The translations under genes were made by a program, and so were the position numbers. Positions 1 to 64,000 of a stretch of 64,000 nt of DNA are shown here, piece by piece (positions within the stretch are counted from its first letter, which is position 1; each line of letters begins with the position of its first letter). The stretch spans positions 478,053-542,052 of the forward strand of contig JAZKIU010000001.1 in assembly GCA_040384705.1 (NCBI GenBank), in the 5' to 3' direction. A model generated the notes under the pieces. It was not told where the DNA came from, searched no databases, and saw only the letters and a list, made by a program, of their open reading frames with translations. The DNA is from Patescibacteria group bacterium. Lineage in GTDB: Bacteria; Patescibacteriota; Minisyncoccia; Phycocordibacterales; Phycocordibacteraceae.

Positions 1-376
1 CGACGAGGTCGAGCTCGCCAGACAGCACTGCTTTGGATAGCTCCTTCAGCGTCTTCACCTTGGCGTTCGAGAGACCCGCTTTGCGCATGGACGTAGCACG
101 AATGCGCTTAACTGCTTCCGGCGTCACTTCGCCTCCGCACGCCTTCTCGAGACGGTCCCAAATACTATCAGCCGCCTTCGTCGAGAGCTGCTGGCCGGTG
201 ACCGCTCCTGCGAGCGATGCGAAGAGCTTCTGGCTCGAGTACCGCTTCTGGGCAGTGGAGCGCGGCTTGATGTCCTGGTAGTGGGGGAGCGCTGCCTTAT
301 ACAGGACCGGGTCCGCCTTCTTCAGGTGACGCATGGCTTCATCATGCACGTTCTTGGCCGTCGGTTTACCCGTCAT
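1..376 (-). CDS. HhH-GPD DNA glycosylase (AlkA / 3-methyladenine glycosylase-like), 5' part only; gene runs off the window start
   Basis: Reverse-strand translation starts MTGKPTAKNVHDEAMRHLKKADPVLYKAALPHYQDIKPRSTAQKRY..VTGQQLSTKAADSIWDRLE..VTPEAV..SMRKAGLSNAKVKTLKELSKAVLSGELDL. This is the classic HhH-GPD pattern. Absent from the ORF track because it has no stop inside the window. Confidence 0.7.
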   Translation of the reverse strand, partial: MTGKPTAKNVHDEAMRHLKKADPVLYKAALPHYQDIKPRSTAQKRYSSQKLFASLAGAVTGQQLSTKAADSIWDRLEKACGGEVTPEAVKRIRATSMRKAGLSNAKVKTLKELSKAVLSGELDLV

Positions 377-393
377 CTGGCTAGTATATACTT

Positions 394-617
394 ATGGGCA
401 CATGCTCCGCACCATCATACTTATCGTGGTCATCGTGCTCGTACTATCGTTCTTCGGCATTTCCATACAGAGCGTCATTAACTCGCCCACGGGGCAGGAG
501 AACTTCGGGTTCCTCTGGGATCTCATCAAGGACGGATGGGAGGTCATAAAAGAAGGCTGGAACTCGTTCCTCGCTTTCTTCGGCGAGATCTTCAAGCCGC
601 TTTCGTTCGGCCAATAA
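394..617 (+). CDS. Small membrane protein (about 71-74 aa), unknown function
   Basis: Internal start of ORF 333..617. MLRTIILIVVIVLVLSFFGISIQ is hydrophobic, followed by WDLIKDGWEVIKEGW. A TATATA-like -10 lies just upstream. Confidence 0.4.
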
Positions 618-621
618 CCCT

Positions 622-879
622 ATGGACGCTCCGAAGCCCAAGCAGATAACCATTGCGCTCCCTCCGGACGCGCGTGCGATGTTCTCGAACGCGACGCAGG
701 TCATGGTGTCGGACGATTCGGTCATCATCCAATTCGCGTACGTGCGGCCGAACACGAAGGTGGGGCAGCTCATCTCGGAGATATCGCTCTCGCCCAAGCA
801 CGCGATAGAGTTCAGCCGCGCGCTCGACTCCACCATCAAGAAGCACTTCACCAGGCATCTCGAGGAAATCAATCCCTAG
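622..879 (+). CDS. Small protein, probably DUF3467-like
   Basis: 85 aa with protein-like composition. The pattern ..FSNATQVMVSDDSVIIQFAY....LSPKHAIEFSRALDSTIKKH resembles DUF3467 as recalled from memory. Confidence 0.45.
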   Translation: MDAPKPKQITIALPPDARAMFSNATQVMVSDDSVIIQFAYVRPNTKVGQLISEISLSPKHAIEFSRALDSTIKKHFTRHLEEINP

Positions 880-994
880 GCCGTTTCTTTACTGTTCCGA
901 AGGCCCGTGGCCTATTCACTTAAATCTCATCATTGATGAGCTATACCGTAGAGGTTAGTAGCTTAGTACTAACGTTTAACCTTCTACGATTGAT

Positions 995-1231
995 ATGAAA
1001 ACGCTACTCCTCGGTGCGCTCGCGGCTGTAGCCGCTGTCGCTGTGCCAGGCATCTCCTTCGCCGCAACGTACGCCTATGTGAACAATACCGGTGAAGTCA
1101 TGACTGTCGAAGCGGCAACGCCGAACGCAGCCATCACGACCGCACCGGGCATTGATGAACACAGCGGTGTGATACTGGTGGATGATTCAGCAGACACGCA
1201 GCTCGTGGGCGACGACGTTCCCGGCGTGTAA
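995..1231 (+). CDS. Small secreted protein (signal peptide), unknown function
   Basis: MKTLLLGALAAVAAVAVPGISFA is a signal peptide. A perfect hairpin follows at about 1255-1284. Confidence 0.5.
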   Translation: MKTLLLGALAAVAAVAVPGISFAATYAYVNNTGEVMTVEAATPNAAITTAPGIDEHSGVILVDDSADTQLVGDDVPGV

Positions 1232-1253
1232 TTTCCGCTGCGCAGAAACGTCT

Positions 1254-1285
1254 GAACTCCCGAAGCGCTTGCTTCGGGAGTTCGC
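1254..1285 (+). terminator. Hairpin AACTCCCGAAGC-GCTT-GCTTCGGGAGTT downstream of the small secreted gene
   Basis: Perfect 12-bp inverted repeat seen in the sequence. No strong U-tract follows. Confidence 0.4.
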
Positions 1286-1368
1286 TCGTTCATGAAGAGG
1301 AGCGTACTGCTGAGCTCGCTCATAATTCTCCCTGTCGGTATAGTTGTACTACATAACTCCATACACCC

Positions 1369-2181
1369 ATGTCATATTCACGCATCACCACGTTCTCCCT
1401 CGCGCTCATTCTCGCGTTCTCCTTCCTCCCGTTCGCGGCATATGCCGCGGATGTTGAAGCTAGTATCGACGAAAGCAGCCTGACTACGTCCTCGAAGAAA
1501 CCAACCATATCGGGCGAGACCAACGCGACTACGTCGGTATACGTCGTCGTGCGCTCTGAGGCCGGCAAGATTGTGTATAAGAAGATCGCGAAGGTTAAGG
1601 ACGGCGAATGGAAAGCGAAGATGACCCGCACCCTCAAGAGAGGGGACTACGAGGTGAGCGTCTATGAATCGAAGAAGTCCAAGGACGCTCTGGACGAGGA
1701 AACGCTCACACTCACCACCAAGTCCAAGGCAAAGACGGCAGGGAAGTCATCAGCCTCCCTTTCGGTCACTTCGGTGCCGCTTCTGTTCGGCGGGAACGCT
1801 AAGCTCGGCAGCTCCATCCCGGTCGCGTACGTGAAGCTCGTGAACACGACGAACGCAACAACCTCGATAGAAGGATTCACTCTCCGCCAGAACGGGTCGG
1901 CCGCGACCGATATCATAACGACGTTCGCAACGAACGACGATAAGGGCGGGTCGCGCACGGTTGTACCGAGCGTATTCAAGAAAGGGGAGGTATACGTACC
2001 GCTTGCAGCCGAACTCGCCCCAGGCCAGATGCGCATCTTCACACTTAAGGCCGCATTGAACGCGGCTTCGTACACTGCACTCGGCAAGACGCTTGTGCTC
2101 GACGTGGTATCAGTCGACACGAGTGCGAAGCTCGTTGGAACGCTCCCGCTCCGTGGTACCGTTTGGACATTGGCGTTCTAA
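1369..2181 (+). CDS. Secreted protein (signal peptide), unknown function
   Basis: N-terminus MSYSRITTFSLALILAFSFLPFAAYAA. Rich in Thr, Ser and Lys with beta-rich composition. Confidence 0.6.
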   Translation: MSYSRITTFSLALILAFSFLPFAAYAADVEASIDESSLTTSSKKPTISGETNATTSVYVVVRSEAGKIVYKKIAKVKDGEWKAKMTRTLKRGDYEVSVYESKKSKDALDEETLTLTTKSKAKTAGKSSASLSVTSVPLLFGGNAKLGSSIPVAYVKLVNTTNATTSIEGFTLRQNGSAATDIITTFATNDDKGGSRTVVPSVFKKGEVYVPLAAELAPGQMRIFTLKAALNAASYTALGKTLVLDVVSVDTSAKLVGTLPLRGTVWTLAF

Positions 2182-2204
2182 CCTAGCGCCCGCACCTACT
2201 ACCT

Positions 2205-2522
2205 ATGATCTCACTCCTTTTCGGTTTCGTTATCGGCATCGCGTTCGTCATCTTTGCGCTGCAGAATACCGCCATAGTGGCGCTCTCCTTCCTTGGGTGG
2301 AAGTTCGAGAGCCCGCTCGCGCTCGTTGCGCTCCTGGTCTTTGCGGCCGGTATCGCCCTCTCAGCTGCCGTTTCCATCCCGAGCGTCATACGCGACAGCT
2401 TGCGTATCCGACGGCTCGAGAAGGAGAATGGCGTATTGCGGAACGAGCGTGATGAGCTCGCTACGGCTCTCGAGAACTACAATCCGGTGGTGGTAACGAG
2501 CCCTCACCTCGCTCAGCGCTAA
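2205..2522 (+). CDS. LapA-domain (DUF1049) small membrane protein
   Basis: Two transmembrane segments followed by a coiled-coil tail RRLEKENGVLRNERDELATALE, the typical LapA_dom architecture. Confidence 0.55.
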   Translation: MISLLFGFVIGIAFVIFALQNTAIVALSFLGWKFESPLALVALLVFAAGIALSAAVSIPSVIRDSLRIRRLEKENGVLRNERDELATALENYNPVVVTSPHLAQR

Positions 2523-2527
2523 TCCCC

Positions 2528-3199
2528 ATGTACCTTCCTGCACACATTGGCGTTATTGCGCTCGCGCTCATTCTTGTCGCTCCGGTACCGACCCATGCCG
2601 CAACGGTGTACGACAATGATCGGTCCTATTTCTCCCGGGAAGAGTACAGGAGCTCCTCCAGCCGACTCTCTTCAAGCCTACGTAACAAGATAAAGAAGCT
2701 CGATGACGATGCCGTAGAGAACCTTCCTATCCCAATCGCACTTGGCGTTGCGCTTCGCAACCTGAGCAAGAACTTCGGTGACGATAGGGATGGCGGAGCA
2801 CGCTCGCACGAAGGCCTCGATATCATGGCGCCTCGTGGTGCCTATATCGCGTCCCCGACCGAAGCGGTAGTCACGCGCACCGGCAAGGGCTCGAGCGCAG
2901 GAACCTATGTCTATACGATGGGCCCAGGAGGCGAGACGTTTGCGTACATGCACTTGGACGGCATTGCAGACGGCATTAAGTCAGGGAGCGAGCTCAAGGC
3001 CGGTGATCTTATCGGATACGTGGGCGACACAGGTAACGCCAAAGGAGGTGCGACGCACCTCCACTTCGAGATACGCGAAGGCCGCAAGGCGACCGATCCG
3101 TTCCCACGGCTTACGAGAGAATTCACTTCAGCGGAACTCATACGCACACTGACAGATGTCGTGGAGGAGCTTCAGGCAGACCTTAAGAGAAAGGACTGA
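2528..3199 (+). CDS. M23 family metallopeptidase (LytM-like)
   Basis: HEGLDI ... GYVGDTGNAKGGATHLHFEIR motifs, with an N-terminal signal/transmembrane segment. Confidence 0.8.
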   Translation: MYLPAHIGVIALALILVAPVPTHAATVYDNDRSYFSREEYRSSSSRLSSSLRNKIKKLDDDAVENLPIPIALGVALRNLSKNFGDDRDGGARSHEGLDIMAPRGAYIASPTEAVVTRTGKGSSAGTYVYTMGPGGETFAYMHLDGIADGIKSGSELKAGDLIGYVGDTGNAKGGATHLHFEIREGRKATDPFPRLTREFTSAELIRTLTDVVEELQADLKRKD

Positions 3200-3248
3200 T
3201 CAGCTTACGAAGAACAGAGGAGACTACATTCTCTTCCGAAGAGATAGA

Positions 3249-4043
3249 TCAAGCGGTTGATTCTTTCTTCAGGAAACTCGTAAGTACCGGCAGTAGGACT
3301 TTAGTATTCACCATGTGGCTTTGGCCGGGAAGCACGACGAACTCCGAGCCTGGAATGGCCTGTGCTAATTCTTTCCCTACAGCATGAATGCGTTCAGGAT
3401 TCTTCCCTCCAACAGCGATTTGTACCGGCAAGGTGACTTGGGAGGCTCGTTCGATGGGCGGCATATCATCGGTCAAGGCGATATCGTACGCAAGGGTCGG
3501 CGCGAGAGCTACCATAGTCGACCAGCCGGGCATTATCCGAAACAGGAAGACGAATGCTTTCGGAATACCGATGCCTTTCAGGAAACCGGTCATGGCTTCC
3601 GCATTCTTCCCGGCTTCAAGCAGTGAATGCACCTTGCGGCTTAGCTTCTCGTATTCAGCCTTCTCCTCCTCATCGTGCACATAAGGAGGATCGTACATGA
3701 CGACCTTTTGTACTTTGTCAGGCAGACGCAGAGCAGCTTCGAGCGCAAGCACGGCCCCAGAAGAGTGACCGTATAGATAGGCTGTGCCGCCAGCAGCATC
3801 GATCATTGCTTGAATGTCCTCAACCTCACGTTCCACTGCCCACGGGAGCGTATCGGTGCTATCTCCGCGTCCACGACGGTCGTAGTTGTAGACGGTAAAT
3901 TCCTTGGCCAATATCTTGGCGTCATCGACGATCGGCATGAACGAGCGGAAGCAGCTCGCCCCCGTTATGTAGATGAGAGCGGGGCCGCTACCGTACACAT
4001 CGTAGGCTATGTTTGTGCCGTCTTTCGATTGAGTTGTTTTCAT
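3249..4043 (-). CDS. Alpha/beta hydrolase fold protein
   Basis: GHSSGA nucleophile-elbow motif; 264 aa. Confidence 0.75.
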   Translation of the reverse strand: MKTTQSKDGTNIAYDVYGSGPALIYITGASCFRSFMPIVDDAKILAKEFTVYNYDRRGRGDSTDTLPWAVEREVEDIQAMIDAAGGTAYLYGHSSGAVLALEAALRLPDKVQKVVMYDPPYVHDEEEKAEYEKLSRKVHSLLEAGKNAEAMTGFLKGIGIPKAFVFLFRIMPGWSTMVALAPTLAYDIALTDDMPPIERASQVTLPVQIAVGGKNPERIHAVGKELAQAIPGSEFVVLPGQSHMVNTKVLLPVLTSFLKKESTA

Positions 4044-4169
4044 GCTGCGTGTTCTTACTTATTACCCACCGTAGTTGCGTGTAGTCTAACAGGGAAGTCC
4101 CCCACCTGAAATATCCATACAGTGGGCCTTTTTTAATCTCGGCTCGGCCATCTCGGCTTCCCTAGCCTA

Positions 4170-4650
4170 GGAGGAAATAGGGAAGTGGCACTTCCCCGAC
4201 ATTTGAGTGAAATCTTTATATGCTCCAGGACGCCTGAATATGGCGGCTTTGGGGAAGTGGGCGTAGGAATTTATATATGCGGGACCTTATGCACCTCTCT
4301 AGAAGGGATTGGATGCTAGGGAAGTGTGCACTCAAAGAATCCAGACCGCCTGAGCAGCGCCTAGGCTATGGCTACATTACTTAGTCGCAAAAGATATATT
4401 GTGCGACATGCAGAAATACTGAATCCAAGGCTCATCAAGCCCTCCACTAAAATGCCCGCTCTACTCCCCTCCTATGCACCTGCCCTGCACCGACATCGAG
4501 TCAGCCGCCTCGTACATCTACCCGGAGATATAAATAAAAACTATTTGTACCACTTCCCCGAAAACATCCGAAAGGGCGGCGGGGGAGCGATTTAGGAAAA
4601 TAGGAAAGGGACCCCCGAAGAGGTCCCCTCACTTCCCTATTCCCTGCCCC
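4170..4650. repeat. Intergenic repeat cluster: GGGAAGTG / CACTTCCC eight-mer, six copies (three per orientation), including a perfect palindrome GGGAAGTG-GC-CACTTCCC
   Basis: Copies start near 4180, 4252 and 4319 (forward) and near 4190, 4551 and 4630 (reverse). The flanking 12-mer AATAGGGAAGTG appears forward at about 4176 and reverse at about 4630-4641. A GGGACC-N8-GGTCCC hairpin lies at about 4608-4627. Confidence 0.6.
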
Positions 4651-4804
4651 ATGCGGTACCGCTCGGGACAGGCTTCTTCTTTTTTCCGAGATCAGGAGAG
4701 GAGTCGGCTTTCGCTCTCTCGCCCTTCCTGCCATCGCCATGATGATAGTAATGCGCGATGGCCGTTCTCGGATCGTCCCGTCGAAGTACATTCGGATTGC
4801 ACAT
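4637..4804 (-). CDS. Possible 55-aa lysine/arginine-rich small protein
   Basis: Internal ATG of ORF 4637..5089, preceded by the SD-like GGAAGGAGAGAGTC. Sequence MCNPNVLRRDDPRTAIAHYYHHGDGRKGERAK..KKKKPVPSG. Confidence 0.25.
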   Translation of the reverse strand: MCNPNVLRRDDPRTAIAHYYHHGDGRKGERAKADSSPDLGKKKKPVPSGTAWGRE

Positions 4805-4839
4805 GACTCTCTCCTTCCATGTGCGTGCTACAAGCTGTT

Positions 4840-5055
4840 CTAGAAGAGCCTGGCGACCTCCGACGCCGCGTAATAGATGCTGGTCGGAATGACGATGAGA
4901 CCGGCACCGAGGAACGCAGTGAACCGCAGACGCGATATGTACATGTGGCAGTCGGGCTCCTCCTCCTGAAGGATTTCCTTCGCGATAGCGGAGCGCTCGG
5001 GGGCGGTAGATTTCGCGATAGTCATGGCCAGAGTCTCCCTTTCTAGAAAGGCCAT
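4840..5055 (-). CDS. Small protein with a C-terminal transmembrane segment, unknown function
   Basis: 71 aa; FLGAGLIVIPTSIYYAASEVARLF is hydrophobic. Upstream TTGACG-N17-TTAACT and a TATAAT overlapping the ATG. Confidence 0.35.
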   Translation of the reverse strand: MAFLERETLAMTIAKSTAPERSAIAKEILQEEEPDCHMYISRLRFTAFLGAGLIVIPTSIYYAASEVARLF

Positions 5056-5104
5056 TATAAGCTCTGCTCGAAGTTAAGCACCGCCCCACCCTCGCGTCAA
5101 AGAG

Positions 5105-5905
5105 CTAGCACTTCACATTATGTGTGATGTAATCGAAGGCTTCGTCGACCGAATCCACGAGATGGAAGAGCTTGAGGTCGGCCTCATCGATGGCACGGTA
5201 CTTGCCGTAGAGCTCGTTCGTGAAGAGATCGATGATGGGTGTCCAGAAGGCCTTGCCGTAGAGGACGATAGGTACCGGCTTTATCTTCTTCGTCTGTATG
5301 AGCGTGATAATTTCCGTGAACTCATCGAGCGTACCGAAGCCTCCTGGGAAATAGATGTAGACCTCAGACGCGAATGCGAGCATCACCTTGCGCACGAAGA
5401 AGTGGTCGAACATCATCGAGTCGGTGAGGAACTTATTCAGCGACTGGTTGTCCTCAAGACGGATGTTGAGGCCGATGGAGGCGCCTCCCGCTTCATGCGC
5501 TCCTCGATTAGCCGCCTGCATGACGCCTGAGCTGCCGCCTGTGATGACAGCGAAGCCGGCCTTGGCGAGCTTAGCCGCAAGATCGGTCGCATCCTGGTAT
5601 ACCTTCGAGTCGAAGGAGGCGCGTGCCGAGCCGAAGAAGGTTGCGGTGAGGCCATAGCGCTTGAGGAGCTCGAAGCCGTCCACGAACTCGGCCATTATCT
5701 TGAATATGCGCCAGCTCTCTATCTGGCGAGGCTTGCAAACGAGCGGTGCCGGATTCGCAGGCACCTCGTCCTTCCCGTGCTGTATGGCCTCGGTAAGAAC
5801 GGCCGCCATCGCGCGGTCTCTCTCCTTATCGCGGATATTACTATCCCCTGCCCCGATGGCTTCGGGCGGCACTACTAACTGTTCGCTCATCTGGTTCTCA
5901 TTCAT
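5105..5905 (-). CDS. LOG family protein (cytokinin riboside 5'-monophosphate phosphoribohydrolase-like; TIGR00730)
   Basis: ITGGSSGVMQAANRGAHEAGGASIGLNI and PGGFGTLDE motifs. Confidence 0.8.
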   Translation of the reverse strand: MNENQMSEQLVVPPEAIGAGDSNIRDKERDRAMAAVLTEAIQHGKDEVPANPAPLVCKPRQIESWRIFKIMAEFVDGFELLKRYGLTATFFGSARASFDSKVYQDATDLAAKLAKAGFAVITGGSSGVMQAANRGAHEAGGASIGLNIRLEDNQSLNKFLTDSMMFDHFFVRKVMLAFASEVYIYFPGGFGTLDEFTEIITLIQTKKIKPVPIVLYGKAFWTPIIDLFTNELYGKYRAIDEADLKLFHLVDSVDEAFDYITHNVKC

Positions 5906-6494
5906 GGTGCCAAGGTATGTCGTACTCGCTGAATTCCGGGAATATCTTTCGATTATACGCTATGCGTGCGATGACCTCCGCATGGCATAACGCTCCGGTG
6001 AGCCCGTTGTGCGGGCGCGGCTCTTCGGGGATGCCGACATAGCGGAGCGCGAAATCGAGATTGATAGCCGAGTGATGATTGAGGAGCGGTGGCGTTAGTC
6101 CTTTCTGGACCATGTGCAGCCACGTGAGCGTATGCACATCGAGCGTACGCTTGCCGAACGGGCATTCTATCCCCGCGCGCTTGCAGGCTTGCTGCACGAA
6201 CTCCAGGTCGAATGATACGTTCTGCGCGGCAAGCGTCCTATCCTCGGGCCTATCGGTCGCCCATGCGACAAAAGAAGCGATGAGATCCGCTTCGCCCTTC
6301 TTGCTCCCGTCCGTTATCTCTTCCCTCGTGAACCCATTTATGGAAAGCGCCTCGTCCGTGACATGCGCTCCTTCCCAGGCGGCGCATTCCTCGTAGAACT
6401 GGTTGGTGGGGTCATGTAAGTCCACCGCGCCTAGAGAAAGGATGGAGCAGCGTTCCGGGGAAAGCCCGCTCGCTTCAACATCGAGTACTATCAT
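5898..6494 (-). CDS. 3'-5' exonuclease, DnaQ-like (DEDD family)
   Basis: MIVLDVEASGL..., H-x4-D near the C-terminus; length matches an epsilon-like exonuclease domain. Overlaps the LOG gene by 8 nt, suggesting an operon. Confidence 0.7.
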   Translation of the reverse strand: MIVLDVEASGLSPERCSILSLGAVDLHDPTNQFYEECAAWEGAHVTDEALSINGFTREEITDGSKKGEADLIASFVAWATDRPEDRTLAAQNVSFDLEFVQQACKRAGIECPFGKRTLDVHTLTWLHMVQKGLTPPLLNHHSAINLDFALRYVGIPEEPRPHNGLTGALCHAEVIARIAYNRKIFPEFSEYDIPWHHE

Positions 6495-6503
6495 GCCTCC
6501 ATT

Positions 6504-6914
6504 CTACAGGCCCGGGCAATTCGACGCAGGGCCGTACCCGGCCGCTGCTGCCTGTTCCTTCGTATCGAACCACACCTTGTTCTCCTCCTTGATACGCTTG
6601 GCCCCGCTACAGGTTGGAAGATGGTACTTCGAGCCGCTCTTGGACGCGACGTATTTCCCCGCTGCTTGAGCCGCTAGTTCGGTAGCCGCGGCTGCAGGAG
6701 CACTCGCTACGGCTGCAGGAAGCCCTTCCGACTTCGATAGCTGCTCTATCCAGACCTTATCTCCCCCGCTCCCTTGCTCCATCTCCTTGCCGGCGAGTAC
6801 GCCGAGCGCGAACGCGGCCGTGCACGAGAGCACGAGTATCAGGATGACCAGCATATCCGCCGGAATACGGCGAACCCCTTCCTTGCCCGCCTCTTGTAGG
6901 TCTGGTATACTCAT
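6504..6914 (-). CDS. Membrane-anchored protein with an Ala-rich linker and a C-terminal domain resembling the Ada metal-binding domain
   Basis: N-terminal transmembrane segment, then KYHLPTCSGAKRIKEENKVWFDTKEQAAAAGYGPASNCP. Ada-N has the pattern YHxPxC....N..F....EA..AGYRPC. Only 2 Cys residues are present. Confidence 0.45.
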   Translation of the reverse strand: MSIPDLQEAGKEGVRRIPADMLVILILVLSCTAAFALGVLAGKEMEQGSGGDKVWIEQLSKSEGLPAAVASAPAAAATELAAQAAGKYVASKSGSKYHLPTCSGAKRIKEENKVWFDTKEQAAAAGYGPASNCPGL

Positions 6915-6936
6915 CGCTACCTAAAGAATAGCATTT

Positions 6937-7218
6937 ATGGCAAGTACAAAGGCCGGAGGATCAGCAAAGAACCTAAATACATCGAACCCGAAATACCTCG
7001 GGGTTAAGCTCGCGGATGGCCAGGCAGCGCGCCCTGGAATGGTCATCGTACGCCAGCGCGGCACCAAGATTGAGGCCGGAAAGAACGTGAAGGTCGGCAA
7101 GGACCACACCCTCTACTCCATGATTACGGGTAAGGTCGCCTTCCGTGACCGCCGCAAGACCAACTTCGATGGCCGCGTGGTCAAGAAGAAGGTCGTCGAC
7201 GTCCTCGTCGCTGCCTAA
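6937..7218 (+). CDS. rpmA: 50S ribosomal protein L27
   Basis: GGSAKN..PKYLGVK..DGQ.A..G.VIVRQRGTK...G.NV..GKDHTLY...G.V.F. Confidence 0.93.
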   Translation: MASTKAGGSAKNLNTSNPKYLGVKLADGQAARPGMVIVRQRGTKIEAGKNVKVGKDHTLYSMITGKVAFRDRRKTNFDGRVVKKKVVDVLVAA

Positions 7219-7237
7219 CTAGGCCTCGAACGCTCCT

Positions 7238-7283
7238 AAATAGCCCGGCTTCAGAACGAAGCCGGGCTATTGCTTTTATATAG
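7238..7283 (+). terminator. Rho-independent terminator after rpmA
   Basis: AATAGCCCGGCTTC-AGAAC-GAAGCCGGGCTATT followed by GCTTTTAT. Confidence 0.75.
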
Positions 7284-7346
7284 AAAAGTGATATGGTTGT
7301 GCTTAGAGCGAGGAATATCCTTGCTAAAGAAACTTCCAGCCCTAGA

Positions 7347-8481
7347 GAGGTGTGTCATGCCCTTCATTCGTCAGTTCCTGACCCTGATGGCCTTCGTCAT
7401 CAGCTTCGCGCTTATCGCCTCCCCGGCGTCCGCCGAGGGGATGAACGGCGTGATCAACGCCTGCAAGACCCAGAACATGGAACGGCTCTCCGTGGACGAG
7501 GAAGGTGCGCGTCGGCTTTCTGCCGGCGTCACCATCACGTACAACGGGAAGAACGTTCCCATGGGACGCAACATCTGGAGCTCGTGCGAGGAAATCGTCC
7601 AGTCCAGCGCGCCCATCGTTCGCTCGGATGCTCCGATCGCGCGTCCGCAACCCGCGGCTAAGGTCGATCCTGCTCCGGTCGTCGCCCAGAAGGCGCCGCC
7701 CGCCGTCAAGACCGACCCGGCCGTGAAGGTGCCCTCCGTGGCCGTCACCGAACCGGTGGTGCCCACGGAGACCATCAATGCCTACGCCCGTGCGGCCCAC
7801 AGGGGCCAGCACACCGGCGGGACCGGTCTCATCCGTCACGCTGACGAGATGGTCCGCAACACGAACCGACCCAGCTACTACGACCCGCCGACAGCGCCCG
7901 CATCCGTGTTCATGGAGAGCCTGAAGGGCTCTGTCGCGAGCACGACGGCCTGGCTGTCGAGCCGGAACGACGATGCGCATCGCATCAAGGCTTGGATCGC
8001 GGAGATCCTGCAGCCGTTGCTGACCGACACCAAGCGCGCGGACAAGACCGCGAGCTGGATGACGAAACAGCAAGACGGCGTGCAGAACGCCGCAGCATGG
8101 GTGACTAGCGCCCTGCCGTCCCTACCCGACATCAAAGGCTACGCCAAGCGCGCGCTCGCTTGGACGATTAGCCCGCTCTGGCACCTCGCCATCGTCGTCG
8201 TGGGCGCCATCATCGCCGCGATCGGCATCAGGTTCATCCTGGTGGAACGCGACTACCGGCTGCACCCCGAGAAGTACGAGGAGCTCCCGGAACCCGCGAT
8301 TGACCCTGATACGCTTTGGTCCGCTGTCGAGCTCGAGCTCGAGGAGACCGGCGCCATAAGGCCCGCGGAAGCGCAGCTCGAGGAGACGGAAGAAGTGGAG
8401 GGGCCGGCCATCTTGGCCGCGACCAACTGCAACGACCCCGACTCCCACCCCATCTCCCGTAGGGAACGGATGCTGGGCTGA
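7347..8481 (+). CDS. Secreted/membrane protein: signal peptide, proline-rich linker, C-terminal transmembrane segment and acidic tail; unknown function; high GC3
   Basis: Internal start MPFIRQFLTLMAFVISFALIASPASAEG of ORF 7270..8481. Contains PAAKVDPAPVVAQKAPPAVKTDPAVKVP and a C-terminal LWHLAIVVVGAIIAAIGIRFILV. Codon third positions are almost all G or C. Overlapping shadow ORFs appear in all frames. Confidence 0.55.
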
Positions 8482-8551
8482 AACGCCTCTCATCCTCAGT
8501 CCTTTCTACAGAAAGCACCTTAAGCAAGGCGACGCCCCACCCGGGTCGTCG

Positions 8552-8581
8552 CCTTCTTCATATATATGCGAAAAGCCGCGC
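8552..8581. terminator. Bidirectional terminator hairpin between convergent genes
   Basis: AAAAGCCGCGCATCGCTGCACGGCTTTT. Confidence 0.55.
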
Positions 8582-8619
8582 ATCGCTGCACGGCTTTTCT
8601 TATATGCCCGACGACCGTC

Positions 8620-9045
8620 TTACTCAGCGACGATCTCTACGGAGAACTTACCGAAATTGGCGCCATAGGCGACTGGGACATCGAAGGTGCCAAGTTCCTT
8701 GATGGACTTCTCGAGCTTGATGACCTCTTCGGGAAGCTGCGCCGCCTCCGCGAGCTCTTTCGCATCAACACCGTCGTATAGATGGCCCTGCTCGTTCGCC
8801 TTCTTGATGATGGTGACCTTCTCCTCGGCAAGGACGGCAAGACGGTCCTCCACGAGCTTCACATCGAGCTCCTTGCGGTCAACGACCTGCTGCACACGGA
8901 GTCCTGCCTGCTTGAGGGCGCCCGCGGTCGCGGGAACCGCCATCTTACGAGGGATAAGGAAGTTAAGGGCGTGGCCGGCCGATACCTCGACTTCGGTGTG
9001 CGCACGGCCCATATCCTTCACGTCTTTCAGTAGTACGACTTTCAT
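8620..9045 (-). CDS. rplI: 50S ribosomal protein L9
   Basis: MKVVLLKDVKDMGRAHTEVEVSAGHALNFLIPRKMA. Confidence 0.9.
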   Translation of the reverse strand: MKVVLLKDVKDMGRAHTEVEVSAGHALNFLIPRKMAVPATAGALKQAGLRVQQVVDRKELDVKLVEDRLAVLAEEKVTIIKKANEQGHLYDGVDAKELAEAAQLPEEVIKLEKSIKELGTFDVPVAYGANFGKFSVEIVAE

Positions 9046-9084
9046 AGTAGAGCCATCCTACCCTTTCGCATTCCCTTCCGCAAC

Positions 9085-9525
9085 TTACCGCGTACCTTCC
9101 TGCTGTTTCAGCTTGTCGGTGAGCCACGAGCTCGATTGCACCTTCCCTCCCCTGCCGACATTGAAGACCATTTCTATATCGTGCTCCCTGCAGACAGCCG
9201 ATTCCGGTATCTCATCCTCATTCCTTCTATCCCCGCCGTTGGCGAATATGTGCGGTTTAAGGAATGCGAGCTCCTTGCGGATCGATCTATCCTCGCTTCC
9301 TTCCTCATGGAACGTGAACACTACCTCATCCACGAATGGGAACGCAGCGATTATCTCCGCCCGTTCCTCCTGCGGCATGAAAACGAAGCCTTTCTTCTTG
9401 GTGAGCCAGTGGTCGTTATTGAGGATGACTACAAGCCGGTCGCCGAGCGCTCGTGCCTCTTGGAACATCCGGAGATGCCCGATGTGGATGGGATCGAAGC
9501 CGCCCGAGACCGCGACGACTTTCAT
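9085..9525 (-). CDS. Cytidylyltransferase-like nucleotidyltransferase (HxGH motif; RfaE domain II / TagD-like)
   Basis: VAVSGGFDPIHIGHLRMFQEARALGDRLVVILNND. Confidence 0.7.
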   Translation of the reverse strand: MKVVAVSGGFDPIHIGHLRMFQEARALGDRLVVILNNDHWLTKKKGFVFMPQEERAEIIAAFPFVDEVVFTFHEEGSEDRSIRKELAFLKPHIFANGGDRRNEDEIPESAVCREHDIEMVFNVGRGGKVQSSSWLTDKLKQQEGTR

Positions 9526-9533
9526 ACGAGAGA

Positions 9534-10802
9534 TTACTTCCCGGTCGTAAGGAACTGTATAGCCCGCTCCTTCTGCGGATCCTCCCCTGCGAGCGCCTGC
9601 TCGCGCGTTCGCTCGACTTCTATATCAGGCATGAGCCCGCCGTCCGAAATGGAGCGGCCTCCTGGCGTGAGCCAGCGAGCGACGGTGACTTTCAGTGCTC
9701 CTCCGTTTATCTTCACGAGCTCCTGCACCGAACCCTTACCGAACGAGCGGGTACCGATGAGCGTCGCCTTCTTCTCGTCCTGGAGTGCACCTGCGAGAAT
9801 CTCGGACGCCGATGCCGAACCCTGGTTTATCAAAATGACTACCTTCGTGCTGGCCGGCACACCTCCCTTCCCCGTGCTCCGGTGCACGATGTTCTCCCGC
9901 TTGCCCTTATAGTCCTCGGTGACGACTGCGGCGCCGTCGGGCAGGAAGTGGCTCGCCATAGCGACCGCGGCCTCGAGGTATCCGCCGGGGTTCCCGCGCA
10001 GGTCGATGAGGAGCTTGTCCGAGCCCGACGTACGGAAGCCGGTGATGGCCTTGGAGAAGAGCTGCGCGGAGTTCGCCGTGAAGCTATAGAGCGAGATGCT
10101 GTACACGCCGGTCTTCTGATCGAGGGAGTGCTCGATGGTGGGGACGGTGATGGTGTCGCGGGTGACCGTGATGTCGATGACCTCGCCTTCGCGGAGTATC
10201 TTGAACACTACCTGGCTACCCTTAGGCCCGCGTATAAGCTTCACCGCCTGGTCGGACGAGAGGCCCTCCGTCGATGTGTCGTTTATGGAAAGTATGGCAT
10301 CGCCCGCGAGAATACCCGCGCGCTCCGCAGGCGTGCCCTTGAGCGGCGATATGACGGTGAGCTGCCCATCCTTCACTCCTATCTCCATGCCCACGCCCTC
10401 GAAGTTGCCGGCGATATCGTCCGCGAACAGCTTCGCTTCCTCAGGCGGCATGAATACGGTGTATGGGTCGCCATATGAGTTGGCGAGGCCTTGGATAGCG
10501 CCCCAGAGCTTGGCTTTTGCGGCCGGCATGCTCGAAGAGGCATGAGTCTCGACGAACTTCGCATCGAGCGCGTTCCAGGCCTTCCAGAAATCCGTAAGCT
10601 CGACCGATTCGTCCGGGGTCGCGTCGAGCCCGTCACCGATGAGCGGGAGGTTCGAGAACGCTTTCCCGCTCCCGGCCGCTCCTACCGATATGCCGCCCGC
10701 GAACCCGATAGCGAGCATCACGGCGAACGCGACGCCAAGCTTGGTCGCTTGCGCGAATGTCTGCGCTTTCTTCGGTGGTTTCACCTCGTCCATTAGAGCC
10801 AT
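9534..10802 (-). CDS. ctpA: Carboxyl-terminal processing protease (S41 family, PDZ domain)
   Basis: LIDLRGNPGG, GSASASEILAGALQD and GKGSVQ motifs, with an N-terminal transmembrane segment. Start chosen at an internal Met (MALMDEV / MDEV) to avoid overlap with corA. Confidence 0.85.
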   Translation of the reverse strand: MALMDEVKPPKKAQTFAQATKLGVAFAVMLAIGFAGGISVGAAGSGKAFSNLPLIGDGLDATPDESVELTDFWKAWNALDAKFVETHASSSMPAAKAKLWGAIQGLANSYGDPYTVFMPPEEAKLFADDIAGNFEGVGMEIGVKDGQLTVISPLKGTPAERAGILAGDAILSINDTSTEGLSSDQAVKLIRGPKGSQVVFKILREGEVIDITVTRDTITVPTIEHSLDQKTGVYSISLYSFTANSAQLFSKAITGFRTSGSDKLLIDLRGNPGGYLEAAVAMASHFLPDGAAVVTEDYKGKRENIVHRSTGKGGVPASTKVVILINQGSASASEILAGALQDEKKATLIGTRSFGKGSVQELVKINGGALKVTVARWLTPGGRSISDGGLMPDIEVERTREQALAGEDPQKERAIQFLTTGK

Positions 10803-10870
10803 TATATCACGCGTGCATATACCCATCAGTGGACTTCCCGCCTCGTGCACCACGGTATACTGGAAACCAC

Positions 10871-11785
10871 ATGATAAATCGACACGTCCGCGGCCCCGTC
10901 ACCTGGGTCGACCTCGAGGCCCCTACGAGCGAAGAGCTTTCTGCGGTGATGACCGAGTTCGGTATCGATAACCGCATCGAGGAGGAGATAGCGAGCCCGA
11001 CGCCCTACCCGCTCACGCTCGCTACCCCTGACTACCACTACCTCATCCTGCACTTCCCTGCGGCTGAAGCGACGGAGGGCACCAAGAACCAGGAGGTGGA
11101 CTTCATCGTCGGCAAGAACTTCGTCATCACAGCCCGCTATGAAGTCATCGATTCCATCCTTGCCTTGCACCGGGTGTTCGAGGCGGAAGAGCTCGTGAGC
11201 ACCCCGACCGCGACCCATGCGGATGTCCTCCTTGAACAGGTCATGACCCGCCTCTATGGCGCCATACACGACGAGATAGAACGCGCGGGGCGTGCGCTCG
11301 ACCGTATAGAGCACGACATATTCGCCGGAAAAGAACGCCAGACGGTGCGCACCATCTCGCATGCGGGACGCGCCCTGCTTCGCTTCGAGACCGCGCTCGC
11401 TCGCCATGAGGAACCGCTCGATGAATTCCTTGCGGGACTCGCCTCAGGCGATTTCTTTAGTAAGCGGTTCACGGTGCGCGCCGCGCGCATCCGCGCCGCC
11501 CACGATCATGCCACCGCGCTCGTTGCGTCATACCGCGCCGTCACCCGTGAGCTTCGTATAACGAACGATTCGCTCCTCTCCTCGTCCCAGAACGAGGTCA
11601 TGAAGACTCTCACCCTCATCGCGGTCGCCGCCATGCCTATGACCCTCATCGCCTCCGTGTTCGGTATGAATGTCGTGCATATGCCGCTTGCGAACGACCC
11701 GGCAGGGTTCTGGGTCATACTCGGCATCATGCTCGGGGCCGCGCTCGTGCTCTACCTCTTCTTCCGCTTGAAACGCTGGTTCTAG
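10871..11785 (+). CDS. corA: Magnesium/cobalt transporter CorA
   Basis: C-terminal transmembrane helices with the FGMNVVHMP (GMN) motif. Start at MINRHVRGPV. Confidence 0.85.
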   Translation: MINRHVRGPVTWVDLEAPTSEELSAVMTEFGIDNRIEEEIASPTPYPLTLATPDYHYLILHFPAAEATEGTKNQEVDFIVGKNFVITARYEVIDSILALHRVFEAEELVSTPTATHADVLLEQVMTRLYGAIHDEIERAGRALDRIEHDIFAGKERQTVRTISHAGRALLRFETALARHEEPLDEFLAGLASGDFFSKRFTVRAARIRAAHDHATALVASYRAVTRELRITNDSLLSSSQNEVMKTLTLIAVAAMPMTLIASVFGMNVVHMPLANDPAGFWVILGIMLGAALVLYLFFRLKRWF

Positions 11786-11806
11786 TAATGCGATAGAATA
11801 AGCCGC

Positions 11807-13294
11807 ATGTCCTGGCTTACCCGCCTACTCAAGAAGAAAAGCGTCCCGACCGTCTCGAACGCTCCGGTCTTCTTCACTAATACCGCTTCCGGCAAGAAAG
11901 AGGTGTTCTCATCGCAACGAGCCGGGAAGGTCTCGATGTATTCGTGCGGGCCGACCGTGTACAGCAAGCAGCATATCGGGAACCTCAAGGCGCCCTTGTT
12001 CGCGGACCTCGTTGCGCGCGTGCTCGCGAGCGCGGGATACCGCGTCCATCGCGTCATAAACATCACGGATGTGGGCCACCTTGTGGGAGACGGGGACGAA
12101 GGAGAGGACAAGATGGATAAGGGAGCGCGTCGCGAGGGCAAGAGCGCACGCGAGATAGCCGAGCGCTACGCTTCCCTTTTCATGGATGACCTCCATACAC
12201 TGGGTGTCGATATCTCGACCATCACCTTCCCGCGCGCGACCGAATATATAAAGGAGCAGATAGAAATGATAAAGACGCTTGAGACGAAGGGCGTGACGTA
12301 TAGGACCTCTGACGGTATCTATTTCGATGTCACCCGCTTCCCTGACTATGGAAGGCTGGGCGGTGTCGCTGATTTGATGCGCAAGGAAGCGGCGCTTGCG
12401 GGACTTTCAAGCCGTATCGGAGAGAACAAGGAGAAAAAACATCCAGCGGACTTCGCGCTCTGGAAGTTCTCGACCAAGGACGGTAATCGTCTCCAGGAAT
12501 GGGGCTCGCCCTGGGGCGCAGGGTTCCCCGGCTGGCACATAGAGTGCTCCGCTATGGCGAAGAGCCTGCTCGGGACTACGCTCGATATACATACGGGCGG
12601 CATGGACCACATCCCGGTCCATCACAATAACGAGATAGCGCAGTCGGAAGTCGTGAACGAACGACCGCTCTCCCGCTTCTGGATGCACGAAGCGTTCGTC
12701 ACCATACAGGAGGAGAAGATATCGAAGTCGCTCGGCAATGATATCTATCTCTCCGATATCATCGAGCGCGGGTGCCATCCTCTCTCGCTGCGTTACTTCT
12801 TCCTCCAGGCCCACTACCGTTCCCCTATCAATTTCACGTGGGATGCGCTCACCGCATCGAACGAGGCGCTCCATCGCCTCTGGAAGCTGACGGCCGAGGC
12901 GAAGACTGCGGCCAAGGGGCGTACACAACCGACCGATGAGAGCCGGAAGATGGTCGCGCTCCTGCGTGACGACCTTGCGACCCCTGCGGCGCTCGCGCTC
13001 CTCTGGGAGTGCATCAAGGACGAGGACTTGGACCCGGCTGAGGTCTGGGGCGTGATAGCGGCTGCCGAGCCCGTGCTCGGGCTTTCGCTCCTTAATCCGC
13101 CCGCGAGCGCTCCAAGGGCACTGGCCGCCACTGATGTGCCCGATGAGATACAGGGACTGCTGACTGAGCGCGAGCTTGCGCGCCAAGCACGCAATTTCGC
13201 TGCTGCGGACGCGCTCCGTATCCACATAGAGAACAGTGGATATCATGTGGAAGACTCCGCGAGCGGGGCCATAGTCACCCGCCGTCCCGGTTGA
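11807..13294 (+). CDS. cysS: Cysteinyl-tRNA synthetase
   Basis: MYSCGPTVY..HIGN (HIGH motif), KISKSLGN (KMSKS motif), WHIECSAM. Confidence 0.92.
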   Translation: MSWLTRLLKKKSVPTVSNAPVFFTNTASGKKEVFSSQRAGKVSMYSCGPTVYSKQHIGNLKAPLFADLVARVLASAGYRVHRVINITDVGHLVGDGDEGEDKMDKGARREGKSAREIAERYASLFMDDLHTLGVDISTITFPRATEYIKEQIEMIKTLETKGVTYRTSDGIYFDVTRFPDYGRLGGVADLMRKEAALAGLSSRIGENKEKKHPADFALWKFSTKDGNRLQEWGSPWGAGFPGWHIECSAMAKSLLGTTLDIHTGGMDHIPVHHNNEIAQSEVVNERPLSRFWMHEAFVTIQEEKISKSLGNDIYLSDIIERGCHPLSLRYFFLQAHYRSPINFTWDALTASNEALHRLWKLTAEAKTAAKGRTQPTDESRKMVALLRDDLATPAALALLWECIKDEDLDPAEVWGVIAAAEPVLGLSLLNPPASAPRALAATDVPDEIQGLLTERELARQARNFAAADALRIHIENSGYHVEDSASGAIVTRRPG

Positions 13295-13307
13295 TACAAT
13301 CGAAGGA

Positions 13308-14675
13308 ATGGCTACCACCGAGAAGGCGCTCCGAGTACCACCGCAAAGCCTGGAATCGGAACGCGCGCTCCTTGGTGCCCTTCTCCTGAAGCCCGACGCC
13401 ATCCACGACGTCGCTGACACTGTCCGCTCCGAATCCTTCTATGCGGAGAAGCACCGGCTCATATACGAGGCGATGCGCGAGCTGGTGGAACGGAGCGAGC
13501 CTATAGATATCCTCTCCCTCTCGGAGCGCTTACAGGCCAACGGTGCGCTCGAGCGCATAGGCGGCCGTGCCTATATCGCGGAGCTTGCCAACGAAGCGCC
13601 TGCTCCCGGCAATTTCAACCACTACGCCGACCTCGTCGCGAGGAAGCATGTCATGCGCGCACTCATAGACACCGCGTACGAGATAACGGAGTCCGCGTAC
13701 CATGAAGGCACCGATACCGCCGAAGTGCTCGACATGGCGGAGAAGCAGATATACGCCATCGGCAATGGCTCGTCGTCGCATAAGTTCACCGCTATCGCCG
13801 ACAAGATGGCAGATGCCTGGGACCGCATCGAGAGCCTCTCGAAGAACAAGGGCGGGATCCGTGGGATCCCGACCGGCTTCCCGGACCTCGATAATCTGCT
13901 CTCGGGCCTCCATCCCTCCGACCTCATCATCCTCGCCGCGCGCCCATCGGTCGGTAAGTCGTCGCTCGCCTTCGATATCGCTAGGAACGCGGCCATCCGC
14001 CATGACGTCCCTGTCGGTATCTTCTCGCTCGAGATGAGCTCCGAGCAGATAGTGGACCGCATGCTCTCCTCCGAGAGCTATGTGGACTCCTGGAAGATGC
14101 GCACCGGCGCCATTCATGCCGAGGAGGATTTCTCCCGCATACGCGATGCGCTCGAGATACTCTCCAAGGCGCCTATCTACATAGACGATACGCCGGGCAA
14201 CAACATCCTCGCCATGCGCGCGGTCGCCCGTAGGCTGAAGCGCGAGCGCGGTATCGGCCTCATCATCGTTGACTACCTCCAGCTCATGGCGCCTACCAAC
14301 ACCAAGCAGTCCGATTCCATGGTGCAGCAGGTCACCGAGATATCCCGGTCCCTCAAGCATCTCGCCCGCGAACTCCAGGTGCCGGTCCTCGCCCTCTCCC
14401 AGCTCTCGCGTGCCGTGGAGCAGCGCGGCGGCAGGCCCCGTCTTTCGGACCTTCGCGATTCCGGCTCCATCGAGCAGGACGCAGACGTCGTTATGTTCAT
14501 CCACCGCGAGGACAAGAACAATAAGGAAAGCGACCGGCAGAACATCGCCGAGATACTCATCGAGAAGCACCGCAACGGCCCCACCGGCCAGTGCGAGCTC
14601 TTCTTCGACTCAAAGCGCGCCACCTATATGCCGGTAGATAAATCGGGGTATGGTGATTTAGCAACTGAATTCTAG
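13308..14675 (+). CDS. dnaB: Replicative DNA helicase DnaB
   Basis: Walker A ARPSVGKSSLA, IIVDYLQLM and a RecA-like C-terminal domain; 455 aa. Confidence 0.92.
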   Translation: MATTEKALRVPPQSLESERALLGALLLKPDAIHDVADTVRSESFYAEKHRLIYEAMRELVERSEPIDILSLSERLQANGALERIGGRAYIAELANEAPAPGNFNHYADLVARKHVMRALIDTAYEITESAYHEGTDTAEVLDMAEKQIYAIGNGSSSHKFTAIADKMADAWDRIESLSKNKGGIRGIPTGFPDLDNLLSGLHPSDLIILAARPSVGKSSLAFDIARNAAIRHDVPVGIFSLEMSSEQIVDRMLSSESYVDSWKMRTGAIHAEEDFSRIRDALEILSKAPIYIDDTPGNNILAMRAVARRLKRERGIGLIIVDYLQLMAPTNTKQSDSMVQQVTEISRSLKHLARELQVPVLALSQLSRAVEQRGGRPRLSDLRDSGSIEQDADVVMFIHREDKNNKESDRQNIAEILIEKHRNGPTGQCELFFDSKRATYMPVDKSGYGDLATEF

Positions 14676-14727
14676 ATGTATGCGTAAACGAACCACGTAT
14701 TCCCTTCCAAGCCCCTGCGCCCTCGTG

Positions 14728-14783
14728 CGGCGGATGCCGCACGCGCGCGAGGCATCCGTATGCGCTGATGCGCATACTCCAGG
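14728..14783 (+). other. Two adjacent perfect hairpins in the dnaB-recR gap (CGTGCGGC-GGAT-GCCGCACG and GTATGCGC-TGAT-GCGCATAC)
   Basis: Seen directly in the sequence. Nested within a larger GCCTCG...CGAGGC pairing. GGGTGCCG is repeated twice downstream. Confidence 0.5.
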
Positions 14784-14859
14784 GAAGATAGTGGGGTGCC
14801 GGAAGGAGCTTGGGAACGCACACGGGTGCCGTCGCATGCCGCGCGATTCTGCCTAGCCT

Positions 14860-15465
14860 ATGTCGGATCGGATAGAGGAGCTCTCGCGTGCCTTCGAGCG
14901 ATTCCCGGGAATCGGGCCCCGTCAGGCGAAACGTTTCGTATATCACCTTCTATCGGTGCCGCCGTCTGACCGTGCGCGGCTTGCAGACCTTTTGATAAAC
15001 CTGGGACAGGACATACGCCAGTGCGTTATGTGCATGCGCTTTTCGCCCACGAACAGTGAGAACCTCTGCAATCAATGCGCGGACAGCCATCGGGACGATA
15101 CGCTCCTCATGCTCGTGGAGAAGGACCAGGACCTTGCGGCGGTCGAGCGCGCGAACGCGTACCGTGGCCGCTATTTCGTGCTGGGCGGCGTGCTCACGCT
15201 TTCGGGCAAGGGACAGATCCGTGAGCGCGACCTCATCCGGGTCGTCGAGGAGCGCGCCAAGCAGGGGCTAGCGGAGATAGTGCTCGCGCTTTCGGCGACG
15301 AGCGAGGGAGAGCACACGGCTGATAGGGTTCGCGAGCTCCTCTCCCCTCTTCGAGGACCCATCCGCCTCTCTCAGCTCGGTCGGGGTCTCTCTACGGGTT
15401 CCGAGCTTGAGTACTCGGACGCAGAGACGCTGTCGGGCGCGCTTCAGAACAGGAAGGAAACGTAG
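14860..15465 (+). CDS. recR: Recombination protein RecR
   Basis: HhH FPGIGPRQAKRF, zinc finger CVMC..CNQC, Toprim domain. Confidence 0.92.
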   Translation: MSDRIEELSRAFERFPGIGPRQAKRFVYHLLSVPPSDRARLADLLINLGQDIRQCVMCMRFSPTNSENLCNQCADSHRDDTLLMLVEKDQDLAAVERANAYRGRYFVLGGVLTLSGKGQIRERDLIRVVEERAKQGLAEIVLALSATSEGEHTADRVRELLSPLRGPIRLSQLGRGLSTGSELEYSDAETLSGALQNRKET

Positions 15466-15487
15466 AAAGCCCCTTTCGGGGCTTTTC

Positions 15488-15820
15488 TTACGCTATCGAA
15501 TCTATCTTCACCTTCACGTACGGCTGGCGGTGGCCACGGCGCTTGAGGTAGCGGCTCTTAGCCTTGTACTTAACGACCTCCACCTTCTTGGCGCGGCCTA
15601 CCATCTGGACGGTGCCGGTGACTTTCACGCCTGCGACTGCCGGGGTACCGATGACGGTAGCCTTCCCGTCGTCGGTCATGAGCACCTCATCGAAGGTGAC
15701 AGTATCACCCTTCTTGAGATCCTGGGTTGCTGCTCCGCGGCCGAGTTTCTCAACCGTCACTGAGGTGCCGGGAGAAACCACGTACTGCTTGCCGCCTGTC
15801 TTTATAACTGCGAGTTCCAT
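15488..15820 (-). CDS. rplU: 50S ribosomal protein L21
   Basis: MELAVIKTGGKQYVVSPG...KYKAKSRYLKRRGHRQPYVKVKI. Confidence 0.9.
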   Translation of the reverse strand: MELAVIKTGGKQYVVSPGTSVTVEKLGRGAATQDLKKGDTVTFDEVLMTDDGKATVIGTPAVAGVKVTGTVQMVGRAKKVEVVKYKAKSRYLKRRGHRQPYVKVKIDSIA

Positions 15821-15889
15821 AATCCCCGTATCTTATAGGTTTTGGGGGAAAAGGCAAGCCGCCGGGGAGATGCCCCAGCGGCCCAAGTC

Positions 15890-16165
15890 CTATATGTAGT
15901 CGCACGAGATGTCGAAGCATCCCTTGGGCGCAGGCTCGGTCTGGATTTCCCATACCGCTTGGCGCAGCTGACCTACGCCCGGACCCGTGGCGAGCATGGT
16001 GGCGGTGGCGATTCCGGCGGTCAAGATACCGAGCACGGAGAAAAACACCGCCCCCGCCCTCTTCTTACTCATCACTATGCCGACGAGACCGCCGGTCAAT
16101 AGGATGAATGAACAGCCGGTCAACGGTAATAGATACGGGCGAAGCAATTCAAGCACAGATTCCAT
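15890..16165 (-). CDS. Small membrane protein, unknown function
   Basis: 91 aa with a strong SD (GGGAGGGG). Hydrophobic core and a C-terminal CFDISCDYI. Confidence 0.5.
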   Translation of the reverse strand: MESVLELLRPYLLPLTGCSFILLTGGLVGIVMSKKRAGAVFFSVLGILTAGIATATMLATGPGVGQLRQAVWEIQTEPAPKGCFDISCDYI

Positions 16166-16211
16166 TATCCCCTCCCTGGTTTCTATCGATGAATAGAGAA
16201 TCCTTAACTGG

Positions 16212-16478
16212 TTACTGCCTTGCGACGCACATTTTACCGATACGCTTGAGCTTGGACATCCCTACGAAGCATCCCTGCACGGGCTTTATCCTCTCACGTC
16301 CTTCGATACGCTTAGAACCGGTCAAACGTATGGAATCCGGCATCTGCTGTTTCTGTTTCCGTTCCACAATCAGGAACTTCCCGTACCCGGGCGGCGGAGA
16401 TGAGTCTCCGACCGCTCCGGTAGTGAAGGCCCCCAACACGAACCACCAAAGGACCAGTAAGGTGGTGTTACTCATGAC
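16212..16478 (-). CDS. Small membrane protein with a basic C-terminal tail, unknown function
   Basis: Internal start MSNTTLLVLWWFVLGAFTTGAV preceded by the SD GGGGAGGAA. Confidence 0.5.
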   Translation of the reverse strand, partial: VMSNTTLLVLWWFVLGAFTTGAVGDSSPPPGYGKFLIVERKQKQQMPDSIRLTGSKRIEGRERIKPVQGCFVGMSKLKRIGKMCVARQ

Positions 16479-16553
16479 TATTCCTCCCCGACTGAAGTGG
16501 TACAAAAGTCCCTACATCGACTCTACACCCGCCTTCCTAATGAAGGTAGTGGA

Positions 16554-17606
16554 TTACTCGAATCCAGCCCCCGGCTTCTCGAGGAGCTCGGGCTCTATAC
16601 CCGCTTTCGATTCCGCGATGCGGTATACGTCCTTATCTATCTTCCCGAGCTCCTTATACCCGCTGTTGTAGTGGGAGACCGCGGTACCGAGCGCGTTCCC
16701 CAGCTTCTTGTAGTAGTCCTCGTAGGCGCCCACATGCTTACCGAGCTCGCCCACCCGCTTCTGTATCTCCACCGCCTTCTGCTCTATCTGGAGCGCCTTG
16801 AGGCCCTGCATGACCGTCTGGAGGTATGCCAGGAAGGAGGTCGGGGAAACGATGATGACCTTATGCTTGGAGGCCGCCCTATGGATGAGATTCTCGTCCT
16901 CCCCTGCCCCGACCTGGTTGGTGAGGAGGTCGTAGTAGATGCCTTCCGAGGGAATGAACATGAAGGCGAAGTCCATGGTGTTCTCCTCGGGGCGGATGTA
17001 TTTCGCGGTCTCGGTGATGCGGAGCTTGAGGTCGTTCACGAACAGCTTCTCGAGCGCGATGCGCTCGGCGCCTTCCGCGTGCACGTACCGGTTGTAGTTA
17101 TCGAGCGAGAACTTGGAGTCTATCGGCACTATCTTCTCGCTTATGAACACGACGGCGTCCACTATCTCCCCGTTCTCGAAGCCGTACTGCATCTGGAACT
17201 GGCCGGGAGGCAGCACGTTCTTGAGGACGGTCTCGAGGTAGTACTCGCCGAGTATGCCGCGCTGCTTCGGGTTCTTGAGGATGTCCTGGAGGTTCTTCAG
17301 CTGCTCCGCGAACTTGCCGGTCTCGCGCCCTATTTCCTTCACCGAGGTTATCTCCTGCGTTATCTCCTTGATGAGCCGTGAGGACTCACCGAGCTGACTG
17401 CGCATCGTCTCGTGCATCTGCTTGGAGCTCTCCGCCATGCGGGAGTCGAGCGAGCGCTCGAGCCCTTCCATGCGCTGCAGGAGGAGCGGGGTGGTCTGAT
17501 CATCCTTCGGAGCCTCGTTCTCTTTCCGACGGAGTATGAGCCAGAGGCCAATGCCCTGGAACAAGAGGAGTACTGCTACGACAATGACGACGGTCATGAT
17601 ATCCAT
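16554..17606 (-). CDS. rmuC: DNA recombination protein RmuC
   Basis: N-terminal transmembrane segment, coiled coil, then the RmuC nuclease-like region (ILGEYYLE, IVPIDSKF). Confidence 0.85.
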   Translation of the reverse strand: MDIMTVVIVVAVLLLFQGIGLWLILRRKENEAPKDDQTTPLLLQRMEGLERSLDSRMAESSKQMHETMRSQLGESSRLIKEITQEITSVKEIGRETGKFAEQLKNLQDILKNPKQRGILGEYYLETVLKNVLPPGQFQMQYGFENGEIVDAVVFISEKIVPIDSKFSLDNYNRYVHAEGAERIALEKLFVNDLKLRITETAKYIRPEENTMDFAFMFIPSEGIYYDLLTNQVGAGEDENLIHRAASKHKVIIVSPTSFLAYLQTVMQGLKALQIEQKAVEIQKRVGELGKHVGAYEDYYKKLGNALGTAVSHYNSGYKELGKIDKDVYRIAESKAGIEPELLEKPGAGFE

Positions 17607-17705
17607 CCGTTGATTATACCCGCGGGAAAGATATGAAGAAATCCTGGATTTATATGTTGATTGCTTCTCTACCGCTACGCGCGGTCTTGGCTTATTCTTA
17701 TACGA

Positions 17706-18452
17706 ATGGAAACCGTTCGTTCGCCCTACATGCTTACCGAGAACTCCTTAACTCTTACCGAGTCGGAGCGCACCTATACGCTCACCATCCGTGACTTGCC
17801 GAGCGAGGAGAAGCCGCGCGAGCGCCTGCTTGAGCTGGGTCCCCGCGCCCTTTCCGCACCGGAGCTTCTCGCGGTCGTGCTTTCGAGCGGGACGAAGAAG
17901 GAAGAGGTTCTCACCATGGCGACCCGCATCATGCAGGACTACGGGGAGCGGAGCATCATGCGGCAGACCAGCGCGAAGCGGCTCTCGGAGGACCTCGACA
18001 TACCGATAGTGAAGGCTATGCAGATAGTCGCGCTTACCGAGCTCGGACGCAGGTTCCACTCCACGAACGCCATGGGCGCTCCTACGCTCCGTACCGCACG
18101 CGACGTGTTCGAGTACGCCGTCGAGATGCGCACGCTCCCCAAAGAGCATCTCCGTGGCCTCTATCTCGATACCCACTACAAGCTCGTGCGTGATGAGGTC
18201 ATTTCGATAGGAACGGTGGACGCGAATATGGTCCATCCCCGTGAGGTGTTCCGTCCTGCGCTTGAATATGCTGCAGTGGCCGTTATTCTCGTCCATAACC
18301 ACCCGTCAGGCGTAGTGAGCGCTTCCAAGCCCGATATCGCGGTCACTGAGCAGCTCATCGCAGCAGGTGCGCTCCTTGGCATCGAGCTCGTCGACCATGT
18401 GATAGTCACGAAGAGCGGGTTCCAAAGCGTTCCTGCGTCATATCGCATCTAA
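17706..18452 (+). CDS. radC: RadC-like JAMM protein (UPF0758)
   Basis: RDLPSEEKPRERLLELGPRALSAPELLAVVL plus the HNHPSG JAMM motif. Confidence 0.88.
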   Translation: METVRSPYMLTENSLTLTESERTYTLTIRDLPSEEKPRERLLELGPRALSAPELLAVVLSSGTKKEEVLTMATRIMQDYGERSIMRQTSAKRLSEDLDIPIVKAMQIVALTELGRRFHSTNAMGAPTLRTARDVFEYAVEMRTLPKEHLRGLYLDTHYKLVRDEVISIGTVDANMVHPREVFRPALEYAAVAVILVHNHPSGVVSASKPDIAVTEQLIAAGALLGIELVDHVIVTKSGFQSVPASYRI

Positions 18453-18455
18453 CCT

Positions 18456-18773
18456 ATGTACGCACGAGCCTACGCACTCCCAACTCCTCTATTCTGGGTC
18501 TTCCGTGACGCGGACGATGACCGTATCGAGCGCCTCCGTTTCCATATAGAGCAGGGCGACTATTTCCCCTTCCTCGCTACCATCGTCGGCATGCTGCGGG
18601 AGACCGCATCGAGCTGCGAGGCAGTCGTTCCCGAAGCAGGGGCGCAATCAACGTTCGCGGAAGATGTCCGCAAGGACCTCATCTATCTCCATGAGAACTA
18701 CACGATAGCGCCCAAGCAGGAACCGACATCGTTCTCGAAGCAGAAAGTAACGCGATTCAAGGGAGAAGGCTGA
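18456..18773 (+). CDS. Hypothetical protein, paralog 1 of a tandem pair
   Basis: ERLRFHIEQGDYFPFLATIVGML..VRKDLIYLHENYTIAPK aligns with the next gene. Confidence 0.5.
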   Translation: MYARAYALPTPLFWVFRDADDDRIERLRFHIEQGDYFPFLATIVGMLRETASSCEAVVPEAGAQSTFAEDVRKDLIYLHENYTIAPKQEPTSFSKQKVTRFKGEG

Positions 18774-18873
18774 TGTCCACAGGGCAAAGGCGCTTCAGTG
18801 CCGTATAATGGACACACGTAGCGGCGCACCAGCGCCGCGAATCGCATTTATGACTTCGTAATCAATTGTATCT

Positions 18874-19143
18874 ATGCTGCACCGTGTCTCAATCTCTCAT
18901 CTTTCCGCCTCAAGCGAGTCCGATAACGAACGGCTTGCGCGCCTCCATTTCCATCTGAAGACCGGCGACTACTTCCCCACGCTCGCGACCATACTCGGCT
19001 TCGTAGAAGAGACGCTCGGGAACTATACGGCGAGCTCTGATGCCCTTCCTCCGCTCGAGCAGGAGCTCATACGGAGCGTCCGGAAGGACCTCCTCCACCT
19101 GCACGAGTACTACCATATAGAGCCGAAACGGCGGTACGTTTGA
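18874..19143 (+). CDS. Hypothetical protein, paralog 2 of a tandem pair
   Basis: ARLHFHLKTGDYFPTLATILGFV..VRKDLLHLHEYYHIEPK. A TATAAT lies about 70 nt upstream. Confidence 0.5.
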   Translation: MLHRVSISHLSASSESDNERLARLHFHLKTGDYFPTLATILGFVEETLGNYTASSDALPPLEQELIRSVRKDLLHLHEYYHIEPKRRYV

Positions 19144-19162
19144 GCGTGATACACTGGCGCAC

Positions 19163-19618
19163 ATGAGCATCCATCAATCCATAAAAGCGGGTATCCCCGA
19201 GGCGCTTAAAGCGCGCGACGAGGTTACGCTCCGTACCTACCGCTCGCTCGCTACCTTGATGACCAACGAAGTCGTCGCGAAGAAGCGCAAGCCTGACGAG
19301 TTCCTTACCGACGAGGAGGCGCTCGTCGTTCTCAAGCGCGGCGCCAACCAGCGCAAGGATTCCATACAGCAGTTCGATGCAGCGGGCCGGAGCGAGCTTT
19401 CCATACCTGAGAAAGAGGAGCTCGCCGTTATAGAAGCGTTGCTTCCGGCACTGATGAGCCGCGAAGATATAGAAGTTATTGCTAAAGCGAAGATGGCCGC
19501 TATGGGAATCACCGACAAGAAGGACGCCGGACGCTTCACGGGCGCGCTGATGCAGGAGCTCAAGGGCCAGGCGGACGGAGGTGATGTGAAGGCGGTCGTG
19601 GATTCCCTGCTTGCCTAA
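19163..19618 (+). CDS. yqeY: GatB/YqeY domain protein
   Basis: LK..D......R.L....NE...K.....LTDEE...VL.R...QRKDSI..F..AGR.EL...E..E...IEA.LP — the YqeY family pattern. Confidence 0.8.
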   Translation: MSIHQSIKAGIPEALKARDEVTLRTYRSLATLMTNEVVAKKRKPDEFLTDEEALVVLKRGANQRKDSIQQFDAAGRSELSIPEKEELAVIEALLPALMSREDIEVIAKAKMAAMGITDKKDAGRFTGALMQELKGQADGGDVKAVVDSLLA

Positions 19619-19673
19619 CGGCGCGGGAGGGGTAGGATTTGCATAGAAGAAGCCATTCATATGGAGGTGTTCG

Positions 19674-19874
19674 ATGGCGAAGGCCTCACGACTGAGGTGG
19701 TACCGCGGATTCAAGGTCCGCGAGAAGAACAAGAGAGCCCGCGAGGAGGCGAAGAAAGCCACGACGCAGGCGGATCTGATCGAAACCGTGCGTGCGCAGG
19801 CACGGGAGGCGGACTTTGACGAGCAGAGGCGTGAGCTCATGCTCGCACAGGAGCTCGGACTCAATTTGGATTAG
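19674..19874 (+). CDS. Small basic protein (66 aa), unknown function
   Basis: SD GGAGGTG sits 6 nt upstream of the ATG. Sequence MAKASRLRWYRGFKVREKNKRAREEAKK.... A terminator follows at about 19891-19925. Confidence 0.4.
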   Translation: MAKASRLRWYRGFKVREKNKRAREEAKKATTQADLIETVRAQAREADFDEQRRELMLAQELGLNLD

Positions 19875-19890
19875 CGGGCACTAGGGTGGG

Positions 19891-19926
19891 ACGTCCGGTC
19901 CCACCCATTCCTTTTTCTACGGGTCG
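19891..19926 (+). terminator. Rho-independent terminator
   Basis: GGGTGGGACGTCCGGTCCCACCC followed by ATTCCTTTTTCT. A TATAAT follows at about 19938. Confidence 0.7.
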
Positions 19927-20025
19927 TGCTATAATCTCATCAGCATCGCAATGTTATAAGCGGTGAAAGTGATGGTGGGGTGTCTTCTTGTGGAGAGGTA
20001 AAACTCAAGCAAGGGGCTTCCCGAA

Positions 20026-20346
20026 ATGATCAATTTCGAATTCGACGTGTCCATCGTCATCGGACCGCGCGACGGAAAGCGGCAGCAGATACGGATTCAC
20101 TTCTCGGAAAGCGGGTTGCGCAAGCTCAGCAAGCGCTCCAAGGCATTCGAAGAAGGCCTTCGGCTCATCGAAGGCGAACTCGCCAAAGAACTGAGCCACG
20201 AGGAAGGATTCACCTGCGCCGGCCTTTCCTTCGACGCCGACGACCCCGATCTCGCGGATTGCGAGGCTCGCGATATCGCCGACCTCTTCCTTTCGAGGCT
20301 GAAGTTAAGCGCGTCCATCGTGGACATGAACAAGATGGCTGCGTAA
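20026..20346 (+). CDS. Hypothetical protein (106 aa)
   Basis: Protein-like composition; sits between a terminator/promoter and truB. Confidence 0.4.
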   Translation: MINFEFDVSIVIGPRDGKRQQIRIHFSESGLRKLSKRSKAFEEGLRLIEGELAKELSHEEGFTCAGLSFDADDPDLADCEARDIADLFLSRLKLSASIVDMNKMAA

Positions 20347-20424
20347 GATACGCACCGCCTAGAGCGCCCCGGACCCCCATCCGAGGCGCTTTTCTTTTAT
20401 CCTCGAGCATGGGATACCGGATAC

Positions 20425-21228
20425 ATGAAGCGCTATATCGTTCTTGAAAAATGCATAGGTCAGACCCCTCTCGAGACGCTTCAGGAGTGGAAGCGTGCCC
20501 ATCCGGAATACGCGAACGTTCCTGCGAGCTATGCAGGACGCCTCGACCCGATGGCTTCCGGGAAGCTCCTGATACTGCTCGGCGATGAGTGCAAGAAGCA
20601 GGAGGAGTACACGGGTTTGGACAAGGAGTATGAGATAGAGGTGCTGCTGGACCTCTCGACCGATACTGGGGACGTGCTCGGTCTACCCGCCCATACCGAG
20701 AAAGCAGCTTCCCTTGATGCCTCTACTATCGATAATGCCCTACGTTCCGTCACTGGTTCGCATACTGTTCCCTACCCCGCGTTTTCATCGAAGACCGTGA
20801 ACGGCAAACCCCTCTTCCTATACACCCTCGAGGGTACGCTCGACACCATCACCATTCCCGAGCACGAAGAAACCATATATCGCATCAAGCTTCTCGAACG
20901 AAGCGAGGTTGAGAAAGCAGATCTCGCGCGCCGCATCGATAGCCTCGTTTCGCTCGCCCCAAGGAGCGATGAGCCATCGAAGAAGCTCGGAGCGGACTTC
21001 AGGCAGTACGAGATACGCGCGGCATGGAAGGAGATATTCAATGCCATGCCCGAGCGCTCGTTCATGATCCTTCGTCTGCGCGTTACCTGCGTATCCGGGA
21101 CCTATATGCGCACTCTCGCCTCGCGCATAGCGACTGAGCTTGATACTACCGCGCTCGCCCTTTCGATTCATCGGACGAGGATAGGCAGATGCCACCTGCC
21201 TTTTGGTTTCTGGTTGCCAACGTACTAG
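20425..21228 (+). CDS. truB: tRNA pseudouridine(55) synthase TruB
   Basis: AGRLDPMASGKLLIL (catalytic Asp motif) and CVSGTYMRTLA. Confidence 0.8.
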   Translation: MKRYIVLEKCIGQTPLETLQEWKRAHPEYANVPASYAGRLDPMASGKLLILLGDECKKQEEYTGLDKEYEIEVLLDLSTDTGDVLGLPAHTEKAASLDASTIDNALRSVTGSHTVPYPAFSSKTVNGKPLFLYTLEGTLDTITIPEHEETIYRIKLLERSEVEKADLARRIDSLVSLAPRSDEPSKKLGADFRQYEIRAAWKEIFNAMPERSFMILRLRVTCVSGTYMRTLASRIATELDTTALALSIHRTRIGRCHLPFGFWLPTY

Positions 21229-21295
21229 ACCATAATTGACGCACGATGCTTCAAGGACTATCATCCGCCGAGCTGAACCATTGGGGAGATGACGG

Positions 21296-21484
21296 ATGCA
21301 GTACGTGGTACCTTTCGTGACTCGGGAATTCGTTGATTTGCACGTCCGCTTGCACGCACGGGACGCGATTCGTTTTTCCCGCATGTCTCGCGACTTCCGC
21401 AACCGAGGCGAGCATGATAAGGCTGAGCATTGCCTTGGCCTTGCGAAGGTATACCTTCGCAGTGCGAAGCAGCCCTGCCGCTAG
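21296..21484 (+). CDS. Possible small Arg-rich protein (62 aa)
   Basis: TTGACG-N17-TATCAT promoter-like sequence at about 21238-21266. Weak protein-like character. Confidence 0.2.
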   Translation: MQYVVPFVTREFVDLHVRLHARDAIRFSRMSRDFRNRGEHDKAEHCLGLAKVYLRSAKQPCR

Positions 21485-21542
21485 CGTCTACCGACCGGAT
21501 TATGGAGCGGCACTCTTCCGATGACCATCAAGGAGACGTGTT

Positions 21543-21680
21543 ATGTGTACCTTTAGCGAGCAACCAGTGTCGATCGGAGAATCGGGGATCGAGGCGCTGC
21601 GGGCGTTCGATCCGTATCCTCCAGAAACAGAGGAGTGCGGCCAACTGATACGGCCGCCTACTACCCCACCGGAGCGGTAG
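21543..21680 (+). CDS. Possible 45-aa peptide with a strong SD
   Basis: AAGGAGACGTGTT then ATG. Sequence MCTFSEQPVSIGESGIEALRAFDPYPPETEECGQLIRPPTTPPER. An intrinsic terminator follows. Confidence 0.3.
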   Translation: MCTFSEQPVSIGESGIEALRAFDPYPPETEECGQLIRPPTTPPER

Positions 21681-21687
21681 GACCTGA

Positions 21688-21717
21688 TCGAAGAATTGAG
21701 GCCGCCCAGCTCCGGGC
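21688..21717 (+). terminator. Rho-independent terminator
   Basis: GGCCGCCC-AGCTCC-GGGCGGCC followed by TTTTCG. Confidence 0.7.
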
Positions 21718-21798
21718 GGCCTTTTCGATTGGCCCCTCGCTTCTTCCATGGTATAAAACCACCTAAGACCTATCGCGCATCAGTGAAGGTTTTGCATT

Positions 21799-21870
21799 GG
21801 CTCCATCGTCTAACGGTTAGGACAGATCCCTCTCACGGATCAAATCGGGGTTCGATTCCCCGTGGAGTCA
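21799..21870 (+). tRNA. tRNA-Glu (anticodon CTC)
   Basis: Cloverleaf folded by hand. Acceptor GGCTCCA/TGGAGTC, D-stem GTCT/GGAC, anticodon stem GATCC/GGATC with loop CTCTCAC, T-arm CGGGG-TTCGATT-CCCCG. CCA is not encoded. Confidence 0.8.
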
Positions 21871-21963
21871 CAATTTGCTTATAATAGCTTCTGTGTTAAT
21901 ATGAAATTGCGTAGGTCACCCCTGACCTGCGCGATTTCATTTTGTTTCAAAGGAGAGTCGCGA

Positions 21964-22302
21964 ATGGCTTATCAAAGCGAGAAGTGGAAGCTGCTGTGTT
22001 CCGGTGTCGTGAACGATGGTGCGCCCGGCAATCGCCTGGCCGCCGTCTACCAGAAAGGCAGTGAGCTCAAGCGCGTGGCCACGGCCGTCGACGGCCCGCT
22101 CATCGTGAGCGAGGCCACGTTCGACCTGGACTCGATCAGCGGCCCCAATGACTACTGGGAGCTGGTCGCGAGCGGCGTCGTGGACTCTAACGCCAACGGC
22201 GTGAACCTGGTCATGCTCTTCCAGAACGACGGGAAGGTCGCCACGCTGCGCACGGCCGCGAACACCGGCTTCAAGCTCGGCGCCGAGGAGCTCGTTCTTT
22301 AG
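21964..22302 (+). CDS. Hypothetical 112-aa protein (high GC3) immediately 3' of tRNA-Glu
   Basis: SD AAAGGAGAG before the ATG at 21964. The ORF-track N-terminal extension runs into the tRNA. A terminator follows. Confidence 0.55.
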   Translation: MAYQSEKWKLLCSGVVNDGAPGNRLAAVYQKGSELKRVATAVDGPLIVSEATFDLDSISGPNDYWELVASGVVDSNANGVNLVMLFQNDGKVATLRTAANTGFKLGAEELVL

Positions 22303-22326
22303 GTTCTTTCTGAACAGCCCCTCAAA

Positions 22327-22358
22327 CGGGAACCCCAGGCCATTGGCCTGGGGTTTTG
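22327..22358 (+). terminator. Rho-independent terminator
   Basis: CCCCAGGCC-ATT-GGCCTGGGG followed by TTTTGTTATTT. Confidence 0.75.
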
Positions 22359-22377
22359 TTATTTCAAATAAATGCAC

Positions 22378-23661
22378 CTATCTCTTCTTCCACTCCCCCT
22401 CCTGCCTCGCCAACTTCCCCGCATCCTTCTCATCCGCAAGCAGTGCCTCCACTATCCGCTCCATCCGCACGCTCTGCGAGCCTTTTATTAAAACGATGTC
22501 TCCTTCCTTTATCGTATTCGCGATGGAAGCCGCCGCTACGACTGAATTCTCATATCCTTCTACCGTCCCCTCGTCCCTTCCCGCATTCAAGAATGCGGTC
22601 GCGATAGCCTGCGCACGCGTGCCCACCGTTATCAGAACATCTACGTGCTCAGCTGCGAACGCGCCGATACGCTCATGCTGCGCAGCGGAGTAGCGACCGA
22701 GCTCGAGCATGTCGCCCAAGATAGCTACCCTACGCCTCTCCGTCTTTACGAGCTCGAGCGACTTTATCGCTTCCTCTACCGCAGCAGGCGAGGAGTTATA
22801 CGTATCATCGATGAGGATTGAGTCATGCTTACCACGCAGCAACCGTGCGCGTCCTGGTGGAGGCGTGTATGACTTCAGGCCCTTGAGCGCATCAGCAATG
22901 CTCGAGTCGAGCGCGTCGGCAACCGCAAGCGCTGCCGCGGGCGCATAGAGCTGCTGCTCACCGAGCACGCCCGGCGCTTGCACGTTGTAACTCTTGCCTT
23001 CAAGAAGCACGGTGGCCTTCATTCCTGGTTCCTCACCTAAGACGTCGCAGCTTACATCCTGTATGCACACCGTTGCGTCCTCACCGTATCCGTAGGTGCT
23101 TATCGAGGCATGGATGCCGCGCGCCATCTCGCGCGCGTACACGTCTTCTGACGAGAGGATGAGCGGGGCGCCGTGAGCGAGCGCGTATGCCGGCGCGAAC
23201 TCTTCCGCGCGCACCTCCGCCGGTCCCTCGTACGCCTCCACATGCACCGGCACTTCCGGAAGCCTCGTCACCACCACCACGTCAGGCGACGTTATCTTCA
23301 GTATCTTCTTCATGTCGCCTGGCTTATCCGCCCCCACCTCGAGCACGAGGAGCTTCGGGTAGTGGTTCGGGAAAAGAAGGAGCGCGAAGCCTTCGATGAT
23401 GACCCTTCCCCAGGCCACCGCATCGTTCCAAGGGGTCGATGCACCGATGATGGTGAGCGGCACGCCGAACTCGCTGTTATAGCTCTTTTCGCTCGCTCGC
23501 AGGTAGAAGCGCTCGGAGAGGGCTGCAGCGATGGCGTCCTTGGTAGATGTCTTCCCCACGCTCCCGGTTATCATCACGATGAGCGGCTTGTACTTGCGCA
23601 AGATAGTGCGCGACAGGACGACGAGCAGCGTAACGACCATCCATCGCAGAAGGGCTTTCAT
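22378..23661 (-). CDS. murF: UDP-N-acetylmuramoyl-tripeptide--D-alanyl-D-alanine ligase MurF
   Basis: ITGSVGKTSTK (Mur ligase P-loop), YNSEFGVPLT, DDTYNSSP, GDMLELG. Confidence 0.85.
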   Translation of the reverse strand: MKALLRWMVVTLLVVLSRTILRKYKPLIVMITGSVGKTSTKDAIAAALSERFYLRASEKSYNSEFGVPLTIIGASTPWNDAVAWGRVIIEGFALLLFPNHYPKLLVLEVGADKPGDMKKILKITSPDVVVVTRLPEVPVHVEAYEGPAEVRAEEFAPAYALAHGAPLILSSEDVYAREMARGIHASISTYGYGEDATVCIQDVSCDVLGEEPGMKATVLLEGKSYNVQAPGVLGEQQLYAPAAALAVADALDSSIADALKGLKSYTPPPGRARLLRGKHDSILIDDTYNSSPAAVEEAIKSLELVKTERRRVAILGDMLELGRYSAAQHERIGAFAAEHVDVLITVGTRAQAIATAFLNAGRDEGTVEGYENSVVAAASIANTIKEGDIVLIKGSQSVRMERIVEALLADEKDAGKLARQEGEWKKR

Positions 23662-23663
23662 AC

Positions 23664-25388
23664 CTAGGAGACCTCCGCCCTATCCGGCGGTATGGCGTAA
23701 TAGTTGATGAGGAAGTGGGTCAGGTCCATGAATGGCTGGGTGAGCGTCTCGGACGCGTATTGTACGCCCTGCGGCTGCCTCGTATAGAGGAGGATGATAT
23801 ACCGCGGCTCGTAGGCTGGGAAGTAGCCGAAGAACGAGTGGAGGTATAGATTCTCGTAGTACTTCCCGCCCGGGCCCGCTATCTGCGCGGTACCGGTCTT
23901 AGCGGCGACCGACATCTCGGGAATCTTGAGCGTTCCGTCCGCGAGCTTGGTATCCACCACCTTCACGAGCATGCGGGTGGTCTCCTCCGCTGCCTTCGCA
24001 CTGAACACCCGCTCGCTCCCGCCCCACGATAGCTTCTTCTCTATGCCGCTCTCGAGCTTCACCGCGCGCACCAGGTGCGGCGTCACGACCTGCCCGCCGT
24101 TCGCGAGGCTGCCCATCGCCTTCACCATCTCCATTGGCGTCTGCGCGACGCCCTGGCCGAAGGACGCTGTCGCGTATTCAACATCGCGCGGGCTCTTGAG
24201 GATGTTATTGATATTGCCCGGTATCTCGCTCGGGAGATCCACGCCCGTCTCCTCGCCCATGCCGAGCTTCTTGAAGTATTCACGGAACTTCTCATGGCCC
24301 ACCCGGAGCGAGATGAAGGTCGCCCCCATGTTGAGCGACTGGGAGAGTATCTCCTGCATAGGGACGGTGCCGCGGGCCTTGAGGTCATAGTTGCAGAACT
24401 TCTTGTTGTTGAGCGTCATGCAGCCCACATCGTTGTATGTAGAGTCAGCGGCGATGACGCCCGCATCGAGCCCCGCTGCCATGGTGAGCGCCTTCACGAT
24501 GGAACCGAATTCGTACTGGTGCTCGACGAGCGGATTACCGAAGTGCGCCGGGTCGCCGTTCGCGAAGTCGTTGGCATCGAACGAGGGCACCGTATCGAGC
24601 GCGATTATCTCCCCCGTCTTAGGGTCCATGATGATGCCGCCGGTCTCGATGCTGCCGTACTGCGCGTTTATCTGGAGAAGCACCTGGTCTAACTTCTCCT
24701 GCACCATGGGCTCTATAGAGGTCACGAGGTCGCCTTCGCGGGCTGCGCGGGCGTCCACCACCACGCTATCGAGGTTGGCGAACAATTCCGCGAAGAAGTT
24801 CCCGAAGAGTCCCTCGTTCTCTCGGGAGAGGACATCTTCGTAGTACCGCTCGAGGCCGAAGCGGCCCGCGAGGTCGTTATCGTTATCGAACGCGACGAAG
24901 CCTATGGATTGGGCGGCCTGTGTCCCGGCTGGGTAGCTCCTCCAGCGCTCGCGCTCGACACGTATACCCTTGAGGCCGAGTTTCTCTATCTTCTCCCCTG
25001 CGGCTTCCGGAACGCGCTTCGCGATCACCTCGTACGGGTCATCGGTGCGTGCGACTGACGTCATGAACGCTTCGCGCTCGATGGGGACGAGCGCTGCAAG
25101 CGCGGCGTACGTCGCTTCCGCATCCACTACCTGCTCCGGATTCATCGCGATGGTAAAGCCGGTCGTAAGGGTGGCTGCAGAAAGGAGAGAGCCGTCCTTA
25201 CGAGTGAAGTATATGGAGCCGCGACTGAAGAGCTCCTGGCTTGCGGAGATGTACTGCTTTTCGGCTCGCAGCGCATAGTCAGCGCCGTGGACTACCTGTA
25301 CGAAATAGAGGCGGAGGCAGATGAGCGCGGCGAATACGAACAATATGCCGGCGAGGACTCGGAGTCGTATGCGTATTCCGCGGCGCAT
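23664..25388 (-). CDS. ftsI: Penicillin-binding protein (FtsI-type class B transpeptidase)
   Basis: SIVK (SxxK), SxN and KTGTAQ motifs, with an N-terminal transmembrane segment. Confidence 0.85.
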   Translation of the reverse strand: MRRGIRIRLRVLAGILFVFAALICLRLYFVQVVHGADYALRAEKQYISASQELFSRGSIYFTRKDGSLLSAATLTTGFTIAMNPEQVVDAEATYAALAALVPIEREAFMTSVARTDDPYEVIAKRVPEAAGEKIEKLGLKGIRVERERWRSYPAGTQAAQSIGFVAFDNDNDLAGRFGLERYYEDVLSRENEGLFGNFFAELFANLDSVVVDARAAREGDLVTSIEPMVQEKLDQVLLQINAQYGSIETGGIIMDPKTGEIIALDTVPSFDANDFANGDPAHFGNPLVEHQYEFGSIVKALTMAAGLDAGVIAADSTYNDVGCMTLNNKKFCNYDLKARGTVPMQEILSQSLNMGATFISLRVGHEKFREYFKKLGMGEETGVDLPSEIPGNINNILKSPRDVEYATASFGQGVAQTPMEMVKAMGSLANGGQVVTPHLVRAVKLESGIEKKLSWGGSERVFSAKAAEETTRMLVKVVDTKLADGTLKIPEMSVAAKTGTAQIAGPGGKYYENLYLHSFFGYFPAYEPRYIILLYTRQPQGVQYASETLTQPFMDLTHFLINYYAIPPDRAEVS

Positions 25389-25397
25389 ATCCCGGTA

Positions 25398-25676
25398 TTA
25401 GCGCCTGGTGACGGTCGGTCCTGCGACCATAGCGGCATAGGTGACGCCGGCTGGCTTGCCGAGCCCGAGCGATGCCGGATTCGTACGTCCGATGCGTTCT
25501 ATCGCCTCGTAGTAGTCATTTTCAAGGAGCGCTATAGCGTTCTCCGCATCGCGCACTTCCGACGCGAGGTCGGTCCTCCATGCGGCAAGCGAGACCGTGA
25601 ACACCATGAGAGCGAGGTACGAAAATATGAGGGCGGAGAGCGTGGCTCCAAGGATGGAAATGGTGCGGTCAGGCAT
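25398..25676 (-). CDS. ftsL: Cell division protein FtsL-like
   Basis: Internal start MPDRTISILGATLSALIFSYLALMVF (transmembrane) followed by a coiled coil. Sits between rsmH and ftsI. Confidence 0.6.
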   Translation of the reverse strand: MPDRTISILGATLSALIFSYLALMVFTVSLAAWRTDLASEVRDAENAIALLENDYYEAIERIGRTNPASLGLGKPAGVTYAAMVAGPTVTRR

Positions 25677-26607
25677 AGAGGGCGAGTGAGCTGCTGGTAA
25701 TAAGGGCTGCGGCGCGAGCGGAGCGTTCGAACACCCGGAGCTTCGCGCTGCGGGCTCGTGGGTTGCGGGTCGATTCTGCGGACGACGGCACGATGGGCTT
25801 CCGGGTGATGACGGTCCCCTGCCCCGCATGCGCCGCATCGCGGAGCATGCTCTTCACGATGCGATCCTCGATGCTATGGAACGTGATGACTGCGACGCGG
25901 CCACCGTCCGAAAGCTTCGCTATCGCGGCCGCGAGGCCCTCACGCAGCGCGCCGAGTTCATCGTTCACCGCGATACGGAGCGCCTGGAAGGTCTTCGTGG
26001 CCGCATGGATGCGGCGCTTCTTGTACCAGCCAGGCACCCCCGCCTCGATTGCAGCGACGAGCTGGCCAGTGGTTTGGATGGGAGCCTCGGCGCGTGCCGC
26101 TACTATCGAGCGCGCGATGCCGCGGGAGAAGTGCTCCTCACCGAGCGTGTAGATGAGGTCGGCAAGAGAGGTTTCCGAGAGGTCGTTCACCATGTCTGCG
26201 GCAGTGGTGCCTTCTTCAGGGGAACCGTAGGTCATATGGAGCGGCTCTTCGGCACGAAATGAGAAGCCGCGGCCAGCTGTGAGGTGGAAGCTCGACCACC
26301 CAAGGTCGAAGAGTGCCTTGTCTATGGTTTCTACTCCTGCGTTCTGGAGGATGGCCTCCAGGTTGCGGAAGTTGTCATGCACGAGCAGCACATTCGCCTT
26401 GGCTCCCTTCCCGGCTTCGGTTGCGCGCTGGATGGCGTCCGCGTCCGCATCGATGCCGATGAGGGTGCCGGAGGCGTCGAGCTTCTCGAGAAGCGATGCG
26501 AAGTGCCCTGCCCCACCGATGGTAGCGTCGACCACGACGTCGCTCGGAGACACTTCGAGCGCCTCGACGGCTTCAGACAATAGGACGCTCTCGTGCTTGT
26601 TCTCCAT
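25669..26607 (-). CDS. rsmH: 16S rRNA (cytosine1402-N4)-methyltransferase RsmH (MraW)
   Basis: HESVLLSEAVEAL...DATIGGAGH... Confidence 0.9.
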   Translation of the reverse strand: MENKHESVLLSEAVEALEVSPSDVVVDATIGGAGHFASLLEKLDASGTLIGIDADADAIQRATEAGKGAKANVLLVHDNFRNLEAILQNAGVETIDKALFDLGWSSFHLTAGRGFSFRAEEPLHMTYGSPEEGTTAADMVNDLSETSLADLIYTLGEEHFSRGIARSIVAARAEAPIQTTGQLVAAIEAGVPGWYKKRRIHAATKTFQALRIAVNDELGALREGLAAAIAKLSDGGRVAVITFHSIEDRIVKSMLRDAAHAGQGTVITRKPIVPSSAESTRNPRARSAKLRVFERSARAAALITSSSLALYA

Positions 26608-26612
26608 ATCGC

Positions 26613-27047
26613 TTAAAGAGCTCCCTGATTACCTAGCTTCTCGGCGAAATCGTCGGCGTCACGCTCGATTGAGCGTGTGTACGTCTCCCACGCCTTCTCG
26701 TCCCAGATCTCCACGCGGTCGGCGACGCCTGCGACCACGTTCTTCACCGATAGTTTCGCGAACGACTTCAAGTAATCCGGAAGGAGGATGCGGCCCGCGC
26801 TATCCACGTCGGCTTCTGACGCACCGGCGAGCATAAGGCGCGAAAGCCCGCGTCCGGCAGCGCTCCCCGTCGAGTATGCGGCGAATCCCTCCGCGTGCTT
26901 CTTCCATGCCGACTTCGGGTATACGAAGAGGCAGTGGTCGAGGCCGCGAGTCACGATGACGCTTGCACCGAGCTCCTTCCGGAACTTCGCCGGAAGAGAG
27001 ATGCGATTCTTTGCATCAAGGGTGTGACGGTATTCGCCGATGAACAT
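26613..27047 (-). CDS. mraZ: Transcriptional regulator MraZ
   Basis: MFIGEYRHTLDAKNRISLPAKFR, duplicated MraZ fold. Confidence 0.9.
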   Translation of the reverse strand: MFIGEYRHTLDAKNRISLPAKFRKELGASVIVTRGLDHCLFVYPKSAWKKHAEGFAAYSTGSAAGRGLSRLMLAGASEADVDSAGRILLPDYLKSFAKLSVKNVVAGVADRVEIWDEKAWETYTRSIERDADDFAEKLGNQGAL

Positions 27048-27190
27048 GTAAGTAAATGGGTCCGTGGGTGAAATTGAGGAGGTCGGAAGAGGAGGAAAAA
27101 CCGCCTTCCCACTTCATCCCACTAGTAGCCAATTATATGACACTTCGCCCCACTAGGCAGGCTGTTATCCCCACTGCGCAGCTGATGAGT

Positions 27191-27222
27191 TTGACAGCTT
27201 AAACCATAGCGCTATCATGATT
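27191..27222 (+). promoter_or_regulatory. Sigma70-like promoter TTGACA-N16-TATCAT
   Basis: Seen directly in the sequence. The ATG of a 29-codon ORF begins 9 nt after the -10 box, giving a near-leaderless transcript. Confidence 0.5.
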
Positions 27223-27227
27223 ACTAC

Positions 27228-27317
27228 ATGAATTACCTCAATCGTTGGATTCTCGGAATTCTCGTCTACTTCGGCCTCCTTACACCGGTCGGGGTCTCGC
27301 TTGAGGTTTCTAAGTAA
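27228..27317 (+). CDS. Candidate leader peptide (29 aa, MNYLNRWILGILVYFGLLTPVGVSLEVSK) overlapping segment A of an attenuator-like element
   Basis: The ORF begins at the predicted transcription start. Its 3' end covers the GGTCGGGGTCT copy at about 27288-27298. Confidence 0.3.
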   Translation: MNYLNRWILGILVYFGLLTPVGVSLEVSK

Positions 27318-27336
27318 GAAGAATTAGAAACTTGAA

Positions 27337-27368
27337 GGAAGACCCCGACCGCAAGGTCGGGGTCTTCC
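27337..27368 (+). promoter_or_regulatory. Perfect 14-bp-stem hairpin GGAAGACCCCGACC-GCAA-GGTCGGGGTCTTCC (terminator/attenuator candidate)
   Basis: Its 5' arm is also perfectly complementary to an upstream direct copy of the 3' arm (GGTCGGGGTCT at about 27288), which allows alternative pairing. Confidence 0.5.
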
Positions 27369-27448
27369 TCGTTATAGGCAAACGAGCTTTTGATCTTTCA
27401 CGGGCGCTCATGCCTAAAGAGCGCCATTCAGGATTTAGGGAGATGCAT

Positions 27449-27883
27449 ATGACGAGCCAAGCGAAGTCCAAGTTCTTCGTGGCCTACGACAACGACCAGG
27501 TCGCGCTGCAGGCGTTGAAGATCCTCCATCGACTCGGATTCCAAGCTCATCAACTTGATGAGGGGGTTCCGCCGCCGAAGGACGCGGTGTTCATCTTCTC
27601 GAGCGACGGCAGGTTCGCGAGCAAGTTCATCGCGACGAAGCCGGAGCAATACGAGAAGCGCGGCATCATGCCGCCGGCTACTGCGGCGAAGGCTCTCCAA
27701 CTCCTTCCCATCAGGAAGGCGGAGCGCGGGTTGCCCTATGGGGCGCCCCGGGAAGAAAATCTCGCCCGGGCTCTCGAGATCTTCGTCGGCTACGAACGCG
27801 AGCGGACTCCGAAGCCCAAGCGCAACCGGCGCGAGGAAAGCAAGCGGCGCAGACGAGAGAATCTCGAATACGCGTGTCGCTGA
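27449..27883 (+). CDS. Hypothetical protein (145 aa) with a basic C-terminal tail
   Basis: SD GGGAG 7 nt upstream of the ATG. The ORF-track N-terminal extension covers the hairpin and is unlikely to be coding. Confidence 0.5.
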   Translation: MTSQAKSKFFVAYDNDQVALQALKILHRLGFQAHQLDEGVPPPKDAVFIFSSDGRFASKFIATKPEQYEKRGIMPPATAAKALQLLPIRKAERGLPYGAPREENLARALEIFVGYERERTPKPKRNRREESKRRRRENLEYACR

Positions 27884-27899
27884 GCAGAATCGGCGGACG

Positions 27900-27931
27900 G
27901 AAGGGCGGCTCGCGGGCCGCCCTTTTCTTGG
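27900..27931 (+). terminator. Rho-independent terminator
   Basis: GGGCGGC-TCGCG-GGCCGCCC followed by TTTTCTT. Confidence 0.7.
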
Positions 27932-27957
27932 GCGTCTACTAATTAGAGGAGGTTCTC

Positions 27958-28128
27958 GTGCTTGGTTGGGCTCTTGTGTTCGCAGTGTTCGCTCTCATCG
28001 CCGGCGGCCTCGGCTTCACGGGTATAGGGGGTGAAGCGGCGAGTATCGCGCGAATTCTTTCCTTTGCGTTCTTGGTGTTCTTTGTGGTGGCGGTGCTGAT
28101 ACAGATGTGGCGCGACCGCCCCACCTAG
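27958..28128 (+). CDS. UPF0391 / DUF1328 small membrane protein (56 aa, GTG start)
   Basis: VLGWALVFAVFALIAGGLGFTGIGGEAASIARILSFAFLVFFVVAVL matches the DUF1328 pattern. SD AGAGGAGG lies upstream. Absent from the ORF track because it is under 60 aa. Confidence 0.65.
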   Translation: MLGWALVFAVFALIAGGLGFTGIGGEAASIARILSFAFLVFFVVAVLIQMWRDRPT

Positions 28129-28147
28129 CTCGACTGAGCCACAAAGA

Positions 28148-28179
28148 GAAACGCCCCGTCTCGCGACGGGGCGTTTTCC
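28148..28179. terminator. Bidirectional terminator between the DUF1328 gene and greA
   Basis: AACGCCCCGTC-TCGC-GACGGGGCGTT followed by TTCC. Confidence 0.65.
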
Positions 28180-28192
28180 AATGAATGTGTCG

Positions 28193-28663
28193 TTACGCTA
28201 CCTTCTCTACCGAATACGTCTGCTTCCCTCCTGGGGTCTCAAAGGTGAAGATGTCTCCCTTCTTCTTGCCCATGAGCGCCGCCCCGAGCGGAGAGACGTG
28301 CGAGAGTTTGCGTGCGCGCATGTCGGCCTCTTCGGAACCCACGATGGTGTACTCGTGCGCTTCGGGGCTTCCCTCCTTCTTGATGACCACGAGCGAGCTG
28401 AAGCCGACGACGTCCTTCTTCTTATGCTCGGTCGTTATCTTGGCGCGCTTCACCAACTCCTCGAGCTTGCGGATACGCTCCTCGGTCGCTGCCTGGAGCT
28501 CGCGCGCTTCCTGGTACTCAGCGTTCTCCGAAAGGTCACCGAGGCTGCGTGCGTACTCGAGATTCTTCGCAATCTCCGAACGCCTCACTGTCTTGAGGGT
28601 ATCGAGCTCCTGGAGGAGTTCATCGAACTTCTCTTGACTCACGACTGTTTCTTGCTCGATCAT
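28193..28663 (-). CDS. greA: Transcription elongation factor GreA
   Basis: N-terminal coiled coil plus C-terminal FKBP-like domain; ...RSLGDLSENAEYQEARE... Confidence 0.92.
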   Translation of the reverse strand: MIEQETVVSQEKFDELLQELDTLKTVRRSEIAKNLEYARSLGDLSENAEYQEARELQAATEERIRKLEELVKRAKITTEHKKKDVVGFSSLVVIKKEGSPEAHEYTIVGSEEADMRARKLSHVSPLGAALMGKKKGDIFTFETPGGKQTYSVEKVA

Positions 28664-28714
28664 GATGAATCACTGATGAATAGTAGAGGTATTGTACGTG
28701 GATAGGTGGGGGCG

Positions 28715-30394
28715 TCAATCGAAGTATTCCGGGGCCGTTTGATGGAGCGCCGAGAGGGCCCGGTGCGTCGCATATATACCGCCGATGAGGTTGGTGGACG
28801 GCCCCTTTTCCATGAGTACTACGTATACGTATTTGGGCTTCTCGTACGGGAAGAACCCGACCGCCCAGGCGTGGTGGTATTCGTTATTCGCCCCGAGCTG
28901 GGCCGTACCGGTCTTCCCCGCTAGGCGCGCGAACGAGAGGTCGGAGAGTCCGACCGAGGTGCCCTCGATAACGCCCATGCGCATGCCCTCGCGCGCCACC
29001 TGGAGCGCGTATGCGCTTATGGGAATGGTCTGCCCTGCCGGCGTCATGGAGCTCTTAAGAAGCGTCGGGGTGACGAGCTTCCCGCCGTTCGCTACTGCCG
29101 CTACCGCGCGCGCCACCTCGATAGGGGTGGTCTGCATGGAGTACTGGCCGATAGCGGTGTGATACGTGTTGCCGATGCGCCATGGCTCGTCGTATGTCTT
29201 CTCCTTCCAGGCGGGTGTGGGGATGAATCCCTTCGTTTCGCCCTCAAGCTCGATGCCGGTCGGGGTGTCGAAGCCGAAGGAGTGGAACCAGTGCGCGAGT
29301 CGCTCTATCCCGAGCCCCTTCTGGTCTCCGAACCCGCCGCCGACCGTATAGAAATAGACGTCGGAGGAGTAGGCGATGGCGCTCCGCATATTCATGGCAC
29401 CAAGCGCCTTCCAATCCTTGAACACCGTCGGTTTGCTGGGATCGTACGGGTTCGGCACCACGAGCGCGCCCGTCGAGACGATTATCTTCTCTGGCGAGAT
29501 AATTCCGTCGGAGAGCGCGCCTGCGGCTTCCATGGGCTTCACCACCGAACCAGGGGCGTAGAGGCCGGCGATGGCGCGGTCGAGGTATGGCTGACGAGAA
29601 TCGCTCTGGTAGCCCGCGATGACATCGCTCGGTCCTCCGCTCGAGAGCACGTTCGGGTTGTACTCGGGATACGACACGAGTGCGTGGAGCTCCCCGGTCT
29701 CGACATCCATGAGGATGGCGGAGCCGCCCACGAATGGTACGCGCTCGACGAGTTCGGCAACTGAATGAGCGAACGCCCTCTGCGCCCGTGCGTCTATCGA
29801 GAGCGTTACAGTCGCACCGTCTTTTGCAGCTGCAACAGAGCCTGAGGACTGCACTTCCCCGAGCGCGTTCTCCTCGATGAGGAGCGTGCCGTTCTTTCCC
29901 GAGAGCTGTTCATCGAATGCGCTCTCCACTCCTGCAAGTCCTGTTATCTCCGTGTCGTAGTAGTTGCCGGAGGAGTCTTTCTTCGGGTACGAGACGTAGC
30001 CAAGGAGATGCGCGAACCCAGGAGCTTCATACACGCGCATAGCCGAGCCATCTTCTCGCGCTTCGTTGGTGACAAGTGCAACGCCATTGCGATCCACGAT
30101 GGCGCCGCGTTTCGCGAATAGGACTTCCGGTCGCACGCGGTTCCGCTCGCTCTGGAGCGCGTACTTCTCCCCCTCCCGTATCTGGAGGTTCGCCGCCTGC
30201 GCCATGAGCCCGAAGAATGCGAGCGCCATGACGGAGAGGATGCCGACATATGTCGTGCGGGAGACGGGACGCTCGAGGCGTCCTTCGAGGCGTCCTTGGT
30301 TGAAATCAGGAAGGTTCGATGAGTCAAGGAATATCTCGTCCGGCGCTATCTCGCGGACCTTGGGCCGTCTCCTCCCCAGCATTTTCCTCATCAT
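28715..30394 (-). CDS. mrdA: Penicillin-binding protein 2 (elongasome class B transpeptidase)
   Basis: SVVKP (SxxK), SSD (SxD) and KTGTAQ motifs; lies downstream of mreBCD. Confidence 0.85.
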   Translation of the reverse strand: MMRKMLGRRRPKVREIAPDEIFLDSSNLPDFNQGRLEGRLERPVSRTTYVGILSVMALAFFGLMAQAANLQIREGEKYALQSERNRVRPEVLFAKRGAIVDRNGVALVTNEAREDGSAMRVYEAPGFAHLLGYVSYPKKDSSGNYYDTEITGLAGVESAFDEQLSGKNGTLLIEENALGEVQSSGSVAAAKDGATVTLSIDARAQRAFAHSVAELVERVPFVGGSAILMDVETGELHALVSYPEYNPNVLSSGGPSDVIAGYQSDSRQPYLDRAIAGLYAPGSVVKPMEAAGALSDGIISPEKIIVSTGALVVPNPYDPSKPTVFKDWKALGAMNMRSAIAYSSDVYFYTVGGGFGDQKGLGIERLAHWFHSFGFDTPTGIELEGETKGFIPTPAWKEKTYDEPWRIGNTYHTAIGQYSMQTTPIEVARAVAAVANGGKLVTPTLLKSSMTPAGQTIPISAYALQVAREGMRMGVIEGTSVGLSDLSFARLAGKTGTAQLGANNEYHHAWAVGFFPYEKPKYVYVVLMEKGPSTNLIGGIYATHRALSALHQTAPEYFD

Positions 30395-30651
30395 CCCCCT
30401 ATGATACGTGTCTTCACGAAGTCATGCACCACGAGCGCGACGCCCCACCCCAGGAGGCCAAGAACCGTTCCGAGCGGCGCAGCGCCCGCTCCCGGTACGA
30501 AATACAGAACGTCGAATAGCACGCCATACAGGAGTGCGAGCGGCGGTATGAAAAGCGAGGAGATGGCGGCGAAGATAATGCCGAATGGGTACGGATAGCT
30601 GACGATAGCGATGAGCGCAAGAACAGCAGGAACGAAGCGGTACGCTGCCAT
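30391..30651 (-). CDS. mreD: Rod shape-determining protein MreD
   Basis: 86 aa, polytopic hydrophobic, positioned between mreC and mrdA. Confidence 0.65.
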   Translation of the reverse strand: MAAYRFVPAVLALIAIVSYPYPFGIIFAAISSLFIPPLALLYGVLFDVLYFVPGAGAAPLGTVLGLLGWGVALVVHDFVKTRIIGG

Positions 30652-30652
30652 G

Positions 30653-31444
30653 CTATTCGCTTACCGTTACCCACGTGGTGGAGAATAGATGCGCGACGGG
30701 CTTGATGTGGACGACCGCGCGCGGCGACGAGGGATCGGTCTCCACCCGCACGACCGTCCCTATCGGAAGGGCTCCGGGACCTGCGACATATACCGATTCG
30801 CCCACCACGACCGCGTTCTCGCGCGGTACACTCGTGCGGAATGCGCCGGCTCCCGCTCCTTCAAGAGATATCGGCGCACGGTTCTCTCCGACCCATCCCT
30901 GCGTCACCCGACCGGGAGCCGAATACAGAAGCACGCGCGAGCTGTTATCTGCGAGACTCTCTATCGTGCCGAGCGGTATCCCGCCTGCGCCTTGCACACT
31001 CGCACCTATACGGACGCCAGCACGTTCGCCTGCATCGAGCACGAGGGTGTCGTACGGAGAGACCGGTGGACGCGCCATCACGCCTGCAAGGATGGAGTTC
31101 GAAGCTTCAGGCCTTCCGCCTAGAAGCTGAGTGAGGTCGGCGACACGTGCGGTGAGTACCGCATTCTGCTCGCGCAGTGACGCGTTCTCACGCGCGAGCG
31201 TATCGCGCTCCTGTGTAAGTATCGCCTTGTCGCCGAATATGGAAGCGAAGTCTCCTGCGCCACCGGTTAGCGCATTGCCTGCGCTCCAGAACGGAGCCGC
31301 GAGTGCGGTGAGCACGCCCGGGAATACCGTACGCAGTATGAAAAGGAGCACGACGACACCGAGCACAATGCCGATAGTGAGCGCGCTGCCGCGCTTCAGG
31401 AGCGCGGTCTGGCTCCTACGCGTGCGTGAGAATGGCATCTTCAT
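30653..31444 (-). CDS. mreC: Rod shape-determining protein MreC
   Basis: Transmembrane segment, coiled coil LTQERDTLARENASLREQNAVL, and C-terminal beta domains. Confidence 0.8.
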   Translation of the reverse strand: MKMPFSRTRRSQTALLKRGSALTIGIVLGVVVLLFILRTVFPGVLTALAAPFWSAGNALTGGAGDFASIFGDKAILTQERDTLARENASLREQNAVLTARVADLTQLLGGRPEASNSILAGVMARPPVSPYDTLVLDAGERAGVRIGASVQGAGGIPLGTIESLADNSSRVLLYSAPGRVTQGWVGENRAPISLEGAGAGAFRTSVPRENAVVVGESVYVAGPGALPIGTVVRVETDPSSPRAVVHIKPVAHLFSTTWVTVSE

Positions 31445-32471
31445 GCAAGAAAGTATCGCGCCACGGCTCCGGGTCTTCCGTGACAATGCCCGTGCCGCGC
31501 ACGACGCAGGTCAATGGGTCCGACGCCACATGCACCGGTACGCCGAGCATGCGCGATAGGAGTTCCGGAAGGCCGCGGAGCAGGGCTCCGCCTCCGAACA
31601 CTGTAACGCCACGCTCGAGCACGTCGGAGAGGAGCTCGGGCGGCGTCTTCTCGATGACTTCCTTCATGGACTCCATGAGCGCGTCCATGGAAGGAGCGAG
31701 TGCCTCGCGCACATGTGTGTCGGTCAGGAGTATCTCGCGCGGAAGCCCCGTCGCAAGATCGCGTCCGCGCACCGCACGCGTGAGCTGCTCAGGAAGCGGG
31801 AGCACCGCACCAATCGCTATCTTCGTGTCCTCAGCGGTCTTCTCCCCTATCGCGAGCTGGAACTCGCTCCGGATGAAGTCGGTGATGTTCTCGTTGAAGC
31901 GGTCGCCAGCGACGTGCGACGACTTGGACGATACGGTGCCGCCAAGCGCGATTACCGCGATGTCGCAGGATCCACCCCCGATATCGAGCACCATAGTGCC
32001 GATGGCTTCGGTGACCGGGAGCTTCGCACCGATAGCGCCTGCCATCGGTTCTTCAAGTATGTATACCTCGCGCGCGCCTGCGGTGAGTGCAGCATCACGC
32101 ACCGCACGGCTCTCGACGTTGGTCACGCCCGTGGGCACACCGATGACGACACGAGGACCAAGGAGACGCGAACGACCTCCCTGCGCTTTCCTAATCAGGT
32201 ACGCGAGGAACTCCTCCGTTATCTCGAAGTCGGAGATGACACCGTGGGCGAGCGGACGCACGGTACGGACATGGGGTGGCGTCTTCCCGAGCATGAGCTT
32301 CGCTTCCTTGCCGACCGCGACCATCTGCCCCGTCTTATCGTTCACTGTCACCACGGACGGCTCGTTCAGCACGATGCCGCGGCCACGCACGTACACGAGC
32401 GTGTTGGCGGTGCCGAGGTCGATGCCGATATCGCTCGAGAAGAAGGAGTTCCGTGAGAATCGCTTAGCCAT
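31416..32471 (-). CDS. mreB: Rod shape-determining protein MreB
   Basis: IGIDLGTANTLVYV, DIGGGS; actin fold. Confidence 0.92.
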   Translation of the reverse strand: MAKRFSRNSFFSSDIGIDLGTANTLVYVRGRGIVLNEPSVVTVNDKTGQMVAVGKEAKLMLGKTPPHVRTVRPLAHGVISDFEITEEFLAYLIRKAQGGRSRLLGPRVVIGVPTGVTNVESRAVRDAALTAGAREVYILEEPMAGAIGAKLPVTEAIGTMVLDIGGGSCDIAVIALGGTVSSKSSHVAGDRFNENITDFIRSEFQLAIGEKTAEDTKIAIGAVLPLPEQLTRAVRGRDLATGLPREILLTDTHVREALAPSMDALMESMKEVIEKTPPELLSDVLERGVTVFGGGALLRGLPELLSRMLGVPVHVASDPLTCVVRGTGIVTEDPEPWRDTFLHEDAILTHA

Positions 32472-33729
32472 GATGCTCCGTGGCCGCAGATGCGAACGCG
32501 ATGAGCTCGTCACGTGAGATGAGCTTTACTTCGCCGTTCCTGCGGTACGTCGACTCTATCTTCCCGCTCTCGAGCGTGTTCTTGCCTATGACGACGCGGC
32601 ACGGGATGCCGATGAGGTCGGCGTCCGCGAGCTTCTCGCCCGCGCGCGCATCGCGATCATCATAGAGGACGGAGACGCCTGCTTTCTTGAGGTCGTCATA
32701 CAGCGCATCCGCATACGCCACGGTCGTGGCATCGTTGGGTACCACCGACACGATGTGCACCATGAACGGCGCGACGGCTTCCGGCCATACGATGCCTTTA
32801 TCATCCGCGAGCGCTTCCACGATGACGCCCATGAGGCGGGTCGTCCCGAGGCCGTAGCAGCCCATGATCGGATACTGCTCCTTACCTTCCGCGTCCTTGT
32901 ACGTGAAGTTGAAGGCTTTGGCGTATTTGAGGCCGAGATCGAACACGTTGCCGACTTCCGACGCCTTCGCTGCAGCGAGCGTACCCTTCCCGCACTTCGG
33001 GCAGGTGTCGCCCTCCTTCTCCTTCGCCACCTCGACATTCGCGCAGTGCGTGCATTGATCACAGTAGACGATGTCGTCCTCGCCAGCATCGGTAAGCACC
33101 ATGAACTCGTACGAGAGCTTATCCGAGAAGCTACCGCCTGATGCCTCGGTTACTTTCGCTACGAGTCCTGCCTTCGTGTAGAGCTCGAGGTACGTGTCCT
33201 TCACTATCTGATAGAAACGCTCGAAGTCCTCCTGCGTCGCATGGAAGCTGTACATGTCCTTCATGCCGAACTCGCGGCCGCGCATGATGCCGGACTTCGC
33301 GCGCAGCTCATCACGATACTTCTGCCCTATCTGGTACACCGCGAGCGGCAGGTCCTTGTACGACATCGCGTACTCGGACGCGATTGGCGTGACTATCTCC
33401 TCCTCGCTCTGTCCGAGCGCATATTCCTTCTCGGTGCGGCTCTGGACCTTGAAGAGCACGTCTACATTGTCCCAACCGCCCGACGTCTTCCAGGGTTCTG
33501 CAGGATGGAGCGTGGCCATGCGAAGCTCCTGGCCGCCGATGGAGTCCATCGCCTCTCGTACCATCTTCTCGATGTTCTGGAGCACGCGTACGCCAAGCGG
33601 GAGGTATGAATACACCCCCGCCATCTCCTTATGCACGTATCCCGCACGGATGAGGAGCTGGGCATTCTTCGCCTCCTCGTCTTTCGGCGCGTCGCGCCTC
33701 GTTTTAGTGAAAAGCTGGCTCTGCCGCAT
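32464..33729 (-). CDS. proS: Prolyl-tRNA synthetase (short form, no INS editing domain; Cys4 zinc-ribbon insertion)
   Basis: Class II motifs and a ProRS anticodon-binding C-terminus. Insertion sequence CDQCTHC...CPKCGKG. Confidence 0.85.
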   Translation of the reverse strand: MRQSQLFTKTRRDAPKDEEAKNAQLLIRAGYVHKEMAGVYSYLPLGVRVLQNIEKMVREAMDSIGGQELRMATLHPAEPWKTSGGWDNVDVLFKVQSRTEKEYALGQSEEEIVTPIASEYAMSYKDLPLAVYQIGQKYRDELRAKSGIMRGREFGMKDMYSFHATQEDFERFYQIVKDTYLELYTKAGLVAKVTEASGGSFSDKLSYEFMVLTDAGEDDIVYCDQCTHCANVEVAKEKEGDTCPKCGKGTLAAAKASEVGNVFDLGLKYAKAFNFTYKDAEGKEQYPIMGCYGLGTTRLMGVIVEALADDKGIVWPEAVAPFMVHIVSVVPNDATTVAYADALYDDLKKAGVSVLYDDRDARAGEKLADADLIGIPCRVVIGKNTLESGKIESTYRRNGEVKLISRDELIAFASAATEHHG

Positions 33730-33776
33730 AGTAGAGACAGTATACGGCTCCCCCGTATGAAGGGCAAAAGCCCCGC

Positions 33777-34877
33777 CTAACCGACGATCTTGAAGATATC
33801 GGAGGCCGTCACCACGAGCATGAGCAGCACCAGGAGCGCGAACCCTATCCCATTAACCGCGTTCGAGAATGCTGGATTGAGGGGTCGGCGTATGACTGAC
33901 TCTATAGCGACGAAGAGAAGGCGTCCGCCATCGAGCGCGGGGATTGGAAGGAGATTGATGAGTGCGAGGTTTATGGAAATGAGCGCTGTTATCGTCATGA
34001 GCGCAGTGAGCCCACTCGCCGACGCATCCCCTACCGCGCCTGCGATACCGACGGGCCCTGCCACCTGAGAAAGGTCAGCGGTGAGCGTGAAGAGTCCGCC
34101 GAAGAATGCGAGGAGTGCGAGAGCAATCTCCTTCGTTATCTCCCAGGTAAGTACGGCGCCCTCGATGGGCGCTTTCCACCATACGACTTTCGCGGTGCCC
34201 ACCGGTGCGACCGATACCCCGAGCGCAGCCCGGGACGGGTCTGCTGCTACGACCCCTGCGCGCGACGCCACTACGACGGTGCGCGCTTCCCCGTTAAGGT
34301 TCTTGACCGAGAGCGTAAGCGGGAGACCGGCTTCATGCTCGCCAACGAATGCGGTGAACAGTTCAGCATCAGCGCCGGTATATGAGCCACCCTCTCCTTC
34401 TATGGAAATGATGGTGTCGCCAGGAGCGAGACCTGCCTCCGCAGCTGGAGAGCCCGGAAGCACGCCCGCTACCGCAAGCACGGCGTCGGGCGTCTTCGCT
34501 ACCTCCTCAGAGGTAAGCGCACGCTGCGTACCGAGCGCGAGCGTACCGGAGATGAGTACCCACGCGAACAAGAGGTTCATCGCGATACCCGCGAAGAGCA
34601 CGAGCGCTTGGATAGGACGAGGCTTCGAGTTGAAGGCGCGCGGCGCAGGTGGGACTCCTGGCTCCGGGTCTTCACCGAATATCTTCACGAAGCCGCCGAA
34701 CGGAAGCCAGTTGAAGGTGTACTCCGTCTCCCCTATCCTCTTCCCCCACGCCTTGGGAGGGTATCCGATACCGAACTCATCGACGCGCATGCCCGACCAC
34801 TTCGCAGCAAGGAAATGCCCGAACTCATGGACGAGTATCAGGGCGATAAGAACGAGTATGAAAACCAGGATCGACAT
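33777..34877 (-). CDS. rseP: Site-2 protease RseP (M50 zinc metalloprotease with PDZ domain)
   Basis: HEFGH at the N-terminus, a PDZ domain in the middle, and a C-terminal LDGG motif. Confidence 0.88.
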   Translation of the reverse strand: MSILVFILVLIALILVHEFGHFLAAKWSGMRVDEFGIGYPPKAWGKRIGETEYTFNWLPFGGFVKIFGEDPEPGVPPAPRAFNSKPRPIQALVLFAGIAMNLLFAWVLISGTLALGTQRALTSEEVAKTPDAVLAVAGVLPGSPAAEAGLAPGDTIISIEGEGGSYTGADAELFTAFVGEHEAGLPLTLSVKNLNGEARTVVVASRAGVVAADPSRAALGVSVAPVGTAKVVWWKAPIEGAVLTWEITKEIALALLAFFGGLFTLTADLSQVAGPVGIAGAVGDASASGLTALMTITALISINLALINLLPIPALDGGRLLFVAIESVIRRPLNPAFSNAVNGIGFALLVLLMLVVTASDIFKIVG

Positions 34878-34961
34878 CGTTGATTGAGTGTAACCTCTCG
34901 TTGGATGAATATAAAGGAAGCCGCCGCATTGCTGCGGCGACCCTCACGAGCGTTGCGCACC

Positions 34962-35267
34962 TCACGACCCCGGATAGGTGATAGCATCCAGCTCATCATC
35001 GTAGATGAAGACCGTGCTGTCTTCGAGCATGTCAGCGAAGACATGCTCGTCGGGAATCTCCACTTCGAGCGGTCCTTCTTCATCAGCTTCGCTCTCTTCG
35101 TCCTCTTCTTTGACCTCCCGAATGGTCGCGTCGAGCTGAGACTGATCCCTACTGATGGACCTCATATGCCCCTTCCCGGCGATATTCCACTCTTGTAGCA
35201 GGACTTTCATGGCCTCATCCTCCAGTCGTTCCGGGGATACTGTACGCTCAAACCTATCTTTGTCCAT
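34962..35267 (-). CDS. Acidic hypothetical protein (101 aa)
   Basis: Highly acidic (EEDEESEADEEGPLEVEIPDE). No clear SD. Confidence 0.35.
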   Translation of the reverse strand: MDKDRFERTVSPERLEDEAMKVLLQEWNIAGKGHMRSISRDQSQLDATIREVKEEDEESEADEEGPLEVEIPDEHVFADMLEDSTVFIYDDELDAITYPGS

Positions 35268-35292
35268 TTAGACAAAGCTATGCCACGCCGAG

Positions 35293-35844
35293 TTATAGAG
35301 TAATTTCCTCGAGCTTCCGCTTCAGTTGCGCATCAAGCGTCTCGTTCGTCTTATCAATACGCTTCTGCACCTCTTCCTTGTATCGCTTCACATCATCCTG
35401 ACCCATACCGCCCTCCTTCTCTGCGGCATCTATCTCCTTGAGCGTGTCGGTACGATGGCCACGGAGCGTCACGCGCGCCTGCTCCGTCTTCTCTCCTGCG
35501 AGCTTGCCGAGCATGGTGCGGCGCTCTGCGGTGAGTTCTGGGAACGTTACCCGGAGACCGAGGTCATCGACTGAAGTGCCCACACCGAGGTCAGCGTCTA
35601 CGACTGCCTTCTCGATGTTCTTCGTGAGGGTCTTGTCCCACGGAACGATACGGAGAGTGCGGGCGTCCTCGATGGTGACGGAGGCCATCTGGGTGATGGG
35701 AGTGCGGGTGCCGTATGCCTCGGGCTTCACGCCGTCGAGAAGCGTCGGGGTTGCGCGCCCAGTGCGCACACCAGAAAGCTCACGGGAGAGCCATTCCTCC
35801 GTTTCCTTGATGCTGCTGTCCAGTTTCGAGAAGTCGTACGCCAT
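35293..35844 (-). CDS. frr: Ribosome recycling factor
   Basis: 183 aa with the typical Frr coiled-coil composition. Confidence 0.9.
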   Translation of the reverse strand: MAYDFSKLDSSIKETEEWLSRELSGVRTGRATPTLLDGVKPEAYGTRTPITQMASVTIEDARTLRIVPWDKTLTKNIEKAVVDADLGVGTSVDDLGLRVTFPELTAERRTMLGKLAGEKTEQARVTLRGHRTDTLKEIDAAEKEGGMGQDDVKRYKEEVQKRIDKTNETLDAQLKRKLEEITL

Positions 35845-35852
35845 ATGTCGCC

Positions 35853-36554
35853 TTATCTTACCAAATTAACCGGAGTAACGAGTAATAGGTGCTCGAATAT
35901 GAGCTTGAGGGGTGCCGAGCGCTCATGGAGGATAGGGGTGAACGTATCGAGCTCATGGAGGAGTCGGGTGAGCTCCTCATCATTTCCCTTCCCTCGGGCG
36001 CCATACGCCGCACGCGTAAGATCCTCGACGATGTGGAGCGCTTCGGCACGAGCCGCCTGCTTCTCCTCATCCTTGTCCGACTTAGCTCTATCAAGAAGTT
36101 TCGATACCATCTTCGCTCGTGCGTCGGCATCCGCTTCGATGAACGGGTGGAGCGCCGGTACTTCCGATTTCTGACCGGGGAGCGCGAGGAGGCGCGAGCG
36201 CATCGTGGGAAGGAGCACCCCTTCGGTAGGTACGACAAGAATGAGTGTCGTCTCTTCGGGCGGTTCCTCGAATACTTTCAGGAGCGCGTTCTGCGACTCG
36301 TGGAAAAGACGCTCCGCTGCGATGACGATGAGCTTGCGATCGCCGAGCGCTTTGCGGGATGCGGACTCCACGACACGTCGAGCGTCCTCTACGGGGAAGA
36401 GGCCATAGCGGTAGAGGACGACGTCCGGATTCCCGACTGGATTAAGCCCGAGCTCCTGCGCTCCCCAGGCAAAAGCAGACTCTATCCCTCGGTCGATATC
36501 GCCAGTCACCAGGTATGCATGATGGGCCATACGGCTAGTGTACACTTTATCCAT
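35853..36554 (-). CDS. holB: DNA polymerase III delta' subunit-like (HolB; AAA+ clamp-loader subunit)
   Basis: Internal start MDKVYTSRMAHHAYLVTG.... The N-terminal extension of the ORF track (to 37199) overlaps a convincing + strand gene and is rejected. Confidence 0.7.
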   Translation of the reverse strand: MDKVYTSRMAHHAYLVTGDIDRGIESAFAWGAQELGLNPVGNPDVVLYRYGLFPVEDARRVVESASRKALGDRKLIVIAAERLFHESQNALLKVFEEPPEETTLILVVPTEGVLLPTMRSRLLALPGQKSEVPALHPFIEADADARAKMVSKLLDRAKSDKDEEKQAARAEALHIVEDLTRAAYGARGKGNDEELTRLLHELDTFTPILHERSAPLKLIFEHLLLVTPVNLVR

Positions 36555-36572
36555 AGCCCTAACCTCTTTCGT

Positions 36573-37043
36573 ATGAATCAGAAAGTAGCTATCGGGATAG
36601 TCGTCGTGCTCGCGCTGCTTGCGGGCGGGTACCTGTGGTACACGAACCAATCCGGCGCATTCATGAGTGCGGATGATACAGGCTACATGGCCTCGACTAC
36701 CGACGGGACGCAGCGTACCGCGACCCCTGCCGAGATCCAGAACGGGGTCGAAGGCAACTGGAGGAGCGCTGACGATGCGCGCTTCACCCGCACGTTCAAT
36801 GCGGACGGTACCATTACCGATCGGTATGAAGGCATGGAAGATGCAACGGTGAGCGGGCACTGGGAGCTTAACTCCGATCATATGCCGGGCCAGGTGCGCG
36901 AGCTCGCGAACGGCATGCCCGTCCTGAGCATCGAATTCCCCGAAGAAGCGCTTTTCTTCGTCGTCACTAAGCTGGGCGCGACTGAGTTGGAAATGTCGTA
37001 TGTAGGTGGTGCGGGTAAGACGCTTCGTTTCGAGCGTATCTAA
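36573..37043 (+). CDS. Membrane-anchored or secreted hypothetical protein (156 aa)
   Basis: Internal start MNQKVAIGIVVVLALLAGGYLWY (transmembrane/signal) within ORF 35889..37043. Confidence 0.5.
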   Translation: MNQKVAIGIVVVLALLAGGYLWYTNQSGAFMSADDTGYMASTTDGTQRTATPAEIQNGVEGNWRSADDARFTRTFNADGTITDRYEGMEDATVSGHWELNSDHMPGQVRELANGMPVLSIEFPEEALFFVVTKLGATELEMSYVGGAGKTLRFERI

Positions 37044-37180
37044 CCCCACTGCTGCACGAAAGAGCCGGGAATCCGGCCCCTTTCTTTGCGCACCCTTGAC
37101 ACTTGACAATTTCTGTCCTAGAGGGATACTCACTCCAGACGAGACCGTAGTGGTTCTCGCATATACCCGAGGAGGGTTCC

Positions 37181-37675
37181 ATGCGCTTCCTGTATGCACT
37201 TTTCATCCCCGCCCTCCTCTGCGCCACCAATGTTGACGCCGAGGAGCAGAAGGATCCGTCGTTCTACGCCACGCCGAGCGTCTCGGGCGAGCCGTGGAAA
37301 CCGCTCGACTTCTCGAGCGCTTCCCAAGCGCCCGTGACCAGCCCGCTCTACGTGCCGCCGCTCGCGATAAACGACGCGAAGGCGACCGGGCCGGTCAGCG
37401 TCCGCATCATGCCGTATCGGCATCTGCAGGACCGCCTGTACGAGGCGCGCGACTCGTACGACGAGGGCCAGGAAATCTTCATCGAGTACCGGCCCTACCC
37501 GCAATCCGCCTTCGCCCGCATCGGCCTTAAGCTGTGGGACGATGTGTGGGACGGGAAACGGATCCGGGAAGAAGTTCGGGGCGGCGCTCGCTCACCGCTG
37601 CTCCGGACGCCGGACGAGAAGTCCGGGAAGCTGGAGTTCGTCTTCCCGCTCTGCTACGGCCGCGTGAAATGCTGA
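37181..37675 (+). CDS. Secreted hypothetical protein (signal peptide; high GC3)
   Basis: MRFLYALFIPALLCATNVDA signal peptide. A terminator follows at about 37696-37724. Confidence 0.5.
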   Translation: MRFLYALFIPALLCATNVDAEEQKDPSFYATPSVSGEPWKPLDFSSASQAPVTSPLYVPPLAINDAKATGPVSVRIMPYRHLQDRLYEARDSYDEGQEIFIEYRPYPQSAFARIGLKLWDDVWDGKRIREEVRGGARSPLLRTPDEKSGKLEFVFPLCYGRVKC

Positions 37676-37695
37676 ACGCTCAGGCGTTCAGATAT

Positions 37696-37725
37696 ATAGA
37701 AGGCCCGCCCTCACCGGCGGGCCTT
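37696..37725. terminator. Rho-independent terminator (bidirectional)
   Basis: GGCCCGCC-CTCACC-GGCGGGCC followed by TTTTTC. Confidence 0.7.
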
Positions 37726-37738
37726 TTTCAATACCTCT

Positions 37739-38752
37739 CTATCGCTTGCTGATGATGCTCTTCTTATATGTATCCAAATGCTTGAGCGCGACCCCGGTGC
37801 CGCGCGCGACGCAGAAGTACGCTTCGTCGGCGAGCTTCGCTTGCACTCCCGTGCGACGGAACACGAGCTCGGGGAGGTGACGGAGCTGGCTGGTCCCGCC
37901 GGTGAGTATGATGCCGTTGTCGATGATGTCGCTCGCAAGCTCGGGCGGCGTCTCCTGCAGGACCTTGCGGATGGCGTTCATCATCTCGCGCAGTTCCCTA
38001 TTCATCGCTTGCACTATCTCGTTAGTGCGTAGCTCTATCGTGCGCGGAAGGCCTGACACGAGGTCGCGGCCCTTCACCTGCATGGAGAGCTCCTCGGAGA
38101 CCGGGACTGCGGACCCTATATGTATCTTTATCTCCTCCGCCGTCTTATCCCCTATCGCAAGGTTGTACTGCTTCTTCACATAGTCGATGGTGGCGCGGTC
38201 GAGCTTGTTGCCCGCGACCTTCACCGAGGTCGAGGCGACGATGCCGCCGAGCGATATCACCGCCACATCGATGGTGCCGCCGCCGATGTCAGCCACCATA
38301 CGCCCGAGCGCTTCCTGGATGGGGATGCCCGCGCCAATAGCGGCGAGGATGGGTTCCTTCACGACGAACGCATCCTGCGCGCCGGCCTTTACCGCAGCCT
38401 CGATGACGGCGCGCTTCTCGGTGGAAGTGACGCCTGCAGGAACTGACACGAGCACGATGGGCTTGAGGATGTTCCAGTGTCCGAGCGCCTTGCGTATGAA
38501 ATAGCGGAGCATGGCTTCGGTGACGCGGTAGTCGGCAATGACGCCGTCCTTCATAGGGCGATACGCCGTGATGGAGTCCGGGGTGCGCCCTATCATCGCC
38601 TTGGCTTCGGCACCAATCGCAAGCACCTTGTTGGTTTCGGTCGAGACAGCCACCACCGATGGCTCGTTCAGCACCACCCCCTTCCCGGGCACGAACACGA
38701 GCACGTTGGTCGTACCGAGGTCGATGCCGAGACGGGGTGAGAAGGAAGCCAT
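37739..38752 (-). CDS. Second MreB-family actin homolog (Mbl-like paralog)
   Basis: LGIDLGTTNVLVFV, DIGGGT; 337 aa. Confidence 0.88.
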   Translation of the reverse strand: MASFSPRLGIDLGTTNVLVFVPGKGVVLNEPSVVAVSTETNKVLAIGAEAKAMIGRTPDSITAYRPMKDGVIADYRVTEAMLRYFIRKALGHWNILKPIVLVSVPAGVTSTEKRAVIEAAVKAGAQDAFVVKEPILAAIGAGIPIQEALGRMVADIGGGTIDVAVISLGGIVASTSVKVAGNKLDRATIDYVKKQYNLAIGDKTAEEIKIHIGSAVPVSEELSMQVKGRDLVSGLPRTIELRTNEIVQAMNRELREMMNAIRKVLQETPPELASDIIDNGIILTGGTSQLRHLPELVFRRTGVQAKLADEAYFCVARGTGVALKHLDTYKKSIISKR

Positions 38753-38829
38753 AAAGCTTGGGTATCATACCGCGCAGGGCCGGAACCCACCAAACCTTCC
38801 GTATATAGGTCTGATACAATACCCGGAAC

Positions 38830-40140
38830 ATGGCAGCTACCGAGGGCACTAATTTCATCGTCGAGGGCGGCATTCCCCTTTCAGGCTCCATCGAGACCAA
38901 CCGCTCGAAGAATGGTGCGGTCGCGCTCCTAGCCGCGTCGCTCTTGAACAAGGGCACGACGACACTTAGGAATGTGCCGAAGATAGAAGAAGTGAACCGG
39001 CTCGTGGAGGTGCTCGTCTCGCTCGGCGTGTCCTGCGTGTGGGAGGGCCGCTCGCTCATCATCATGCCGCCCGAGGTCATATCGCTCTCCACCATCGACA
39101 AGGTGGCGGCCGCGAGAACGCGCAGCATTCTCATGTTCATCGGTCCCCTGCTCCATCACTTCCCTTCGTTCGACTTGCCGCAGTCCGGCGGCTGCACGCT
39201 CGGCCTCCGGTCGGTGCGTCCGCACCTCTGGGCGCTTGAACGATTCGGTGTATCTATAGAAGCGCTCTCGGATAGGTTCCAGATAACGCATGATGGGCTC
39301 TCGCCTACCGAGGTCATCCTGTACGAATCGAGCGACACCGCGACCATCAATTCCCTACTTGCGGCCGCTCGCATAGAGGGCACGTCCGTCATCAAGTACG
39401 CATCCGCTAACTACCAGGTGCAGGAGGTCTGCGGGTACCTGCGTGATCTTGGAGTGGGCATCGAAGGCATCAGCTCGACCACCCTCACCATCCACGGCAA
39501 GCCCGATATCGCGATGGACATCACCTATACCGTCGCCGAGGATCCGACGGACGCCATGTTCTTCCTGGCCGCAGCTGTCACGACCAATTCAGCGCTCACC
39601 ATACGCCGTGCCCCTATCGAGTTCCTCGAGGTCGAGCTCGCCGTGCTCGAGAAGATGGGGCTCACGTTCACGCTCACCGACCCCGCAGTGTCCGAGAACG
39701 GCATCACCAAGCTCGTGGATATCCATATAGAGCCGTCTCACCTCATCGCGTTCCCCGAGAAGATTCATGCGCGTCCGTACCCGGGCCTCAATATCGATAA
39801 CCTCCCGTTCTTCGCGGTCATCGCGACGAGAGCCGAAGGCACGACGCTCATACACGATTGGGTCTACGAGAAGCGCGCCATCTACTACACTGAGCTCGAC
39901 CGGCTCGGCGCCGACACCGTCCTCATGGACCCGCACCGTATCCAGATACATGGGCCGTCGCACTTGCGCGGGGCCGAGCTCGTGTGCCCTCCAGCACTCC
40001 GTCCTTCCACCATCCTTCTTATAGGCATGCTCGCCGCTGAAGGCCGTTCCATACTGCGCAACGTATACAGCATCAACCGCGGATACGAGGACCTCGTCGA
40101 GCGGCTCCAGTCCATCGGGGCCAAGATCGAGCGTTCTTGA
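38830..40140 (+). CDS. murA: UDP-N-acetylglucosamine 1-carboxyvinyltransferase MurA
   Basis: EPT-fold, KNGAVALLAASLL; 436 aa. Confidence 0.85.
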   Translation: MAATEGTNFIVEGGIPLSGSIETNRSKNGAVALLAASLLNKGTTTLRNVPKIEEVNRLVEVLVSLGVSCVWEGRSLIIMPPEVISLSTIDKVAAARTRSILMFIGPLLHHFPSFDLPQSGGCTLGLRSVRPHLWALERFGVSIEALSDRFQITHDGLSPTEVILYESSDTATINSLLAAARIEGTSVIKYASANYQVQEVCGYLRDLGVGIEGISSTTLTIHGKPDIAMDITYTVAEDPTDAMFFLAAAVTTNSALTIRRAPIEFLEVELAVLEKMGLTFTLTDPAVSENGITKLVDIHIEPSHLIAFPEKIHARPYPGLNIDNLPFFAVIATRAEGTTLIHDWVYEKRAIYYTELDRLGADTVLMDPHRIQIHGPSHLRGAELVCPPALRPSTILLIGMLAAEGRSILRNVYSINRGYEDLVERLQSIGAKIERS

Positions 40141-40159
40141 TTCCTGGTACCATAGGGTC

Positions 40160-40453
40160 ATGAGACCCATCGGCGATTTCCTCCAGAAACCGGACGAGGG
40201 CGAGAGGCCCAAGAAGTCTCGCGCGACCGAGCGGGGCGAGCTCCTGCGGTTCTTCCAGCGCCATTTGAACTACTCCCGGGCCAACGATGGTCTCCCCAAG
40301 CTCACCATGGCGCGCCTCGGCAAGGTGCTCGAAGGCATACCGACAGATGACCTCTACTACCTAAAGTCGGTGTGCAGCCGCGCGAAGAACTTCAGCAAGA
40401 AGTTCTGGTGGGAGGTAGACCCGAAGAAGCACGAGGAGAAGCAGCCGTTCTAG
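40160..40453 (+). CDS. Hypothetical protein (97 aa)
   Basis: Protein-like composition; no recognisable domain. Confidence 0.35.
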   Translation: MRPIGDFLQKPDEGERPKKSRATERGELLRFFQRHLNYSRANDGLPKLTMARLGKVLEGIPTDDLYYLKSVCSRAKNFSKKFWWEVDPKKHEEKQPF

Positions 40454-40791
40454 AGGGATTGACTATCCTTTGGGATAGGTTATGATTACCTTGTTCCGGA
40501 ATTAAACAGCCGGAGCAAGCGCGGGGCTGCGCGCGGACTCCTCTCAAAAGACGTTCGTGCTGCCGGCCTCGCGCCCCTGTTCTTCTTAGAATCGAAAAGC
40601 TCTTCGTGCACGGAATAATGACCTGAATAAAATAGGGTCCGTGCCGTGGAGAGCCTGGTACGTGGATGAGTAAATTCACGGACAGCATGTCCCGCTGGGT
40701 ATCGAGCGCACTTGGGATTGACCCCCAGTCCCAACGAGGAACCAGGTCCCTGGGTCCCTCCGCTGCTCTACCTGGCGGGCATGTACCCGCC

Positions 40792-40836
40792 CCGACGTCC
40801 CCCTCCCTGCGAGGCGGACGTTTTCTTTTTATCCCC
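40792..40836 (+). terminator. Strong intrinsic terminator-like hairpin about 20 nt upstream of the def start codon
   Basis: ACGTCCCCCTC-CCTGC-GAGGCGGACGT (11-bp stem, one mismatch) followed by TTTTCTTTTT. Confidence 0.65.
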
Positions 40837-40856
40837 ATACTTGCTACCGTATTTTC

Positions 40857-41390
40857 ATGAACCCCATCGTCCAGAACGGCGACCCGGTATTGCGCGCGAA
40901 AGCAGCGCCGGTGCCCGAAGATATGTTCGGCACTCCCGAACTCGAGCGGATGCTCGAGGACATGGCGCATGCGCTCGATGCGGAACAGGACGGCGTCGCG
41001 CTCGCCGCGCCCCAGATATCCATTCCGTACCGCATATTCATCGCGCGCCTCGATCGCACGGTGCCGCCGCCCGAAGACGGGTCAAAGCACACGCCTGAGC
41101 TCCTCGTATGCATAAATCCTGAGTTCATCCGGAGCTCGCAGCGTCGCATAGAGATGGATGAGGGGTGCCTTTCGGTGCGGAGCGTATACGGGAAGACCAA
41201 ACGACACGAGCGCGCCACCATACGGGCGCGCGGCAAGGACGGATCCACGTTCGAGCGTGGCGGGGGCGGCCTCATCGCGCAGATATACCAGCATGAGATA
41301 GACCATCTCAATGGCATCCTCTTCATCGACCATGCCACCGAGCTCGTGGAGGTGAAGCGGAGCGAGGACGCCGAGGGAGAAGCGCTATGA
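40857..41390 (+). CDS. def: Peptide deformylase
   Basis: GVALAAPQ, EGCLS and HEIDHL motifs. Confidence 0.92.
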   Translation: MNPIVQNGDPVLRAKAAPVPEDMFGTPELERMLEDMAHALDAEQDGVALAAPQISIPYRIFIARLDRTVPPPEDGSKHTPELLVCINPEFIRSSQRRIEMDEGCLSVRSVYGKTKRHERATIRARGKDGSTFERGGGGLIAQIYQHEIDHLNGILFIDHATELVEVKRSEDAEGEAL

Positions 41391-42229
41391 GCAGGTTCAT
41401 ATACTTCGGAACGCCGTACGTCGCGCGCGATACGCTCGCGACGCTCGTTGAACGCGGGTTCGTGCCCGAAGTCGTCGTATCGTCCCCGGACGCTGCCCGG
41501 GGCCGCGGGCTCATGCTCGCGCCGTCCGAAACAAAAGAATGGGCACTCGCGAACGGACTTCCCGTGCTCACCCCCGAGAAGCTCACGCCGGAAGTTATTG
41601 AGGAGCTCAAGGCGTACGGGTGCGACTACGCGATCGTGGTCGCATACGGGAAGATACTCCCTCAGGCGCTCATCGATGCATTCCCGCTCGGCATACTCAA
41701 CATCCACTACTCTCTTCTCCCGAAATACCGCGGGGCTTCCCCGGTAGAGGCCGCGCTCTTGAACGGAGAGACGGTGACGGGCGTTTCCATACAGCAGATG
41801 GTCTACAAGCTCGATGCCGGTGACGTGCTGGCGCAAAGAGAGGTGACGATAGAGCCCGAGGAGACCACGAGGGAGCTGCGCCCACGCTTGGTGGCTCTTG
41901 GAGCGGAACTACTCGCCGACACCCTTCCTGCGTTCGTTCAAGGAAGTCTCACCCCGATGCCGCAGGACGAGAGCGCCGCGACCTTCTCGAAGAAGATAGA
42001 GAAGAGCGAGGGCGAGCTCGATCTGGCGGGCGATGCGCGTATGAATTGGAACAAGTACCGTGCATACGCTGAATCACCTGGCACGTACTTCTTCATGGAG
42101 CGGAACGGGAAACGTCTCCGGGTGAGGATAGTCACCGCTACGCTCTCGGACGGGATATTCACGCCCGACCGTATCGTTCCTGAAGGCAAGAAGGAGATGG
42201 CGTACGTCGATTTCGTACGCGCGCACTAA
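41387..42229 (+). CDS. fmt: Methionyl-tRNA formyltransferase
   Basis: Overlaps def (ATGA). Formyltransferase N-terminus with the SLLP motif; 280 aa. Confidence 0.88.
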   Translation: MSRFIYFGTPYVARDTLATLVERGFVPEVVVSSPDAARGRGLMLAPSETKEWALANGLPVLTPEKLTPEVIEELKAYGCDYAIVVAYGKILPQALIDAFPLGILNIHYSLLPKYRGASPVEAALLNGETVTGVSIQQMVYKLDAGDVLAQREVTIEPEETTRELRPRLVALGAELLADTLPAFVQGSLTPMPQDESAATFSKKIEKSEGELDLAGDARMNWNKYRAYAESPGTYFFMERNGKRLRVRIVTATLSDGIFTPDRIVPEGKKEMAYVDFVRAH

Positions 42230-42509
42230 ATGGTGGAGGCCCGCGGGTGCGGGCCTCGTACGCCACTAGATGACGATTGGGTATATATCGCCGGTATCCT
42301 GGCGTTTCGCGAAGATAAGATCGCCGCGCTCCAAATCGCCCCTTCCATACGGGAGGAAGTAGATTGGATTCTCCTCCGGAAGGGATTTCTGTTGCGGCCG
42401 GCATACCTGCCATGTGTCGCCTGACAGCGAAGTGTTGGGTATATACATGGAATTCCCCATTACTATCCTGCGAGCAAGAGTACACCCACCCCCCTTCTAT
42501 GCAACTACG

Positions 42510-42875
42510 TCACGCATGGAATCCCCGCATGATTGATTTGAACATTCCGCCGCCCCTGCGTACCAAGCTTATCTCCTTCTTGCGCGCAGTATGCAGCTCG
42601 CTCGCGAGCTCCCTCACGGCGGTATCGAGCGCCGTCTCGATGGATTCGTCCACCGCCTTCGCGTAGAAGCGGCGGCCATCCGCATCGAAGTTGATATCGA
42701 CGTACCAGATCCTGCCGGCCTGATGCGCCTCGGTCTCCTTCCCCATGTCCACGTACGCGCGCACGTGCCCGTCGCTCTTCCCTAGATACTTCCTCAATCC
42801 CTCGATCTTCCGGCTCGCGAGCGCGCTTACCTCAGGAGCGAGCTCATAGTTAGTTCCTTTGAAGTGTATCTGCAT
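42510..42875 (-). CDS. hpf: Ribosome hibernation promoting factor (short HPF / RaiA type)
   Basis: Internal start MQIHFKGTNYELAPEVSALASRKIEGLRKY. Confidence 0.85.
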   Translation of the reverse strand: MQIHFKGTNYELAPEVSALASRKIEGLRKYLGKSDGHVRAYVDMGKETEAHQAGRIWYVDINFDADGRRFYAKAVDESIETALDTAVRELASELHTARKKEISLVRRGGGMFKSIMRGFHA

Positions 42876-43051
42876 ATGAATGCTATGGATTAACTCTAGT
42901 AAGTATACGGGAGCGCGAGCGGTGGCCTGCGTCGATACTATGCATACCTGATGCATGCCGTAGTTCCCGTGAAGATGCATCCACTCCGGATTGCTGATTT
43001 CCCATTTTCAGCTAGAATGCGGAAGTCCTCCTCGGAGGACATGTGCGTATA

Positions 43052-43126
43052 TTCCGCGGTAGCTCAGCGGTAGAGCAGTCGACTGTTAATCGATCGGTCG
43101 CAGGTTCGAATCCTGCCCGCGGAGCC
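43052..43126 (+). tRNA. tRNA-Asn (anticodon GTT), CCA encoded
   Basis: Acceptor TCCGCGG/CCGCGGA, anticodon loop CTGTTAA, T-arm GCAGG-TTCGAAT-CCTGC, then G and CCA. Confidence 0.8.
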
Positions 43127-43130
43127 AAAT

Positions 43131-43161
43131 GAAAACACCCCTTTCGGGGTGTTTTCATTTC
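43131..43161 (+). terminator. Rho-independent terminator after tRNA-Asn
   Basis: AAAACACCCC-TTTC-GGGGTGTTTT followed by CATTTCC. Confidence 0.7.
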
Positions 43162-43228
43162 CGAACGAAGCGACACGGGGAAGCCACTTATCTGCATAGC
43201 CCTGGTACCCAAATGGTATACTGCCGTC

Positions 43229-43459
43229 ATGAGCTTCTTGGATTTCTTCCGAAAGAAAGAGGGGAAGGAAAATGCCGCCGCAGACTCAAGCGCGAGCTTC
43301 GTTCCAATGACGGCCGCATCAGATTCTGACTCTCCCGATACCGCTGCCCCGCTGCCCGGCGTGAATGATGCAGGGAACGCTACAACTACAGATAGTAGCG
43401 GGAGCTTTTTCGGTGGTGACGGAGGTGGTGGCGGCGGAGGCGATGGCGGCGGGAGCTAG
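43229..43459 (+). CDS. Possible small Gly/Ser/Asp-rich protein (76 aa)
   Basis: A TATACT -10 box lies 6 nt before the ATG (near-leaderless). Low-complexity tail GGDGGGGGGGDGGGS. Confidence 0.25.
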   Translation: MSFLDFFRKKEGKENAAADSSASFVPMTAASDSDSPDTAAPLPGVNDAGNATTTDSSGSFFGGDGGGGGGGDGGGS

Positions 43460-43642
43460 GGCGCTTTCGATACTATTTACCGGATACAAAGGCTCTAACG
43501 CCTTCGGCTGGAAGAACACAGGAGCCCTCGCGGGCTCGTCTGCCTTTTAACCGCCCTTCTTTGACATGCCTGTTTTTAGGAGTATAAGAACCAGCAGACG
43601 GTGCCAGGTATTCCTACCTATTCTTCTGAAAAGGGGTTCACC

Positions 43643-44620
43643 ATGTACAAGAAGACCGTTGCGTTCCTGCTTTCTTTGATGGCAGTGACTTACCTCTATG
43701 CCGCTCCCGCGTTGGCGGAGGAAGCGCTCGACGTGCCCATCGCTACCGCGCCCCTGGAGAATGAGGTCGCGGAGGGCGATATCCAGCACGAAGAGCCCAT
43801 CCTCCTATCCTCCGCTCCGGGCTTCAGTGGGCCCTGGCTTCGAAAGCTCGATCCCCCGACCTGTTCCGGTACGGCCGCCCTCGGCGTCCAGGCCGGTTAC
43901 TTCTACCCCAACTATGGGATGGACGTCGCCAACAACAAGCCGACATCGCAGGGCGCGGTGACGGGCACCTGCGAGGACTTCACGGCGGAGGTGGGCGGCT
44001 CCAAGCTCCTTTCCTCCAAGGAAGGGAGCTATAGCGAGCGGCTCGCGAACGAGTGGTGGGTGCGCGCGACCTATCACCCGGAGTTCAAGACGCGTATCGG
44101 GAGGTTCCGCTTCGAAGCCACGGTCGTGTACCGCGGTCTCGACCACGGCCAAGGCCTGGGAGCGACCCGGGACGACTCCACTGAACTTGTCGGCGGAGTC
44201 GGGTATCTCATGACGTTCGGCTCCTTCGAGGTCATGCCCTGCATCCGCTCGGTCAAGTCCAATCCGGTCGGGTACAACAACTCGCTGTACTGGGCCGGCG
44301 AATGCCTCGGGATCAGGGGGCCGCTCCCCGGCGACGGCACGTTCCGCATGAATTTCAACTACATGCATAACGTGAACTCCGTTACGGCGGTCATCCACCG
44401 GAACGTGCTCTATGGCTCCATTGAGGGAAGCAAGCAGCTTCCCGGCCAGGCCTGGACCATCACGGCCGGCTTCTGGTTCTCGCAGTACGGGGAGCAGGAC
44501 AGCCGTTTCGGTATCCTCATCGATCGCGACGGCCGGATGAACCGCATCAAGACGGATGTCGGCCCCTCGAGCCAGAAGATGGTGATCAACCAATATGTGC
44601 GCATTTCGCGCACGTTCTAG
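43643..44620 (+). CDS. Secreted hypothetical protein (signal peptide; high GC3), 326 aa
   Basis: MYKKTVAFLLSLMAVTYLYAAPALA signal peptide. Upstream TTGACA-N17-TATAAG promoter and an SD. A terminator follows. Confidence 0.6.
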   Translation: MYKKTVAFLLSLMAVTYLYAAPALAEEALDVPIATAPLENEVAEGDIQHEEPILLSSAPGFSGPWLRKLDPPTCSGTAALGVQAGYFYPNYGMDVANNKPTSQGAVTGTCEDFTAEVGGSKLLSSKEGSYSERLANEWWVRATYHPEFKTRIGRFRFEATVVYRGLDHGQGLGATRDDSTELVGGVGYLMTFGSFEVMPCIRSVKSNPVGYNNSLYWAGECLGIRGPLPGDGTFRMNFNYMHNVNSVTAVIHRNVLYGSIEGSKQLPGQAWTITAGFWFSQYGEQDSRFGILIDRDGRMNRIKTDVGPSSQKMVINQYVRISRTF

Positions 44621-44639
44621 ATAAAGACGAATAGCACTG

Positions 44640-44669
44640 GCCGCCCCACCGGGCGGCCATTCTTTTCAT
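44640..44669 (+). terminator. Rho-independent terminator
   Basis: GGCCGCCCC-ACC-GGGCGGCC followed by ATTCTTTT. Confidence 0.7.
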
Positions 44670-44729
44670 GCATACCTCAGTTCCCCGCTGTATACTGCTG
44701 CCTATACAAGCCGCTTACCGCATATACCT

Positions 44730-45074
44730 ATGAACAAATTCCTCGTACTCTACCTCGCTCCTGTATCCGTCCTCGATGAATGGATGAATAAGGATCCGGA
44801 GGAACGGAAGGCCGAAGAAGACAGGATGAAGGATGAGTGGGATGCATGGATGGAGAAGCACGGGAGCATGGTCAAGGAGACCAATGGCGCCGGCAAGACG
44901 AAGCGGGCCACTCCGGACGGCGTTGCCGACGCACGGAACGACGTGATGATGTACTCGATAGTGGAAGCCGATGACCATGCAGCTGCGGCAGCTATCTTCG
45001 AGGACCATCCGCATCTCCAGATCCCGCAGGCCACGATAGATATCATGGCCGTGAACGACCTTTCGGGGATGTAG
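44730..45074 (+). CDS. Hypothetical protein (114 aa); possibly a small alpha+beta-barrel (YciI/Dabb-like)
   Basis: Good protein-like composition; family assignment is uncertain. Confidence 0.4.
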   Translation: MNKFLVLYLAPVSVLDEWMNKDPEERKAEEDRMKDEWDAWMEKHGSMVKETNGAGKTKRATPDGVADARNDVMMYSIVEADDHAAAAAIFEDHPHLQIPQATIDIMAVNDLSGM

Positions 45075-45135
45075 GGTTCGGGCTATTTATCCCATTACGT
45101 AGTATGGTGTATGCAACACTAATACATACGAACCC

Positions 45136-45240
45136 ATGGGAACGAACAGTCACGGCGTAAGCCCCAAGAAAATACGGAAGAGCCCGCCCAAGACCAAGAA
45201 GCGGTTGGCGATAAAGCTCGCGAAGAAGAACGCTCGTTAG
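45136..45240 (+). CDS. Possible 34-aa lysine-rich peptide (MGTNSHGVSPKKIRKSPPKTKKRLAIKLAKKNAR)
   Basis: Short ORF ending 3 nt before a 15-bp perfect-stem hairpin. Resembles very small basic ribosome-associated proteins (e.g. bS22) only in composition. Confidence 0.2.
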   Translation: MGTNSHGVSPKKIRKSPPKTKKRLAIKLAKKNAR

Positions 45241-45243
45241 CGA

Positions 45244-45277
45244 CATGATGAAGGCCCCGAAAGGGGCCTTCATCATG
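45244..45277. terminator. 15-bp perfect-stem hairpin CATGATGAAGGCCCC-GAAA-GGGGCCTTCATCATG
   Basis: Seen directly in the sequence. No U-tract follows. Confidence 0.5.
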
Positions 45278-45373
45278 TAATGGGGATAGTGGGGCTGACG
45301 GTAACGGAAGAAGGTACCATATTGATATACCAGCGAACGTTCGCGACTCTCCTTTTCCCCTGGTACCACCACG

Positions 45374-46078
45374 ATGGGATTCAACGAAACGATACTCCTC
45401 ATTCTCGGCATCATCAGCCCCGCGCTCGTGCTTGCCGCATGGAAGTTCGATAAGGAGCGGCTCCATAGCGTCATCCTCGTGTTCCTTATCCTCATCTCCA
45501 TCGCGGGAAGCAAGATAGTGGAGTTCTTCGGCTACGCCACGAACACCGGCAACATCTTCTATGCCTCCATCTTCCTCGCGACCTACTTCCTCATCGAGCG
45601 GTACGGCAAGCGGGAGGGCATCCGCTCCCTATGGATAGGAGTGGTCGGCATCGTCTTCTTCTCGATGCTCCTGCAGCTAGCCGCTGCGCTCATCAGCACC
45701 GAAGGTACCGCTTCGCTCAGCAATGCGCTGATGCTCGCGTTCGCACCGGCATCGAAGGTGGCGCTTGCGAGCCTGCTCGGATACGCCGCGAGCCAAAGCC
45801 TGAACGTGTATCTTTATATCCGTCTCAAGAACCGGTTCGGCCACAGGCTGTTGTGGCTCCGGGCGAATGCCTGCAATGTCCTGGCCCAGGTAGTCGATAG
45901 CGCCATCTTCTTCACCGTGGCCTTCTGGGCGGTCGTTCCTCCCGCTAATATCTGGGAAATCATGCTCGTCGGCTTCGTCATCAAGGTCCTGTATATGATG
46001 CTCGTTTCCCCGCTTCTCTACCTCAACCGTGTCGAGGAGGACGAGGGAAAGGAGTATGCGCAGCTGACGTTGCGGTAG
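45374..46078 (+). CDS. yhhQ: Queuosine-precursor transporter, YhhQ / DUF165 family
   Basis: Polytopic membrane protein with the family-typical N-terminus and conserved R/N positions; 234 aa. Confidence 0.75.
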   Translation: MGFNETILLILGIISPALVLAAWKFDKERLHSVILVFLILISIAGSKIVEFFGYATNTGNIFYASIFLATYFLIERYGKREGIRSLWIGVVGIVFFSMLLQLAAALISTEGTASLSNALMLAFAPASKVALASLLGYAASQSLNVYLYIRLKNRFGHRLLWLRANACNVLAQVVDSAIFFTVAFWAVVPPANIWEIMLVGFVIKVLYMMLVSPLLYLNRVEEDEGKEYAQLTLR

Positions 46079-46149
46079 ATACGGCCTATATTTGCATATA
46101 TCAGCGAGTGTGTTAGAGTGCGAGCTCAAGTTCTTTTCAGTTAAATGTT

Positions 46150-46201
46150 GGTGTGCCGCACTTAAAAGCGCTTATTTCAGGGCTTTTAAGTGCGGTACAC
46201 C
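46150..46201 (+). other. 20-bp stem-loop (one G.U pair) immediately upstream of the first PEP-CTERM gene
   Basis: GGTGTGCCGCACTTAAAAGC - 12-nt loop - GCTTTTAAGTGCGGTACACC. Confidence 0.55.
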
Positions 46202-46243
46202 AGAATAGTTTTGGAGCCGCGCATTCTGAAGGGGCTTTCTTCA

Positions 46244-46915
46244 ATGAAGCTTTCGACTATTTTCGCGGCTACGGTCGCCGCTACCTGCCTGTTCGCCGGG
46301 TCCGCTAGCGCGGACGTGGTGACCTACAACACGGCGCCGACGGATCCCTATGACTACGGCTCCGGCAACAACTACGCGCCGTCGAACTCCGGAGTGCTCA
46401 GGACCACGGCCGGCGACGAGCTCGCCCTGCGCTTCCACGAGACCTTCCAGACGGCGCCGGCTTCGGTCGGGAAGAACTACTACTTCACCCTCGGCGCCGG
46501 CAAGCAGCTCAGCTTCGACTGGCTGATCGACACCACCGGCACCGGCGGGTTCGACGACGTGACGGCGGTTCTGACCCTCACCAACATCAACACCGGCGGC
46601 GTCTTCAGCTACAATCCGCTGGGGACGCCCGACAACCGGCCGGTCCAGTTCGACAGCCTGAGCAACAGCGCGCGGGTGAACTGGTTCGCCGTTCCGCTAC
46701 TGGGCTTCGATACGGCGATCGACGGCACCTACAACGCCAAGCTGGAGGTCAACGGTCTGATCGGCGGGCCGAAGTCGTTCGACATCAACGCGGTGTTCGG
46801 CGCCGGCTCCGCGGTCCCGGAACCCGCCACCTGGGCGATGATGATCATCGGCTTCGGCGGCGTGGGCTCCATGGTGCGCGCCAATCGGCGGCGCCAGGTC
46901 CTCGTCTTGGCGTAA
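46244..46915 (+). CDS. PEP-CTERM sorting-domain protein (PEPxxWA variant) with N-terminal signal peptide
   Basis: C-terminus VPEPATWAMMIIGFGGVGSMVRANRRRQ: PEP motif, transmembrane helix, then an Arg cluster. High GC3. Confidence 0.75.
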   Translation: MKLSTIFAATVAATCLFAGSASADVVTYNTAPTDPYDYGSGNNYAPSNSGVLRTTAGDELALRFHETFQTAPASVGKNYYFTLGAGKQLSFDWLIDTTGTGGFDDVTAVLTLTNINTGGVFSYNPLGTPDNRPVQFDSLSNSARVNWFAVPLLGFDTAIDGTYNAKLEVNGLIGGPKSFDINAVFGAGSAVPEPATWAMMIIGFGGVGSMVRANRRRQVLVLA

Positions 46916-47094
46916 GCCACGGCAACCAATCAAGCACCTTTCGCTTCGGCGATACATCGGCGGGTCCCACGGACCCGCCGATTCTTTTTATCCCACCACC
47001 GCCCAGCTATTGCCTCATTTGATTTAGAGTGGTAAAGTCACGCCAGTTCCATAACCAGTACATTCCGTAATCAGGCACTCGAAAGGAGCCCGAA

Positions 47095-47709
47095 ATGAAG
47101 CGTTTCTCTTGCGTTGCAGCCGCGATTGCGGCCCTCTGCCTCTCGGCCACCGCCGCCAACGCGGCTAACCGAGTCACCTTCGAAGGCATCATCGACCGTG
47201 GCGTCGACGCCGACGAGATCTTCGGTAAGGGTCTTGATCTGGATGGCCTTTCGTTCACGGCCAGCTACGTCTTCGACGCCGACCTCGGCGTTCGCGTGAC
47301 CGAGCCCGGGTCCGACACCCTCACGACCGGCGTGACCTCGCCGTTCACCACGGTCAGGTTCACCATCGGCGGAGTGACCCGCTATCTGGACATGATCGCC
47401 GGCGGCACGAGCATCACGGGCACGACGATTACGTTCAACGCCTTCCCGGATCCCGACGACGCCCTGACCATGCACATGACGTCGGCCGCGATTCCCCCAC
47501 TGCTCACCACGCCGTTCGGCCGCACGGCCGGCTCCGGCTCCGGCAACGTCGAGTTCCCCAACGGCTACGGGTACTTCAGCACCTACTACGTGACGAACGA
47601 GTCGCTCTCGGCCATCCCGGAACCCGCCACCTGGGCCATGATGATCGTCGGCTTCGGCCTGGCCGGCTCCGCGCTTCGGCGCAGCCGGAACATCCCGGTC
47701 GCCGCCTAA
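47095..47709 (+). CDS. PEP-CTERM sorting-domain protein (PEPxxWA variant), second copy
   Basis: C-terminus IPEPATWAMMIVGFGLAGSALRRSR. Signal peptide MKRFSCVAAAIAALCLSATAANA. Strong SD AAAGGAG. Confidence 0.75.
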   Translation: MKRFSCVAAAIAALCLSATAANAANRVTFEGIIDRGVDADEIFGKGLDLDGLSFTASYVFDADLGVRVTEPGSDTLTTGVTSPFTTVRFTIGGVTRYLDMIAGGTSITGTTITFNAFPDPDDALTMHMTSAAIPPLLTTPFGRTAGSGSGNVEFPNGYGYFSTYYVTNESLSAIPEPATWAMMIVGFGLAGSALRRSRNIPVAA

Positions 47710-47824
47710 GTCAGGCACGGGCAAATACTAGGGCCGCCACCTCCTTTCGGAGCTGGCGGCCTTTCTCATTACATACGAAAACAGCTCCGCATATAGCGGA
47801 GCTGTTTTCAGCTTACATTCCCTG

Positions 47825-50800
47825 CTATTGCGCTGCCGCCGTCGCGTTCAGGAGTCCTTGGGTCTTTGGACCCACTTCCCCTACTGCTTCAAGCGCGCTG
47901 GCTGCCTGGAACTTCATGACCGCTTCTTTCGTAGCTGGTCCGTAGTATCCGGTGATTTCCGGATAGGTGTAGTGCCCGAGCTTCCGGAGGAGCTCCTGGA
48001 GCGCTATCACTTCGGCGCCGGTCGCGCCCTGCATGAGCCGCTTCGTGAAGACATAGGCACGTACCGCCCCTGCGACCGAACCGCCGTTGCCCTGAGCGAA
48101 CGATCCTGCTGCGAGGCTCGCTACTTCGCCTGCCGAGAGCGCACGGTTGTAGATGCGGAAGTCGTCGATGAGGCCCTGGAAGGCATAGTCGGCACGGGAA
48201 GAATCGAATCCTATACCCATCTTGAGCAGCTTCTGGTTGAGCAACCCGAAGTTAGCCTTGGTTCCAGACCCTACCAGCACTCCGTCCACATAGAAGGCGG
48301 AGTTATCGCCATCGAGGGTGCCGGCGAGGTGATACCACCGGTTGAGCGCCATCGGAGCGGTCTTAGGGGCCCCCGCTCCGGCAGTGGTCGTTGCGTCGCT
48401 CCACACTACTCCAGGACCGCCGCCGTAGTTGCCCGCGGCGAAGTGCGCGCTGTAATCGACGGTGTTGCTCGAAGCGGTGCGGCCGTGCACGAATGCGTAG
48501 TTGAGGGAGCCTGAGAGGTCACGAGCGTTGACCCACATAGCGACCGTTGCGCGGTCCGTAATATTGAGGTCGGAGAGCGGGATGGTACCGATGACGGCAC
48601 CCTGTTTCCGCGTGTTCATCGAGAGCGCTTCTCCCGACTTTCCCGCCACGATGGTCGCACCGTTCGTGAGCGTCGCGATGTGGTTGTTACCGGAGATGTC
48701 GCGGACAACGCTGCTGAAGACGGTCGCATTGTCGAAGCTGAACCGTATGACCGGACCGACTGAATTTACTGCCGGTATCTTCGGCTTCGAAGAGGTCACG
48801 AGCACTTTCACCTGGCAGGTGTTGGTGCCGCCGGCTCCCGTCACCGTTGCGGTGTAGCCGGTGGAATCGAACGGCGTGACCGAGACCGTGCCGTTCACGG
48901 CGATGGAGCCGACCCCGTTATTGATGCTTGCTGATGTCGCGCCCGTGCTTGCAAGCGTAAGCGTCGCCGACGTATCGCGTTCGATGGATATCGCGCTGGT
49001 GCTGAGCGTACAGGTCGGCGGGTTGGTACCGGTCGCGCCTGCGGTCGGTGCCGAGCCCGTCGGGAACGAGCCCGCACCCTTCCCGTCGATTATGGATCCT
49101 GCCTTAGGACGGAGGTCGAAGGTGGCGGTCGTCTTGTCGAATACCCGGAACACGCTCGTCGGGTCGCTTATCGAGAAGTTGTTCTCGGAAAGCACGACTG
49201 GAATGGTCCGGATGGTGACCGCGATGTTGTTACGGAGGATGGTGTTCGTCGGCACGATGGTCGATGACTTCCCCTCGTCAACGGTTATCCAGCTGTTCGC
49301 GCCGTTGTTGGTGTAGTTCACGACGGTGTTGTTCGCGATGAGCGAATCGCGCGCAGCGGTCGTGATGCCGTGCCATACCGACGTGATGATGGTGTTGTTC
49401 GTTACCTTGAAGTTGGTGAGTGGTCCATCGAAGTGCCCGATGCCCTGCATGCCGCCGATGTATGCGCGGTTAGGGTTCGTGGTCTCCTGTATCCAGTTCT
49501 TATCCAGCACGATGTTGTCCTGCGCGAAGCCTTCGAGAGCGAACATCTGGATGCCGTCATCGTGGTTCGCGTCACCATCCTTGCTGCCCAGGTACTGGTC
49601 ATACATGAAGTTGCCGCGCATGGTGATGTCGGAACCGATAGGGCGCATGCCGTCGGCGGAGAAGTTACGTATCTCGTTCCCTTCCACCAGGATCTTCTGG
49701 CGGCTATCGGCGACGTTCGTAGCATCGCTGAGGAATGTCATGCCGGCGCGGATATTCGAGAGCTTGTTGCGGAGTACCGCCACGCACTTCGCGTTACGCG
49801 TCGAGATACCCGAGGACGCCGCGAGCCACTCAGTAGGGCCCCAACCTGATGTGTTGCGCGTGGTGTACATCTCGGAGTCGGCAAGGACCATTTGCCCGCC
49901 ATTGCCGAATGAGACGAATCGCACGCCCGTACCGGTGAATTCACCGTTCGTAATGAGCCAGCGGTTCATGTCCTTCAGGTCCATGCTCTTCATCACCGCG
50001 CCTTCCCTGAAGTCGATCCAGATCCACTGCGTCGTACCCACGAGGTATGAGGTGGTGTATCGGTTCACGACGAGAGAGCCGTGGTCGCCAGGAAGGAGCA
50101 CGACGCGGTCCCCTCCTTGGGTCTTCCTTCCGTTCACGAAGAGCTGCAATGTCTTGTACGGCTTCGCGAGCGAACCATCACCGGTCGTGTCGTTACCCAG
50201 CACCGGATCGATGTAGATGGTGCGGAGGTACGACGTCGCTGGCGCTTCGCAGCCTGGGTACACCTGGTAGGTACCGGGCGAGGTCGAAGGCGTCGGGGTC
50301 GGCTGGGTCACGCTTGTCACTCCGACCGACACTGATTTGCTGACCGTACCTCCCGCTCCGGTGCAAGCGAGGGTATAGGTCGAAGGGGCGGTTATGTTAG
50401 TGACGGCCTTCGAACCGCTCGTTGCGAGCGTGCCGGTCCAGTTGCCGCTTGCTATACAGCTTGTAGCGTTCACGGCGGCCCAGGTAAGGGTCGCGCTCCC
50501 GCCCGAGGTGACGGACGAAACGTTTGAAGTAAGCGTGAGCGTCGGTGCTGAGGCCGGGCTGACGACGGTCACGACGACTTCTTTCGCAACGCTTCCTCCT
50601 GCACCCGTACACGTGAGTGCATAGGTCGAAGGCACCGTTATGCCGGAGACCACCTTCGAGCCGCTTGCTGCGAGGGCACCGGTCCAGCTACCGGATGCGG
50701 TACAGCTCGTTGCATTCGTTGCGGCCCAGGTAAGGGTCGCGCTTCCGCCGGACACCACCGACGCGGCGCTCGAAGTGAGCGTAAGCGTTGGAACTGCTAC

Positions 50801-52006
50801 CGGCACCGGGCTGATGACGGTGACGGAGATGGACTTCGCCGCGGTACCGCCCGCTCCGCTACAGGTGAGGGTATAAGTAGTGTTGTTTAGTATCCCAAGG
50901 ATGCTCTTCGTGCCTGAAGTGGTCTGTGTTCCGCTCCATCCACCGCTCGCTATGCAGCTTGTGGCGTTGGTCGTTGCCCAGGTGAGGACCACTTTGCCGT
51001 CACGGGTGATCGTCGCGAGATCGCTCGAGAGCGTAACGGTCGGTGCAGGAGTCGGGACCGGGACAGGAGGAGTCACGGGATTCGAGACCGCGACCTTCAC
51101 GGACTTCGTTATGCTGCCGCCCTCGCCGGTGCAGGTGAGTATGAATGTCTGATCCAAGGAGAGGTTCGTGAAATCCTTCGTACCCTTCACTGCCTGGGTA
51201 CCGGTCCATGAGCCGCTTGCGGTACAGCTCGTTACGTTCGTACCCGACCATTGCAGTACCACCGTGCTGCCGGAGGTGACGTCAGTATCGTTCACCGAAA
51301 GCGTGAGGCGTGGTCGGTTCCGCATCTGCTTCTCTATGCGCTCGCGGATGCTGTTCACGTCTGAAGCAACGCTGCCGCCGGTAGTGCTGGTATTAGTGCC
51401 GGTGCTGCTTACGAGCGTAAGCGCCTTCTCCGCGAGATGCGTGACGGTGCGCGGCCCGACGTACCCGACAGGTTCGAGATTATTAGCTGCCTGGAACGCA
51501 GCGACCGCTGCCTTGGTGAGCGTTCCGAAATAACCGGTCGGTTCGACCGTGAGGTATCCCAATCGCTTCAGAATGTCCTGCACCGCGTGCACTGCGGCAC
51601 CGCTTGACCCTATCGCAAGCGGAGCAAGAGGGGTGGTGGCTGGAGCTGAATAGGCAGGAGTCGTCGCTGCAGCCGGTGCAGAAGACGTGTTTCCCCCGAG
51701 ACGTGCTACGAGCGCGAGGCGCGTGGAGCGATCGAAGGCGCCGCTCGCGTAGAGACCGCTCGCAGCCTGGAACTTCATGACTGCCTCCTTCGTAGCCGGG
51801 CCATACACGCCAGTCGGCGCTGCGTTCAGATAGCCGAACCGCGCAAGCGCTTGCTGGAGCTCGGTGACCTGGCTTCCCTGGCTGCCCTCGCCAAGAACGG
51901 CGGTGAGCTCGGCTGAAGAAGTTCGAGGGAGCACGAAGGCCGCTGCGGCCACGAACGTTATCATGAAGAAAACAAGAACGAGGGTGGCACGTAGTGAATG
52001 GGACAT
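47825..52006 (-). CDS. Giant secreted surface protein (1393 aa): three peptidoglycan-binding domains, four tandem Ig-like repeats, a right-handed beta-helix region, and a LamG/ConA-like lectin domain
   Basis: Peptidoglycan-binding (PG_binding_1-like) repeats (..GSQGSQVTELQQALARFGYL..YGPATKEAVMKFQAAS..) occur twice at the N-terminus and once at the C-terminus. TLTWAATNATSC.ASGSWTG....TCTGAGG occurs four times. NNTI/NNTV beta-helix rungs. LNRWYHLAGTLDG...GLIDDFRIYNRALSAGEV is LamG_3-like. Confidence 0.8.
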   Translation of the reverse strand: MSHSLRATLVLVFFMITFVAAAAFVLPRTSSAELTAVLGEGSQGSQVTELQQALARFGYLNAAPTGVYGPATKEAVMKFQAASGLYASGAFDRSTRLALVARLGGNTSSAPAAATTPAYSAPATTPLAPLAIGSSGAAVHAVQDILKRLGYLTVEPTGYFGTLTKAAVAAFQAANNLEPVGYVGPRTVTHLAEKALTLVSSTGTNTSTTGGSVASDVNSIRERIEKQMRNRPRLTLSVNDTDVTSGSTVVLQWSGTNVTSCTASGSWTGTQAVKGTKDFTNLSLDQTFILTCTGEGGSITKSVKVAVSNPVTPPVPVPTPAPTVTLSSDLATITRDGKVVLTWATTNATSCIASGGWSGTQTTSGTKSILGILNNTTYTLTCSGAGGTAAKSISVTVISPVPVAVPTLTLTSSAASVVSGGSATLTWAATNATSCTASGSWTGALAASGSKVVSGITVPSTYALTCTGAGGSVAKEVVVTVVSPASAPTLTLTSNVSSVTSGGSATLTWAAVNATSCIASGNWTGTLATSGSKAVTNITAPSTYTLACTGAGGTVSKSVSVGVTSVTQPTPTPSTSPGTYQVYPGCEAPATSYLRTIYIDPVLGNDTTGDGSLAKPYKTLQLFVNGRKTQGGDRVVLLPGDHGSLVVNRYTTSYLVGTTQWIWIDFREGAVMKSMDLKDMNRWLITNGEFTGTGVRFVSFGNGGQMVLADSEMYTTRNTSGWGPTEWLAASSGISTRNAKCVAVLRNKLSNIRAGMTFLSDATNVADSRQKILVEGNEIRNFSADGMRPIGSDITMRGNFMYDQYLGSKDGDANHDDGIQMFALEGFAQDNIVLDKNWIQETTNPNRAYIGGMQGIGHFDGPLTNFKVTNNTIITSVWHGITTAARDSLIANNTVVNYTNNGANSWITVDEGKSSTIVPTNTILRNNIAVTIRTIPVVLSENNFSISDPTSVFRVFDKTTATFDLRPKAGSIIDGKGAGSFPTGSAPTAGATGTNPPTCTLSTSAISIERDTSATLTLASTGATSASINNGVGSIAVNGTVSVTPFDSTGYTATVTGAGGTNTCQVKVLVTSSKPKIPAVNSVGPVIRFSFDNATVFSSVVRDISGNNHIATLTNGATIVAGKSGEALSMNTRKQGAVIGTIPLSDLNITDRATVAMWVNARDLSGSLNYAFVHGRTASSNTVDYSAHFAAGNYGGGPGVVWSDATTTAGAGAPKTAPMALNRWYHLAGTLDGDNSAFYVDGVLVGSGTKANFGLLNQKLLKMGIGFDSSRADYAFQGLIDDFRIYNRALSAGEVASLAAGSFAQGNGGSVAGAVRAYVFTKRLMQGATGAEVIALQELLRKLGHYTYPEITGYYGPATKEAVMKFQAASALEAVGEVGPKTQGLLNATAAAQ
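50370..51335 (-). repeat. Four tandem in-frame repeats of about 285 bp (each about 95 aa) encoding Ig-like domains inside the giant gene
   Basis: Near-identical peptide blocks. Shadow ORFs 50394..50624, 50640..50876 and 50880..51152 are visibly similar to each other. Confidence 0.7.
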
Positions 52007-52315
52007 GGAATAGGTGTTACCTCCCCATCATAGCAAGCAGGAGCAGGAAAATAGGGTTACCCACATCTTCATGAAGGAGCTCGGGTGGCCTACCTGTGGG
52101 CTATACTGGACGTATGAAAACCATACTCTCTATCCTCATAGCCCTAGGGCTCGCCTACCTCCTGTTCGTCGCCGCTAATACCTATATCTATACGCAGGAG
52201 CAGGACGAAGCGACGCAGAAGGCGGGCGTTTCCATCCAGTGGGGCTTCTAGTTCACCTGGGGTTCACGGCGCACCCGGTATAGTCGTGGCTTAGGAGCCA
52301 TAAGACCACACGAGT

Positions 52316-52507
52316 ATGCCCGACAACAGCACCATTACCGGGCAGCGGAAACGGGGATTCGCTGCCATGGACGAGGAGACGCAGCGCGAGATAGCGCGCA
52401 AGGGCGGAAGGGCCGCGCACGCGAAAGGTACGGCCCACCAGTTCAACTCCGACGAAGCGCGTGCGGCCGGCCGCAAAGGCGGCCAAGCGAGCCGACAGAC
52501 GAGCTAG
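52316..52507 (+). CDS. KGG-repeat general stress protein (YciG/Con-6-like)
   Basis: KRGFAAMDEETQREIARKGGRAAH..GTAHQFNSDEARAAGRKGGQA. Confidence 0.7.
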   Translation: MPDNSTITGQRKRGFAAMDEETQREIARKGGRAAHAKGTAHQFNSDEARAAGRKGGQASRQTS

Positions 52508-52554
52508 TCTTCGTTCCCCCAAACGCAGAGCGCCGCGCAATTGCGCGGCGTCGC

Positions 52555-52968
52555 CTATTTCTTTCCTGCGTGCTTCTCGCACCTGCACCCGAACGGCTTG
52601 ATGTGCTCATCGAAGTATTCCTTCCCGTAATCATAGGTGAGCTCCTCGCCTGGCTTGATGTTCCGCGTCGCGAGTATGAATACGCGCCCCTTGTGTATCT
52701 CGCTCTCCGCATTCCATCTGCAGGAGTGATTGATATATCCCGCCTTGTTCCACTTCGGTTTCCCGTCGAGCGTCTTGTTCTTGTTCACCTGGAAAAGGTA
52801 CTTGCTCTTGCTTGTGTCCTCTTCCTCCTTCGATATCACGCGGCCGACGTACTCGATGATGCACGCGCCCTTGGGTATCGCGGATTCCGTAAAGAGTCCG
52901 AGCCCGGCGCTTGAGCGGCGGACTCGGAGATCGAATGCTCCCGGTTCGAACTTGCTTGTCTTTGGCAT
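52555..52968 (-). CDS. SET-domain protein (putative protein-lysine methyltransferase)
   Basis: GLGLFTESAIPKGACIIEYVGRVI..., NHSCRWNAE, ELTYDYG and a C-terminal CRCEKH. Confidence 0.75.
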   Translation of the reverse strand: MPKTSKFEPGAFDLRVRRSSAGLGLFTESAIPKGACIIEYVGRVISKEEEDTSKSKYLFQVNKNKTLDGKPKWNKAGYINHSCRWNAESEIHKGRVFILATRNIKPGEELTYDYGKEYFDEHIKPFGCRCEKHAGKK

Positions 52969-53083
52969 AGTTTCCCTATCCTAGCGCAAACCCGCGCGCT
53001 CCACAAAAGAATAGAAGCCCGGCATGATTAGCCGGGCCTCGATGTCGCACGAATGAGCAGTTCAAATGAGAGGATGGTGCGGG

Positions 53084-53368
53084 TCAGGCCGCGTCGAGGA
53101 GCGCTTCTTGCGCATCCGCCCCGTTCTGGGGCTTCGACAGGCCGTCGTAGAAGTAGGTGATCGGAACCTCGAGTGCGTCAGCGAGGAGCCATAGCATGGC
53201 CGCTGTTATGCGATTGGCGCCGCACTCGTATTTCTGGACCTGCTGGAACGTGACGCCAGCCAGTTCGCCGACCCGCCTTTGCGTGAGGCATAATTCCTTC
53301 CTTCGGAAATAGAGCCGTTTCGCCAACTGCAGGTCGATGGATTGAGTAACGTGTGTTTTCCCGCCCAT
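53084..53368 (-). CDS. XRE-family helix-turn-helix transcriptional regulator
   Basis: LTQRRVGELAGVTFQQVQKYECGANRITAAML.. HTH_3 pattern. Divergent from the VanY-like gene. Confidence 0.7.
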   Translation of the reverse strand: MGGKTHVTQSIDLQLAKRLYFRRKELCLTQRRVGELAGVTFQQVQKYECGANRITAAMLWLLADALEVPITYFYDGLSKPQNGADAQEALLDAA

Positions 53369-53460
53369 GGATATCTCCCGTTTTGATCCAATATGCACTC
53401 TAACATGATTAGGTGAAATGTAAATGAATGGTGGTTACACGCTATGGTACACTCGCCTCC

Positions 53461-54342
53461 ATGCAGAATCATCAGCTCCAGCTCATCATCGCAAGCGTCG
53501 CGTGCCTCATACTCCTTGGCGCGCTCTTCTTCGGGGTGTACCAGTATATGGAGCTCGATACCGAGGCGAATGCGCTCGCGAAAGCGAAAGTGGAGAGCGA
53601 TGCATATATCGAGGAGCTGACGGACAAGGTAGCGATGCTTGGTGCGGAGAACGCGCAGCTTGTGAGTGCGCTTCGATACGAGCAAGCGAAGGCCGGCGGG
53701 TTTGAGCGCCAGATACAGGACATCTCCGGGACCGTGGGCACGCTTGCGAAGCTCGCGGCGACGGACCCTGAGCTGCTCGCGAAGTATTCGAAGATCTATT
53801 TCCTCAACGAGAACTACGTGCCGTCAGCGCTCGGGACTATAGATAAGGAGGACCTGAGCGATCCCGCGAAGACCCTTGAGTTCCATGCGGAGGCGCTTCC
53901 CCACCTTGAAGACCTCCTGGAGGAGGCTAGCGAGGACAAGATAGAAATACGCGTCGTGTCCGCATTCCGCTCGTTCGGCACGCAAGCCGCGCTCAAGGGG
54001 AATTACCTCGTGACCTATGGCGCGGGCGCGAACCGCTTCTCCGCCGACCAGGGCTATTCCGAGCACCAGCTCGGCACTACGGTCGACTTAACTACGCCTG
54101 CGCTCGGGAGCGTATTCACGAGCTTCGCCGCGACCGATGCGTACGGTTGGCTCACGGAGAACGCCCACCGCTACGGCTTCATCCTCTCGTACCCTGCAGG
54201 CAACGTGCATTACCAGTACGAACCCTGGCACTGGCGGTATGTGGGCATCGAGCTCGCGACCAAGCTCCATAAGGAGGGCAAGAATTTCTATGACCTCGAT
54301 CAGAGGGAGATAGACACCTATCTCGTTTCCCTATTCGATTGA
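53461..54342 (+). CDS. D-alanyl-D-alanine carboxypeptidase, VanY / peptidase M15B family (N-terminal transmembrane anchor)
   Basis: SAFRSFGTQAAL, SEHQLGTTVDL, YGFILSYP..EPWHWRYVG. Confidence 0.8.
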   Translation: MQNHQLQLIIASVACLILLGALFFGVYQYMELDTEANALAKAKVESDAYIEELTDKVAMLGAENAQLVSALRYEQAKAGGFERQIQDISGTVGTLAKLAATDPELLAKYSKIYFLNENYVPSALGTIDKEDLSDPAKTLEFHAEALPHLEDLLEEASEDKIEIRVVSAFRSFGTQAALKGNYLVTYGAGANRFSADQGYSEHQLGTTVDLTTPALGSVFTSFAATDAYGWLTENAHRYGFILSYPAGNVHYQYEPWHWRYVGIELATKLHKEGKNFYDLDQREIDTYLVSLFD

Positions 54343-54354
54343 TATACTAGTCGT

Positions 54355-54666
54355 ATGGCAGAGATGTACGATTTCAGAAAGGAGCGCGCCATGCGCCAAC
54401 CCGTAGCGGAGACCACGAAAGAAGACGTGGCGCTCGACATCAACCACCGTCAGACCATGCTGGCAGAGCTCCGTCGCCTTCACGAGGAGCATCCTACCCA
54501 ATGGAGCGAACGGGCCTTGGCACGAGCGGAGGAAATCACCGAGAAGTACACGGAAACGGAGATGGTGCAGCTCATCAATGACAGCACGCCGCAGCAATGG
54601 AACGACAATCCCGTCTTCTACGATACGCTGGTACGGAAACTATCGACTCCCCTGCCTCCGCGCTGA
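54355..54666 (+). CDS. Hypothetical protein (103 aa)
   Basis: Helical composition; no recognisable domain. Confidence 0.35.
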   Translation: MAEMYDFRKERAMRQPVAETTKEDVALDINHRQTMLAELRRLHEEHPTQWSERALARAEEITEKYTETEMVQLINDSTPQQWNDNPVFYDTLVRKLSTPLPPR

Positions 54667-54716
54667 GTTCTAGGGATCCAGGTTGAGGAAACGGCCGCAT
54701 GCATGCGGCCGTTCTT

Positions 54717-55952
54717 TTACTTCATCGCTGCCCAGGTTCCCTTATCCTCCCCCCCATCTATCTTGAATATCGCGATGCCGCGTACGCCGAGCTTCTTTGC
54801 GAGCGCGACGTGCCCTTCGAGCGCTCCTGCATCGCTCCAGGAGAGCATGCGGAAGGTTACTGGCACGTTGTTCTTGAGCGCATAGGCTTTCGCGCCCTGA
54901 GCGACGAGCTCGCCTGAAGCGGTCCCCGCAGGCGCAAGCGCGATGAGTTCCTTCTGCGACGGTCCTTTCGCTTTCTTATCTATATACGTGATGACGGCTT
55001 CCCCGGCGGCGTTACGGCTCTGCTTCACCTTGAACTTCTTCTCTATCTCGCTGCCGTATCCATGATTGAAGGACCAGAGGTTCTTGTACGTGAACTTGCC
55101 CGCAGGGCTCACCGTCACCTCGAGCTCACGGCCGTATGTCGCAACGCCGATGAATATCTTCTCTTTCGGTATGTCACGGGCAGTTAGGTTCACTACCTTC
55201 TCCGTCCAGAGCGTGTCGGCCACGGGGAAGTACGGGCCAGGGCGTAACGCATTGAGCTTCTGGTCGGCAGTCTGCTGGTCGTAGGTCATGAGCCGCACAG
55301 TGTCGCAGGCCTTCCCTATCGAGGGATAGTCGTTCGCGAACTCGTACGCAGTTGCAGGCGGGGTGCCGGTATAGCGGTCAGGGACCGGGGTGCGCGCCTC
55401 TATCGTGCAGGAGAGCTGCTTGCTGCCGAGCGCGATATTGAGCTCCGCGAGGAAAAGGGAGAAATAGGTGCGGGTCTCGGCGAGTTTGCCTTCATAATCG
55501 ATGTCTATGCCGTCATAGCCGTTATCCTCCACGAGCTCGACGATGTTCTCTATATGGTCGGCGCGGAGCGATGCGTCCGAGAGGACGCGATGGGTGCTCT
55601 GCCCATCGTTCCACATGAGGGTGGGTACGTAGCGTGTTCCCTCCTTATCCGCGGCCTTCGCGAGCTTCTTCCAGTGCGAGGCGGTCATCTTGCCGTTATC
55701 GCTCAGGCTGCCGTCCTTCTTCACGATATAGGTGAAGGGGTTCACTTCATCGAGCTGCTTGATGTGCTTGCGGGCGTCGTCCGCCCCTTTCTTGGCGGTC
55801 CAGTACGGTACCCAGCCCGAATACTCGAGCGAAGCGGTCTGCGCATGGGCGGCTGACGCGAACATGGGAGCGAAGGATCCGGCGATGAGCCCGATACCCG
55901 CGAGGATAGCGAAGAATGCGAACAGGCGATGCATGAAGGTCTTCATTGCCAC
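54717..55952 (-). CDS. Glycoside hydrolase family 18 (chitinase-like), secreted
   Basis: Signal peptide. YDGIDIDYE catalytic motif (DxxDxDxE). Confidence 0.8.
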   Translation of the reverse strand: MAMKTFMHRLFAFFAILAGIGLIAGSFAPMFASAAHAQTASLEYSGWVPYWTAKKGADDARKHIKQLDEVNPFTYIVKKDGSLSDNGKMTASHWKKLAKAADKEGTRYVPTLMWNDGQSTHRVLSDASLRADHIENIVELVEDNGYDGIDIDYEGKLAETRTYFSLFLAELNIALGSKQLSCTIEARTPVPDRYTGTPPATAYEFANDYPSIGKACDTVRLMTYDQQTADQKLNALRPGPYFPVADTLWTEKVVNLTARDIPKEKIFIGVATYGRELEVTVSPAGKFTYKNLWSFNHGYGSEIEKKFKVKQSRNAAGEAVITYIDKKAKGPSQKELIALAPAGTASGELVAQGAKAYALKNNVPVTFRMLSWSDAGALEGHVALAKKLGVRGIAIFKIDGGEDKGTWAAMK

Positions 55953-56026
55953 AGTATAACAAAAGACGAACAGCCCCGCGGAAAGTTTCCGCGGGGCTGT
56001 TCTAAGGTCGTATGTGATTTTGCTGA

Positions 56027-56644
56027 TTAGCGCATCGCGAGCGTAGGCTCGGCGAACATCGCCTCGAGTTCCGCCTGGGTCTTGGGAATATCCTTGATGT
56101 CGATATGTCCCACGACCGTTATCGTGACTCCGCCGCAGACACCGAACACGCGACCGGGGTTCATCTCAATGCCGTTCACCTGCACGGTATCCGCCTGGTC
56201 GAGCAAGATATCTATCTTGTCCGTCCAACGGCTGTGCATAGTGTCCGCGATGACGCGGTAGCCAATGAGGTGATCCACCTTGCCGAACTGGCAGCGAGGC
56301 GTGTCCGCAGCTGTACGCTCTACCTTGATGACAGTACCGAACGGAAGTTCAGCAGCGAGATCCTGGGAGCGGGCAGCGACGACTTCCGGGTTCGTCCACG
56401 CGCCTGAGGCGGTGATGAACGGGTCCGAGTCGGTCTGTGCGGGGACGGCATTGTATGCCGTCATGCTTACCGTATAGCTTTGGGTCGCTTCCTTGGCGGA
56501 CGCGACCTTCACGGGGGAAGGCTCATCGTCCGCAGGAGTGGCGACGTCAGATGCGCTGGTTACTTGCGCATGTGCCGGGGCCCCAACGCTAGCGGGCAAA
56601 AAGAAAATGGCCATAACAGCCAGTACGTAGAATTGCATATTCAC
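56027..56644 (-). CDS. 3D-domain protein (MltA/YuiC-like lytic transglycosylase fold), secreted
   Basis: Signal peptide; TAYNAVPAQTDSDPFITASG...GTVIKVE...YRVIADTM. Confidence 0.7.
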   Translation of the reverse strand: MNMQFYVLAVMAIFFLPASVGAPAHAQVTSASDVATPADDEPSPVKVASAKEATQSYTVSMTAYNAVPAQTDSDPFITASGAWTNPEVVAARSQDLAAELPFGTVIKVERTAADTPRCQFGKVDHLIGYRVIADTMHSRWTDKIDILLDQADTVQVNGIEMNPGRVFGVCGGVTITVVGHIDIKDIPKTQAELEAMFAEPTLAMR

Positions 56645-56817
56645 CAGGTCGTCTCAGTTCCCTGAAAACGGCCTGATGAGGCCATAGTAGCAGACTTGAC
56701 AGGTATTGTCAAGTGCTGTGAAGCGATTTTGCCCTTTCAAGCTCATGTGGTCCGGGAGGCGTCAAGGCCTGGTATCCACTAGCCATTTCTGCTATTATAC
56801 GGCGTAATTACGCCATT

Positions 56818-57096
56818 ATGAGAACGAAAAGGAAGCTTTGGTTCCGTGCGAAACGCTTCGGCTGGGGGTGGTACCCGAGTAGCTGGCAGGGGTGGGCGGT
56901 GACCGCGCTTTTCTCCCTTCTCTATGCCCTTTCGGCGGTCGTTTTCGGTGCATTCGCCCCTGCGGTGGTCCAGGCGGGCGGTTCGGTCGTGGAGGGCACG
57001 ATTCTCTTCATCTCCGTGATTATCCTCCTTTCCGCTGGGCTTTTGGCCATCTGTTACCGGTATGGGGAGAAGCCGGGGTGGCGTTGGGGTAAATGA
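56818..57096 (+). CDS. Small membrane protein with N-terminal KRFGWGWYP motif
   Basis: 92 aa; two transmembrane segments. A terminator-like hairpin follows at about 57196-57223. Confidence 0.5.
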   Translation: MRTKRKLWFRAKRFGWGWYPSSWQGWAVTALFSLLYALSAVVFGAFAPAVVQAGGSVVEGTILFISVIILLSAGLLAICYRYGEKPGWRWGK

Positions 57097-57284
57097 TGAT
57101 ATCCCCATTTTCTTGAAAACTTCATCTTGGGGAAGTATAATTCCCGCATAGCGCAAGCTATCCTCGCCTATAGGATAATAGGATTGTATTTTTTCCCAAT
57201 CCCGGCTTAACCGCCGGGATTGGTCGTCTTTACATATTCCAATATGCTCTTAAGTGGGTCGGCAGGTATAAAGAGATCGGAGTT

Positions 57285-57803
57285 TTGGTGAAGCTCCTGG
57301 CTAACATAATTTCTCGCACAAACTGTAATTATCTTTTTCTTCTTGCGGTCGTTATGGGCATGCTTGCATTGCTCGCCACCATCGTGCTCGTCGCTATTAA
57401 CCCGCTTCGTCAATTCGCACAGGCGCGTAATTCGCAACGTGAGGCAAATGTTACCGCCGTTCTTGATGCTGTGGGGCACCGTCTCGCTGATAACCGCGGT
57501 ATATTCGAGGACGCTACGGGCGATTGTTCATCGACGCTCCCAGGAACTGCCACTCAGATAAATGACACTACTGGTTACGACCTTCGTCCCTGCCTCGTTC
57601 CCACCTATATTGCGGAGCTTCCATTCGACCCAAGCAAAGGAACCAACACTTGTGTCTCGACCGGTTGCAGTGGAGCAGGAGAAGGCTACGATACCGCGTA
57701 TACACTTCTCCAGAACGCCTCTACCTCCCGCATCACCGTCTGTGCGCCTTTTCATCAAGAATCTGATCTTCCTGGATCCGTTCCCTTCTGTCTCACACGA
57801 TAG
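57285..57803 (+). CDS. Type IV pilin-like protein with a degenerate prepilin N-terminus
   Basis: After the transmembrane helix, ...IVLVAINPLRQFAQARNSQREANVTAVLDAVGHRLADNRGIF matches the pilin pattern AR...R..DL......AL..Y..DNG.YP. C-terminal Cys pairs are present, but the G-F-T-L-I-E cleavage motif is absent (..NCNYLFLL..). Confidence 0.45.
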   Translation: MVKLLANIISRTNCNYLFLLAVVMGMLALLATIVLVAINPLRQFAQARNSQREANVTAVLDAVGHRLADNRGIFEDATGDCSSTLPGTATQINDTTGYDLRPCLVPTYIAELPFDPSKGTNTCVSTGCSGAGEGYDTAYTLLQNASTSRITVCAPFHQESDLPGSVPFCLTR

Positions 57804-57930
57804 ATTCTTGCACTTGTTCACCTTAGACCCCTTATCTAGCACATACTATGAATTACCTTGATCAAATTCCGGTCCTTTTCTCGAAAACAGGGGTTCCAGC
57901 AAGAAAGAACTTCTTTGTTATAATCTAGAT

Positions 57931-58458
57931 ATGGAGCCCCTGCTCATACAGGTTGGTTGGGAATACTTTCTTGGCGTCATGCTCGCTCTCATAACGGTTG
58001 CGTGGTATTCAAGTGGTCGCTTCACGAAACTCGAGACCTCAATGGAATGGGTACGGGAGACTCTCGGCGAGCTCAAGGTGAATGCGGATAATGCCCGCAC
58101 GCCAGTATTCGCTGCCCACTCTCCAGTGAATCTAAACGCACTCGGCGAGACATGGCTGGTTGAGAGCGGTCTCAAAGAGTATATAGATGCCAGAACCACT
58201 GACTTCGTCGGCTTCTGCAAGGAAAAAAGAGATACAAATCCCTACGAAGTCCAGAAACACGTCTTTCAACTGATGGACACGTACCTATTTGATCAAGCCT
58301 TTGATGACAAGCTAAAAAAGTTTGCGTATGAGAAAGGAACATCAATGGCAGTCATACGTCGGATGGCTGGAATCTATATACGGAATCTTTGCCTGGAGGA
58401 CTTCGGTATGAACCGAGACGATATAGACATTCACGACCCTGAAAGAGTAAATGAGTAA
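57931..58458 (+). CDS. Hypothetical protein with an N-terminal transmembrane segment (175 aa)
   Basis: Lies in a patch of lower GC; no recognisable domain. Confidence 0.4.
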   Translation: MEPLLIQVGWEYFLGVMLALITVAWYSSGRFTKLETSMEWVRETLGELKVNADNARTPVFAAHSPVNLNALGETWLVESGLKEYIDARTTDFVGFCKEKRDTNPYEVQKHVFQLMDTYLFDQAFDDKLKKFAYEKGTSMAVIRRMAGIYIRNLCLEDFGMNRDDIDIHDPERVNE

Positions 58459-58535
58459 CTGCTCTATGTTACCCGCTTGAGTACGTTAACTAAACACTCA
58501 GCATATGAGGCCGAGTGTTTAGTGCCATAAAATTC

Positions 58536-59570
58536 CTACCAATTCAGCTGACCACCCGTCTTGTACTCCGTAACGCGGGTCTCGAAGAAGTTCTTCTCCT
58601 TGTTGAGATCCACCGCTTCGCTCATCCATGGGAACGGATTCTCCACATTGAACTGGGTCGGGAGTCCCACGGTCGTGAGGCGGCGATCCGCGATGTGCTC
58701 GATGTACTGCTTGAAGCCGGCTGCATTCATGCCGAAGATGCCGTTCGGGAAGACTTCCTTTGCGAAGGTGTATTCCAATACAACTGCGCGCTTCACGAGG
58801 TCAACGATGCGCTGCTGGAATTCCGGCGTCCAAAGCTCTGGCTGCTCCTCCTTGATGGCGTTAATCATGTTGATGCCGAAGTTGAGGTGCTGGGACTCAT
58901 CACGCATGATGTACTGGATCTGCTCAGCGGAACCGGTTAGCTTGTTCTGGCGCTGGAAGCCGAACATGACGGCGAAGGAAGAGTAGAAGAAGATACCTTC
59001 CATGATGAGGGAGAAGACGCAGAGGTTCTCGAGGAAGAGCTGATCGTTCTCGAACGTACCGGTCTTGAAGTCGTCCGCGAAGATGCCTTCGTTAAGGCGA
59101 AGGATCATGTTGTCCTTGTTGTATATGGACTCCACCTCCCGATACATATTGAATATCTTCGACTCGTCCATGCCGAGCGACTCCACGATGTACTGGTACG
59201 CGTGGGTATGGATGGCCTCCTCGTATCCCTGACGAAGGAGATACATGCGGCACTCTGGGCTCGTTACGTGCTTGTACAGCGCAAGCACCACGTTGTTGGC
59301 TGCGATTGAGTCGGCGGTCGTGAAGAAGCCAAGCACGGTCTCGAATGCCTTGCGCTCGTCAGCGGTGAGCGCGGTCGGGCTCCTCCACTGCTCGATATCG
59401 CGCTGCATGGATATCTCGGTCGGGAGCCAGTGGTTGCTGTTCCCCACCATGTACGCATCCCATGCGAACGTGTGGCGCATGGGATAGAGCTGCATGACGT
59501 CGGCGTCCGCGCCGTTTATTATCTTGCGCTTGTTGATGTCGACTGCTGCTGCTCCTTTGTTGATTGGCAT
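58536..59570 (-). CDS. nrdB: Ribonucleotide reductase class I beta subunit (R2)
   Basis: Ferritin-like di-iron and radical site: EEAIHTHAY, ESQHLNFG, FYSSFA; C-terminal tail. Confidence 0.9.
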   Translation of the reverse strand: MPINKGAAAVDINKRKIINGADADVMQLYPMRHTFAWDAYMVGNSNHWLPTEISMQRDIEQWRSPTALTADERKAFETVLGFFTTADSIAANNVVLALYKHVTSPECRMYLLRQGYEEAIHTHAYQYIVESLGMDESKIFNMYREVESIYNKDNMILRLNEGIFADDFKTGTFENDQLFLENLCVFSLIMEGIFFYSSFAVMFGFQRQNKLTGSAEQIQYIMRDESQHLNFGINMINAIKEEQPELWTPEFQQRIVDLVKRAVVLEYTFAKEVFPNGIFGMNAAGFKQYIEHIADRRLTTVGLPTQFNVENPFPWMSEAVDLNKEKNFFETRVTEYKTGGQLNW

Positions 59571-59657
59571 ACGATGATGGTGGTTACCGATAATCCGGAA
59601 TCGTAGTGTTCCGAGTAAGTCCTGCTATTCTCCTCTCCTTCACTCCTCCCTGCAACC

Positions 59658-62528
59658 TTATGATTCGCAGCTCTCGCACACGCCCGCCTCCTCGCCTGCG
59701 GCCACCCGCGCCATCTTGGCCTTCCACTCGTCCGGCGTGAATCCGCTCGGGACGCTTGGTGCTACGGGCGCGAGCTCCATCTGGGCGATAGGCGAAACGA
59801 TGGCTTCGGTGGCGACTGCGGCAGTCATCGGCCCTGACGCGGTGCGGTTGTGGGTCGAACCGTATTCCGCGGTCGAGACGGTCGACTTCTCCACCTGGGA
59901 CGCGCCGAGAGAACGGAGGTAATACGTGGTCTTGAGGCCCATCTGCCATGCGAGGAAGTAGATATCGGAGAGTTCGCGACCGCTCGTTCCATTGAAGAAG
60001 ATGTTGAGGGACTGGGACTGGTCCATCCACTTGCCGCGCTGGGCAGCCGCCTCGATGAGCCACCTTCCTTCTATCTCGAACACCTCGCGGTACTTGTCCT
60101 TCAGGTTCTGCGGGATCTCGTCTATGTCCTGGATGCTGCCATCGGCGTACTTGATTCGGTTGAGCATCGCAGTGCTCCAGAGATTGTGCTTCTTGAGATC
60201 CTCGACAAGGTTCTTGTTCACCACGACGAAGTCGCCTTCCTTGTTCGACTTCACGTAGATGTTCTTGTAGATAGGCTCGACGCACGGGATGCAACCGACG
60301 AGGTTCGCGGTCGACGCGGTAGGCGCGATGGCCATCGTGTTCGAGTTACGCATACCGTGCTGCTTCACATGCGCACGTACCGGCGCCCAATCGAGCTTGC
60401 CGCCGCGCTTGAGCACGATCGCTTCGCCGCGCTCCTTCTCAAGAAGATCGATGGTGTCCTGCGGGAAGATATCGCGATCCCATTTCGATCCCTTATAAGT
60501 TTCGTAGGTACCGCGCTCCTTCGCGAGCTCGGATGAGGCGAGGATAGTGTAATACGCGACGACTTCCATGCTCTCGTCAGCGAACTCCACCGCTTCAGGT
60601 GTGTCGAAGTTGATGTCGAGCGCGTAGAGCGCGTCATGGTATCCACGGATGCCGAGGCCCACCGGGCGATGGCGCATGTTGCCGCGTCGCGCGTCCTCGG
60701 TCGGATAGAAGTTGAGATCGATGACGTTGTCGAGCATGCGTATCGCGGTGCGCGTCACTTTCGCGACGAGCTCGTGGTCGAACTTCCCGTCCACGATGAA
60801 CTTCGCGAAGTTGAGGGAGCCGATGGTGCAGACCGCGGTCTCATCGTCCGAGGTGTTGAGGGTTATCTCCGTGCAGAGATTCGAGTTGTGGATGACGCCG
60901 GCGTGGTCCTGCGGGGAACGGATGTTCGATGGGTCCTTCCACGTTATCCATGGGTGACCCGTCTCGAACAGCATGCCGATCATCTTCTTCCAGAGGTCCG
61001 CTGCAGAAATAGTACGGAACGTCTCTATCTCGCCACGCGCGGCCATTGCCTCGTACTCCTCATAACGCTTCTCGAACGCTGCACCATAGATCTCATGGAG
61101 GTCGGGTACGTCGGACGGAGAGAACAAGGTCCACTCTCCCCCATCGCGCACGCGTTTCATAAAGAGGTCAGGGATCCAGTTGGCGGTATTGATGTCGTGG
61201 GTACGCCTTCGCTCATCTCCTGTGTTCTTACGGAGCTCGAGGAAGTCCTCGATGTCCATGTGCCAGGTCTCAAGATACACGCAGCCAGCACCACGGCGCT
61301 TACCTGAGCGGTTTATGGCGAGGTTCACATCGTTCGCGATCTTGAGGAACGGCACGATACCCTGCGAAGGCACGCCCGTACCCTTGATGAAGGAGCCAGT
61401 GGCGCGAACACGTGTCCAGTCGGTTCCGGTGCCGCCCGACCACTTCAAATACTGCGCGTTATCGGAAACGGACTTGAAGATACCGTCGAGCGAGTCCGGA
61501 ACGGTGTTGAGGAAGCAGTTGGAGAGCTGTGCCTTCTTCGCTCCTGCCTGGAAGAGCGTGCGACCGCCCGGGGTGTAATAGAAATTGGAGAGGACATCGT
61601 AGAACTCGAGCGCGACACGCTCGCGGTCGACTGGCTTCTCCGCTATCGCAAGGCCCATGGCGATGCGCATCCAGAGCATCTGTGGAGCCTCGAGCGTGAC
61701 CTTTAATTTCGGATCCTCCATGCAGTACCGAGAGCTCAAGATCTCGAGTCCCATGTACTCGAAGAAGTGGTCGTTCTCGATGATGAGTGAGCGGCCGAGC
61801 TTATCAAGGTCGAATTCGCTCATACGCGTATCGAGGTTCCCTTCTTCGACGAAACGATTGATGTTGCGAGCGAACACGCGCGCGTGCTCCTCGACGAGAT
61901 TGTCAGACTTGTAGTCAGGACCGAACACGTCGCCATAGATGCGATGGAGGAGGAGCTTCGCGGCGACCTTCGAATACGCTGGGTCGCGCTCGATCATCGA
62001 GCGCACGACCATAGTGAGCGCCTTGTGCACCTCGTCGGTCGTCATGCCTTCGTACACTTCGTACTTGAGCTGCGAGAGTATGTACTCGACATCGACGTCG
62101 TTCTCGTATCCCTTCACGAACCGCATCAAGTTCTTGCGGACGCTGTCTTCCGAGAACGCGACCTCACGACCAGAGCGGGTCTTTATCTTGAGCGCGTTCT
62201 CCTCTATCTTCTCGAGCACCTCCTGCTGCTTCTCCTCGCGTATCTTGGTGTGCTCGTAACGATAGACGATGTAGTGCTTGGCGACGGTGAGATACCCCTC
62301 TTTCATGAGGATCATCTCGACGTAGTCCTGCACGTGCTCGACCGATGGGGTGGCGGTCGGGAAGTTGGTCTCAAGCTGCGCAACGACCGTAGCGGTCATC
62401 TCTTCGAGCTTCTCATCGCTCGTCGGAACGTACGTAGCCTCGAAGGCTTTGCGCATCGCTTCCGTTATCTTGTGCTCCTCGAAATCGGCGATGCTCCCAT
62501 TGCGCTTTTTGACCTGCTTCATATGCAA
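59658..62528 (-). CDS. nrdA: Ribonucleotide reductase class I alpha subunit (R1) with N-terminal ATP-cone(s)
   Basis: 956 aa; ATP-cone at the N-terminus (VKKRNGSIADFEEHKI...), the catalytic ten-stranded barrel region, and a C-terminal CESCES tail. Confidence 0.9.
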   Translation of the reverse strand: MHMKQVKKRNGSIADFEEHKITEAMRKAFEATYVPTSDEKLEEMTATVVAQLETNFPTATPSVEHVQDYVEMILMKEGYLTVAKHYIVYRYEHTKIREEKQQEVLEKIEENALKIKTRSGREVAFSEDSVRKNLMRFVKGYENDVDVEYILSQLKYEVYEGMTTDEVHKALTMVVRSMIERDPAYSKVAAKLLLHRIYGDVFGPDYKSDNLVEEHARVFARNINRFVEEGNLDTRMSEFDLDKLGRSLIIENDHFFEYMGLEILSSRYCMEDPKLKVTLEAPQMLWMRIAMGLAIAEKPVDRERVALEFYDVLSNFYYTPGGRTLFQAGAKKAQLSNCFLNTVPDSLDGIFKSVSDNAQYLKWSGGTGTDWTRVRATGSFIKGTGVPSQGIVPFLKIANDVNLAINRSGKRRGAGCVYLETWHMDIEDFLELRKNTGDERRRTHDINTANWIPDLFMKRVRDGGEWTLFSPSDVPDLHEIYGAAFEKRYEEYEAMAARGEIETFRTISAADLWKKMIGMLFETGHPWITWKDPSNIRSPQDHAGVIHNSNLCTEITLNTSDDETAVCTIGSLNFAKFIVDGKFDHELVAKVTRTAIRMLDNVIDLNFYPTEDARRGNMRHRPVGLGIRGYHDALYALDINFDTPEAVEFADESMEVVAYYTILASSELAKERGTYETYKGSKWDRDIFPQDTIDLLEKERGEAIVLKRGGKLDWAPVRAHVKQHGMRNSNTMAIAPTASTANLVGCIPCVEPIYKNIYVKSNKEGDFVVVNKNLVEDLKKHNLWSTAMLNRIKYADGSIQDIDEIPQNLKDKYREVFEIEGRWLIEAAAQRGKWMDQSQSLNIFFNGTSGRELSDIYFLAWQMGLKTTYYLRSLGASQVEKSTVSTAEYGSTHNRTASGPMTAAVATEAIVSPIAQMELAPVAPSVPSGFTPDEWKAKMARVAAGEEAGVCESCES

Positions 62529-62841
62529 CGTATTGCTTATTACTCAATTAATCTCCCCGCCCGCACCGTGGTGCATCTCCCTATTACCTTGAGCTCAATT
62601 TTACCTCGGACCGACCGAAACTCGTCCTGGGGATAGCGTTCACTGCGACAGGAAAACGCTTGCTCGTATAGGGTTCAGGGCACAAATTATTCCCTCTGTA
62701 AATACACGCTCAGCGAGGAGTGCTCTTGGGCCGTATTAATCAAAACCTCATGAATACAGCCTATGATGGAAAGTAATCTTCATGAAGACCGTCTTCTTTA
62801 GTGTACGAAGACTTATCCGCTAGCCCACCCAACACACCTAT

Positions 62842-63516
62842 ATGCGTATCCTAATCGTAGAAGACGAAGCGAAGCTGGCCGAAGGCCTCAAGCGGGGCCT
62901 CGAGGCCAAGGGGTTCGCCGTGGACTGGCTTGAGGACAGCGAGAAGGCACGCACCCGCATACTCCTTTATCGTAACGAATACGACCTCATCCTCCTCGAC
63001 CTCATGCTTCCCGGGATCGGTGGCGCGGAAATCACTAAAGAGGCGCGTGCCGAGGGCGTTACAACCCCCATCATCATCCTCACGGCCCGTGATGAGACGG
63101 AATATAAGGTGGAACTCCTTAATTGTGGCGCCGATGACTACATATCGAAGCCTTTCTCCTTCGACGAGCTCGTCGCCCGCATGAACGCGGTGCTGCGCCG
63201 TCCCGAGCAGAGCGTCGCCTCCACCCTTACAGTGCGCGACATCGAGCTTGATCCGGGCAAGCGTACTGTCGTGAAGGCAGGCAGCGAAGTGCCGCTCACC
63301 CTCAAGGAGTACTCCCTGCTCGAGTTCTTCATGCGCCACCCCAACGAGGCGTTATCCCGGGAGACTATAATGGATCATGTCTGGAGCTTCGACTTCCCTG
63401 GCTTCTCGAACGTGCTTGATGTACATATGAAGAACCTTCGCAAGAAGCTCGATACCTATGGAGACGATTCCCTTTTTGAAACAGTTCGCGGCGTGGGCTA
63501 CCGGCTTAACGGATAA
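62842..63516 (+). CDS. OmpR/PhoB-family response regulator
   Basis: MRILIVEDE, the DLILLDLMLPG phosphoacceptor region, and a winged-helix C-terminus GVGYRL. Confidence 0.9.
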   Translation: MRILIVEDEAKLAEGLKRGLEAKGFAVDWLEDSEKARTRILLYRNEYDLILLDLMLPGIGGAEITKEARAEGVTTPIIILTARDETEYKVELLNCGADDYISKPFSFDELVARMNAVLRRPEQSVASTLTVRDIELDPGKRTVVKAGSEVPLTLKEYSLLEFFMRHPNEALSRETIMDHVWSFDFPGFSNVLDVHMKNLRKKLDTYGDDSLFETVRGVGYRLNG

Positions 63517-64000
63517 GTACCGATTCAATCCGTTCGTCCGCACCGCGGTCCATATCACCCTCCTGCAGATCGCGCTCGCGGCAGTGATGATCGGTATCTT
63601 CACGTGGGGCGTCGATTACGCGCAGGACCGCACCATTACCTCCATCAGCGAGCACCTCTCGTCGGTGATCGCGAGCGGCACCACCACGGTCTCCAGCCTT
63701 CCGGACTCAATAGCGGAAGTGCGCGAGAATGCGTATAGCCTCATAGCAGTCCTCATCATCGCGCTGAACGGGCTCTTCGGGTATTTCATGGCCCGTTTCG
63801 CGCTCAGGCCTACCCGCCAGTCGCTCCGTGCCCAGAAGCAGTTCATCGGCAACATCGCGCATGAGGTGCGCACCCCGCTCGCCATCATAAAGACGAATAC
63901 GGAGGTGGCGCTATTCGACCCTAAGCTCGACCCGGTCGTTAAGCAGACATTCGAGGATACGCTCATCGAGCTCGACCGCATCTCGGAGATAATCAACAAT
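63476..64000 (+). CDS. Sensor histidine kinase, 5' part only (runs off the window end)
   Basis: Transmembrane segments followed by the H-box FIGNIAHEVRTPLAIIKTN. The start is uncertain (TTG at about 63476, or GTG/ATG at about 63584-63587). Confidence 0.7.
   Translation, partial: MKQFAAWATGLTDKYRFNPFVRTAVHITLLQIALAAVMIGIFTWGVDYAQDRTITSISEHLSSVIASGTTTVSSLPDSIAEVRENAYSLIAVLIIALNGLFGYFMARFALRPTRQSLRAQKQFIGNIAHEVRTPLAIIKTNTEVALFDPKLDPVVKQTFEDTLIELDRISEIINN

Follow-up and report, generated by a model that had tools for sequence, protein, structure and literature searches.

A predicted, fast-evolving small RNA gene upstream of def-fmt in a clade of Candidatus Paceibacterota

The genes def and fmt of the bacterium studied here are preceded by a 403-nt non-coding gap (40454-40856), which extends from the stop codon of a small ORF to the ATG of def (40857). 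An initial annotation of this gap proposed either a gene for a structured RNA of no known class, ending in a terminator of its own, or a riboswitch or attenuator leader controlling def-fmt, and the question is which of these descriptions fits the locus. Positions refer to the window, i.e., the whole 64,000-nt stretch of DNA that was analysed. We conclude that the gap most likely encodes an RNA of ~340 nt whose family, not classified before and quick to evolve, occurs in one clade of Candidatus Paceibacterota (Parcubacteria, CPR).

The genes on either side of the gap are the following.

40160-40453, + strand: 97-aa small ORF, conserved and hypothetical; it always precedes the RNA element and is the anchor for context and synteny
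40857-42229, + strand: def (40857-41390) and fmt (41387-42229), assigned by Pfam

The Pfam matches are PF01327 for def (8e-41) and PF00551 for fmt (1e-37), and the genes overlap by ATGA at 41387-41390, as had been described. Homologues of the small ORF number 433 at E<=1e-20; all are annotated as 'hypothetical', and their hosts are Paceibacterota/Parcubacteria. A Pfam search with this ORF gave no match, and its AlphaFold2 model, which is all-helical (pLDDT 79.5), gave no match in a search of PDB folds. An HPF/RaiA homologue is also nearby, on the - strand beyond fmt (42510-42980). The gap itself is not GC-rich, as had been thought, since its G+C content of 56% is slightly under the window mean of 58.6%. 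It is ORF-free only in the sense that it holds no conserved ORF; mechanical ORFs of 64, 82 and 192 aa do overlap it. The 64-aa ORF, on the + strand, has its frame broken by a 2-nt indel in a close relative, L081, and the substitutions in the gap relative to L081 have no significant 3-base periodicity (5/4/9). Comparing the gaps of family members by tblastx yielded no coding signal except between near-identical pairs.

The transcription signals in and around the gap are as follows.

40459-40486, + strand: promoter P1 of the RNA, with -35 TTGACT (40459-40464), a 16-nt spacer and -10 TATGAT (40481-40486)
40493-40830, + strand: predicted small RNA transcript, ~338 nt, with both ends estimated from sequence only
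40794-40830, + strand: intrinsic terminator, an 11-bp hairpin (40794-40822) with TTTTCTTTTT (40821-40830)
40842-40856, + strand: promoter of def itself, with extended -10 TGC-TACCGT (40842-40850), then ATTTTC (6 nt), then ATG

P1 was found in a promoter scan with 10 of 12 consensus matches and sits right behind the stop codon of the 97-aa ORF. Its spacer contains a palindrome, CTATCC-TTTG-GGATAG (40463-40478), and L081 has exactly the same P1 sequence (100% identity), against a divergence of 37.5% at neutral sites. By inspection, nearly all RNA-bearing loci have TTGxxx (mostly TTGAC) and, ~17 nt on, a -10-like hexamer. These P1-like elements are close behind the stop codon of the small ORF (~55 nt away in L121), and their spacer sequences differ between loci. 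The start of the RNA was placed ~7 nt past the -10 element, and its end at the T-tract. The terminator hairpin has 7+4 = 11 pairs, a 1x1 C/C internal loop and a CCUGC loop (dG -16.6 kcal/mol, z -3.9); its 5' side bears CCCCCUCCCUG, and it is identical in L081. A G+C hairpin with a T-tract likewise closes the element just upstream of the def promoter in all RNA-bearing loci that reach def. The terminator previously placed 20 nt before def is therefore upheld as an 11-bp hairpin with a T-tract, but the distance from the end of the T-tract to the ATG is 26 nt. A simple terminator scan did not list the hairpin at 40794-40822, probably because of its internal mismatch. An intergenic position between a promoter and an intrinsic terminator of its own is characteristic of a stand-alone small RNA, and this arrangement is predicted at 32 loci.

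The def gene is apparently transcribed without a leader, from a promoter of its own. Its extended -10 element, TGCTACCGT, ends 6 nt before the ATG, and the sequence from 40831 to 40856 has 0/26 differences to L081. In 59 of 72 distinct relatives, the last base of a TAnnnT element falls 5-8 nt (mostly 6-7) ahead of the def start, and in 51 of these TGn is present too, while this layout is found in 0/72 control windows; it is kept in relatives with or without the RNA. As noted in the initial annotation, def has no Shine-Dalgarno (SD) sequence: nothing GGAG-like occurs in the 26 nt before the ATG. This would be because def is read from a leaderless mRNA that begins downstream of the extended -10 element, and def combines the two properties expected of a leaderless gene, i.e., a -10 element set for a start at the A of ATG and no SD sequence. 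The 97-aa ORF itself seems to be leaderless (TGGTACCAT, then 6 nt, then ATG), and many more first genes in the window have a leaderless-type layout before them. Predicted leaderless mRNAs dominate operon starts in these genomes. The missing ribosome-binding sites of def and of many first genes here would thus be explained by leaderless transcripts, with TGnTAnnnT 6-7 nt before the ATG. Our search of the literature on small RNAs or leaderless translation in CPR/Patescibacteria found nothing specific.

The + strand of the whole gap folds with -172.9 kcal/mol (z = -6.46, 0/100 shuffles as good), and the - strand with z = -2.8. For the predicted transcript (40493-40830), the fold has z = -6.26 in the sense direction versus -2.9 in antisense. 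Both MFE and centroid folds contain six separate hairpin modules, H1 to H5 and the terminator, with unpaired ends, and each module folds alone with z between -3.7 and -5.4. Upstream of the terminator, the RNA comprises the following parts.

40493-40516, + strand: H1, a 7-bp hairpin with a 10-nt loop (dG -9.3 kcal/mol, z -3.95)
40519-40574, + strand: H2, a long G+C-rich stalk (dG -35.4 kcal/mol, z -3.9)
40575-40598, + strand: single-stranded pyrimidine-rich linker, CCCUGUUCUUCUUAGAAUCGAAAA, with family consensus CCCUGYYCUUUY
40599-40654, + strand: H3 (dG -21.7 kcal/mol, z -4.0)
40655-40685, + strand: H4, a small hairpin (dG -10.7 kcal/mol, z -3.7)
40686-40785, + strand: H5, a multi-branch domain (dG -53.1 kcal/mol, z -5.35)

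H1 lies within a part that is hypervariable between strains, and L081 has a different hairpin at that place; in nearly all members of the family the first hairpin is short, and its loop is often C-rich. The base helix of H2 is formed by pairing of 40519-40528 with 40565-40574, and its apex exposes CUCCUCUC (40538-40545). In most members, a CCUC, CUCC or CCCC motif is seen by inspection in the apical region of H2. The linker motif also follows H2 in L081, L083, L170, L166, L161, L169, L174, L158, L133, L153, L179 and L180. H3 holds a -10-like box, AAUAAU (40614-40619), and an apical hairpin (40620-40639) with stem GACCU/GGGUC and loop GAAUAAAAUA. The pattern CTGAAYAN{1,3}ATAGG, at 40623-40636, is present in the RNAs of L081, L090, L091 and L092 as well, and is expected 0.02 times per window. 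Most members have an xAxAAT box in H3, with -10-like hexamers TACAAT, TATAAT, CATAAT, GATAAT and AATAAT. The promoter scan scored 40592-40619 as promoter-like. H5 is closed by a long-range helix of ~16 bp and contains a hairpin whose loop is ACCCC (40721-40725); L170 and L179 have an H5-like domain of the same design but different sequence.

Distinct related loci with the same site and layout (a promoter, hairpins with exposed C-rich loops and a terminator) number 32, and the element is found in the public MAG GCA_035628215.1. Loci L081-L083 come from groundwater wells at Hainich. Among RNA-bearing relatives, site and orientation are constant, directly upstream of def and on the same strand, and size ranges from ~100 to 410 nt. 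The minimal members, in L115 (100 nt), L104 (125 nt) and L153 (160 nt), consist of H1, H2, the linker and the terminator alone. The element is absent from about half of the relatives, and is therefore dispensable. The cargo of the junction between the small ORF and def varies among relatives: there may be nothing, a GIY-YIG ORF (L125), a transposase-like ORF between palindromes (L149) or reversed ORFs (L110, L120, L127 and L151). The 28 family members that we folded are all strongly structured, with a mean z of -6.5 in sense and -4.2 in antisense.

From 40561 to 40830, i.e., the body and terminator, 20/272 aligned columns differ from L081 (7.4%), as compared with 195/520 four-fold degenerate sites in murA, the small ORF, def and fmt (37.5%). 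Divergence is thus about five-fold lower across 270 nt (binomial p about 1e-30). The 5' 70 nt of the element differ by 60% between near-identical strains, and an unconstrained intergenic region (42249-42548) is not alignable between the window genome and L081. The covariation analysis with homologous intergenic regions that had been suggested for this locus finds compensatory changes in two helices, the base of H2 and the apex of H3. Because plain MAFFT mis-registers the arms of H2, we counted hand-registered arms and built no covariance model. In the H2 base helix (14 members), 92.9% of cells are paired, a percentage biased by registration of the arms by hand and drawn, like the other covariation counts, from small alignments. 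In this helix, 6/10 pairs changed on both sides, covariation is 0.448 versus 0.221 in shuffles (0/500 as high) and slid partners are at most 58% paired. The apical stem of H3, under its invariant loop, is 88% paired by the same hand registration, with 3/5 pairs changed on both sides and covariation of 0.58 versus 0.165 in shuffles (0/500 as high). Between L161 and L177, the P3a helix has 4 double changes, and RNAalifold found double changes in 20/62 and 25/83 predicted pairs. Relative to L081, H5 has a compensatory change from U-A to C-G at 40700/40770, and pairing in H4 is preserved by G.U to A-U at 40665 in L081; 5/9 substituted pairs between the window and L081 are broken in the MFE model. 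Taken together, these comparisons suggest purifying selection combined with compensatory changes, the pattern expected of a structured functional RNA.

Searches by sequence reached only a small part of this family. Of 80 genome and 80 metagenome loci searched with the window sequence by nhmmer and blastn, near-identical L081 and, weakly, L170 were recovered, and nothing else. Iterated nhmmer profiles did not reach beyond the window, L081, L170 and L179, and all-against-all comparison of the gaps by blastn and tblastx found nothing common beyond near-identical pairs and the end with the terminator and def promoter. A descriptor of the H2 base (paired GCGRG...CYCGC) was too unspecific in G+C-rich DNA, with 226 matches in 1.06 Mb. 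Since sequence profiles cannot link the subgroups beyond these close relatives, the unity of the family rests on synteny, layout, short motifs and the H2 base.

We also compared the region with known RNAs and elements. The cmscan check that had been proposed, with 4227 Rfam families, gave no match at E<=10 in 40300-41000, and at gathering thresholds the whole window yielded two tRNAs and nothing else. Searching the RNA regions of ten homologous loci gave 0 relevant Rfam matches at E<=5. The earlier failure to find signatures of tmRNA, RNase P and SRP agrees with these results. A tmRNA was rejected because tRNA-Glu and tRNA-Asn were the only RNAs that ARAGORN reported for the window, and RNase P because its conserved-region motifs (GAGGAAAGUCC, ACAGAA) are absent, as judged by eye. 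A 6S RNA would be an end-to-end rod with a central bubble, but here there are six separate modules and the ends are unpaired. By inspection, there is no reverse transcriptase nearby as would befit a retron RNA, the region is C-rich yet too highly structured for a rho-utilisation site, and the differences to L081 do not look adenine-specific, as they would in a DGR target. There are no internal repeats of the kind expected in a repeat-type antitoxin RNA. A mobile element (MITE or insertion sequence) was rejected because there is no second copy in the window and the ends pair over only 5 nt; phage and plasmid collections gave no match to the element.

The family also has an excess of C-runs. On the sense strand of 28 RNAs, there are 85 C-runs of at least 4 nt versus 12 such G-runs, and MFE folds leave most of the C-runs unpaired. 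CCCCC occurs 47 times and GGGGG 2 times, and CCTCC 24 times versus 4 for GGAGG. The density of C-runs is 9.5 per kb in the RNAs versus 3.2 per kb in the whole window. In small RNAs that pair with SD sequences through C-rich loops, unpaired C-rich motifs occur several times and only on the sense strand, and this is also what we see here. We found no specific conserved target of these loops, and their complementarity to SD-like G-tracts is generic. When each RNA was paired with the 5' ends of def mRNAs, cognate and non-cognate combinations were alike (-36.99 versus -37.01 kcal/mol), so that there was no signal.

Given these observations, we propose that a sigma-70-type promoter (40459-40486), right behind the small ORF, starts an RNA that would fold into six self-contained hairpin modules and stop at the intrinsic terminator (40794-40830). 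The def gene would be transcribed separately and leaderless, from the extended -10 element that ends 6 nt upstream of the ATG, and the terminator of the RNA may also shield the def promoter from upstream transcription. The stems would be scaffolds, evolving by compensatory change or by whole-helix replacement, and the working parts would be exposed C/U-rich single strands, i.e., CUCCUCUC at the apex of H2, CCCUGUUCUUCUU in the linker, the ACCCC loop of H5 and CCCCCUCCCUG in the flank of the terminator. These strands resemble anti-SD sequences and could act in trans by pairing with mRNAs at G-rich or SD-like sites, in the manner of 6C, RsaE and RoxS, whose C-rich loops do this; alternatively, they could titrate a protein that binds them. 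We are fairly confident that 40493-40830 is an independent functional RNA gene. When pairing by C-rich loops is added, the combined proposal is somewhat more probable than its negation, and the pairing mechanism taken specifically, which draws on analogy with known small RNAs, is tentative. A bolder idea, which we consider improbable, is that this is a strongly expressed, CPR-specific scaffold RNA whose several anti-SD-like, C-rich loops, displayed on stable stalks, titrate SD-led mRNAs or their readers, and so favour leaderless translation. In that case, the H1/H2 'display' end would diversify between co-existing strains.

Several known RNAs are instructive for comparison. The 6C RNA of Actinobacteria (RF01066) has its own promoter and terminator and hairpins with C-rich loops, in high-G+C hosts with many leaderless mRNAs. 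Like our RNA, it is a stand-alone small RNA with stable hairpins that present C-rich loops. However, 6C RNAs have ~60-90 nt, two hairpins and strongly conserved sequence, whereas this RNA has 100-410 nt, is modular and drifts fast, and it has no Rfam match at E<=10. The RsaE/RoxS-type small RNAs of Firmicutes have unpaired C-rich motifs complementary to GGAGG-like or Shine-Dalgarno sequences. They are similar in being trans-encoded and in having a C-rich motif in the terminator hairpin itself, but our RNA is much larger and has no match to them in sequence or model. Moreover, in contrast to RsaE/RoxS, we know of no chaperone context in CPR. The raiA motif RNA is a stand-alone structured RNA that was at first taken for a cis-regulatory leader. 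It resembles our RNA in its leader-like position with its own promoter and terminator and in having an HPF/RaiA homologue nearby; it differs in layout, the Rfam raiA model does not match, and hpf is on the other strand, beyond fmt.

The comparison with terminator riboswitches and attenuators bears on the leader hypothesis, under which conditional readthrough of the terminator (40794-40830) from P1 would set the expression of def-fmt. Such leaders likewise immediately precede a gene that is read from the same strand, and they too end in an intrinsic terminator. The element is always directly upstream of def in this orientation, with the terminator 26 nt from the ATG; the small, well-conserved motif of H3 could be a binding pocket, and the U-rich unstructured stretch before the ATG might permit SD-independent initiation on a readthrough transcript. 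However, the def promoter is situated between the terminator and the ATG, and its TGn-extended -10 element, 100% conserved in L081, is kept with and without the RNA. By eye, we found no antiterminator partner and no upstream segment complementary to GACGUCCCCCUCC, and the only G-run of at least 4 nt (40523-40526) is paired inside H2. The conserved motif of H3 is 150-200 nt from the terminator, with variable modules between, and there is no aptamer or sensor core common to all members, which range from ~100 to 410 nt, with minimal forms (L115, L104 and L153) that have no H3. The element is also absent in about half of the relatives, and no riboswitch or T-box in Rfam matches (E<=10 in the window region, E<=5 in the ten homologous loci). 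The -10 element of def (59/72 versus 0/72), the missing antiterminator and the variable size and presence all argue against the earlier suggestion of a riboswitch or attenuator, and we regard a leader as unlikely.

Two further hypotheses seem to us quite unlikely. In one, the RNA binds a protein, as an analogue of 6S/Ms1 RNA that contacts RNA polymerase or a sigma factor, or as a sponge, through the xAxAAT box and the apex of H3. A stand-alone gene with a strong promoter and structure kept despite sequence drift is typical of such RNAs, and the 6S/Ms1 class shares single-stranded -10-like boxes with ours: the invariant AUAAU adjoins a covarying hairpin with a conserved loop, and most members have -10-like hexamers in H3. 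Yet the 5' and 3' ends are unpaired, there is no rod with a central bubble, Rfam has no 6S match at E<=10, half of the relatives have no such RNA and minimal members have no H3. The -10-like box could just as well act at the DNA level, as a weak internal promoter, and we know of no precedent for a sigma factor that binds a -10-like RNA sequence. The other hypothesis assigns no dedicated function to the RNA; the locus would be a variable slot for accessory or once-mobile DNA, or a cluster of terminators that insulates def from murA and the small ORF. The differing cargo of the junction, the pattern of presence and absence, and the 60% difference in the 5' 70 nt between near-identical strains fit this view. 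It is difficult to reconcile with divergence five-fold below that of neutral sites across 270 nt and with a consensus promoter whose position is conserved in nearly all RNA-bearing loci, and about 30 nt would be enough for an insulator, which has no need of 340 nt and a promoter. In addition, the window has no second copy, phages and plasmids do not match, terminal inverted repeats do not exceed 5 nt and orientation is constant. Least probable of all, in our opinion, is a divergent housekeeping RNA (6S, RNase P, tmRNA or SRP), or a protein gene or pseudogene, that was missed by the models. CPR lineages often carry divergent universal RNAs, and ~340 nt would fit RNase P or tmRNA. However, Rfam and ARAGORN are negative, RNase P motifs are absent and an essential RNA is incompatible with absence from half of the relatives; a protein-coding origin is opposed by the frame-breaking indel and by the lack of codon periodicity and of tblastx signal.

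We therefore favour the first proposal, a structured RNA gene outside known classes that has a terminator of its own, and it is supported by the promoter, strand-specific structure, selection, synteny and compensatory changes. The locus is a caution that a structured region with a terminator before a gene need not be a leader. Non-coding RNAs of CPR bacteria are almost unexplored, and our analysis yields a concrete and testable family, with 32 loci and defined modules. CPR genomes are small and tightly packed, and given the consensus promoter and strong selection, a non-coding gene of 340 nt would represent a real investment by the cell. If its C-rich loops do act on SD-like sequences, regulation by a small RNA would be tied to the balance between leaderless and SD-led translation in these bacteria.

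The 403-nt gap (56% G+C) between the stop codon of the conserved 97-aa small ORF (40160-40453, +) and the def start codon (40857) ends in a terminator hairpin with a dG of -16.6 kcal/mol and a z of -3.9. The initial annotation had described a noncoding segment closing in an 11-bp terminator stem with a U-tract, located 20 nt before a def gene that has no recognisable ribosome-binding site and overlaps fmt by ATGA. This description is borne out with small corrections. The stem has 7+4 pairs around a C/C mismatch, the def ATG lies 26 nt (not 20 nt) past the tract, and the ATGA overlap is at 41387-41390. Nothing SD-like was seen upstream of the def ATG. The segment had also been called ORF-free; this does not hold literally, as mechanical ORFs overlap it, but none of them is conserved. 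A 64-aa ORF on the + strand is broken by a 2-nt indel in L081, a close relative, the substitutions that separate the window from L081 in the gap have no significant codon periodicity, and tblastx among family members linked only near-identical pairs. Because the gap, the hairpin and the SD-less def hold and the overlapping ORFs are unconserved, we regard the original observation as confirmed.

Predicted elements between the small ORF and def
40459-40486 (+), promoter P1, TTGACT-16-TATGAT, 10/12 consensus matches
40493-40516 (+), hairpin module H1, dG -9.3 kcal/mol
40519-40574 (+), hairpin module H2, dG -35.4 kcal/mol
40599-40654 (+), hairpin module H3, dG -21.7 kcal/mol
40655-40685 (+), hairpin module H4, dG -10.7 kcal/mol
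40686-40785 (+), hairpin module H5, dG -53.1 kcal/mol
40794-40830 (+), terminator module, dG -16.6 kcal/mol
40794-40822 (+), terminator hairpin within this module, 7+4 pairs, CCUGC loop
40821-40830 (+), tract after the hairpin, TTTTCTTTTT
40842-40850 (+), extended -10 of def, TGC-TACCGT, between terminator and ATG and followed by 6 nt

P1 begins five bases past the small-ORF stop, and its position therefore predicts an RNA start near 40493 and a length of ~338 nt; all transcript boundaries rest on sequence and comparison. Within the P1 spacer is a perfect 6-bp palindrome, CTATCC-TTTG-GGATAG (40463-40478), which is the same in L081 and absent from other family members. This palindrome may serve as an operator or else weakly terminate the upstream operon.

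A metagenome scan with the small ORF gave 80 loci in which murA, the small ORF, def and fmt follow one another in this order, and exact-protein look-ups added 20 further loci; judged by the names that homologues carry, the clade belongs to Candidatus Paceibacterota/Parcubacteria. The distance from small ORF to def is bimodal (4-110 nt in ~35 loci, 150-540 nt in 32 distinct loci), and a few gaps contain other genes. In L001, the closest species-representative genome (Def 61% identical), the small ORF is also present but lies only ~80 nt before def, and the public MAG GCA_035628215.1 carries one copy of the RNA element. All long gene-free gaps share one layout. Directly after the stop comes a TTGAC-type -35, then a -10 beyond a spacer of ~17 nt that is unrelated in sequence. 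Next are H1, which is a short hairpin, H2, which is a long stalk rich in G+C, an unpaired pyrimidine-rich stretch with the consensus CCCUGYYCUUUY, 0 to several further hairpin modules, and a G+C hairpin with a T-tract, directly after which lies the def promoter. Minimal versions of 100-160 nt (L115, L104, L153) consist of H1, H2, linker and terminator only.

In other relatives the junction is a variable slot with diverse cargo. In L125, the def promoter and def are separated by a GIY-YIG nuclease ORF (958-1233; PF01541, E = 7.5e-18), which overlaps the ATG of def as ATGA and is flanked by an inverted repeat, CCCGTTAGAGATA...TATCTCTAACGGG. L124 (3295-3472) has a seeming remnant of this ORF, the L149 gap has a transposase-like ORF between palindromes, and reversed ORFs occur in other gaps; variable-slot gaps are those of L110, L120, L127, L137 and L151/L156. 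The small ORF itself, located between murA and def, is conserved throughout Paceibacterota, with 433 homologues at E<=1e-20 that are all "hypothetical", and has no Pfam domain; AlphaFold2 predicts an all-helical protein (pLDDT 79.5) without a fold match in the PDB. Downstream, the fmt-hpf intergenic region (42249-42548) is unalignable between the window and L081 though the adjoining genes are ~90% identical in DNA; the hpf/raiA-like gene (42510-42980, -; PF02482) is convergent with fmt.

For the + strand the folding energy is -172.9 kcal/mol (z = -6.46; 0/100 shuffles equal it), versus z = -2.8 for the - strand, and the six modules each fold independently (z between -3.7 and -5.4). In all 28 tested family members the fold is much more stable than in shuffles; z averages -6.5 sense and -4.2 antisense. 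We analyzed covariation in small sets of mutually related sequences with hand-registered arms, and the following values should be read with this in mind. In the H2 base helix (14 members, with the GCGCGGG/CCCGCGC core as register), pairing holds in 92.9% of cells, against <=58% with slid partners, and 6/10 pairs are altered on both sides (G-C/A-U, C-G/U-A and others); covariation is 0.448 vs 0.221 in shuffles (0/500 as high). The H3 apical stem (window, L081, L090, L091, L092) has 88% of cells paired and 3/5 pairs altered on both sides, e.g., GACCU/GGGUC in the window vs CUGCU/GGCAG in L092, with covariation of 0.58 vs 0.165 (0/500 as high). Its loop, GAAUAAAAUA, and the flanking AUAAU are invariant or nearly so, and the motif CTGAAYAN{1,3}ATAGG has 0.02 expected chance occurrences per window. 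The P3a helix shows four double changes between L161 (AUCUGCAG/CUGCGGAU) and L177 (AUCCCGUC/GAUGGGAU), and RNAalifold on MAFFT alignments gave double changes in 20/62 and 25/83 predicted pairs. On the MFE model, the window and L081 give a mixed picture: 8 substitutions fall at unpaired positions, 4 pairs survive (one by a U-A to C-G double change, 40700/40770) and 5 are broken.

A -10-like box of the form xAxAAT occurs at 40614-40619, in a single-stranded part of H3, and at equivalent positions in L083, L087, L090, L092, L161, L166, L169, L170, L174, L175, L177, L179 and L180. The box could act as a motif of the RNA or, in the DNA, as a weak internal promoter from which a shorter transcript would start.

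MurA, the small ORF and Def of L081 are 97-98% identical in protein to those of the window, and 195/520 four-fold degenerate sites of four flanking genes differ (37.5%).

Differences between the window and L081 across the gap
40454-40489 (+), stop codon to P1 end, 3/36, all within the first four bases
40490-40560 (+), H1 with H2 5' arm and apex, 43/72 (60%)
40561-40830 (+), RNA body and terminator, 20/272 (7.4%)
40831-40856 (+), def promoter, 0/26

Against the four-fold rate of 0.375, the RNA body has p ~1e-30. Divergence in the 5' 70 nt of the RNA equals or exceeds neutral; the hairpins form in both sequences, and both keep a CCUCUC-type loop at the H2 apex. Metagenome contigs L082, L083, L086, L106, L164 and L177 end in or just before 40490-40560, which strain-level hypervariability that breaks assemblies would fit.

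At gathering thresholds, cmscan of the whole window found two tRNAs only. The cmscan check proposed in the initial annotation gave 0 matches in 40300-41000 at E<=10, and at E<=5 there were 0 in ten homologous loci, searched over their RNA regions. ARAGORN found no tmRNA, phage and plasmid collections gave 0 matches to the element, and there is no second copy in the window. The RNA matches no described family; small RNAs of this kind, which run from promoter to terminator and have C-rich loops, are already known.

Of 72 distinct regions upstream of def, 59 contain a TAnnnT whose end is 5-8 nt (mostly 6-7) away from the start codon, 51 of these with a TGn extension; control windows inside def have this layout in 0/72. 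Since the -10 element is found with or without the RNA and controls lack it, def is, on sequence and comparison, most simply predicted to be leaderless and transcribed from its own promoter. This arrangement recurs upstream of the small ORF and of many other first genes in the window; GGAG-like sequences do occur at internal genes such as fmt. Numerous likely first genes lack a Shine-Dalgarno and have, ending 6-7 nt ahead of the ATG, a -10-like hexamer that often carries a TGn extension: 10793(-), 11807(+), 13308(+), 17606(-), 30394(-), 40160(+), 53461(+), 55946(-) and 57931(+). GGAGG-like sites occur in some internal genes, e.g., before 37181, 16165 and fmt. Because so many first genes look this way, leaderless transcription seems to be a general pattern here.

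The initial annotation had left two options, an unclassified RNA gene or a leader of def-fmt. We consider a stand-alone small RNA gene very probable and the best fit to the evidence, because the element carries a promoter and a terminator of its own, is structured in a strand-specific way, is strongly constrained and belongs to a syntenic family. A leader or attenuator controlling def is improbable: def is served by a promoter of its own, an antiterminator is not seen, members have no common core, and the element varies four-fold in size and is absent from half of the relatives. A protein-binding role could be suggested by the -10-like box (AATAAT, TACAAT, TATAAT, CATAAT or GATAAT) beside the conserved H3 hairpin; however, the fold differs from that of 6S, the RNA-polymerase-binding RNA, and we judge this role quite unlikely. 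That the element is mere slot cargo or an insulator would agree with the diverse junction cargo of other relatives such as L125, but pure insulation needs neither 340 constrained nucleotides nor a consensus promoter, and we give this possibility similarly little weight.

Exposed C-rich strands are a feature of the whole family. On the sense strand of 28 RNAs, runs of >=4 number 85 for C vs 12 for G, CCCCC occurs 47 times vs 2 for GGGGG, and CCTCC 24 vs 4 for GGAGG. C-run density is 9.5 per kb, vs 3.2 per kb in the whole window, and most C-runs are unpaired in MFE folds.

Exposed strands of the predicted RNA
40538-40545 (+), H2 apex, CUCCUCUC
40575-40598 (+), linker, pyrimidine-rich single strand
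40721-40725 (+), H5 loop, ACCCC
terminator 5' side (+), CCCCCUCCCUG

Pairing with the def 5' end, the only target tried, was negative. On the terminator 5' side, CCCCUCCCUG (40800-40809) is perfectly complementary to CAGGGAGGGG within the ribosome-binding region (16166-16185) of the - strand gene whose start is at 16165; with the bias in composition, a single match of 10 nt may easily arise by chance. By analogy with the small RNAs 6C and RsaE/RoxS, our tentative proposal, the most likely of the modes of action although still doubtful, is that the C-rich, anti-SD-like strands would pair in trans with G-rich or SD-like RNA.

Follow-up and report, generated by a model that had tools for sequence, protein, structure and literature searches.

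Tandem PEPxxWA-CTERM genes with alphaproteobacterial relatives in a variable surface-protein locus of a Patescibacteria genome

PEP-CTERM/exosortase sorting is regarded as a trait of diderm, polysaccharide-producing bacteria. The system was reportedly described by Haft et al. in 2006, and PEPxxWA with its cognate enzyme, exosortase V (XrtV), is one of its variants. What, then, are two tandem genes of the PEPxxWA type doing in a 640,007-bp contig that is labelled 'Patescibacteria group bacterium' at NCBI? We addressed this question in a 64-kb window of that contig (the window being the whole stretch of DNA that was analysed) and in loci related to it. On the best reading, the pair consists of old, partly ameliorated horizontal acquisitions that now probably act as variable, membrane-anchored surface proteins. 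The protein class is a known one, found here in an extended taxonomic range and with an unusual locus architecture.

Two tandem proteins with canonical PEPxxWA-CTERM tails

The two genes are organized as follows:

46244-46915, plus strand: gene 1 (g1), 223 aa; signal peptide 46244-46312, beta-sandwich domain, PEPxxWA-CTERM tail 46814-46891 and a short basic end
47095-47709, plus strand: gene 2 (g2), 204 aa; signal peptide 47095-47163, small all-beta domain and PEPxxWA-CTERM tail 47614-47682

Both products end in a tripartite tail comprising a PEP motif, a hydrophobic helix and a basic cluster (VPEPATWAMMIIGFGGVGSMVRANRRRQ and IPEPATWAMMIVGFGLAGSALRRSRN), the common pattern being [VI]PEPATWAMMI-GFG, a hydrophobic stretch and an Arg cluster. 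The PEPxxWA-CTERM model NF035944, which has a curated cutoff of 35 bits and requires a match at the extreme C-terminus, gave 48.1 bits for gene 1 (residues 191-216 of 223) and 52.3 bits for gene 2 (residues 174-196 of 204). Both proteins also passed TIGR02595 (21.0 and 20.8 bits, respectively; cutoff 16) and PF07589 (29.7 bits for each; cutoff 20.7), which bears out the proposal of a sequence-only reading of this DNA that it encodes two tandem PEPxxWA-type PEP-CTERM proteins. The related proteins gA, gB and P0123 all passed NF035944 (46.8-48.4 bits) and PF07589. The scores for the FxDxF family of PEP-CTERM proteins (NF038126; 34.5 bits for gene 2 and 28.4 for gene 1) stayed below the 50-bit cutoff, and that of gene 2 for the flocculation PEP-CTERM protein PepA (NF033554; 27.4 bits) below the 80-bit cutoff.

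NCBI's PGAP had already given both proteins the name PEPxxWA-CTERM, and the records identical to the window's proteins are MES2995012.1 (gene 1) and MES2995013.1 (gene 2), both filed under 'Patescibacteria group bacterium'. PGAP starts gene 1 at TTG 46211 (234 aa) and we start it at ATG 46244 (223 aa). An exact look-up of the 223-aa product found no record, due to this longer PGAP start and to the truncation of gene 1 in Logan.

The N-termini, MKLSTIFAATVAATCLFAGSASA and MKRFSCVAAAIAALCLSATAANA, are signal-peptide-like and end in AxA, as judged by eye. Lipoprotein signal peptides were ruled out, since a lipobox is absent from both. AF2 models of gene 1 (pLDDT 84.8) and gene 2 (pLDDT 78.9) are all-beta, with terminal helices predicted in both proteins, and the structure matches of both beta-domains are weak.

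A surface-protein island in a compact genome

The housekeeping genes of the window are compact and include those for CysRS, DnaB, a Mur ligase, PBPs, MreB (two genes), MurA, fmt and RNR. Neither outer-membrane markers nor EpsI nor a glycosyltransferase cluster was seen in the readable DNA, and this agrees, as does the Patescibacteria label of the host, with the earlier impression of surroundings without obvious outer-membrane markers. The PEPxxWA genes are located in a variable region of about 43.1-58.5 kb, the tRNA-Asn edge of which is about 3 kb upstream of them:

43053-43127, plus strand: tRNA-Asn(GTT), found by ARAGORN and Rfam, at the upstream edge of the variable region
45374-46078, plus strand: queuosine-precursor transporter (Vut_1; TIGR00697, 123.8 bits, and PF02592)
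47825-52006, minus strand: 1393-aa secreted protein with three PG_binding_1 domains, Ig-like repeats and LamG (Pfam), kept in relatives

The 1393-aa protein and the PEPxxWA genes share one surface-protein island. The Vut_1 transporter is a neighbour outside the PEPxxWA system, and positions 45275-46059 of the window had no counterpart in related loci by blastn.

No exosortase gene in the window

PEP-CTERM proteins are, in Haft's description, reportedly known only from genomes that encode an exosortase, which favours the presence of such an enzyme somewhere in the genome. The XrtV profile and a broad exosortase profile, run with hmmsearch --max on six-frame ORFs, detected none in the 64-kb window, and hmmsearch --max detected none in the other CPR loci (about 83 kb on partly overlapping contigs). 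As a positive control, the broad profile recovered XrtV in the alphaproteobacterial loci L035 and L044, from which the XrtV seeds came. With these controls working, the earlier claim that the window lacks an exosortase is confirmed. An unrecognised sorting system, another option of the sequence-only reading, is possible, the cognate XrtV being absent from the window and from these other CPR loci. The DNA read represents about 10% of the 640,007-bp contig, the other ~576 kb lying outside, and it is on the absence of an exosortase from this tenth that a model of anchoring without processing is based.

In Sphingomonas hankyongi and in a Sphingopyxis MAG, XrtV (NF035943) is encoded less than 10 kb from PEPxxWA genes. 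A protein search with XrtV returned sphingomonad XrtV alone among the matches listed, at 64% identity or more. The XrtV profile had 8340 matches among 1.84 billion representatives, the best 150 of which were listed. Of 20 XrtV-like clusters checked for their labels, none was assigned to CPR. P0381, the XrtV that diverges most among these, belongs to a proteobacterial-type exopolysaccharide locus, and in the one divergent context examined (L095) XrtV stands beside EpsI and glycosyltransferases in a large polysaccharide locus. A full-text search of the literature found no paper on PEP-CTERM/exosortase in Patescibacteria/CPR, the use of the terms in the matches being unrelated, and no paper that mentions PEPxxWA or exosortase V.

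Probable origin of the family in Sphingomonadales/Caulobacterales-type Alphaproteobacteria

A scan of GTDB genomes with the gene 2 alignment, in which the pattern matched the tail alone, yielded at least 599 stretches. The best 80 of these loci were all alphaproteobacterial, and those named below class level belonged to Sphingomonadales or Caulobacterales; a few of the records were labelled only Alphaproteobacteria, Pseudomonadota or 'metagenome'. The source CPR genome was not among the matches listed and, outside CPR, these placed the sorting tag in Sphingomonas/Phenylobacterium-type Alphaproteobacteria only.

The PEPxxWA-CTERM/XrtV system of Sphingomonadales and Caulobacterales (NF035944, NF035943) shares with the pair an identical extreme C-terminal tail, the signal peptide and a length of ~200-230 aa. 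Its N-domains are homologous to both genes: the gene 1 family comprises 506 proteins that are 45-54% identical, the named members being from Sphingobium or Sphingomonas, and the gene 2 N-domain is 30-40% identical to its alphaproteobacterial homologues. The context of two relatives is proteobacterial (BamA for P0007; TonB and GGDEF for P0127), and the closest relative of gene 1 (P0122) adjoins a Tn3 transposase and a resolvase. A tblastn search of gene 1 against the PLSDB plasmids gave no match. In a neighbour-joining tree of the gene 1 family, star-like and computed without support values, the CPR sequences did not group. Alphaproteobacteria of the presumed donor type are abundant and plasmid-rich in the same aquifer (PMC12023590).

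The composition of the pair is also distinctive. GC3 amounts to 0.915 in gene 1 and 0.878 in gene 2, compared with 0.733 ± 0.073 in the 53 other genes of the window (z = 2.5 and 2.0). No other gene in the window reaches either value, so that the pair does stand well above its neighbours, as had been noted. The host is ATA-rich, again as described before, ATA making up 33% of its Ile codons versus 0 of 20 in the pair (Fisher p = 9e-4), and CTG accounts for 14 of 32 Leu codons in the pair versus 13% in the host (p = 2e-5). In an alpha-versus-host codon log-likelihood ratio, gene 1 and gene 2 take the first two places among 55 genes (z = 3.4 and 3.2). A few further genes for secreted proteins in the window show the same leaning. 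The raised GC3 and the C-ending codons could reflect high expression instead of a foreign origin. Taken with the best 80 GTDB loci, the named relatives of gene 1 and the variable region at tRNA-Asn, codon usage nevertheless supports the earlier suggestion of horizontal acquisition from Proteobacteria.

The genes are resident in several CPR lineages

In each CPR genome, the PEPxxWA genes rank highest or almost highest in GC3, yet their GC3 tracks the host (0.68 in the 51%-GC genome from Hainich well H41), which indicates partial amelioration. Orthologues of gene 2 on syntenic CPR contigs are 82% and 76% identical to it. PEPxxWA genes are kept in at least 5 CPR genomes, and related genes adjoin tRNA-Asn or tRNA-Glu in four CPR lineages. 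A relative of gene 1 lies beside tRNA-Glu in the H41 genome. In another CPR locus (L094), HPF is followed by the same tRNA-Asn and, 1.2 kb downstream, by a PEPxxWA gene just before the RNR genes; a second PEP-CTERM gene is found 8 kb away. At housekeeping genes, these lineages are 56-88% identical to the window. The transfer is thus not recent, several CPR lineages carrying the genes as syntenic, partly ameliorated residents.

We considered the possibility that proteobacterial DNA had been joined to a CPR contig through misassembly or misbinning. GC3 and codon usage of the pair, unlike those of its neighbours, would fit this, as would a break of the Logan contigs of the source run at 46840-46849, inside the tail-coding motif of gene 1. 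However, Logan contigs of SRR26324625 run across both boundaries of the PEP genes with the host genes, and the same synteny is present in three Hainich H51 0.1-um assemblies (replicates with metaSPAdes-style contigs) and in ERZ27247837 (a k141 contig). Since the same junctions come from independent samples and assemblers, and related CPR genomes keep the locus with its context, the chimeric assembly that the sequence-only reading had entertained is refuted. An artefact of any such kind is exceedingly unlikely, considering in addition that the divergence of the orthologues is roughly in step with that of the flanks, that relatives are found at other tRNA sites in two further CPR lineages and that GC3 follows the host genome.

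A modular locus with a conserved leader hairpin

Comparison of the window with the related Hainich contigs (L003, which carries gA and gB, and L009) indicated a mosaic. By blastn, positions 46060-46387 match the leader and 5' end of gA (80%), 46388-46803 have no nucleotide match, and 46804-47864 match the stretch of L003 from the gB tail through g2 (87%). At the protein level, identity among g1, gA and gB is 97% in the tails and 33-53% in the domains. Relatives have two or three genes at the locus. L009 has a promoter region of the gA type ahead of a gB-type hairpin and gB, an order expected of the product of a leader-leader deletion.

The rates of change are as uneven. dN/dS ranges from 0.06 to 0.19 in flanking genes and from 0.37 to 0.47 in g2, and reaches 0.84 in the g1/gA domain; between g1 and gA, it falls to 0.08 for the signal peptide and to 0.18 for the tail, and for the tail of gB dN is 0 and dS 0.15. 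These low values point to purifying selection on signal peptide and tail. Between L003 and L009, dS is 0.04 in the flanks, 0.31 in g2 and 0.20 in gB, so that the PEPxxWA alleles are older than the DNA around them. The motif [VI]PEPA[TS]WA...GFG shows no change among the seven CPR tails examined, the domains differing by about 50%. Such invariance exceeds the needs of a plain transmembrane anchor, unless there were several acquisitions from donors in which XrtV maintained the motif. Judging from these alignments, the locus is modular, cassette-like and hypervariable, with a conserved leader plus hairpin and a conserved tail bracketing variable beta-domains.

The leader contains two elements:

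46092-46119, plus strand: putative sigma-70-type promoter of gene 1 (TTGCAT, 16 nt, TGT-TAGAGT), read from the sequence
46149-46202, plus strand: leader hairpin of 23 bp with a loop of 6-7 nt, its 3' end 42 nt before the ATG

The block GTGTGTTA[GA]AGT of the putative promoter is kept upstream of gA (L003) and gB (L009); a consensus promoter scan indicated another, weak site at 46064-46092. The hairpin, which probably lies within the 5' UTR of gene 1, is the stem-loop that had been placed directly upstream of the pair; it exists, though it is a little longer than the 20 bp first given. Its arms (46149-46172 and 46179-46202; 24 nt, 6-nt loop) are 92% complementary, it occurs once in the 64-kb window, and a 131-nt region around it folds at -58.4 kcal/mol (z = -6.5 versus shuffles). 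The same hairpin precedes gA and gB in the Hainich contigs; 98.6% of the cells of the alignment are paired, both partners differ at two of the pairs, and two positions form G-U on the plus strand. The hairpin may have an RNA role; the covariation is not significant, there being 3 distinct sequences and 97 of 500 shuffles reaching the observed value. Rfam gave no family for the hairpin, only tRNAs in the window reaching the gathering score, and a permissive search gave sub-threshold miRNA-precursor models only, which match any long hairpin. The sole match of the hairpin pattern in JGI metagenomes was the already known Hainich H51 contig. A role as terminator of Vut_1 was ruled out, as a U-tract is missing after the hairpin, and so was an integron attC site, there being no integrase, a near-perfect stem and a position 5' of the cassettes.

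How the pair may have arisen and what it may do

These are genuine genes of a groundwater CPR bacterium, and they look expressed. We consider it reasonably probable that they were acquired from Sphingomonadales/Caulobacterales-type donors, that they form a variable array of surface-protein cassettes and that their tails act as membrane anchors. Each protein would consist of a Sec signal peptide, an all-beta domain of roughly 150 aa and the PEPxxWA tail. The family would have passed from Sphingomonadales/Caulobacterales-type Alphaproteobacteria into the variable region at tRNA-Asn and have been inherited within a CPR clade. The conserved leader (promoter and 23-bp 5'-UTR hairpin) and the ~100-nt tail would bracket the variable domains, and recombination from one leader copy to another, or from one tail copy to another, could add, delete or swap cassettes, which would lead to the two or three genes with strongly diverged domains in close relatives. 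After Sec export and removal of the signal peptide, the hydrophobic helix and Arg cluster of the tail would hold the protein in the cytoplasmic membrane. If the cell lacks an outer membrane, the beta-domain would thereby be displayed on its surface, where host contact, phage or predators may exert diversifying pressure.

The pair might instead belong to an ordinary, complete system, in which XrtV or another exosortase/archaeosortase, encoded in the ~576 kb outside the window, would cleave after PEP and allow attachment to a lipid or polysaccharide. This is possible, if on balance doubtful. It would explain why the motif is kept without exception in seven CPR tails, why the tails are under purifying selection (g1/gA dN/dS 0.18; gB dN 0, dS 0.15) and why the family persists across CPR lineages at 56-88% housekeeping identity, and it would conform to the co-occurrence of PEP-CTERM proteins and exosortases that Haft is said to have described. 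Three weak negatives oppose it, namely the lack of an exosortase in the 64-kb window and in ~83 kb of other CPR loci, the lack of a CPR label among the 20 XrtV-like clusters looked up, and the lower likelihood that a 0.64-Mb genome accommodates XrtV, EpsI and a large polysaccharide locus. A rather unlikely scenario is that an exosortase-less CPR clade captured XrtV-type proteins more than once, giving a recombining array with tails that serve as anchors or as mimics of the host envelope or matrix. If it held true, the genes would be a molecular fingerprint of the symbiont's host.

Mimicry directed at a host, in which an exosortase-less CPR imitates surface proteins of Sphingomonadales/Caulobacterales, or the XrtV/exopolysaccharide machinery of the host recognises the tails, would serve attachment. 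The limitation of this tail type to these two orders (among the best 80 GTDB loci named below class), donors that are abundant and plasmid-rich in the same aquifer (PMC12023590), domains that evolve fast and recombine like those of contact proteins, and the position of the genes in a surface-protein island all agree with it. Yet there is no direct evidence of any host, and the conservation of the motif can be explained otherwise, which makes mimicry very unlikely. Against it, we also know of no mechanism by which the inner-membrane exosortase of one cell would act on a membrane protein of another. That the genes are functionless, decaying remnants of a transfer is hardly conceivable: a partner enzyme was not seen in the readable DNA and dN/dS is raised, but both reading frames are unbroken and come with signal peptides, Shine-Dalgarno sequences and conserved promoters and terminators, purifying selection acts on signal peptide and tail, at least 5 CPR genomes have kept the genes, and the folds are confidently predicted.

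Relation to known systems

The locus differs from the PEPxxWA-CTERM/XrtV system in belonging to a Patescibacteria genome of ~0.64 Mb without outer-membrane markers seen, in having no XrtV, EpsI or exopolysaccharide locus in the readable DNA, and in its array of variable genes bracketed by leader and tail, within a variable region that has a tRNA gene at its start. A homologous class of tripartite C-terminal signal, PGF-CTERM, is reportedly processed by the archaeosortase ArtA in a single-membrane cell, the substrate being the S-layer glycoprotein of Haloferax volcanii (Haft in 2012 and Abdul Halim in 2013 are said to have described this), with lipid attachment shown in archaea only. It follows that the exosortase family does not require an outer membrane. 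Signal motif and enzyme subfamily differ, and no archaeosortase-like gene was detected in the readable DNA. The LPXTG/sortase system of monoderm bacteria has the same architecture (signal peptide, surface domain, motif, transmembrane helix, basic tail) and the same outcome, surface display on a walled cell without an outer membrane; its motif and enzyme are unrelated to PEPxxWA, and no ORF in the window ends in an LPXTG-like tail. The vsp/vlp genes of Mycoplasma are tandem paralogues with a conserved 5' leader/signal, a conserved anchoring end and a variable middle, and their copy number varies between strains through recombination between conserved blocks. The likeness to them is an analogy, the variation at the PEPxxWA locus being seen between genomes only; the locus showed neither a site-specific recombinase nor an invertible promoter nor a simple-repeat switch.

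Canonical PEPxxWA tails that are stably kept in several ultra-small CPR genomes widen the range of this signal. Should an exosortase be present, it would make a minimal exosortase system without an outer membrane, comparable to archaeal ArtA; should it be absent, orphan sorting signals would have been reused as anchors or host mimics. The narrow donor range (Sphingomonadales, Caulobacterales) leads to a host or neighbour hypothesis for groundwater Parcubacteria-like CPR, the hosts of which are, to our knowledge, largely unknown.

Transcription signals around the pair

Further elements follow gene 1 and gene 2:

46956-46982, plus strand: intrinsic terminator of gene 1, with a GC-rich stem of 12 bp and TCTTTTTAT after it; also kept downstream of gB, in both L003 and L009
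47010-47038, plus strand: putative promoter of gene 2 (TTGCCT, 17 nt, TAAAGT), conserved in L003 and L009
47732-47761, plus strand: terminator-like hairpin after gene 2
47777-47809, no strand assigned: perfect 14-bp hairpin between convergent genes, conserved in L003 and L009

A Shine-Dalgarno sequence, AAGGAG, precedes the ATG of gene 2. Each of the two PEPxxWA genes forms a transcription unit of its own, and the perfect hairpin at 47777-47809 probably terminates the minus-strand gene for the 1393-aa protein.

The tandem genes encode PEPxxWA-CTERM proteins

The two genes lie on the same strand, with hairpins before, between and after them.

Features of the PEPxxWA-CTERM pair
46149-46202, + strand: leader hairpin with 24-nt arms, ending 42 nt 5' of the gene 1 ATG
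46244-46915, + strand: gene 1, from ATG, 223 aa
46956-46982: GC-rich hairpin followed by a T-run, at the gene 1 end
47095-47709, + strand: gene 2, 204 aa
47732-47761 and 47777-47809: two hairpins between gene 2 and the convergent 1393-aa gene

The gene 1 frame is already open from a GTG at 46190, and PGAP places its start at the TTG at 46211 (234 aa). Both products scored above the 35-bit cutoff of NF035944, the PEPxxWA-CTERM model (48.1 bits for gene 1, 52.3 for gene 2), and passed the general PEP-CTERM models TIGR02595 and PF07589, which bears out their description as tandem PEPxxWA-type PEP-CTERM proteins in the sequence-only reading. Each starts with a signal-peptide-like segment with an AxA end and closes with [VI]PEPATWAMMI-GFG, a hydrophobic stretch and an Arg cluster; the sequence common to the two genes is limited to the last ~100 nt (72% identity). 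The exact proteins are recorded at NCBI (MES2995012.1 and MES2995013.1, on a 640,007-bp contig) under the name PEPxxWA-CTERM. They are ordinary members of this class, and had been annotated so before.

AlphaFold confidently modelled gene 1 as a beta-sandwich (pLDDT 84.8) and gene 2 as a compact all-beta domain (pLDDT 78.9), each with a terminal helix for the tail. A Foldseek comparison with the PDB gave weak similarities only, to a Gram-positive pilin domain, the Wzt carbohydrate-binding domain and the NHBA C-terminal barrel. We infer that these are non-enzymatic binding or coat domains.

Each gene has its own hairpin end, promoter-like hexamers (putative promoters) and Shine-Dalgarno sequence, and the two are therefore separate transcription units. 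The leader hairpin, previously noted as a 20-bp stem-loop directly upstream of the pair, is indeed there, with somewhat longer arms. It occurs once in the window, and its region folds at -58.4 kcal/mol, far more stably than shuffled sequence (z = -6.5). Across three distinct copies, 98.6% of pair cells are kept, both partners have changed in two pairs, and two positions read G-U in the + strand; because of these G-U positions, an RNA stem in the sense transcript is favoured over a DNA palindrome. Covariation among the three sequences was not significant (97 of 500 shuffles reached the observed value), and an Rfam search returned no family match. The hairpin may act as a 5'-UTR structure affecting mRNA stability or translation, and could double as a recombination block.

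The pair resides in a Patescibacteria genome

The window carries compact housekeeping genes (CysRS, DnaB, RecR, RmuC, Mur ligase, two PBP2-type transpeptidases, MraW, MraZ, two MreB, RseP, MurA, def, fmt, HPF and ribonucleotide reductase) together with wall-related secreted proteins. As remarked before, no outer-membrane marker was seen among the window genes; CPR bacteria (Patescibacteria) are generally regarded as having no outer membrane. The ATA-rich codon usage also holds, since ATA makes up 33% of Ile codons despite a genome GC of 59%.

Of two Logan contigs from SRR26324625, the first joins Vut_1, the queuosine-precursor transporter gene upstream, to most of gene 1, and the second holds the gene 1 end, gene 2 and a 1379-aa wall-binding protein; the sole break is inside the tail-coding motif of gene 1. 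The same neighbourhood was found in a related species, in three replicate assemblies of the 0.1-um fraction from Hainich groundwater well H51 and in one more assembly from ENA, in the order 328-aa secreted protein, 114-aa protein, PEPxxWA genes, giant PG-binding protein, KGG, SET, HTH, VanY and GH18. The flanking proteins are 80-96% identical to those of the window, and the gene 2 protein is 82% and 76% identical to its orthologues. This agreement between Logan, Hainich and ENA assemblies refutes the chimeric assembly that the sequence-only reading had considered. The stable presence of PEPxxWA-CTERM proteins in a Patescibacteria clade is new.

Both Logan contigs stop and overlap at 46840-46849, in the PEPATWAMMI-coding stretch of gene 1, where k-mers common to other PEPxxWA genes in the sample probably made the assembly graph branch.

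A modular and variable locus

The H51 contigs carry three PEPxxWA genes, namely gA (234 aa; identity to gene 1, 49-53%), gB (263 aa), whose domain differs, and the gene 2 orthologue, whereas the ENA contig L009 (ERZ27247837) has gB and gene 2 only. A leader (promoter region and hairpin) precedes gene 1, gA and gB. Their tails (36-37 residues) are 97% identical, and the tail DNA differs at 4-7 of 96 nucleotides, the changed codons being mostly synonymous. Nucleotide comparison divided the window as follows.

Matches between the window and related loci
45275-46059 (holds Vut_1): no counterpart in relatives
46060-46387: gA leader and 5' end, 80%
46388-46803: no match
46804-47864: collinear with the H51 contig L003 from the gB tail through gene 2, 87%

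In L009, the gB-type hairpin and gB follow a gA-type promoter region, which is exactly what a leader-leader deletion would yield.

dN/dS by segment
Flanking genes: 0.06-0.19
Gene 2: 0.37-0.47
Gene 1/gA signal peptide: 0.08
Gene 1/gA domain: 0.84
Gene 1/gA tail: 0.18

These rates fit a surface-exposed, variable family. The flanks of L003 and L009 are those of almost the same strain (dS 0.04), but dS reaches 0.31 in gene 2 and 0.20 in gB, which implies that these alleles predate the flanks or were exchanged.

Vut_1 (45374-46078) is absent from both related loci compared, in which the 114-aa gene is directly followed by the first PEPxxWA leader. This salvage transporter has been inserted or deleted in a strain-specific manner.

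Relatives, codon usage and origin

When GTDB species representatives were scanned for tails of this kind, the loci among the matches listed were alphaproteobacterial only; every one of these named below class level was from Sphingomonadales or Caulobacterales (Phenylobacterium), and a few were labelled just Alphaproteobacteria, Pseudomonadota or "metagenome". The gene 1 family comprises 506 detectable proteins (45-54% identity to gene 1), whose named members are from Sphingobium or Sphingomonas. Two relatives have clearly proteobacterial contexts, P0007 with BamA and P0127 with TonB and GGDEF/EAL. The closest, P0122 (54%), adjoins a Tn3-family transposase, a resolvase and an IS240 fragment (L093, ENA ERZ27314274 k141_2336364), which suggests that such genes travel on transposons. 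Full-length relatives of gene 2 are only distant (30-40% identity).

Among 55 window genes, genes 1 and 2 come closest to alphaproteobacterial codon usage (z = 3.4 and 3.2), with CTG, GCC and GGC in excess and ATA absent, and the Hainich copies have the same pattern. Their high GC3 (0.88-0.92), reported earlier, was confirmed: PEPxxWA genes rank highest or nearly so in each CPR genome, yet their GC3 follows the host, being 0.68 in the 51%-GC CPR genome from Hainich well H41. The pattern suggests old acquisitions that have been partly ameliorated; high expression is a possible alternative cause of the codon bias. Together, the alphaproteobacterial relatives and the codon usage support the proposed horizontal acquisition, from Alphaproteobacteria, but as an old and perhaps repeated event.

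Two more small ORFs are alphaproteobacteria-like in codons (z = 2.9 and 2.7; CTG 40-53% of Leu). The first (37181-37675) codes for a secreted protein of 164 aa that matched no family; the second (21862-22302) starts inside or beside tRNA-Glu, the site of the PEPxxWA gene in the H41 relative.

Search for an exosortase

The cognate enzyme is exosortase V (XrtV): ORFs matching NF035943 with 360-382 bits (cutoff 313) lie less than 10 kb from PEPxxWA genes in Sphingomonas hankyongi and a Sphingopyxis MAG. In line with the earlier remark, no exosortase-like ORF was found in the 64-kb window with the XrtV profile or with a broad profile, based on 150 exosortase representatives, that recovered XrtV in control loci. 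The same profiles found none in ~83 kb of other CPR loci searched (on contigs that overlap in part) or in L094, a CPR lineage from SRR26458658, and the indirect route through protein collections gave no CPR-borne XrtV among the matches listed. PEPxxWA-CTERM proteins with no exosortase visible in the DNA searched, window and other CPR loci alike, are a new observation.

We considered the possibility that a complete exosortase system is hidden elsewhere in the genome. The purifying selection on the tails speaks for it and the negative searches in the CPR loci covered speak weakly against it; we regard it as rather unlikely. Host mimicry, artefact and decay, even taken jointly, are improbable. 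As to artefact, the Logan break does fall within gene 1, but the neighbourhood recurs in the other assemblies; as to decay, the tail is conserved. Most probably, genes 1 and 2 are residents of horizontal origin that encode variable surface proteins, anchored in the membrane by their tail.

In L095, a locus with a divergent XrtV, an 84-aa product (12532-12786) matching the Pfam family named XrtV (PF28242) is encoded beside this XrtV and EpsI; the surrounding polysaccharide locus is interrupted by IS66.

A tRNA-proximal variable island

The H41 genome (a 397-kb ENA contig and a 565,823-bp NCBI contig labelled Patescibacteria) is a more distant CPR genome, with housekeeping proteins 56-79% identical to those of the window. 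Its gene 1 relative, P0123, lies beside tRNA-Glu, between TruB/DUF4230 and a Mur ligase. L094 has one relative 1.2 kb past HPF-tRNA-Asn, ahead of the ribonucleotide reductase (RNR) genes, and a second PEP-CTERM gene 8 kb away. In the window, the pair lies ~3 kb downstream of tRNA-Asn (43053-43127), within a variable 15-kb island of genes for secreted and wall-related proteins that runs from HPF/tRNA-Asn to RNR (43128-58535); the same interval is only ~2.4 kb in L094. The island holds a 339-aa secreted protein, the PEPxxWA pair, a 1393-aa PG_binding/LamG protein, KGG, SET-domain and HTH proteins, VanY, GH18 and a 205-aa secreted protein. A variable array bracketed by leader and tail, in tRNA-proximal variable regions, is new.

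The 339-aa protein (43601-44620) has no Pfam or NCBIfam match, zero ATA codons and a high GC3 (0.82); in relatives it is ~85% conserved, immediately 5' of the PEPxxWA array. The giant protein (47825-52006; three PG_binding_1 domains, Ig-repeat, LamG) was called at 1379, 1388, 1113 and 1023 aa in other assemblies (L003-L005 included), probably because internal ~100-aa repeats cause assembly or real variation. The SET-domain protein (52555-52968), a putative lysine methyltransferase fold unusual for a minimal bacterial genome, is 96% conserved in the Hainich relative. The stretch 57285-58458 contains two ORFs (172 and 175 aa), both coding for a single transmembrane segment. Their GC (0.48-0.52) and GC3 (0.49-0.53; z ~ -3) are far below those of the rest of the window, and host codon usage fits them worst; lying at the distal end of the island, they probably represent a further foreign segment.

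The RNR subunits of L094 (10322-13931) and the window (58536-62528) are only 36-39% identical, compared with 88% for MreB and 60% for def and fmt, which suggests that RNR was replaced by a non-orthologous version at the border of the island. Two full-length MreB paralogues (31416-32513 and 37739-38752) lie less than 6 kb apart in this very small genome.
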